Shown: positions 1-22,837, numbered from the stretch's first letter. The stretch: DNA of 22,837 bases from Candidatus Binatia bacterium (GCA_038245295.1 JBBRSP010000048.1:1-22837); one strand, 5' to 3'. Notes: generated from the sequence alone by a model not told the origin. A program made the numbers and translations.

Positions 1-15
1 CTTGCAGTACGCCAT
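1..15 (-). CDS. Possible 5' end of a gene running off the window (MAYCK...)
   Basis: Minus-strand ATG at 15-13 preceded by a GGGGGAG Shine-Dalgarno-like motif; only 5 codons are visible. Confidence 0.3.
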
Positions 16-325
16 TTCGCCAGCTCCCCCATCACGGCGCTACACCACGACTATGGTAGTCGTCGCAGAATGCCCATAAGGTAGTCTGCAAGCGCCGCTG
101 CCGTGCCGCGTAGCGGCTCAGTTCAACTCCGGTTTGCAAAATTGCTCGCTCGACGATCGCCCGTTCTCGTCGCAAACGCCTCGCGCGCGCTCGACTTCTT
201 CAAACCTCTATTAGTTTGGGTGGCTAGGTACCCCTGCCCCGCCCGCCGATCGTCGATCCTGGGGCTTCCTAGCGCGTCGATTGCGGACGCTTTGGCGCCT
301 GAAACTGCCGCGCGCGTCCGGATAA

Positions 326-2236
326 TTATTTAATCGGACAGTCGAGGTGAATCGCCTTGAAGCGTACCTCGACTCCATTGGTGCCGCGGTGGCTGGCGAC
401 GGCGCCGACGCGGCGCTCGAAACCGGCGACGTTGTGGGCGCGTGCCGCGAAGGCGTAGTCGTCGAGGCTGAATGGTACCCACTCCAGCAGCACGCTGCCG
501 TCGTTCGCCAACCGTTGCACGACTCCGGCGGGGTCGCCACCGTTGGCATTGCCGCGCGCGTAGGCCGCCACCCAGTCACCGAAGCTCGCCGTCAGGTTGC
601 TCGTGAACCACAGGGAATGGCCGAGCGTCGTGCTGGGCACGCCAGGCACTTCCAGAATACGATCCGACAATAACGTCGATGTCGTTGACGTTCGCCGGAA
701 GCTGGCAAAACGCATCCGCCACTGGTCGTTGCCCGGCGGCGCGAGGGATGTCACCTCGCGCCAAAGAGTCGCGTAACGCTCGCCGTTCCACGCCGCACGC
801 TGGTTGTTCTCAGCGAGAAACCCTTTGGCTGGATTAACCGGTTTACTGGTGGTGATGCTGATCGTGTTTCCAGGGGCACTGATGAATTGGCTGACGATAC
901 CGCCGCTGACGCTGAGCACATCCTTCGACGAGACAACCACCGCACTGGTGCCATCGGTGGCAATGTGCGGCCCGAAGGAATGTGTGCCGTCGAACTCGAC
1001 GACGTTCAGGTCGCGGCTCTTGGCGGTTGCGTGATCCTCGAGCTTGTAGGCGAAGCTGCACTGGTGTGTGCCTTGGCAGACGTTCTCGATGCCGACCAGA
1101 AAGCCGCTACCAAACGGGACCATGTCGCCGATGCCGCCGGAATAACCGATGTCCGTGCGAATCGGCGCGCTGCGCGCCGACAGCACCCCGTCGACACTGA
1201 GATCGTAGTAATACTGGTAGGTCGTTTTGACCGACAGATCGATCGTCACCAACTCGTGAATCAACAGCCCGAAATGATCCTGGCGCCACGCCGCTAGATA
1301 GAGCGGCTCCTTGTCCTGGCGATGAATATCGACGAGGGCACGCGGTGTCGCGTCGAGGCGGCCGTTGAAGTCGACGTGGGCGTAGTAGAGAGTCGAAACG
1401 TCCTGAACACGGAAGGTGTTCTCGGTCTTGTCGCGCAACCAGAAGACACCCCACCCGGTCTGCGTCGGCACAACGTCCATGAAGTGCGCACGCCCCGCAT
1501 GCAACACGCCAAGCGCATCGCGCTCGTCGGGATGAAACATCACCTGCACATTTTGATTGGTGTTGGCACAGTCGGGCGTGGGGGTCGGCGTCGCTGTCGG
1601 AATCGGCGTTGGCACAACACCGTCGCCATTGCAGTCGCCGATCTCGATGGCGACGAAATCCTGCGTCACCACGGCATCCGAGCCGCCGGGCGACTCGATG
1701 CGTCCGTGCGTGCAATTGCCGCCGTTCAACACCGGCGCGATCGCGGTCACCGCGGTCGCCCCCGTCGCCGGCGGCGCAAACAACCAGCGCGAGTTGCACA
1801 TCCCGGCCGACGGCGGCTGCGTCACGATGCCGGTCGCTTGTTGCAAGATCAGCACGGCGTCGATCGCACTCAGCGACCCACTGCCGTTCACGTCGCATGC
1901 CAGCATCTGATTGGCATCCATCGGCCGCAAGCCAACCGAGGCCTGCAGCGCCGCGCTCGCGTCGATGGCGCTGGTGGTCGCCACGGCAATTCCGCCGGCA
2001 CTCGGCTCGATCGACCAGGACGATTGATCCGGGACCGTAACGCGGTAGTCACCATTCGCGTCGGTAACTCCATCGGCGCCACACCCGGAACAACGCATCG
2101 CCACGCCCGGCAAGGCCACCTTCGAACCAAGGACCCGCACACTACCGCTGACTACCGCCGCCGAGACCGCTGACGACGCGGAAACCACCGCCAGCAGCAA
2201 CGTCAGGCAACAAAATTTTCGCAGCCAACTCGACAC
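326..2236 (-). CDS. Secreted multidomain protein: signal peptide, carboxypeptidase-regulatory-like beta-sandwich, dockerin type I-like module, Pro/Thr linker, ~400-aa unknown beta-rich C-terminal domain
   Basis: 636-aa ORF; hydrophobic N-terminus ending in ASSAVSA; 'VSGSVR...TDANGDYRVT' Cna-B/carboxypeptidase-regulatory-like pattern; duplicated dockerin motif 'TSAIDASAALQASVG...CDVNGSGSLSAIDAVLILQQATG'; 'GDCNGDG'; PTPIPTATPTPTP linker. Confidence 0.75.
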   Translation of the reverse strand: MSSWLRKFCCLTLLLAVVSASSAVSAAVVSGSVRVLGSKVALPGVAMRCSGCGADGVTDANGDYRVTVPDQSSWSIEPSAGGIAVATTSAIDASAALQASVGLRPMDANQMLACDVNGSGSLSAIDAVLILQQATGIVTQPPSAGMCNSRWLFAPPATGATAVTAIAPVLNGGNCTHGRIESPGGSDAVVTQDFVAIEIGDCNGDGVVPTPIPTATPTPTPDCANTNQNVQVMFHPDERDALGVLHAGRAHFMDVVPTQTGWGVFWLRDKTENTFRVQDVSTLYYAHVDFNGRLDATPRALVDIHRQDKEPLYLAAWRQDHFGLLIHELVTIDLSVKTTYQYYYDLSVDGVLSARSAPIRTDIGYSGGIGDMVPFGSGFLVGIENVCQGTHQCSFAYKLEDHATAKSRDLNVVEFDGTHSFGPHIATDGTSAVVVSSKDVLSVSGGIVSQFISAPGNTISITTSKPVNPAKGFLAENNQRAAWNGERYATLWREVTSLAPPGNDQWRMRFASFRRTSTTSTLLSDRILEVPGVPSTTLGHSLWFTSNLTASFGDWVAAYARGNANGGDPAGVVQRLANDGSVLLEWVPFSLDDYAFAARAHNVAGFERRVGAVASHRGTNGVEVRFKAIHLDCPIK

Positions 2237-2349
2237 GTGTGTGGGGTTGTATCACCCGCGCAAAAGCTGGTCATGCGACTTCTGAAAAACCATTAGAGAG
2301 CACTCTTGCCCCCAAGACGCCCATAGCGAGGGCCAAGACTTCAACATCC

Positions 2350-2365
2350 TGCCCGACTTCGGGCA
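2350..2365. promoter_or_regulatory. 16-bp palindrome TGCCCGA-CT-TCGGGCA, candidate operator
   Basis: Perfect 7-bp arms with a 2-nt spacer in the divergent intergenic region, 49 nt upstream of the ATG at 2414. Confidence 0.45.
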
Positions 2366-2413
2366 ATTTTCTTGCGATTCGGGTGCTCAGATGGTTTCTT
2401 GCGACCACTGACG

Positions 2414-2686
2414 ATGACAACCACAACAAACCTCGAGGAACTGATCGACTACCTGGGACGCACACATGGCCTCTCGGAGCGGACGGCACAGCGGTTGGTG
2501 GACGAGGTGCTGTCGTATTGTCAGGAAACGGTGGAAGAATTCATCCGACGCCGCCACCGCGAATTGCAAGCTCTCGATCTCAAGAACGAAGCGATCTTTG
2601 CCGAGATCGCCGCAGAGCTCTCAACGCGGCGCTTTTGCGCTCCACCGCTGACCGAGCGTCAGATTCGTCGGCTGATCTACGGCTGA
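2414..2686 (+). CDS. Small hypothetical protein upstream of glmS (90 aa, all-alpha, possible DNA-binding protein)
   Basis: MTTTTNLEELIDYL...ETVEEFIRRRHRELQ...APPLTERQIRRLIYG; the ATG at 2414 is in frame with track ORF 2372..2686 and preferred over its TTG start; 45 nt from glmS; HTH-like segments 'LSERTAQRLV' and 'LTERQIRR'. Confidence 0.8.
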   Translation: MTTTTNLEELIDYLGRTHGLSERTAQRLVDEVLSYCQETVEEFIRRRHRELQALDLKNEAIFAEIAAELSTRRFCAPPLTERQIRRLIYG

Positions 2687-2731
2687 CGACCCGCGTGAAC
2701 CCACCGCCTATTCCGAATCGGAGGACATCGC

Positions 2732-4555
2732 ATGTGTGGCATCGTTGGATACATTGGTAAGCAAGACGCCGTTCCGGTCCTGGTCGCCGGCCTACATCGA
2801 TTAGAGTATCGCGGTTACGACTCTTCGGGTGTCGCCATCCTGACCACGGGCGGCCTCAAGGTACACAAAGCGGCCGGACGCATCCGCCAGCTCGAATCGA
2901 CCCTGCCGCGGCGACTGAAGGGTGTGGTCGGCATTGCCCACACGCGCTGGGCGACCCATGGCCAGCCCACCGACATCAACGCCCATCCGCATACGGACTG
3001 CCATTCCAACATCGCCGTAGCGCACAACGGCATCATCGAGAATGCTGGCCAACTGCGGGCCAGCCTGATCGCCAGCGGACACGTCTTCCGCTCGGAGACC
3101 GACAGCGAAGTCTTGGCCCACTTGATCGAGGCGGCGGAAGACGAGGATCTCGAGCGTCGCGTTCAGCGCGCCCTCAGTGTTGTGCAGGGAACCTACGGCA
3201 TCGTGGTTGTCGACGCGCGCCAACCTGACCGTGTCGTCGCGGCGCGCAATGGCAGCCCTGTCGTCATCGGTCTGGGCGAGCGCGAGATGTTCGTCGCCTC
3301 CGATGTCGCCGCCCTGGTGCGACACACCCAGCAGGTGGTCTACCTCGATGATCGCGAAGTCGCGACGGTCACCGCCGGTGGCTTCCGCACGGCCACCCTC
3401 GACGACACACCCACCAGCAAACGTGCCGACACCGTACCCTGGGGCGCCGAAGCGTATGACCGTGCCGGCTTCGCGCATTTCATGTTCAAGGAGATCAACG
3501 AACAGCCGGCGGCCTGCGAACGCGGCCTGAGCGGGCGACTCGATGGGCAGTTCCATACGGCCCACCTCGGCGGCCTCAATCTTACCGCCCGCGACCTGCT
3601 CGACATCCGCCGCATCAAGATCCTCGGCTGCGGCTCGGCCTACTACGCCGGTATCGCCGGGGCACATATGCTCGAAGGGTTGGCGCGTATCCCAGCCGAC
3701 GCCGAGCCGGCGTCGGAGTTTCGCTATCGCAACCCGGTCGTGCAGAAGGATGCGCTCTACCTGGCCGTCAGCCAATCCGGCGAAACTGCCGACACCCTCG
3801 CCGCCGTGCAGGAAGTGCAGCGCAAAGGTGGTCGCGTTCTCGGCATCGTCAACGCCGTCGGCAGCAGCATCGCACGCACCTGTGATGGCGGGATCTACAT
3901 CCATGCCGGACCAGAAGTCGCGGTAGCTTCGACCAAGGCAGTCACCTCGACACTGGTGGCCTTCGCGCTGTTGGCGCTGCACCTCGGCCGCGTTCGCGAC
4001 GTATCCCCGAGCGACGGAAAAACTTTCGTCGCAGCATTACGACGCCTGCCCGAACAAATCGCCGACCTCCTCCGAACAAGCGACGAGATCGCGCAGATCG
4101 CGCAGCGTTATGCCGCCGTCGGCAATGCGTTCTTCATCGGCCGCGCCGTCGGCTACCCGGTGGCTCTCGAGGGGGCCCAGAAGCTCAAGGAGATCTCGTA
4201 CATTCACGCCGAGGCGTATCCCGCCTCAGAGCTCAAGCACGGTCCGCTGGCGCTCGTGGGACCCGAGACACCTACGGTCGTCGTGGTTCCTCATGATGAT
4301 CTGATCGAGAAAACTCTGTCGTCCATCGAGGAGATCCGCGCGCGCCGCGGGCCGGTGATTGCCATCTCGCAAGTCGACGACGAGCGATTGCCCTCGATCG
4401 TCGACGCCGTGATCCGCGTACCGCGCACGCTGCCTCTGTTGAGCCCGATCCTGCTCAACATTCCGCTGCAATTGTTTGCCTATCACTGCGCCGTGGCTCT
4501 TGGGCGGGATGTCGATCAGCCGAGGAATTTGGCGAAGAGTGTGACTGTCGAGTAA
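2732..4555 (+). CDS. glmS: Glutamine--fructose-6-phosphate aminotransferase (isomerizing)
   Basis: N-terminal MCGIVG (Ntn catalytic Cys), LEYRGYDS, GIAHTRWATHG, NAHPH, HNGIIEN, SQSGETADTL, VASTK, C-terminal DQPRNLAKSVTVE; GGAGG RBS at 2720-2724. Confidence 0.99.
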   Translation: MCGIVGYIGKQDAVPVLVAGLHRLEYRGYDSSGVAILTTGGLKVHKAAGRIRQLESTLPRRLKGVVGIAHTRWATHGQPTDINAHPHTDCHSNIAVAHNGIIENAGQLRASLIASGHVFRSETDSEVLAHLIEAAEDEDLERRVQRALSVVQGTYGIVVVDARQPDRVVAARNGSPVVIGLGEREMFVASDVAALVRHTQQVVYLDDREVATVTAGGFRTATLDDTPTSKRADTVPWGAEAYDRAGFAHFMFKEINEQPAACERGLSGRLDGQFHTAHLGGLNLTARDLLDIRRIKILGCGSAYYAGIAGAHMLEGLARIPADAEPASEFRYRNPVVQKDALYLAVSQSGETADTLAAVQEVQRKGGRVLGIVNAVGSSIARTCDGGIYIHAGPEVAVASTKAVTSTLVAFALLALHLGRVRDVSPSDGKTFVAALRRLPEQIADLLRTSDEIAQIAQRYAAVGNAFFIGRAVGYPVALEGAQKLKEISYIHAEAYPASELKHGPLALVGPETPTVVVVPHDDLIEKTLSSIEEIRARRGPVIAISQVDDERLPSIVDAVIRVPRTLPLLSPILLNIPLQLFAYHCAVALGRDVDQPRNLAKSVTVE

Positions 4556-4558
4556 TCC

Positions 4559-4638
4559 GACTGCGGGGACCGCAACGACTACAATGACTGCAACGACTAG
4601 ATGTCGCCCCTGCAGTCATTGCAGTCCCTGCAGTCGTT
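4559..4638. repeat. Inverted pair of 9-mer tandem arrays (unit ~GACTGCA[A/G]N) between convergent genes; probable hairpin/terminator
   Basis: gactgcggg-gaccgcaac-gactacaat-gactgcaac-gacta (4559-4599), followed by reverse-complement units cctgcagtc-attgcagtc-cctgcagtc-gtt (4609-4638). Confidence 0.8.
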
Positions 4639-4649
4639 CAGGGGGAACA

Positions 4650-5039
4650 TCACCCAAGCGCTTTGCGAAACTTCTCCACCACCGAAGCCGCCGTCGTACG
4701 GGCGTCCGAGAGAATCCCGTCGGCCGAGATCTTGATCTCCTGCCACGACTCACCCGCCGCCGCCGACAGGCTCTTCAGCGTGCGCGCCGCCTCGCGTTGG
4801 CTGCCCTGCAAGGTCTTGAGCTGCGCGTTGGCTTCCTTGCGCAGGTCGCGGATGCGCAATTTGGCGTCGGCTTCGATCTTCTTCTCAGCGCGAATCAAGC
4901 CGCGCTTGATCTCGTCAATCGACTTCCCGAGGCCTTTGACACCCTTGTCGATCTCGCTGTAGGCGGCACGCGCCTCACGCCCCATCGCGGCGCGCAGCTT
5001 GCTCGCCGGACTCACTTTAGGTGCTTTCTTCGTAGCCAT
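4650..5039 (-). CDS. Basic coiled-coil hypothetical protein (129 aa), amphipathic helical; possibly phasin-like or stress-protein-like
   Basis: ATG at 5039 with an AGGAG RBS upstream; Lys/Ala/Arg-rich helical sequence with a 'LSAAAGESWQEIK' motif; function is not recognisable with certainty. Confidence 0.75.
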   Translation of the reverse strand: MATKKAPKVSPASKLRAAMGREARAAYSEIDKGVKGLGKSIDEIKRGLIRAEKKIEADAKLRIRDLRKEANAQLKTLQGSQREAARTLKSLSAAAGESWQEIKISADGILSDARTTAASVVEKFRKALG

Positions 5040-5067
5040 ACCCAACTCCTTCACTGGACAATCGACC

Positions 5068-5100
5068 AGTCGTTGCTGTCCCTGCAGTCGTTGCAGTCCC
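5068..5100. repeat. Third array of the same 9-mer repeat
   Basis: agtc-gttgctgtc-cctgcagtc-gttgcagtc-cc, same orientation as 4609-4638. Confidence 0.8.
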
Positions 5101-5119
5101 GGCGGAGTCGCGGTGCCGC

Positions 5120-5734
5120 TTACTCACGCAACTCCGCATTCCAATACGAAGCATCCACCGCCGACAGAAACGGTACCCACTCGTGGTACCGGCGCACGCT
5201 GAAGTTCTCGAGCATGAAGGGCGTCCACTCCGGCACTCGCGGACGATGCAGCAACCGCATCGACGCCTGCTCCGGCGTGCGACCGCCCTTGCGGCGATTG
5301 CATGGATGACACGAGCAAACGACGTTGTCCCATCGCGACAATCCACCCTGAGAACGCGGAATGACGTGATCGAGATTGAGCTCGTTGCGCGGGAAGGCGC
5401 GCCCACAATACTGGCAGGTGTTCCGATCACGCGCGTAAATGTTGTAGCGACTGAACCGGACGTTGCGCCTGGGCAAGCGATCGTAGGCGAGCAACAGAAT
5501 GACCCGCGGCACCCGAATTGCGCGCTGTACCAGGCCAATCGACTCATCGTGCACGGAGATCGACAAATCGGCCCAGCTATCAAAATCGAAAGTGCGGTAC
5601 TCGGTATCCACCGCGTGCGCCACCCCCTGGTAGAGCAACGTGAAGGCGCGGCGCACGGACGTAACGTGGATCGGTGCAAACGAGCGGTTGAGTACAAGTA
5701 CCTTCGTACTCAGCACGGACGGCACGGCCGTCAT
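5120..5734 (-). CDS. HNH endonuclease family protein (McrA/COG1403-like)
   Basis: VLVLNRSF...PRVILL.YDR..FSRYNIYARD..CQYCG...LDHVIPRSQGG..WDNVVCSCHPCNRRKG: two CxxC zinc-binding pairs plus the HNH motif. Confidence 0.93.
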   Translation of the reverse strand: MTAVPSVLSTKVLVLNRSFAPIHVTSVRRAFTLLYQGVAHAVDTEYRTFDFDSWADLSISVHDESIGLVQRAIRVPRVILLLAYDRLPRRNVRFSRYNIYARDRNTCQYCGRAFPRNELNLDHVIPRSQGGLSRWDNVVCSCHPCNRRKGGRTPEQASMRLLHRPRVPEWTPFMLENFSVRRYHEWVPFLSAVDASYWNAELRE

Positions 5735-5756
5735 GTCTTGCTCAAGCCCCGAAGCA

Positions 5757-5791
5757 CAATGCTTCCTATCTGATGAAGGAGCATTGCGTCA
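5757..5791 (-). promoter_or_regulatory. Possible sigma70 promoter of the HNH gene overlapped by an inverted repeat
   Basis: Minus-strand TTGACG (-35-like) with a weak -10 (TAGGAA) 18 nt away; CAATGCT...AGCATTG inverted repeat at 5757-5786. Confidence 0.3.
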
Positions 5792-5807
5792 ATGAACTAA
5801 GACTCAA

Positions 5808-5992
5808 GGCAGTGTCTCAGTTTGACCTGTCGGCGGGTGGTGGATCCCATCGCGGAGCGCGCCACTCCGTCCGTGGCGCCCATCTCTGGAATCCAACCCC
5901 GTAGCCGGTAAGGTTTCGTCGCCGGGCGCCACGGACTGGCGCGCTCCGATTAGAGACAATCGGTGGGCGTGGATCCCGAATTGAGACACTAC
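5808..5992. mobile_element. MITE (non-autonomous element) with imperfect ~16-bp terminal inverted repeats and an 8-9 bp target-site duplication
   Basis: Left end GCAGTGTCTCAGTTTG (5809-5824) versus reverse complement of the right end GTAGTGTCTCAATTCG (5977-5992), 13/16 match; AAGACTCAA directly repeated at 5799-5807 and 5993-6001; long internal stem-loop at 5853-5948; no transposase inside. Confidence 0.8.
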
Positions 5993-6036
5993 AAGACTCA
6001 ACGACGGTGGGGCATTTTCGATCGGGTTGCATGCCC

Positions 6037-9000
6037 TCAAGGCGCCGACACCTCGAAGGTGCGGCGCCGGCGGCCATAGAGCACCGCACTGCTGATCAGC
6101 AGCGCAAAGGCAATCATCACCTGAGCGCTGGCCAGGCTGCTGGCGCGTTCGGCCTTCTCCCCCATGCTCACGAGAGCCAGGATGCGCGACATCTCGTTGC
6201 CATCGAGGTCGTAGGTGCTCAAGTCGAGATCTTCGGACAGCTCGCCCGCCTGCCGCAGAAACACGTTCGGCGCCGCCCCCGGCTGCGGATTCACCTCGGG
6301 CGGGAAGTTGCGCGGCCGTGCTGTGTACGGCGTCAGATCGGATTCCGTGGTGAAGTAGTCACGCATGTCGGTGGCGTAGCGATCGTACTGACTCATCGGC
6401 GCCGCACCCATGAGCAGCAGCATGGTCTTGTTGATGCTCATGCTCGAGTGATGGCGGTGCGATACGTATCCGCGTTTTGCATACGGACTGATCACCAGAT
6501 CCAACGTGCGGTGCGCCGAGACGTGATCGACGCCACCCTGCGGATCGTCCTCGGTGACGAAGATCGCCATCTTGGGCCAGAACGGACTGTGTGTCAGCCC
6601 GTCGACCACCATACCCAGACCGGCGTCGTTGTCGGCAATGGCACTGCGCGGCGTCGGTTCGCCGGGGGTCGCTCCGAAGGTGTGATTGTTCGGCAGCCAG
6701 ATAAACAAGAACTTCGGTAGGACACCGCGTGCCGTGTACGCGTCGAGCTCGCCCTTGAAAAGCTCGGCACGCTCGGTATCGAGGCGATTCGGAATGATGT
6801 TGGCCGGGTAGTCGAGCATCTGGTTCGGCCACACCGTATTCTTGAGAATGTCGATGTTGACCCCTTTGGCGCGCAAGCTTTCGATGTCGCCGTTGACGAT
6901 CTGGAAGATCTCGTCCGCCGTCGGCAGTCGCCCTGGGAACGCCTGGGTGAGCGGCAGCGCGATGCTGCCAACACCACCTTGATTGATGCCTGTGGAAAAA
7001 CGCGACAACAACCCGAGTGTTTCACCGTACACGCGGAAGGAGATGTCCTGACGCTCGAGGGCGTCGAACAGATAACCACCCTTGGCGAAACCCTCCTGAC
7101 CTTGCTCGGTGATGCCGCTCGGAAGATTGCGGTCGTAGTTGCCAGGCCACAGCTTCTCCGTCCAATCCGTACAGTTCGATTGATCCTGCCACTGATGCCC
7201 GAGGATCGAGACTTCGCCGTCGTTGAAGAAGTTGTCGCCCATCGCAAACTCGCGCGCCAGCGCCTGGTGGTTGGGCGTCGGACCCGACGCCCACTCGGCC
7301 AACGACGGATCGCCGTTGCCCCCAGGGAACGTTCCGTAGATCTGGTCGTAGGTGCGGTTCTCCTTGAAGATGAAGACGACGTGCTCGATGGCCTCCGACG
7401 GCCCGGCCCCAAAATCCGCCGGCACCGGACCACCGCGTTGTAACTCCCCGTCGGCCGCAACACCGTCGACCCAACGCTGTGTCTGCGGCGCAAACCCGCA
7501 GTTGACAACCACCTGCGCCTGCCCGGCCTGAAGATCATATTGGTCGACGTTGTCGATCACCGACAGACTCCCCTTCAGGAGCTGGCCGATATAGGAGTCG
7601 TTGTACGTGCCGTTGAAACCCGGCCCACCATTCGGCCCCGCCGCCGCGGCCTTGGTGTTGCCGACATACAGCCGCTTGCCGTCGTTTGTCAGCGCCAGCG
7701 ACGTCGGATACCAGCCGGTCGGAATGAAGCCCGCCGTCGTAAAGGTTCGCGCCGTCGCATCCACGTTGATGACCTGCACGGCACTGATGCCAGCGTCAGC
7801 CACGTAGAGACGTTTGCCATCCGGCGACACAGCCAGGGCGTTCGGATAGAGGCCCTGCAATTGGCCATCGACCGGGCCTGGTTCAAAGATGTTGAGAGGC
7901 ACCTCGGCGATGCGAGTCAGCGTTGCGGCGTCGAGCACGATGAGCAAGTCGACGTTGGTCGCCGTGATGTACAAGAAAGCGCCGTCGGGACTGAGCGCCA
8001 TGGCGCTCGGATGACTGCCGCCGTGTTCGGTGCGGTGGTTGACGCGCACCGAACGGGCGATCGGCACATGCCGCAAGACCACCGGCGCGTCGGGATTGGT
8101 GAGATCGATCTCGACCAGCGCCGAGCGCTCGGTCTTGTTGGCGTCGGACGGCGGCAACGGTGCTGGGACGAAATCCGGCGGATTCGCATTGTTGATGCCC
8201 CATGACGTCACGAAGGCCCGCTTTCCGTCTTTCGCCAGCAGCACTGAGTACGGATAGTTGCCGGCTTGTTTGTCGGCTTGGTGGACGGTCTTCGTCGCCA
8301 GGTCGATCGATAGAAACGAATTGGTGCGCATCCCGAGGGCAAACAGATGCGAGCCATCCTGGCTCAACGCCAGACCGCTCGGGAACGTATTGTCGGGCAA
8401 CGTCAGGAACGGAGTTTCGGCTTTGCTCAACCGGCCGTCGTGCAGAGTGAGCTTGTCGATCCGATCCGGCGTACCGTTCTGATCGCTGCCGACGAAAATA
8501 CTCTCGCCGCCGGGTGTCATCGCCAAACCATAGAACTGTTGCACATCGATCTTCGACACCGCCAACGTGTGTGTGTCGAACGCTTGCAGGAAGAGCTCGT
8601 CGTGATCGTCGCTGTAGCCGTCGTTGGTGACGACGAGCGTGTTGCCGTCGGCGGTCAGCGCCATGTTGAGAGGCATCGTCTCGGTCGCCACCTGCGTGCC
8701 GGCCGGCGTGACGCGACGCCCGCTCGGCAGGATACCGAGCCCGCCGGACATCGGACCGGCAGGCGCAACTTGCTCCGGCGCCTGGAACGTGGCGATCTCC
8801 GCCGGACATCCATCAAGCCCGCGCTGCACTCCCTGCAGCACCTCGTCGACGGTCACCGCCCCGTCGCGGCCGGTGTCAGCGGGAGGACACGTGCGATACG
8901 GCGTCGACTCGAGTGCCACGCCGACGGCGCGGATCAGCTCATTGACGAAGACCTGGCCGTCACCATTGCAGTCCGAAGCACACAACGCGGCATGACCGGC

Positions 9001-9066
9001 ATTGGGATGCACGGCAACACTGAACGCCATGACGAACGATACGATCGAGACCCTCAAAGTGCGCAT
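6037..9066 (-). CDS. Exported bifunctional YncE-like beta-propeller / phosphoesterase (alkaline phosphatase superfamily) with an N-terminal dockerin-like module and a C-terminal membrane anchor
   Basis: 1009 aa; signal peptide; CASDCNGDGQV..NELIRAV...CPPADTGRDGAVTVDE...GC module; propeller repeats (PxxxALSPDGxxLYV); phosphoesterase motifs HVVFIFKENRTYDQ, TPNHQALA, EVSILGHQW, EDDPQGGVDHVSAHR; C-terminal hydrophobic helix followed by RRRR. Confidence 0.88.
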   Translation of the reverse strand: MRTLRVSIVSFVMAFSVAVHPNAGHAALCASDCNGDGQVFVNELIRAVGVALESTPYRTCPPADTGRDGAVTVDEVLQGVQRGLDGCPAEIATFQAPEQVAPAGPMSGGLGILPSGRRVTPAGTQVATETMPLNMALTADGNTLVVTNDGYSDDHDELFLQAFDTHTLAVSKIDVQQFYGLAMTPGGESIFVGSDQNGTPDRIDKLTLHDGRLSKAETPFLTLPDNTFPSGLALSQDGSHLFALGMRTNSFLSIDLATKTVHQADKQAGNYPYSVLLAKDGKRAFVTSWGINNANPPDFVPAPLPPSDANKTERSALVEIDLTNPDAPVVLRHVPIARSVRVNHRTEHGGSHPSAMALSPDGAFLYITATNVDLLIVLDAATLTRIAEVPLNIFEPGPVDGQLQGLYPNALAVSPDGKRLYVADAGISAVQVINVDATARTFTTAGFIPTGWYPTSLALTNDGKRLYVGNTKAAAAGPNGGPGFNGTYNDSYIGQLLKGSLSVIDNVDQYDLQAGQAQVVVNCGFAPQTQRWVDGVAADGELQRGGPVPADFGAGPSEAIEHVVFIFKENRTYDQIYGTFPGGNGDPSLAEWASGPTPNHQALAREFAMGDNFFNDGEVSILGHQWQDQSNCTDWTEKLWPGNYDRNLPSGITEQGQEGFAKGGYLFDALERQDISFRVYGETLGLLSRFSTGINQGGVGSIALPLTQAFPGRLPTADEIFQIVNGDIESLRAKGVNIDILKNTVWPNQMLDYPANIIPNRLDTERAELFKGELDAYTARGVLPKFLFIWLPNNHTFGATPGEPTPRSAIADNDAGLGMVVDGLTHSPFWPKMAIFVTEDDPQGGVDHVSAHRTLDLVISPYAKRGYVSHRHHSSMSINKTMLLLMGAAPMSQYDRYATDMRDYFTTESDLTPYTARPRNFPPEVNPQPGAAPNVFLRQAGELSEDLDLSTYDLDGNEMSRILALVSMGEKAERASSLASAQVMIAFALLISSAVLYGRRRRTFEVSAP

Positions 9067-9127
9067 GGGCCACGCCTACCTCCGAGCCGCGCTCGTGGTC
9101 AATACGGTTCGCCCACGACGCCGCGCC

Positions 9128-9149
9128 CTTCACCGAATGTTCACAGGAA
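9128..9149. promoter_or_regulatory. 11-nt-periodic direct repeat (CTTCACC-gaat-GTTCACA-ggaa), Pho-box/OmpR-family-like site
   Basis: Two TTCAC cores exactly 11 nt apart in the divergent intergenic region; resembles the GTTCAC-based PhoP direct-repeat unit. Confidence 0.4.
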
Positions 9150-9203
9150 ACGGTCCGCTCGAGCTTGCCGATGCAGGGGCCGATCATCTAGGCAGCCCGC
9201 GTC

Positions 9204-11234
9204 ATGGCGTGGCAAGAGAAGCGGCGACTCGCCCACCTGTTGCTCGTGGCCGCAATCCTCACGGTGTGCGCCCGGCGCGGCAGCGCCGAGGATCGTGCCG
9301 CGCCTATCGCGGAGGTCGTCGTCACGGCAACGCGGACAAGCGCCAGCGCCGACGACGCGGCGGCTTCGGTAACGGTCATCGATCGCGCCGAGATCGACCG
9401 ACGCGCCGGCAGCTCGACAACCGAGGCTCTGCGCGGCACCGCCGGCATAGACCTGACGGAGTTCGGCAGCCCCGGCCAGGCATCCCTCGCCACGGTACGC
9501 GGCGCCGCCTTTGACGAAGTCCTGGTGATGATCGATGGCGTCGAAGTGAACACACCGAGTGCCGGCCAGTTCGATCTAGCCAACCTGAGCAACGACAATG
9601 TCGAACGCATCGAAGTGGTGCGCGGCGCCGGCGGCTCCCTCTACGGCGCCCAGGCGATCGGTGGTGTCGTCAACCTGCTGTCGGCGCGCGGCAGCGGTCC
9701 TCTGAGTCTTTCCGTCTCCGGCGAAGCCGGCTCCGGCACAACACATCGCGAAACCATCGGCCTGCAGGGTGAACACGGCCGTTTCTCCATCGCCGGTAGT
9801 GTGACCAACTTCATGACCGACGGATTCCAACCGGTGAACGACGACCACCGCAACCTATCGACGGCGTGGCGTGGTGACGTCGACGTCATCGATGGCGGCA
9901 CCTTTACCGGCGTTGTCCGCTACGCAACAACAAGGACCGGCCTGCCGAACTTTCAGATCGCCGAACAGCGCCTCGACGAAGATGCGCGGCGGCGCACGGA
10001 TTTCTTTCTCGCCAAAGGTGAATGGGCCCACGTCGTCGGCCCGCTCGATTATCGATTCACCGCCTCCTACGTCAGCAGCAACGAACGGACACGCGACGAC
10101 GAGGCCGACCCGGAAGAACCCGGCGAAACGGAAATACGGGTCCTGGCCCATATTCCGAGCGAGATCGTCGCCGGCGAAGCGCAAGCCAACTATTCGTTTG
10201 GCGACGTGGCGCTGACGACGGTCGGCGCCGAGGTCAAGGAGCGCTCGGCGCACATCTACAAGCAACAGCGGGATACCGAAGTCGACGAAGACGGCGAGGT
10301 AAGCGAGGAGGTCGAGATCGAAGATTTCCGCGCCAATCGCACCAGCTTCGGGCTGTATGCGCAACAGCAGCTGCACCTTCTCGAGCGCGTCCTCAACGCT
10401 GTCGCGGCGGTGCGTTACGACCGTTACGACGTCTTCGGCGATGAAGTGACCGTATCGGGCTCGGCCAGCTATCGCTTCGCGCCGACCGGGACACAGATCC
10501 GCGCCGGTTACGGCGAGGGGTTTCGCGTCCCGTCGTTCGACGAGCTCTTCGAGCTCGGCCTCGGCAATCCGAACCTGAAGCCCGAGCACAGCTGGGAGGT
10601 CCACGCCGGCCCGGTACAAGAGGCCTGGGACGGTCGCCTACGGCTCGAAGCGACGTTCTTCCATCGCGAGGTCACCGATTTCATCGCCGAGGTTGCCGAT
10701 CAGTTGCCGTCGAGCATCGCCGGCGTGCCGGAGAGCGCGAGCAATCCACTGACACGCAACCTCGACGCCACGTTCGACGGCGTCGACACCACCCTGGCGC
10801 TGCATCCGCTGCCATGGCTGCATGCCGAGGCGAACTACATGTACCTTGAAACGTCGACCGGTGGCTCCGGCGTCGTCAACAACGAAGCGGATAACTTCAA
10901 GGCCCTGCTGTATCGCCCGCATCATCGCGGCGCGGTCACGGTTACCGCGATCCACGATCATCTCCTCAGCGACGGCGATCGTGCCAGCGTCGCTCTGCGC
11001 GTCAGCTCCGTGGGTCGACGGTTGACGGCCGATCCGCAAAACGACTTCGAGGGTCGATCGACGCCCGGCTACGCCCGTGTCGATCTCTACCTGAACTATC
11101 GTCTCGGCGGCAGCTGGTCGCCGGTGTCGATCAACGCCTCGGTGCGCAACCTCTTCGATCGCAACTACGAAGAGTCCATCGGGTTCCCGGCACCGCCGCT
11201 GCGCGTGTTGGCCGGACTGCGCTACGACCTGTAA
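9204..11234 (+). CDS. TonB-dependent outer-membrane receptor (BtuB-like family; substrate unknown)
   Basis: Signal peptide, TonB box EVVVTATR, plug motifs 'VTVIDRAEI', 'VLVMIDGV', 'VERIEVVRGAGGSLYG..AIGGVVNL', GNPNLKPE, RNLFDRNY, terminal beta-strand AGLRYDL. Confidence 0.93.
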   Translation: MAWQEKRRLAHLLLVAAILTVCARRGSAEDRAAPIAEVVVTATRTSASADDAAASVTVIDRAEIDRRAGSSTTEALRGTAGIDLTEFGSPGQASLATVRGAAFDEVLVMIDGVEVNTPSAGQFDLANLSNDNVERIEVVRGAGGSLYGAQAIGGVVNLLSARGSGPLSLSVSGEAGSGTTHRETIGLQGEHGRFSIAGSVTNFMTDGFQPVNDDHRNLSTAWRGDVDVIDGGTFTGVVRYATTRTGLPNFQIAEQRLDEDARRRTDFFLAKGEWAHVVGPLDYRFTASYVSSNERTRDDEADPEEPGETEIRVLAHIPSEIVAGEAQANYSFGDVALTTVGAEVKERSAHIYKQQRDTEVDEDGEVSEEVEIEDFRANRTSFGLYAQQQLHLLERVLNAVAAVRYDRYDVFGDEVTVSGSASYRFAPTGTQIRAGYGEGFRVPSFDELFELGLGNPNLKPEHSWEVHAGPVQEAWDGRLRLEATFFHREVTDFIAEVADQLPSSIAGVPESASNPLTRNLDATFDGVDTTLALHPLPWLHAEANYMYLETSTGGSGVVNNEADNFKALLYRPHHRGAVTVTAIHDHLLSDGDRASVALRVSSVGRRLTADPQNDFEGRSTPGYARVDLYLNYRLGGSWSPVSINASVRNLFDRNYEESIGFPAPPLRVLAGLRYDL

Positions 11235-11238
11235 ATCC

Positions 11239-11259
11239 TTGCACCGAAAGGCGGTGCAA
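11239..11259. terminator. Hairpin between convergent genes, possible bidirectional terminator
   Basis: TTGCACCG-aaagg-CGGTGCAA, an 8-bp perfect stem 4 nt after the receptor stop; no strong U-tract. Confidence 0.5.
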
Positions 11260-11266
11260 CAGACGT

Positions 11267-11285
11267 CGCAGGCTTCAGCCTGCGG
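11267..11285. repeat. Partial REP copy CGCAGGCTTCAGCCTGCGG overlapping the symporter stop codon
   Basis: Identical to the core of the repeat at 20608-20633; contains the TGA (tca at 11275-11277) that ends the symporter gene. Confidence 0.75.
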
Positions 11286-12987
11286 TCGCTGAACTCCAGG
11301 TGCGAACCCCGTCGCCCCAGAATCGCTGCAACGCCAGAGACACGAGGACGACCACCGCGCAGCCGACGACATTGAACCACAGGAAGCCGAGATCCGATGC
11401 AAAGAACAGGATGATCACAAAAGCCTGGGCGATCAGTCCGGCGATGAAGACCGGCGTCGCCGTGACATGACGCAGAAAGAACGCGACGACGAAGAGCCCA
11501 AGGACAGTGCCGTAGAAGATCGAGCCAAGGATGTTCACCGCCTGGATCAAGTTGTCGAGGCGCGATGCAAAGAGGGCGAAGGCAATTGCCGCCACGCCCC
11601 ACAGAACCGTAAACAGCTTCGAGACGAACAGATCATGCTGCGGCGAATCATCGCTCTGGCGGATGCGTTTGTAGAGATCGACCACGGTCGTCGCTCCGAG
11701 CGCCGTCAATTCGCTGGCCGTCGAGCTCATCGCCGCACACAGGATCACCGCAATGAGCAATCCAACCAGACCATGCGGCACATAGGTCAGGACGAAGGTG
11801 AGGAAGACGTGATCGGTATCTTTGGCTTCCACACCCGTAACCGCTTTTCCCACCAGGTCGCGGGCTTCGCCGCGCAGGCCCTCGATGCGCGACGCCGCGG
11901 CACGCAAGTCGGCGCGCGCCGCGGCTTGGCGCTCGGCAGGTGCATCGATTGTCGAAACGTAGGCCGTCGCCGCCTCGCGCTGCGTTGCAAACGCCGCATC
12001 GTAGCGTCCCTGTAGATCGAGCAACGCGCCGGCGTGCGCGCTGCCGCGCACCCGCTCCAACAGCGACGTGTTGAAGAAAATCGGCGGCTGTGTGAACAGG
12101 TAGAACACGAACAACATCACGCCGGTGAACAGGATGACGAACTGCATCGGCACCTTGAGCATGCCGTTGAACAGCAAACCGAGGCGGCTCTCCGTAACCG
12201 AACGACCCGACAGATAACGCTGCACCTGCGACTGGTCGGTGCCGAAGTAGGATAGCGCCAGGAAGAAGCCGCCGGTGATGCCCGACCAGAACGTGTAGCG
12301 ACTGTTGGGATCAAGCTCGAAGCTGACGACGTTCATGCGATCGAGCGCCCCAGCCAGCTTGATGGCGGCGCGCAGCGACACACCTTCCGGCAAGCGCCAG
12401 ACGATCAGGCCGGCGGCAATCACCACGCCGGAGAGCATGACCACCATCTGTTGCTTCTGTGTCTGGCTCACCGCCTGCGTTCCGCCCGATACGGTGTAGG
12501 CGATGACGAACACACCAATCACGATGTTGGTGACATTGAGCGACCAACCAAAGAGCGAGCTCAGAATGATCGCCGGCGCGTAGATCGTAATTCCCGTCGC
12601 CAGTCCGCGCTGAATCAAAAAGAGGATCGCCCCGAGGTAGCGTACTCGGACATCGAAGCGATATTCGAGGTATTCGTAGGCCGTGTAGACCTTGAGTCGG
12701 TAGTAGATCGGCACGAAGACGGCGCTGATCACCACCATGGCCAACGGTAATCCGAAGTAGAACTGCACGAAGCGCATGCCGTCGGCATAGGCTTGCCCCG
12801 GCGTCGACAGGAACGTGATGGCGCTGGCCTGCGTCGCCATGATGCTCAAGCCAATCGTCGGCCAACGCAGTGTGTCGCCGCCGCGCAGATAGCCTTCCAT
12901 GTCGCGCACACCGCGCGTCTTCCACACGCCGTAGATGGCGATGAAGGCGAGTGTGCCGACCAGCACAAACCAATCGATGGGGCTCAC
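11275..12987 (-). CDS. Sodium:solute symporter (SSS/SLC5 family)
   Basis: Multiple TM helices; SSS motifs 'SIMATQASAITFLSTPG', 'TAYEYLEYRFD', 'YFGTDQSQVQRYL', 'AAMSST'. The likely start is GTG at 12987 (MSPIDW...), overlapping the upstream small ORF stop (GTGA), rather than the track start at 13068. Confidence 0.93.
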   Translation of the reverse strand: MSPIDWFVLVGTLAFIAIYGVWKTRGVRDMEGYLRGGDTLRWPTIGLSIMATQASAITFLSTPGQAYADGMRFVQFYFGLPLAMVVISAVFVPIYYRLKVYTAYEYLEYRFDVRVRYLGAILFLIQRGLATGITIYAPAIILSSLFGWSLNVTNIVIGVFVIAYTVSGGTQAVSQTQKQQMVVMLSGVVIAAGLIVWRLPEGVSLRAAIKLAGALDRMNVVSFELDPNSRYTFWSGITGGFFLALSYFGTDQSQVQRYLSGRSVTESRLGLLFNGMLKVPMQFVILFTGVMLFVFYLFTQPPIFFNTSLLERVRGSAHAGALLDLQGRYDAAFATQREAATAYVSTIDAPAERQAAARADLRAAASRIEGLRGEARDLVGKAVTGVEAKDTDHVFLTFVLTYVPHGLVGLLIAVILCAAMSSTASELTALGATTVVDLYKRIRQSDDSPQHDLFVSKLFTVLWGVAAIAFALFASRLDNLIQAVNILGSIFYGTVLGLFVVAFFLRHVTATPVFIAGLIAQAFVIILFFASDLGFLWFNVVGCAVVVLVSLALQRFWGDGVRTWSSATAG

Positions 12988-13130
12988 GCCGCCCACCGCG
13001 TCAATGCGTAGAACAGGAGGATCAGGACGCCGAGCTCCGCCATCACGACCCAATAGATGTTGCGCCACGAGCCGAGCAGCGGCGGTGGCAGCTCCGGTGC
13101 GGGGGACTTTTCGACGGCGCGCTTCGCCAT
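12984..13130 (-). CDS. 48-aa single-TM membrane protein, probable symporter accessory subunit (not in ORF track)
   Basis: Translated by hand: MAKRAVEKSPAPELPPPLLGSWRNIYWVVMAELGVLILLFYALTRWAA*; starts 4 nt after the PIG-L stop and overlaps the symporter start by 4 nt. Confidence 0.8.
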   Translation of the reverse strand: MAKRAVEKSPAPELPPPLLGSWRNIYWVVMAELGVLILLFYALTRWAA

Positions 13131-13134
13131 GCGC

Positions 13135-15618
13135 TCAATCCGCTGCGAGCAGGTTCAAGAACAAGCGATAGGCGCCCGGGACGCCCGCCGGCAGTTGGCG
13201 GAAGAACGCCAGGCCCGTGTAGACGTACCGCCCCTTACCGTGATGCGCCACGAGCAAGCCGCCGAGCAGCGGGTCCTCACCTGGATCGTGGGCGCGGAAG
13301 ATTGGCTGGTAGTGGTCATCCCATTTTTGCGCATAGTACAGGCCGCGCTCCTGGGCCCATCCGTCGAAGTCGGCGGCGGTAATCTGGTTCGGCTGCCGCA
13401 GCAGCGGCTGCTGCGGATCGACCGGCTCCATCACCGCGGTTTCGTCGGTCACCCGATCGCGGCCGATCTCCAAGGGGTACGGGCCGATCGGTGTGTCGAG
13501 CGGATCGAGGCGGTTCGAGGTGTTGTATTGCACCACGACGACGCCGCCGTTCTCGACATACTGCATGAGTCGCGCGTGCGTGCTGCGCAGCAGCGGGCGT
13601 GTATTGTAGGCGCGGATACCAACAACAATCGCGGCAAAGCGGCTGAGATCGCCGCTGCGAATCGTGTCGTCGTCGAGGACCTCAACCGCGACCCCAATAT
13701 GCGTCAGGTCTTCGGCGATGGTGTCGCCGGATCCGGGAATGTAGCCGACCCGCCCCTTCGGCAACTTCACGTCGAGAGGGACCAGTCGCAACGCGACGCG
13801 CTGCAAGACCGTCTGTTGCGGGATGTGGGGATAGTCGATGACATCCTCCCGATACGACCAACTCGCACCGGCAACTTCAACAGCCGGATGGATCGATACG
13901 GCGGCCCCGTCTTTCGGCGGCGTCACTTCAAAACGCAGCGTCGTCTCCTCACCGGCGTGGGCCAGGCTCACCGGTACGACGGCCGGCTGAGCCTGCCAAC
14001 CGGCGGGAAGGCCAAGCACCGCATCGCCGTGAAGGTCATCGCGACCCGCGCGCACGCGCAGGGTGATTGCGGTGGGCTCGTAATTTGCGAACATGATCGC
14101 CTGGCGCGTCGGCGTGATCGTCGCTGGCGGCACGACCTGAAAGTCGCGCAGGCGCTCGCCCTGCACGCGGTCGGTCCACGCATACTGGACTGGCGCGTCG
14201 AGCATGATGGTTCGTCCCGAAAACTCCAATTCGATCCTCGCCATGAGTGCCGCCGGCGCCTTCGGTTGGCCGATCAACGTTGGGTCTGCCACAAGCTGTC
14301 GCCCGGGCAGCGACGGATCCGCTAGCCAGTATGGCGTCGACACGGCCGCATCGGCAGCGATCGATATCTTGGCCGCCACTTCCTTCTTCTCCTCGAGTGT
14401 CAGCGCCGTATCGACAGGCACTTCGCTGGCTCCAGGAAAGACGACGCGGCGCAGGCGCAGCGCCGCCGGGCGGCGCTGCGTGACTTCGATTTTCACCGAC
14501 ACCTCGCTGCCCGGAACGGCACTAGGTTGCGCAGCCGTGGCGCGCACAAAGACTCCGGCGGCCGCAGCGATGATCTCATCGAGCGCCGTGCGCGCGGCCA
14601 ACACACGCACCACCGGCGGCAAAGCATCAAGCGCCTTGTGCGCCTGGATCAGCGCCGGCAGGGCGCGCTCCGGACGATCGCGTTCCAGGGCGGCTTGGGC
14701 CGCTTTCAGGGCCGCCGCCAACGGCTTGGCGCGCGATCCAAAACGACTCCATCCGACGTCAATACCTTCAAGAATGTCCTTGGTCGGCTTGCTGCCAGCG
14801 ACCGAGAGGAAACGCTCGATCAGCGGGCCGCGCTCACCGGCGACACCGAAGCCCTGGCTCTTGTGCTGACTGCGCGACAACGCCGCGAGCTCGCCGTAGC
14901 CGAGTCCAAGGCGCACGTCGTAGTCCCCGACATCCAGCGCCGACGCTCCGATTGGCGCTGGGTGGTCGGTCCACGTCGGCACGTTGAGCAACAAGCGTTC
15001 GGCCTGCCACGGCTCGAGGCCGGCGTCGATCTGGTCGGGGAAACGTTTTGGATCGGCCGCCGCCGAGTAGGCCTCACGCGCCAAGATGGCCGAGGCGGTG
15101 TGGTGCCCATGGTTCGGCGGCAATTCATTGAAGCGTGTGATGATCACATCGGGTTGAAAAGTTCGGATGACACGCACAACGTCGGCCAGCGCTTCGTCGT
15201 GGTCCCAGATCTCCAGGGTCTCGCTGGCGCTTTTCGAAAAGCCGAAATCTCGCATGCGCGTGAAGCGTTGCTGCGCACTGTCGATGCGACGTGCCGCCAA
15301 AAGCTCTTCGGTGCGGATTACATCGAGCAGTTCCGCCTGCTCTGTGCCCAACAGATTCTGCCCACCACCACCACGCGTCATCGAAAGGTATGCGGCGCTT
15401 ACGTGTCGGTTGTTGGCGAGGTAGCCGAGTAGACGGGTGTTCTCGTCGTCGGGGTGCGCGGCGATGTAGAGCACGCGGCCGGTGTTGGCGAGGCGATCGA
15501 GGGCGTGGGCAAGCTTTCCGGCATGCATCGGCGGCTCCTGGGCAACGGCGGGCGAGGCAGAGAAGAAACTGGCGACAAGGAATAGTAGCAAGGTGAGACT
15601 GAGTCGTGGAATTCTCAT
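13135..15618 (-). CDS. Exported PIG-L/LmbE-family Zn-dependent deacetylase/amidase with Ig-like (NEW3-like) domains and a C-terminal class I glutamine-amidotransferase-like domain
   Basis: 827 aa; signal peptide MRIPRLSLTLLLFLVASFFSASPAVA; AHPDDE, TRGGGGQN, RTEELLAARRID, DFGFSK and HGHH motifs; C-terminal 'GYIPGSGD...AIVVGIRAYN...YVENGGVVVVQY'. Confidence 0.92.
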   Translation of the reverse strand: MRIPRLSLTLLLFLVASFFSASPAVAQEPPMHAGKLAHALDRLANTGRVLYIAAHPDDENTRLLGYLANNRHVSAAYLSMTRGGGGQNLLGTEQAELLDVIRTEELLAARRIDSAQQRFTRMRDFGFSKSASETLEIWDHDEALADVVRVIRTFQPDVIITRFNELPPNHGHHTASAILAREAYSAAADPKRFPDQIDAGLEPWQAERLLLNVPTWTDHPAPIGASALDVGDYDVRLGLGYGELAALSRSQHKSQGFGVAGERGPLIERFLSVAGSKPTKDILEGIDVGWSRFGSRAKPLAAALKAAQAALERDRPERALPALIQAHKALDALPPVVRVLAARTALDEIIAAAAGVFVRATAAQPSAVPGSEVSVKIEVTQRRPAALRLRRVVFPGASEVPVDTALTLEEKKEVAAKISIAADAAVSTPYWLADPSLPGRQLVADPTLIGQPKAPAALMARIELEFSGRTIMLDAPVQYAWTDRVQGERLRDFQVVPPATITPTRQAIMFANYEPTAITLRVRAGRDDLHGDAVLGLPAGWQAQPAVVPVSLAHAGEETTLRFEVTPPKDGAAVSIHPAVEVAGASWSYREDVIDYPHIPQQTVLQRVALRLVPLDVKLPKGRVGYIPGSGDTIAEDLTHIGVAVEVLDDDTIRSGDLSRFAAIVVGIRAYNTRPLLRSTHARLMQYVENGGVVVVQYNTSNRLDPLDTPIGPYPLEIGRDRVTDETAVMEPVDPQQPLLRQPNQITAADFDGWAQERGLYYAQKWDDHYQPIFRAHDPGEDPLLGGLLVAHHGKGRYVYTGLAFFRQLPAGVPGAYRLFLNLLAAD

Positions 15619-15620
15619 CG

Positions 15621-16835
15621 CTATCTCCTGTTCCGATGAGACATAGGTCCCAAAGGACCTATAGGACCCATAGGCTGCATCTTTAAAATCTGCTGAAAAT
15701 AACTCTCATAGTGGTCGATCGCCGGTTCGCGTTGAAAATGGGCAAGCGCCTGCTGGCGCGCCGCGCGTCCGTAGACCATGCGGCGCTGCGGATCGCGCAC
15801 GACATCGAGCACGGCTGCCGCCAGTGCCTGGACATCAAAGGCCTGCACCAGAACGCCGGCGCCGTTTGTCACCAACTCGGCCAGCCCACCGACGCGGTAG
15901 GCAACCACCGGCACGCCGCAGCTCAGCGCCTCCAGGGCGGCAACGCCAAAGCTTTCACTTTCGCTGGTCAACAGGAACGCGTCGGCGTGCTGCAGGTGCT
16001 CGACGAAATCCGGCAGGCTGCCGAGGAAGCGGACACTGCCATCAACGCCCAACTCGCGGGCCCGCTGCTCCGTCCGGATACGCTGCGGGCCGTCGCCGAT
16101 CAGCACCAGACGAGCCGCCACCTGGCGACGCAGGCGAGCCAGCGTCTCGATGAGATCCACGGTGCGCTTGACCGGGCGGAAGTTGGACACATGGAAGAGG
16201 ATTGGTCCGCCCTCTTCGGTTGTCACGCCGAACAACTTGGCGAGCTTTGAGCGCCGCACCAACTCTGCCGGCGCGAAGTGGTCGGTATCGACGAAGTTGG
16301 GAATCACCTCGATCGGCAGGTCACCTGCCAGGCCGAGTCGTTCATGTGCCTCATTCTTCAGGAACTGCGACGGCACGGTCACGCCATCCGAGGCGGCGAC
16401 GGTGAAGGACGTCACGGCGCGATAACGCGGATCGGCGCCGAGACGCGTTACGTCGGTACCATGGAGTGTCGTGACGATACGTGGTGCTGCGGTTCCAAGA
16501 ACTTGCCGCGCCAGGTACGCACTCGCGGAGTGTGGCACCGCATAGTGGACGTGCACCAGATCGACATGTTGTGTTGTGGCGAGCTCGACGATCTTGGACG
16601 CCACCGCCAGGTCATACGGCGGGTGGTCGAGGATCGGGTAGTCACCGGCGGCGACCTCGTGAAAGGACAGGCCGGCGGCGGCGCTGGCCATGCGACTCGG
16701 CGGTGCCGTGGCGATGACGTGCACCTGATGCCCGCGGCGCGCCAGCCCGGCTGCCAGCTCCACGGCGATGACACCACTGCCACCGAGCGTCGGATAGCAA
16801 ACCGTAGCGATTGTTAGGCGCGCCTCAGGACCCAT
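15621..16835 (-). CDS. bshA: N-acetyl-alpha-D-glucosaminyl L-malate synthase (GT4), bacillithiol biosynthesis
   Basis: CYPTLGGSGVIAVELA, HVHYAVPH, TTLHGTDVT, HVSNFRPVKR and ESFGVAALEA motifs typical of BshA; likely ATG at 16835, overlapping the bshC stop. Confidence 0.93.
   Translation of the reverse strand: MGPEARLTIATVCYPTLGGSGVIAVELAAGLARRGHQVHVIATAPPSRMASAAAGLSFHEVAAGDYPILDHPPYDLAVASKIVELATTQHVDLVHVHYAVPHSASAYLARQVLGTAAPRIVTTLHGTDVTRLGADPRYRAVTSFTVAASDGVTVPSQFLKNEAHERLGLAGDLPIEVIPNFVDTDHFAPAELVRRSKLAKLFGVTTEEGGPILFHVSNFRPVKRTVDLIETLARLRRQVAARLVLIGDGPQRIRTEQRARELGVDGSVRFLGSLPDFVEHLQHADAFLLTSESESFGVAALEALSCGVPVVAYRVGGLAELVTNGAGVLVQAFDVQALAAAVLDVVRDPQRRMVYGRAARQQALAHFQREPAIDHYESYFQQILKMQPMGPIGPLGPMSHRNRR
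15642..15674. repeat. 9-mer tandem repeat (YATAGGACC-like) inside the bshA 3' end
   Basis: cataggtcc-caaaggacc-tataggacc-catagg; encodes PMGPIGPLGPM. Confidence 0.75.
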
Positions 16836-18429
16836 CTTCGCCCCAATGTAGATCGCGCGGCATGGCATCGAACGGGACGATCGCCTTGAGCACTTGTTCG
16901 ATGAATGGACGTTCGCCGTAGCGGGCGGCAAAATATGCCAGGCCGTACACCCGCTCCTGCGGCGTGCCATGCGGGTACAGGACCTCCTTGGCGCGACGCA
17001 CGTCGGCGACGCGGCTGACATTCTGATGCAGCCGCGCCTTCTCGAATTTGTCGATAAGCTTCGTCACGGCGTGCTCAACGCTGTGGTTGGTCTTCTCGAT
17101 GGCGCCGCGCAGTCCGGGTCCAGTGTCGGCAATCTGTTCCCCAACTTTTCGCAGCGCTCCTTCGAACGGCTCGAGCAACATGCGAATCAAACTCTTTCCA
17201 TCGAGCGCCGAAGTGGTCCCTGCGTCGGCCTGCGCCAACAGCTCATCTTCCGGCCGCGCCGCGTCATCGGGACTCAGATGCAGGCGCTGTAACAATCGTG
17301 TCGTCTTCGCTTCGATGACACGCAATCGGGCGCGCGGTACAACCAAGGGCATCGGCAGATGGTGAGCCTCATAGAGCGGCCCCAGCTGCGCAAAGTAGGC
17401 GATCTCGCCCGGCCCACCAACGTAGGCGGCCGTCGGCAACAGGGTGTCCTGCAGGATCGGCCGCAGCAGCGCGCTCGTACTGAAGCGCAGCGGCTCCGCC
17501 TCGAGCAATGCCAGCAACTCGGGCAGAGTGTGCGAGCCATGGCCGCCGACCTCCACGAAGCCATCGGGCGTCGGGTCGAGTCGATAACGCGCGCCGGCGG
17601 GACCTTGTGGATGGAAGAACGATAGTGGTGCCGCGTGACGTATGTGAACCGGCGCGGCGAAACCGGCCTGCGCTAGATCATCGACACGCCGCTCTAACGC
17701 CTCGGCGATCGGCAGCGCTTGCTCCAGGGAACGCCGGTGCATAGGCATCGTCGCCGGCCCGACGCCGGCATCACGCGGATCGAAGAGGACGAGACCTTCT
17801 TCGGCGAACAATTCACCGAGTAGGCCGGCGAAGGCCGCACTCCAGCCAGCTGCCGGGACATAGTGACGAGCCAAGCGTGCCAGGTGCGGCGTGCTATTCG
17901 GCAGATGAGCCAGCTCACGACGCAATTGATCGAGACAACCCGCCACCTCGTCGGGCAGCCGGCAACTGGCGATCGAGATGCGCTGATCGGGAGACGCTGG
18001 CAGATTGATCTCCAGAGGCGGACCTGCGGCGCAGGGGACATTGCTGTTGGCGATTTCGACAAGGTCGTGGTCTTCGGTCTGCAACCAGAAGATCGGCACC
18101 ACGGGCTTGCCGGTTTCGACCGCCAGGGCGCGCGCCGCACTTACGGCCGAAGCCGCTTTGTAGATCGTGTACAACGGACCAAGAAACAGACCAACTTGCT
18201 GCCCGGTGACAACGGCGGCGGCGCCGCGCCGTAAGTGAGCCAGGTGATCGGTGCGCGCGCGACTCGGCGCCAGGCGCGCATTCTGAGCCTCGAGTGTGTC
18301 CGCAACCGCACTCGCGACCGGGCGCACGGCACGATCTACGGCGCGCCGACGATCGGCCGGCGACGTAAAATGCCCATTGAAAAAGGCACTCGCGTCGCCG
18401 GACAGGTAGGCGTCGAAGAGACTCCGCAT
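16825..18429 (-). CDS. bshC: Bacillithiol biosynthesis cysteine-adding enzyme
   Basis: VVTGQQVGLFLGPLYTIYKA, VVPIFWLQTEDHD, FSTSALLRPILQDTLLPTAAYVGGPGEIAYFAQL, coiled-coil insert, PQERV; adjacent to bshA. Start is ATG 18429 or TTG 18435. Confidence 0.93.
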   Translation of the reverse strand: MRSLFDAYLSGDASAFFNGHFTSPADRRRAVDRAVRPVASAVADTLEAQNARLAPSRARTDHLAHLRRGAAAVVTGQQVGLFLGPLYTIYKAASAVSAARALAVETGKPVVPIFWLQTEDHDLVEIANSNVPCAAGPPLEINLPASPDQRISIASCRLPDEVAGCLDQLRRELAHLPNSTPHLARLARHYVPAAGWSAAFAGLLGELFAEEGLVLFDPRDAGVGPATMPMHRRSLEQALPIAEALERRVDDLAQAGFAAPVHIRHAAPLSFFHPQGPAGARYRLDPTPDGFVEVGGHGSHTLPELLALLEAEPLRFSTSALLRPILQDTLLPTAAYVGGPGEIAYFAQLGPLYEAHHLPMPLVVPRARLRVIEAKTTRLLQRLHLSPDDAARPEDELLAQADAGTTSALDGKSLIRMLLEPFEGALRKVGEQIADTGPGLRGAIEKTNHSVEHAVTKLIDKFEKARLHQNVSRVADVRRAKEVLYPHGTPQERVYGLAYFAARYGERPFIEQVLKAIVPFDAMPRDLHWGEDGS

Positions 18430-18439
18430 CAGCAAGCCA

Positions 18440-18527
18440 GGCTAGGGAAGAGGCTGGGGCTTGGGCTTAGGTACTGGATGGCCTTCTATTTCAACCCTGA
18501 GCCTGAGCCCAAGCCTCTGCCTAAGCC
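18440..18527. repeat. Inverted pair of hexamer (GGCTNR-like) tandem arrays forming a 32-bp imperfect stem
   Basis: 18440-18471 versus the reverse complement of 18496-18527: 25/32 identical by hand alignment, 24-nt loop. Confidence 0.75.
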
Positions 18528-18539
18528 GGCGATCGCCGG

Positions 18540-19409
18540 TTATTTTTTCCAGCCGGCGATCGCCTTGGCGATGTCTTTCGAGAAGAAGCCTTCGTAGACC
18601 TGATCGCCCTTGCCGACATCCTGCGCCTTCTCGGCCGCTTCGATGGCACCGGCTGTTTGTCCCTGCTTGGCGAGAATTTGCGCCCGAACCCAGTTGTTCC
18701 ACCAGGTCGGCTTGATGGCGATCGACGTGTCGATATACGCGAGCGCCTGCGTCAGGTCGCCGCCGTTGTCGAGCAGCCAGCGTGCCGAATTGAAATGCGG
18801 ACGCCAGGCGTCGTCGAGGGCCTTGTCGATGTTGCCGAGGACCTGCGTGCGTGTCGCCACCTCGATCGGCACCGAGAGGCGCAGCTTCTCCCATTCGAGA
18901 TCGAGGCGCGTCGAATCTTCGGTCGTGTTGGAGAACAGGAATGCCAGGCGCTCGCGCAGTGGGATGCTCTCCGGCTTGACGGTGACACGCGCCACATCCT
19001 TGCTCTCGTCGTAGCCGATGGTGCTGGAACCGGTGAGCACGGTATTAAGGATGACCGTCCAGCTCGACTTCCCCGGAATGCTGAACACGGCGTACGTACC
19101 GGCCGGCACAGGCTTACCGCCGAACGTAAAGTCACGGCTGCTGGTCAGCTTCGTCGCGGCATTGGCGCCGCTGCGCCACAACGTATCGTACGGCAACAAC
19201 TCGCCCCAGATCTTGCGCCCCTTCACGCCCGGGCTCGAATAGTCGACCGAAATATCCGTCAGGCCGACACGCTGTTCGACACGTGCATGCGGGCTTGGTT
19301 GCGGCAGATCGGGCACACTCTGCGCCAAGCCAGACGTCCTTGCGAGGGCCAACACCAAAGCCGTCGCCGAAACCAGCCGTACGGCCTTGAACCAATAGGG
19401 TCGTTGCAT
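18540..19409 (-). CDS. Exported DUF2911 domain protein with C-terminal TPR-like helices
   Basis: 'PQPSPHARVEQRVGLTDISVDYSSPGVKGRKIWGELLPY..LWRSGANAATK...PAGTYAVFSIP...LEWE' DUF2911 pattern; signal peptide; GGAGG spacing favours ATG 19409 over 19418. Confidence 0.88.
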   Translation of the reverse strand: MQRPYWFKAVRLVSATALVLALARTSGLAQSVPDLPQPSPHARVEQRVGLTDISVDYSSPGVKGRKIWGELLPYDTLWRSGANAATKLTSSRDFTFGGKPVPAGTYAVFSIPGKSSWTVILNTVLTGSSTIGYDESKDVARVTVKPESIPLRERLAFLFSNTTEDSTRLDLEWEKLRLSVPIEVATRTQVLGNIDKALDDAWRPHFNSARWLLDNGGDLTQALAYIDTSIAIKPTWWNNWVRAQILAKQGQTAGAIEAAEKAQDVGKGDQVYEGFFSKDIAKAIAGWKK

Positions 19410-19481
19410 CGTGGGCATCCTCCGTCGTGAAAGTCAGACCACGCTGCCATACGAGTCGGGCGGGAGGAAGACCCCAACCGG

Positions 19482-19568
19482 AAAAGGGGACAGGCCCCCT
19501 TTATTTGAGTCGAGACTTCCCACGATTCACAGCGAAAGGCTCCCGAAAAAAGGGGGCAGGACCCTTTA
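19482..19568. repeat. Two direct copies of an AAAAGGGG(A/G)CAGG..CCCTTT palindromic REP-like unit
   Basis: AAAAGGGGACAGGCCCCCTTT (19482-19502) and AAAAAAGGGGGCAGGACCCTTT (19546-19567); each folds into a short hairpin; the second overlaps the AKR stop codon. Confidence 0.7.
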
Positions 19569-20504
19569 CGTGGTCGCCGACCACAGGGCTGGGGGAATCT
19601 CGGTGGCAAACAGAGCGGCGTTGTCGCGGATCTCTTCGGGTGATCTGGCGCCGCTCAGGACACACGTCACCGCCGGGTGCTGCAGCGGGAACTGCAAGGC
19701 CGCGGCTCGGAGCGGGACAGCAAATCGGGCGCAGATCTGTTCCAACTGCTGCGCCCGCTCGATCAGCGCGGCATCCGCGGGCATGTAGTCGTAGGTCGCG
19801 CCGGGGCGCGGATTGGCCAGCAGGCCAGAGTTGAAGACGCCGGCGGCGATCACGGCGACACCGTGATGCTGGGCTGCCGGCAAGAGGTCGGCCAACGCCG
19901 ATTGATCGAGTAGCGAGTAACGGCCGGCCACCAGAACACAGTCGACGAGGCCGCGTTCGACGAACCGCGTCAGCATCGCTGATTGGTTCATACCAGCGCC
20001 AATAGCGCCGATGACCTTCTCGTCGCGCAGACGTCGCAGGGCCCGAAACGCCCCGTCGATGGCTTCGGCTTCGTGATCGTCAGGGTCGTGTGCATGCAAC
20101 ACGTCGAGGCGATCGACCCCGAGGCGCTGCAAGCTTGCTTCGAATGATCGCAGCGCGCCGTCATACGAGAAGTCGAATACCGGCCGAACGCGCGGCACAT
20201 CGGCGAAGATCGTGTCGGGATCGATACCCGGCTCCAGCAGTCGGCCGACCTTTGACGCAAGTATGTATGAATCCCGCGGCCGCCGGCGCAACGCGCCTCC
20301 CAGGCGCTGCTCCGACAATCCGTGTCCGTACAAGGGCGCGGTGTCGAACCAGCGGATGCCGACATCCCAGGCGGCGTCGACCGTGGCGATCGCCTGTGCG
20401 TCGCTGAAGCCTTCGTAGAGATTGCCTAGTGGAGCGCAGCCGAGGCCGAGGCGCGTGACCTGGAGGCCGGTGCGTCCGAGGGCGACCAACTCGTTGGGCT
20501 TCAT
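19566..20504 (-). CDS. Aldo/keto reductase, D-threo-aldose 1-dehydrogenase / L-fucose dehydrogenase-like
   Basis: LGLGCAPLGNLY, FDTAPLYGHGLSE, SKVGRLL, FDFSYDG, HDPD, IGAGMN, LVAGRYSLL; likely start MKPNELV at 20504; sits next to fucD. Confidence 0.88.
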   Translation of the reverse strand: MKPNELVALGRTGLQVTRLGLGCAPLGNLYEGFSDAQAIATVDAAWDVGIRWFDTAPLYGHGLSEQRLGGALRRRPRDSYILASKVGRLLEPGIDPDTIFADVPRVRPVFDFSYDGALRSFEASLQRLGVDRLDVLHAHDPDDHEAEAIDGAFRALRRLRDEKVIGAIGAGMNQSAMLTRFVERGLVDCVLVAGRYSLLDQSALADLLPAAQHHGVAVIAAGVFNSGLLANPRPGATYDYMPADAALIERAQQLEQICARFAVPLRAAALQFPLQHPAVTCVLSGARSPEEIRDNAALFATEIPPALWSATT

Positions 20505-20552
20505 CTCAGCTGACCCGCACTCGGCCTTGCTGAAGCATTCGCATAGGAACAC

Positions 20553-20633
20553 GCCGCAGGCTGAAGCCTGCGCCTACCAGTTTCCGTTCCGCCGGTGGAT
20601 CCAAGGCGGTAGGCGCAGGCTTCAGCCTGCGGC
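20553..20633. repeat. Inverted pair of GTAG-type REP sequences (26-bp perfect inverted repeat)
   Basis: GCCGCAGGCTGAAGCCTGCGCCTACC (20553-20578) and GGTAGGCGCAGGCTTCAGCCTGCGGC (20608-20633); each unit has an internal palindrome and a GTAG foot. Confidence 0.85.
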
Positions 20634-20649
20634 CCCGGGGTTTCCCTGA

Positions 20650-21942
20650 TCATGGACGACGCCATTCGGCGCCATCGGGATACGAAAGCGCGGCCAACGA
20701 CTCGCGGTGCATCTCGATCGAATAGCCTGGCGCATCGGGCACGCGGTAGCGACCGTCGCGTACCTCGACGGGATGAACGAAGTGCTCATGGAGGTGGCCG
20801 GCGTATTCGGTGCTGCGATCGTCGAGCGACGCGCTCACCACGAGGTAGTCGATCAATGAGATATGCTGAACATACTCACAGAGGCCGAGCCCTCCGGCAT
20901 GCGGGCAAACGGGAATGCCGAAGCGCGCCGCCAGCAGTAATACCGCAAGCACTTCGTTGAGTCCGCCGAGACGACACGCATCCACCTGGCAGTAGTCGAT
21001 CGCCTTGGCCTGCAGCAGTTGCTTGAACAAAACTTTGTTGGCGCAATGCTCGCCGGTAGCGACACCGATCGGCGCGACGGCGCGACGGATGGCGGCGTGA
21101 CCGAGAACGTCGTCCGGACTCGTCGGCTCTTCAATCCAGCGCAGCCGGAAAGGCTCCAGATGTTTGATCCACTCGATTGCCTGCGGGACATCCCACACCT
21201 GGTTGGCGTCGGCCATGAGGTCGCGCTCCCAGCCGAGCTCTTCACGCATCACCTGACAGCGGCGCACGTCGGACGTGATGTCGACGCCGACCTTGGTCTT
21301 GAAACGCGTCCACCCTGCCGCCATCGACTCACCACACAGGCGTCGCACTTTGTCTTCCGGATACCCAAGCCACCCGGCCGAGGTAATGTAGGCCGGATAG
21401 CCGTCGCGACGCATCTCAGCCTCGCGAGTCGCCTTGCTCGCTTCGTGTTTGCGCAACATGTCGAGCGCCTCGTCCGGCGTCAGCGCATCGGTCAGGTAGC
21501 GCCAATCGATCAGCGACACGAACTGCCGCGGCGTCAGATCGCTCACCAGCTTCCATACCGGCTTGCCGACGCTCTTGGCCCACAGGTCCCATACGGCGTT
21601 GATGATGGCCGCGGTGGCCAGGTGAATGACGCCCTTGTCGGGCCCAAGCCAGCGCAGCTGCGACTCATTGGTGAAGCGGCGGTGGAAAGCCGCGAAGTCG
21701 GCCGTAATCTCGTCGAGGTCGCGGTCGATGATCAGAAACTCCAACGCGCGCACGGCGGAGCAGACAACTTCGGTGCCGCGGCCGATGGTGAAGGTCATGC
21801 CGTGCCCGGTAATGCCGGCGTCGCTGTCGAGAATCACGTACGCTGCAGAGTAGTCAGGATCGGCATGCACAGCATCCGATCCGTCGAGGAAACGCGACGT
21901 CGGACAACGCACATCGAGCACGTTGAGTTTACGGATGCGCAT
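20650..21942 (-). CDS. fucD: L-fuconate dehydratase (enolase superfamily, rTS-beta/ENOSF1-like)
   Basis: DVRCPTSRFLDGSDAVHADPDYSAAYV, FTIGRG, QLRWLGPDKGVIHLATAA, YPAYITSAGWLGY, KxKVG, DANQVW, WIEEPTSPDD, ATGEH, VCPHAGG. Confidence 0.92.
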   Translation of the reverse strand: MRIRKLNVLDVRCPTSRFLDGSDAVHADPDYSAAYVILDSDAGITGHGMTFTIGRGTEVVCSAVRALEFLIIDRDLDEITADFAAFHRRFTNESQLRWLGPDKGVIHLATAAIINAVWDLWAKSVGKPVWKLVSDLTPRQFVSLIDWRYLTDALTPDEALDMLRKHEASKATREAEMRRDGYPAYITSAGWLGYPEDKVRRLCGESMAAGWTRFKTKVGVDITSDVRRCQVMREELGWERDLMADANQVWDVPQAIEWIKHLEPFRLRWIEEPTSPDDVLGHAAIRRAVAPIGVATGEHCANKVLFKQLLQAKAIDYCQVDACRLGGLNEVLAVLLLAARFGIPVCPHAGGLGLCEYVQHISLIDYLVVSASLDDRSTEYAGHLHEHFVHPVEVRDGRYRVPDAPGYSIEMHRESLAALSYPDGAEWRRP

Positions 21943-22706
21943 CAGCGCTGGCCTCCGCCCGGCACCAGAAAGCCGTGTGTACCGCCATCAATTTGCAACG
22001 CGCTGCCGGTGACATACCCGGCGGCCGGCGAGGCGAGATAGGTGATGGCGACGGCGATCTCTTCGGCGGTGCCGAGACGACCGATTGGCTGTCGCGCGAT
22101 GAGGTTGGCGCGCGCCGCGGCGGGATCGGCGGTGGCGGACAACAAGCGTCCGACCCAGGGTGTATCGACGGTCCCAGGACACACGCAGTTGACGCGAATA
22201 CGCTCGGCGGCATAGTCGGCCGCCATCGCCAGTGTGAGAGCGTAGACGGCACCTTTGCTGGCGCCGTAACAGGCGCGCTTCGGAAGGCCCGTCCACGAGA
22301 CGATCGACGCCGTATTCACGATGGCGGGGTGCTGCGAACGCCGCAAATGCGGCAGACACGCCTTGCTCATGCGCACCATGCCGAAGACGTTGACGTCAAA
22401 GACGCGCTGCCACTCTTCGATGGCGTTGTCCTCAACCGTACCCTGCGCGCCGATGCCGGCGTTGTTTACGAGCACGTCTATGGCGCCGTAGTGCGTGGCG
22501 GCGGCGGCAACAGCGCGATCGACCGACGCCTGGTCGGTGACGTCGCAAACCACCGGCAGCACACCCTCGCGCGCCGGCGGCGGCGCCACATCAAGCGCCG
22601 CCACGCGCGCCCCTTCGCTGCGCATCGCCTCAAGGGTGGCCAGGCCAATGCCCGAGCCGGCGCCGGTGATCACGGCGACGAGGCCGTCCATTTTGAGCAA
22701 ACTCAT
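21942..22706 (-). CDS. Short-chain dehydrogenase/reductase, probable 2-keto-3-deoxy-L-fuconate dehydrogenase
   Basis: TGAGSGIG, NNAGIG, YGASK (YxxxK), VNCVCPGTVDTPW; 1-nt overlap with fucD (TGATG); substrate inferred from context. Confidence 0.85.
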   Translation of the reverse strand: MSLLKMDGLVAVITGAGSGIGLATLEAMRSEGARVAALDVAPPPAREGVLPVVCDVTDQASVDRAVAAAATHYGAIDVLVNNAGIGAQGTVEDNAIEEWQRVFDVNVFGMVRMSKACLPHLRRSQHPAIVNTASIVSWTGLPKRACYGASKGAVYALTLAMAADYAAERIRVNCVCPGTVDTPWVGRLLSATADPAAARANLIARQPIGRLGTAEEIAVAITYLASPAAGYVTGSALQIDGGTHGFLVPGGGQR

Positions 22707-22837
22707 ATTCCTACTCTCCTAGGCGCCGCGGGGCGGCGCGCGCCCCGGGCAAACCGGAGCGCGCCGCGCCCCGGCCCCCCCCCGGTTGTCGTTGTACTAC
22801 CCCCGCGGCCCCACCGAAACCCCCATGCCGCGCCCCC

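What the first reader, a model, noticed from the sequence alone, without database searches (positions are those of the whole stretch)
11275..18429. Bacillithiol operon in which an EXPORTED deacetylase/amidase and a Na+ symporter occupy the place of BshB: candidate periplasmic thiol salvage/processing system
Seen: bshC, bshA, an 827-aa PIG-L/LmbE protein with a signal peptide, a 48-aa membrane protein and an SSS symporter form a tightly coupled run (11-nt overlap, 2-nt gap, 4-nt gap, 4-nt overlap). No short cytoplasmic bshB lies in the window. Established: BSH synthesis is BshA (GlcNAc-malate) -> BshB (small cytoplasmic PIG-L deacetylase) -> BshC. PIG-L paralogues (Bca/BshB2, Mca, LmbE) cleave the Cys-GlcN amide of thiol S-conjugates. 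Inference: the exported enzyme releases GlcN-malate from exported BSH, BSH conjugates or GlcNAc-malate in the periplasm, and the symporter re-imports it for BshC, analogous to periplasmic gamma-glutamyltranspeptidase recycling of glutathione. This would assign a function to an uncharacterised PIG-L/small protein/SSS module. I am not aware of a described BSH uptake or salvage route.
Basis: partly seen in the sequence, partly recalled or inferred. Interest (0 to 1): 0.82.

Follow-up and report, generated by a model that had tools for sequence, protein, structure and literature searches.

The report
Bacillithiol salvage module replacing BshB
Next to two genes that build the antioxidant bacillithiol sit an exported hydrolase and a sodium-driven importer that probably recover the molecule's sugar-malate core from outside the cytoplasm, and the same hydrolase probably covers the missing middle step of its synthesis, in part through a second start codon that would keep a copy inside the cell.

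Summary
Observation confirmed; an upstream exported DUF2911 gene belongs to the unit. The 827-aa PIG-L protein is not in BshB's slot: in relatives bshB1 lies between bshC and bshA, beside it. But the link to bacillithiol is tight: every BshC-positive genome had the protein in the window's class (16 of 16 among 201) and in a Myxococcota sample (16 of 16 among 151). BshB1 was missing in 15 of 15 and 7 of 16 of these, against 1 of 143 in a Bacteroidota sample; in five genomes this is the only PIG-L protein found. New here: a conserved in-frame ATG with a Shine-Dalgarno site just behind the signal peptide (25 of 28 close loci), predicting a cytoplasmic isoform; and signal-less relatives in operons with a fumarate-releasing lyase paralogue, sugar kinase and importer (10 of 10), pointing to an N-acyl-glucosamine-malate substrate. 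Best reading: envelope salvage of GlcN-malate by an enzyme that also stands in for BshB. Against: eight bshB1-less genomes lack the internal start; no activity is shown. The scan noted the module, and the lyase operon, on other genomes before; my paper searches found neither.

The parts
18540..19409 (-). DUF2911 + TPR protein, 289 aa, signal peptide; conserved member of the module, role unknown
   Evidence: PF11138 165.8 bits; start at 19409 has the strong SD (-9.5 kcal/mol); found at 12 of 24 Bacteroidota orthologue loci and in the bsh cassettes; model: beta-sandwich plus TPR, only the TPR part matched solved folds
18428..18545 (-). long intergenic hairpin running up to the bshC start codon
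   Evidence: -55.4 kcal/mol, z -3.4, 2 of 200 shuffles as good; bshC has no SD (-1.5); conservation not tested
16825..18429 (-). bshC, cysteine-adding enzyme, 534 aa
   Evidence: TIGR03998 over cut-off
15621..16835 (-). bshA, GlcNAc-malate synthase, 404 aa
   Evidence: TIGR03999 over cut-off
13135..15618 (-). large PIG-L/LmbE metallo-amidohydrolase, 827 aa: signal peptide, PIG-L domain (about 44-289), helical bundle, Ig-like/NEW3-type beta domains, class I GATase-like C-terminal domain (about 620-827)
   Evidence: PF10633 on relatives; pLDDT 93.6; MshB Z 22.0, rmsd 3.0, 229 aligned; STM3548 Z 16.6, rmsd 2.9, 188 aligned; H55, D57, D58, R102, D124, H170, H173 invariant in 96 rows
15541..15618 (-). 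predicted Sec signal peptide, residues 1-26
   Evidence: sequence features; signal-like extension in 98 of 120 nearest database proteins
15526..15539 (-). candidate internal start: AGGAG, 6-nt spacer, in-frame ATG (Met31); would give a 797-aa protein without signal peptide
   Evidence: Met in 114 of 118 alignable proteins, Glu at -3 in 92 of 98; SD pairing <= -5 kcal/mol at 25 of 25 ATG sites vs 22 of 185 other internal ATGs; GGAG-giving codons 23 of 24 vs 13.6 expected
12984..13130 (-). 48-aa single-pass membrane peptide, likely small partner of the symporter
   Evidence: no Pfam or NCBIfam match
11275..12987 (-). Na+/solute symporter, 570 aa, SiaT/SMCT/NIS/SMVT side of the family
   Evidence: follows the PIG-L gene at 21 of 24 Bacteroidota loci and 45 of 53 metagenome loci with room downstream

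Best explanation
The four-gene module (large PIG-L, small peptide, SSS symporter, DUF2911) is an envelope salvage unit for the glucosamine-malate core of bacillithiol (BSH). The exported Zn-type amidohydrolase removes the N-acyl group (cysteinyl or S-conjugated/oxidised cysteinyl from BSH forms, or acetyl from GlcNAc-malate) and the symporter brings GlcN-malate in, where BshC adds cysteine again. Where the module joined bshC/bshA in one cassette the same enzyme also does the BshB step, which let bshB1 be lost repeatedly. In the window's clade an internal SD+ATG behind the signal peptide gives a cytoplasmic isoform suited to that step; in other bshB1-less lineages the step must run through the periplasm or through an unexported fraction. 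Shown (computationally): gene identities, co-occurrence, bshB1 absence, conserved catalytic residues, conserved internal SD+ATG, lyase-operon context of relatives. Inferred: substrate (about 0.7), symporter cargo (about 0.55), BshB stand-in (about 0.7), use of the internal start (about 0.65), that this isoform is the working BshB (about 0.45).
For: Co-occurrence: window's class 16 both, 1 PIG-L only (33-45% identity relative), 0 BshC only, 184 neither (tally includes unpublished G758); Myxococcota sample 16 both, 1 PIG-L only (34%), 0 BshC only, 134 neither; own-phylum sample 2 both, 1 PIG-L only of 81; Bacteroidota sample all 56 carriers among the 143 BshC-positive, none among 8 negative. Two gene orders (co-directional; divergent) keep it beside bshC/bshA, and a distant signal-less relative sits before true bshA and bshB1 in G078. 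BshB1 over cut-off: 0 of 15, 9 of 16, but 142 of 143 in the control sample; bshA has an open frame over its full match at 21 of 21 bshB1-less loci checked. In G456, G480, G497, G537, G552 the large protein is the only PF02585 hit. bshB1-less rows fall in several places on the tree. MshB residues R68, D95, H144, H147 named as substrate/metal contacts in PMC4101496 map to invariant R102, D124, H170, H173. Dual deacetylase/amidase action has precedent in BshB paralogues (PMC5790435). Signal-less relatives: 8 of 8 plasmid loci read (of 22 found) and 2 of 2 genome loci carry an ABC importer, an argH-like lyase and ROK/PfkB genes, once nagB, once cysteine dioxygenase; G336 and G400 lack BshC and hold this lyase as a second paralogue, while G044, G230, G572 hold only a distant single copy. 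Family profile of the symporter scores best on SiaT; SiaT S60 and T63 map to invariant S55 and T58. Internal start; precedent E. coli speA (bioRxiv 10.1101/520783).
Against: No activity, localisation or expression data. Eight bshB1-less genomes lack SD+ATG at that site (G456, G480, G497, G537, G552, G567, G746, G767), and four bshB1-bearing loci have it (L018, L019, L024, L025), so the start does not track bshB1 loss. Met also occurs there without an SD in 3 of 18 distant loci, so Met alone can be a protein constraint. The BSH-adjacent copies form one clade: co-occurrence partly reflects one travelling cassette, and kin are not independent. In Bacteroidota only 39 of 143 BshC-positive genomes have a close orthologue and 0 of 24 loci read have bshA or bshC within about 6 kb. 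The window's genome has another 232-aa PIG-L, and G044/G695 have 134-138-bit proteins, that could do the BshB step. The genome lacks YpdA and BrxA/B and has GshB, as do 5 of 5 bshB1-less genomes tested, so BSH is probably not their main thiol. SiaT's carboxylate-binding R135 is not kept in register; the family's invariant TM3 arginine is three residues away. The lyase-linked relatives are only about 30% identical and their substrate is itself inferred.
Confidence: 0.55

Rival explanations
1. Same chemistry, but strictly outside the cytoplasm: the internal SD+ATG is not used as a start (for example a pausing signal or by-product of signal-peptide sequence), and bshB1-less cells export GlcNAc-malate, deacetylate it in the periplasm and re-import it, or live on scavenged BSH.
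For: Eight bshB1-less genomes manage without the internal start; Bacteroidota orthologues carry a signal peptide and no Met there; the symporter is kept beside the enzyme.
Against: SD strength, fixed spacing and synonymous codon choice at the site; Glu(-3) stays three codons before Met in 18 of 19 proteins whose crude cleavage site shifts; no exporter gene is in the cassette; 20 of 120 database proteins were called from this ATG.
Confidence: 0.2
2. The module is BSH-linked but serves the cysteine side or the intact thiol: the enzyme splits BSH S-conjugates in the periplasm for detoxification, the symporter takes up cysteine species or intact BSH/BSSB, and an unrelated deacetylase does the BshB step.
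For: Best NCBIfam score is the Mca amidase model (48.6 bits vs 24.9 for BshB1, all far under cut-off); symporter cargo is not fixed by sequence; other short PIG-L proteins exist in some genomes.
Against: Five genomes have no other PIG-L; bshB1 loss is almost confined to cassette lineages; symporter is nearest to sugar-acid and monocarboxylate carriers.
Confidence: 0.13
3. The enzyme and symporter handle an unrelated N-acetyl sugar (chito-oligomers, cell-wall fragments, a sugar acid) and merely travel with bsh genes in one cassette.
For: Chitobiose deacetylases are close in fold (Z about 19); Ig-like/NEW3 and GATase-like domains are common in carbohydrate enzymes; in Bacteroidota the module stands apart from bsh genes.
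Against: Kept beside bshC/bshA in two gene orders; near-exclusive co-occurrence; separate link to bshA-bshB1 in G078; a fumarate-type lyase partner makes no sense for plain N-acetyl sugars; leaves the bshB1-less genomes unexplained.
Confidence: 0.07
4. In these glutathione-making cells the cassette makes and exports a BshA/BshC-derived compound other than ordinary cytoplasmic BSH, and the module tailors it in the envelope.
For: GshB present in 5 of 5 bshB1-less genomes; YpdA and BrxA/B not found in the window's genome.
Against: BshA and BshC pass their equivalog cut-offs; a Na+ symporter normally imports; no tailoring enzyme is conserved in the cassette.
Confidence: 0.05

Closest known systems
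BshB1 and BshB2/Bca (bacillithiol deacetylase / S-conjugate amidase)
   Same: LmbE fold and metal site (Z 18.1-18.2 to 6P2T, 6ULL, 2IXD); proposed reaction; dual deacetylase/amidase use is described (PMC5790435, passages)
   Different: 827 aa with four or more extra domains and a signal peptide; scores 24.9 and 27.8 bits against cut-offs 182.5 and 195.25; coexists with true BshB1 in many genomes
MshB and Mca (mycothiol deacetylase / amidase)
   Same: best structural match (4EWL Z 22.0, rmsd 3.0, 229 aligned); R68, D95, H144, H147 equivalents invariant
   Different: no equivalent of MshB Tyr142 in the alignment (N-H-G-H-H motif); exported; no mycothiol context
Periplasmic gamma-glutamyltranspeptidase recycling of glutathione (recalled; export of GSH to the periplasm is cited in PMC5790435)
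   Same: logic: cleave the thiol outside the cytoplasm, re-import the parts, rebuild inside
   Different: unrelated enzyme fold and chemistry, unrelated transporter; the review states no such process is established for BSH
SiaT sialic acid/Na+ symporter (5NV9)
   Same: best solved match of the family profile (218 bits); S60 and T63 equivalents invariant
   Different: R135 not in register, T58 replaced by invariant Gln; has an upstream small peptide; no sialic acid catabolic genes at the loci read
E. coli speA 5'-proximal internal start (SpeA-74 / SpeA-70)
   Same: in-frame second start that removes the secretion signal and is proposed to keep a fraction in the cytoplasm (bioRxiv 10.1101/520783, passages)
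   Different: here predicted from conservation only; unrelated enzyme; the two forms would serve salvage and synthesis of one metabolite

Membership tests
LmbE/PIG-L metallo-amidohydrolases | His-x-x-Asp plus distal His metal ligands and adjacent Asp base | tested here: met
   H55, D57, D58, H173 invariant in 96 rows and aligned to MshB
LmbE/PIG-L metallo-amidohydrolases | PIG-L Rossmann fold | tested here: met
   PF02585 60.4 bits, cut-off 28.2; Z 22.0 to MshB
LmbE/PIG-L metallo-amidohydrolases | metal-dependent amide hydrolysis | not testable with these tools
   needs enzyme assay
BshB1 (TIGR04001) | equivalog score and about 230-aa single domain | tested here: not met
   24.9 bits vs 182.5; 827 aa
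BshB1 (TIGR04001) | cytoplasmic location | tested here: inconclusive
   signal peptide present, but conserved internal SD+ATG predicts a signal-less form
BshB1 (TIGR04001) | deacetylates GlcNAc-malate | not testable with these tools
   only indirect: sole PIG-L in five bshA+bshC genomes
BshB2/Bca (TIGR04000) and Mca (TIGR03446) | equivalog score | tested here: not met
   27.8 vs 195.25 and 48.6 vs 277.15 bits
BshB2/Bca (TIGR04000) and Mca (TIGR03446) | amidase activity on thiol S-conjugates | not testable with these tools
   needs assay with BS-bimane
BshA and BshC | equivalog scores | tested here: met
   421.4 vs 273.7; 413.7 vs 265.8
SSS symporters | family model score, multi-pass membrane protein | tested here: met
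   TIGR00813 233.6 vs 184; 11 strong hydrophobic segments by a crude scan
SiaT sialic acid symporters | TM1 Ser60 and Thr63 | tested here: met
   map to invariant S55, T58
SiaT sialic acid symporters | TM3 Arg135 salt bridge to the carboxylate | tested here: not met
   aligned column is not Arg; invariant R127 lies three residues earlier
known small SSS partner subunits (DUF485/DUF4212 type; names recalled) | match to a curated small-subunit model | tested here: not met
   no Pfam or NCBIfam hit at E <= 0.001
known small SSS partner subunits (DUF485/DUF4212 type; names recalled) | binds the symporter | not tested
GGT-type periplasmic thiol salvage | hydrolase located outside the cytoplasm | tested here: inconclusive
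   signal-peptide features by inspection in window and relatives; no SignalP, no fractionation
GGT-type periplasmic thiol salvage | the thiol reaches the periplasm (export or environmental supply) | not testable with these tools
   no exporter in the cassette; PMC5790435 calls BSH import/export unclear
speA-type dual targeting by internal start | in-frame start just past the signal sequence with a conserved SD | tested here: met
   25 of 28 close loci; SD at 25 of 25
speA-type dual targeting by internal start | initiation shown by ribosome profiling or N-terminomics | not testable with these tools
   no such data at hand

The most novel reading that the evidence does not exclude
One unstudied family of giant LmbE hydrolases defines a whole traffic in bacillithiol between microbes: exported copies with a Na+ symporter salvage GlcN-malate for BshC; a second start codon makes the same gene the cytoplasmic BshB; and signal-less copies with an ABC importer and an ArgH-like GlcN-malate lyase let non-producers eat bacillithiol as cysteine, fumarate and glucosamine.
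Probability: 0.3. Interest if true: 0.88.

Novelty: new variant of a known kind. Interest (0 to 1): 0.72.

Why it matters
A 2018 review states that it is unclear whether bacillithiol is imported or exported and that no process like periplasmic glutathione handling is established for it (PMC5790435, passage seen). This module names a hydrolase, a transporter and substrates that can be assayed directly. It would also explain genomes that have bshA and bshC but no bshB, which surveys requiring all three genes (PMC6282198, PMC12719100) would score as lacking the pathway; give a function to a family with at least 7899 clustered members; add a conserved case of dual targeting by an internal start; and, through the lyase-linked relatives, point to a first catabolic route for a widespread thiol.

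Tried and rejected
Rejected: 'PIG-L sits in bshB's slot' (bshB1's slot is between bshC and bshA). Rejected: 'the internal start explains every bshB1 loss'; I tested this on an independent clade and it failed (0 of 6; also G746, G767). Rejected: bshB1 absence as an assembly artefact (142 of 143 in the control sample). Rejected as general BshB substitute: the window genome's 232-aa PIG-L, because most bshB1-less genomes show no such hit; it is not excluded for this genome. Rejected as module members: the convergent TonB receptor, the AKR/enolase/SDR run and the phosphoesterase (no TonB, AKR, enolase or SDR hit at any of 25 loci). The two ASL-family genes of the window's genome are not the operon lyase (29-35% identity; one lies before dap genes, one in another cluster; neighbour names are my reading of the sequences). 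No result: DUF2911 in solved-structure search and fold search, where only the TPR part matched; promoter/terminator scan at chance level; no RNA holder listed; complex prediction of peptide with symporter was not available, so binding is untested. The first tree run did not finish; the second used 68 of the 91 rows with FastTree. Met within signal-peptide h-regions as an alternative start in distant bshB1-less genomes did not separate them from bshB1-bearing ones (by eye). Paper searches: (bacillithiol + PIG-L + symporter: 0 papers; DUF2911: 1 paper, listing only) showed no description of the module or of BSH catabolism; the library lacks most subscription papers and I opened no supplements.
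Full report
1. Observation. The five genes are as described, on the minus strand, with junctions of -11, +2, +4 and -4 nt. BshC and BshA pass their curated cut-offs; the 827-aa protein has a PIG-L domain but scores far below BshB1, BshB2, MshB and Mca cut-offs; the last gene is an SSS symporter. A sixth gene, DUF2911 with TPR repeats and a signal peptide, lies upstream of bshC and belongs to the unit. The window's genome (G000, 96.6% complete) has no BshB1 over cut-off; it has two other PIG-L proteins of 232 and 369 aa elsewhere.

2. The large PIG-L is not in bshB's slot. Of 25 related loci from genome contigs, 14 show bshC and bshA directly upstream in the window's order; their titles name Binatia, Polyangiales, Myxococcaceae, Kofleriaceae, Acidobacteria and others. 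In 5 of the 14 a short gene lies between bshC and bshA; the four intact ones scanned are true BshB1 (249-257 bits). In the other 9 the gene is missing from the operon, and no BshB1 over cut-off was found anywhere in those 9 genomes (L018's genome served as positive control). So the large protein is the constant member and bshB1 the dispensable one.

3. Link to bacillithiol across genomes. Same genome samples were searched with the window protein and with the BshC model. Window's class, 201 genomes: 16 both, 1 PIG-L only (a 33-45% relative), none BshC only (two BshC matches are cut by contig ends; the tally includes G758, which is unpublished; without it 15 both). Phylum of G004 (Myxococcota by the title of L016), 151 genomes: 16 both, 1 PIG-L only (34%), none BshC only; in 13 of the 15 besides G004 the genes are neighbours, mostly in a second, divergent order, also seen in metagenome loci. 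Own phylum, 81 genomes: 2 both, 1 PIG-L only. That exception, G078, has a signal-less distant copy followed by true bshA and bshB1, a separate tie to GlcNAc-malate genes. Phylum of G091 (Bacteroidota by the title of L026), 151 genomes: 143 BshC-positive; 39 close orthologues and 17 distant relatives, all in BshC-positive genomes. There the module PIG-L, peptide, SSS, often DUF2911, is intact (SSS at 21 of 24 loci read, DUF2911 at 12) but never beside bshA or bshC. Limits: BSH-adjacent copies form one clade, kin are not independent, and BSH synthesis in Bacteroidota plainly does not need the module.

4. Loss of bshB1 is real and follows the cassette. BshB1 over cut-off: 0 of 15 in the window's class (G758 not tested), 9 of 16 in Myxococcota, 142 of 143 in the Bacteroidota control. 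bshA and bshC stay open at the bshB1-less loci checked. In G456, G480, G497, G537 and G552 the large protein is the only PF02585 hit. BshC needs a free amine (established pathway, PMC5790435), so something must deacetylate GlcNAc-malate, and this protein is the obvious candidate. Against: G044 and G695 have 134-138-bit short proteins and G000 its 232-aa one; the window's genome lacks YpdA and BrxA/B and has GshB, as do all 5 bshB1-less genomes tested.

5. The enzyme. The model (pLDDT 93.6) shows a PIG-L domain, a helical bundle, Ig-like domains and a class I GATase-like tail; best matches are MshB, LnmX, chitobiose deacetylases and BshB for the first domain, so fold does not pick the substrate. 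Metal ligands, the base, and the residues aligned to MshB R68, D95 and H144 are invariant in 96 rows (roles from PMC4101496). Motifs of both end domains persist in relatives at about 30% identity.

6. A candidate second start. Five codons after the predicted cleavage site lies Met31. It is Met in 114 of 118 alignable nearest proteins, with Glu three codons before in 92 of 98. In DNA this reads GGAG, six bases, ATG. Of 28 close loci, 25 have the ATG and all 25 pair with an anti-SD motif at -5 kcal/mol or better, against 22 of 185 other internal ATGs of the same genes; given the residues, GGAG-forming codons were chosen in 23 of 24 against 13.6 expected (near-identical L019, L024, L025 included, frameshifted L032 left out). 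Glu stays with Met in 18 of 19 proteins whose crude cleavage site shifts. In the window both starts have AGGAG (-7.4 and -6.6). The product would lack the signal peptide, as proposed for E. coli speA (bioRxiv 10.1101/520783). I tested whether this start explains bshB1 loss generally and it does not: six bshB1-less Myxococcota and two bshB1-less class relatives lack it, four bshB1-bearing loci have it, and Met occurs without SD in 3 of 18 distant loci (7 of 25 distant loci were missed by that script's motif and read). It is a clade feature, and its use is unproven.

7. An independent clue to the substrate. In the phylum of G005, 2 of 200 other genomes held distant, signal-less relatives. Both lie with a ROK gene, sugar ABC permeases and an argininosuccinate-lyase-like gene; both genomes lack BshC and hold that lyase as a second paralogue. 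Plasmids gave 22 records; all 8 read (seven Alphaproteobacteria, one Bacillus) have ABC importer, argH-like gene and ROK or PfkB kinase, with nagB in one, cysteine dioxygenase in one and a DMT/EamA transporter in three. ASL-family enzymes release fumarate from succinyl-substituted substrates (my knowledge); deacylase plus such a lyase plus kinase plus NagB is what breaking N-acyl-GlcN-malate into acyl group, fumarate and GlcN-6-phosphate would need. This is inference, and C-O cleavage of a glycoside by this family is not shown. Three BSH-making module carriers have only one distant ASL copy, in keeping with recycling rather than breakdown.

8. Symporter and peptide. Nearest solved proteins are NIS, SMCT1, SiaT and SMVT, ahead of neutral-sugar SGLTs; the family profile scores best on SiaT. 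SiaT S60 and T63, which bind the substrate carboxylate (PMC5931594), map to invariant S55 and T58; R135 is not in register, an invariant Arg lies three residues earlier. An anionic sugar such as GlcN-malate fits; it is not shown. The peptide is conserved; binding to the symporter is untested.

9. Verdict. Best explanation: envelope salvage of GlcN-malate by an enzyme that also stands in for BshB, with a cytoplasmic isoform in this clade (0.55). The link to bacillithiol is about 0.9. The enzyme is an LmbE/PIG-L member but not BshB1, BshB2 or Mca; the system works like periplasmic glutathione recycling but shares no parts with it. Papers: passages seen of PMC5790435, PMC6282198, PMC12719100, PMC5931594 and bioRxiv 10.1101/520783; part 2 of 6 of PMC4101496; listings only for the rest; no supplements opened, and those of PMC12719100 and PMC6282198 may bear on distribution. 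Searches showed no account of the module. Earlier scan notes describe the module on two other genomes and the lyase operon on a third; I read them after forming each reading and do not count them as evidence. Interest 0.72; new variant of a known kind.

Noticed in passing
L188, L189, L202-L209 (G336, G400 and eight plasmids): Signal-less large PIG-L with ROK, ABC importer, an argH-labelled lyase paralogue and sugar kinase; candidate catabolic operon for bacillithiol or GlcNAc-malate in non-producers. The 'argH' label is probably wrong.
   Followed up: partly
L049:729-5222 (G078): Signal-less large PIG-L, true bshA and true bshB1 in one run, in a 98% complete genome with no bshC found: may make GlcN-malate without BSH.
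   Followed up: partly
L077-L079, L080, L081: Distant exported PIG-L relatives followed by an ABC transporter (SBP_bac_6/8 type) or an amino-acid permease instead of the SSS symporter.
   Followed up: no
L028, L029: Distant exported relatives directly followed by methionine sulfoxide reductase MsrA in two Bryobacterales genomes.
   Followed up: no
window 18428-18545 (-): Stable intergenic hairpin (z -3.4) ending at the bshC start, which has no SD.
   Followed up: partly
window 9204-11234 (+): BtuB-like TonB-dependent receptor convergent with the symporter gene; not seen at related loci.
   Followed up: partly
window 19566-22706 (-): SDR, enolase-superfamily dehydratase and aldo-keto reductase run, like a sugar-acid catabolic set; not conserved with the cassette.
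   Followed up: partly
window 6037-9066 (-): 1009-aa beta-propeller plus phosphoesterase protein; weakly similar sequence lies upstream of the cassette in L013.
   Followed up: no
window 2732-4555 (+): glmS (glucosamine-6-phosphate synthase) 6.7 kb from the operon; linkage elsewhere not tested.
   Followed up: no
window 5120-5734 (-); 326-2236 (-); 4584-5309 (+): A stand-alone HNH endonuclease, and two long ORFs (636 and 241 aa) with no Pfam or NCBIfam match.
   Followed up: no
G000:C24:73054-73752; G000:C4:122873-123982: Two other PIG-L proteins: 232 aa inside a 2-oxoacid dehydrogenase-type run, and 369 aa with a signal-like N-terminus.
   Followed up: partly
G000:C14:42054-44322: An ASL-family gene beside a ComA-like gene (name recalled from sequence) within a polysaccharide-type cluster.
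   Followed up: no
G000, G044, G625, G456, G480: All five bshB1-less genomes tested also encode glutathione synthetase; the window's genome lacks YpdA and BrxA/B, so the use of BSH there is open.
   Followed up: partly
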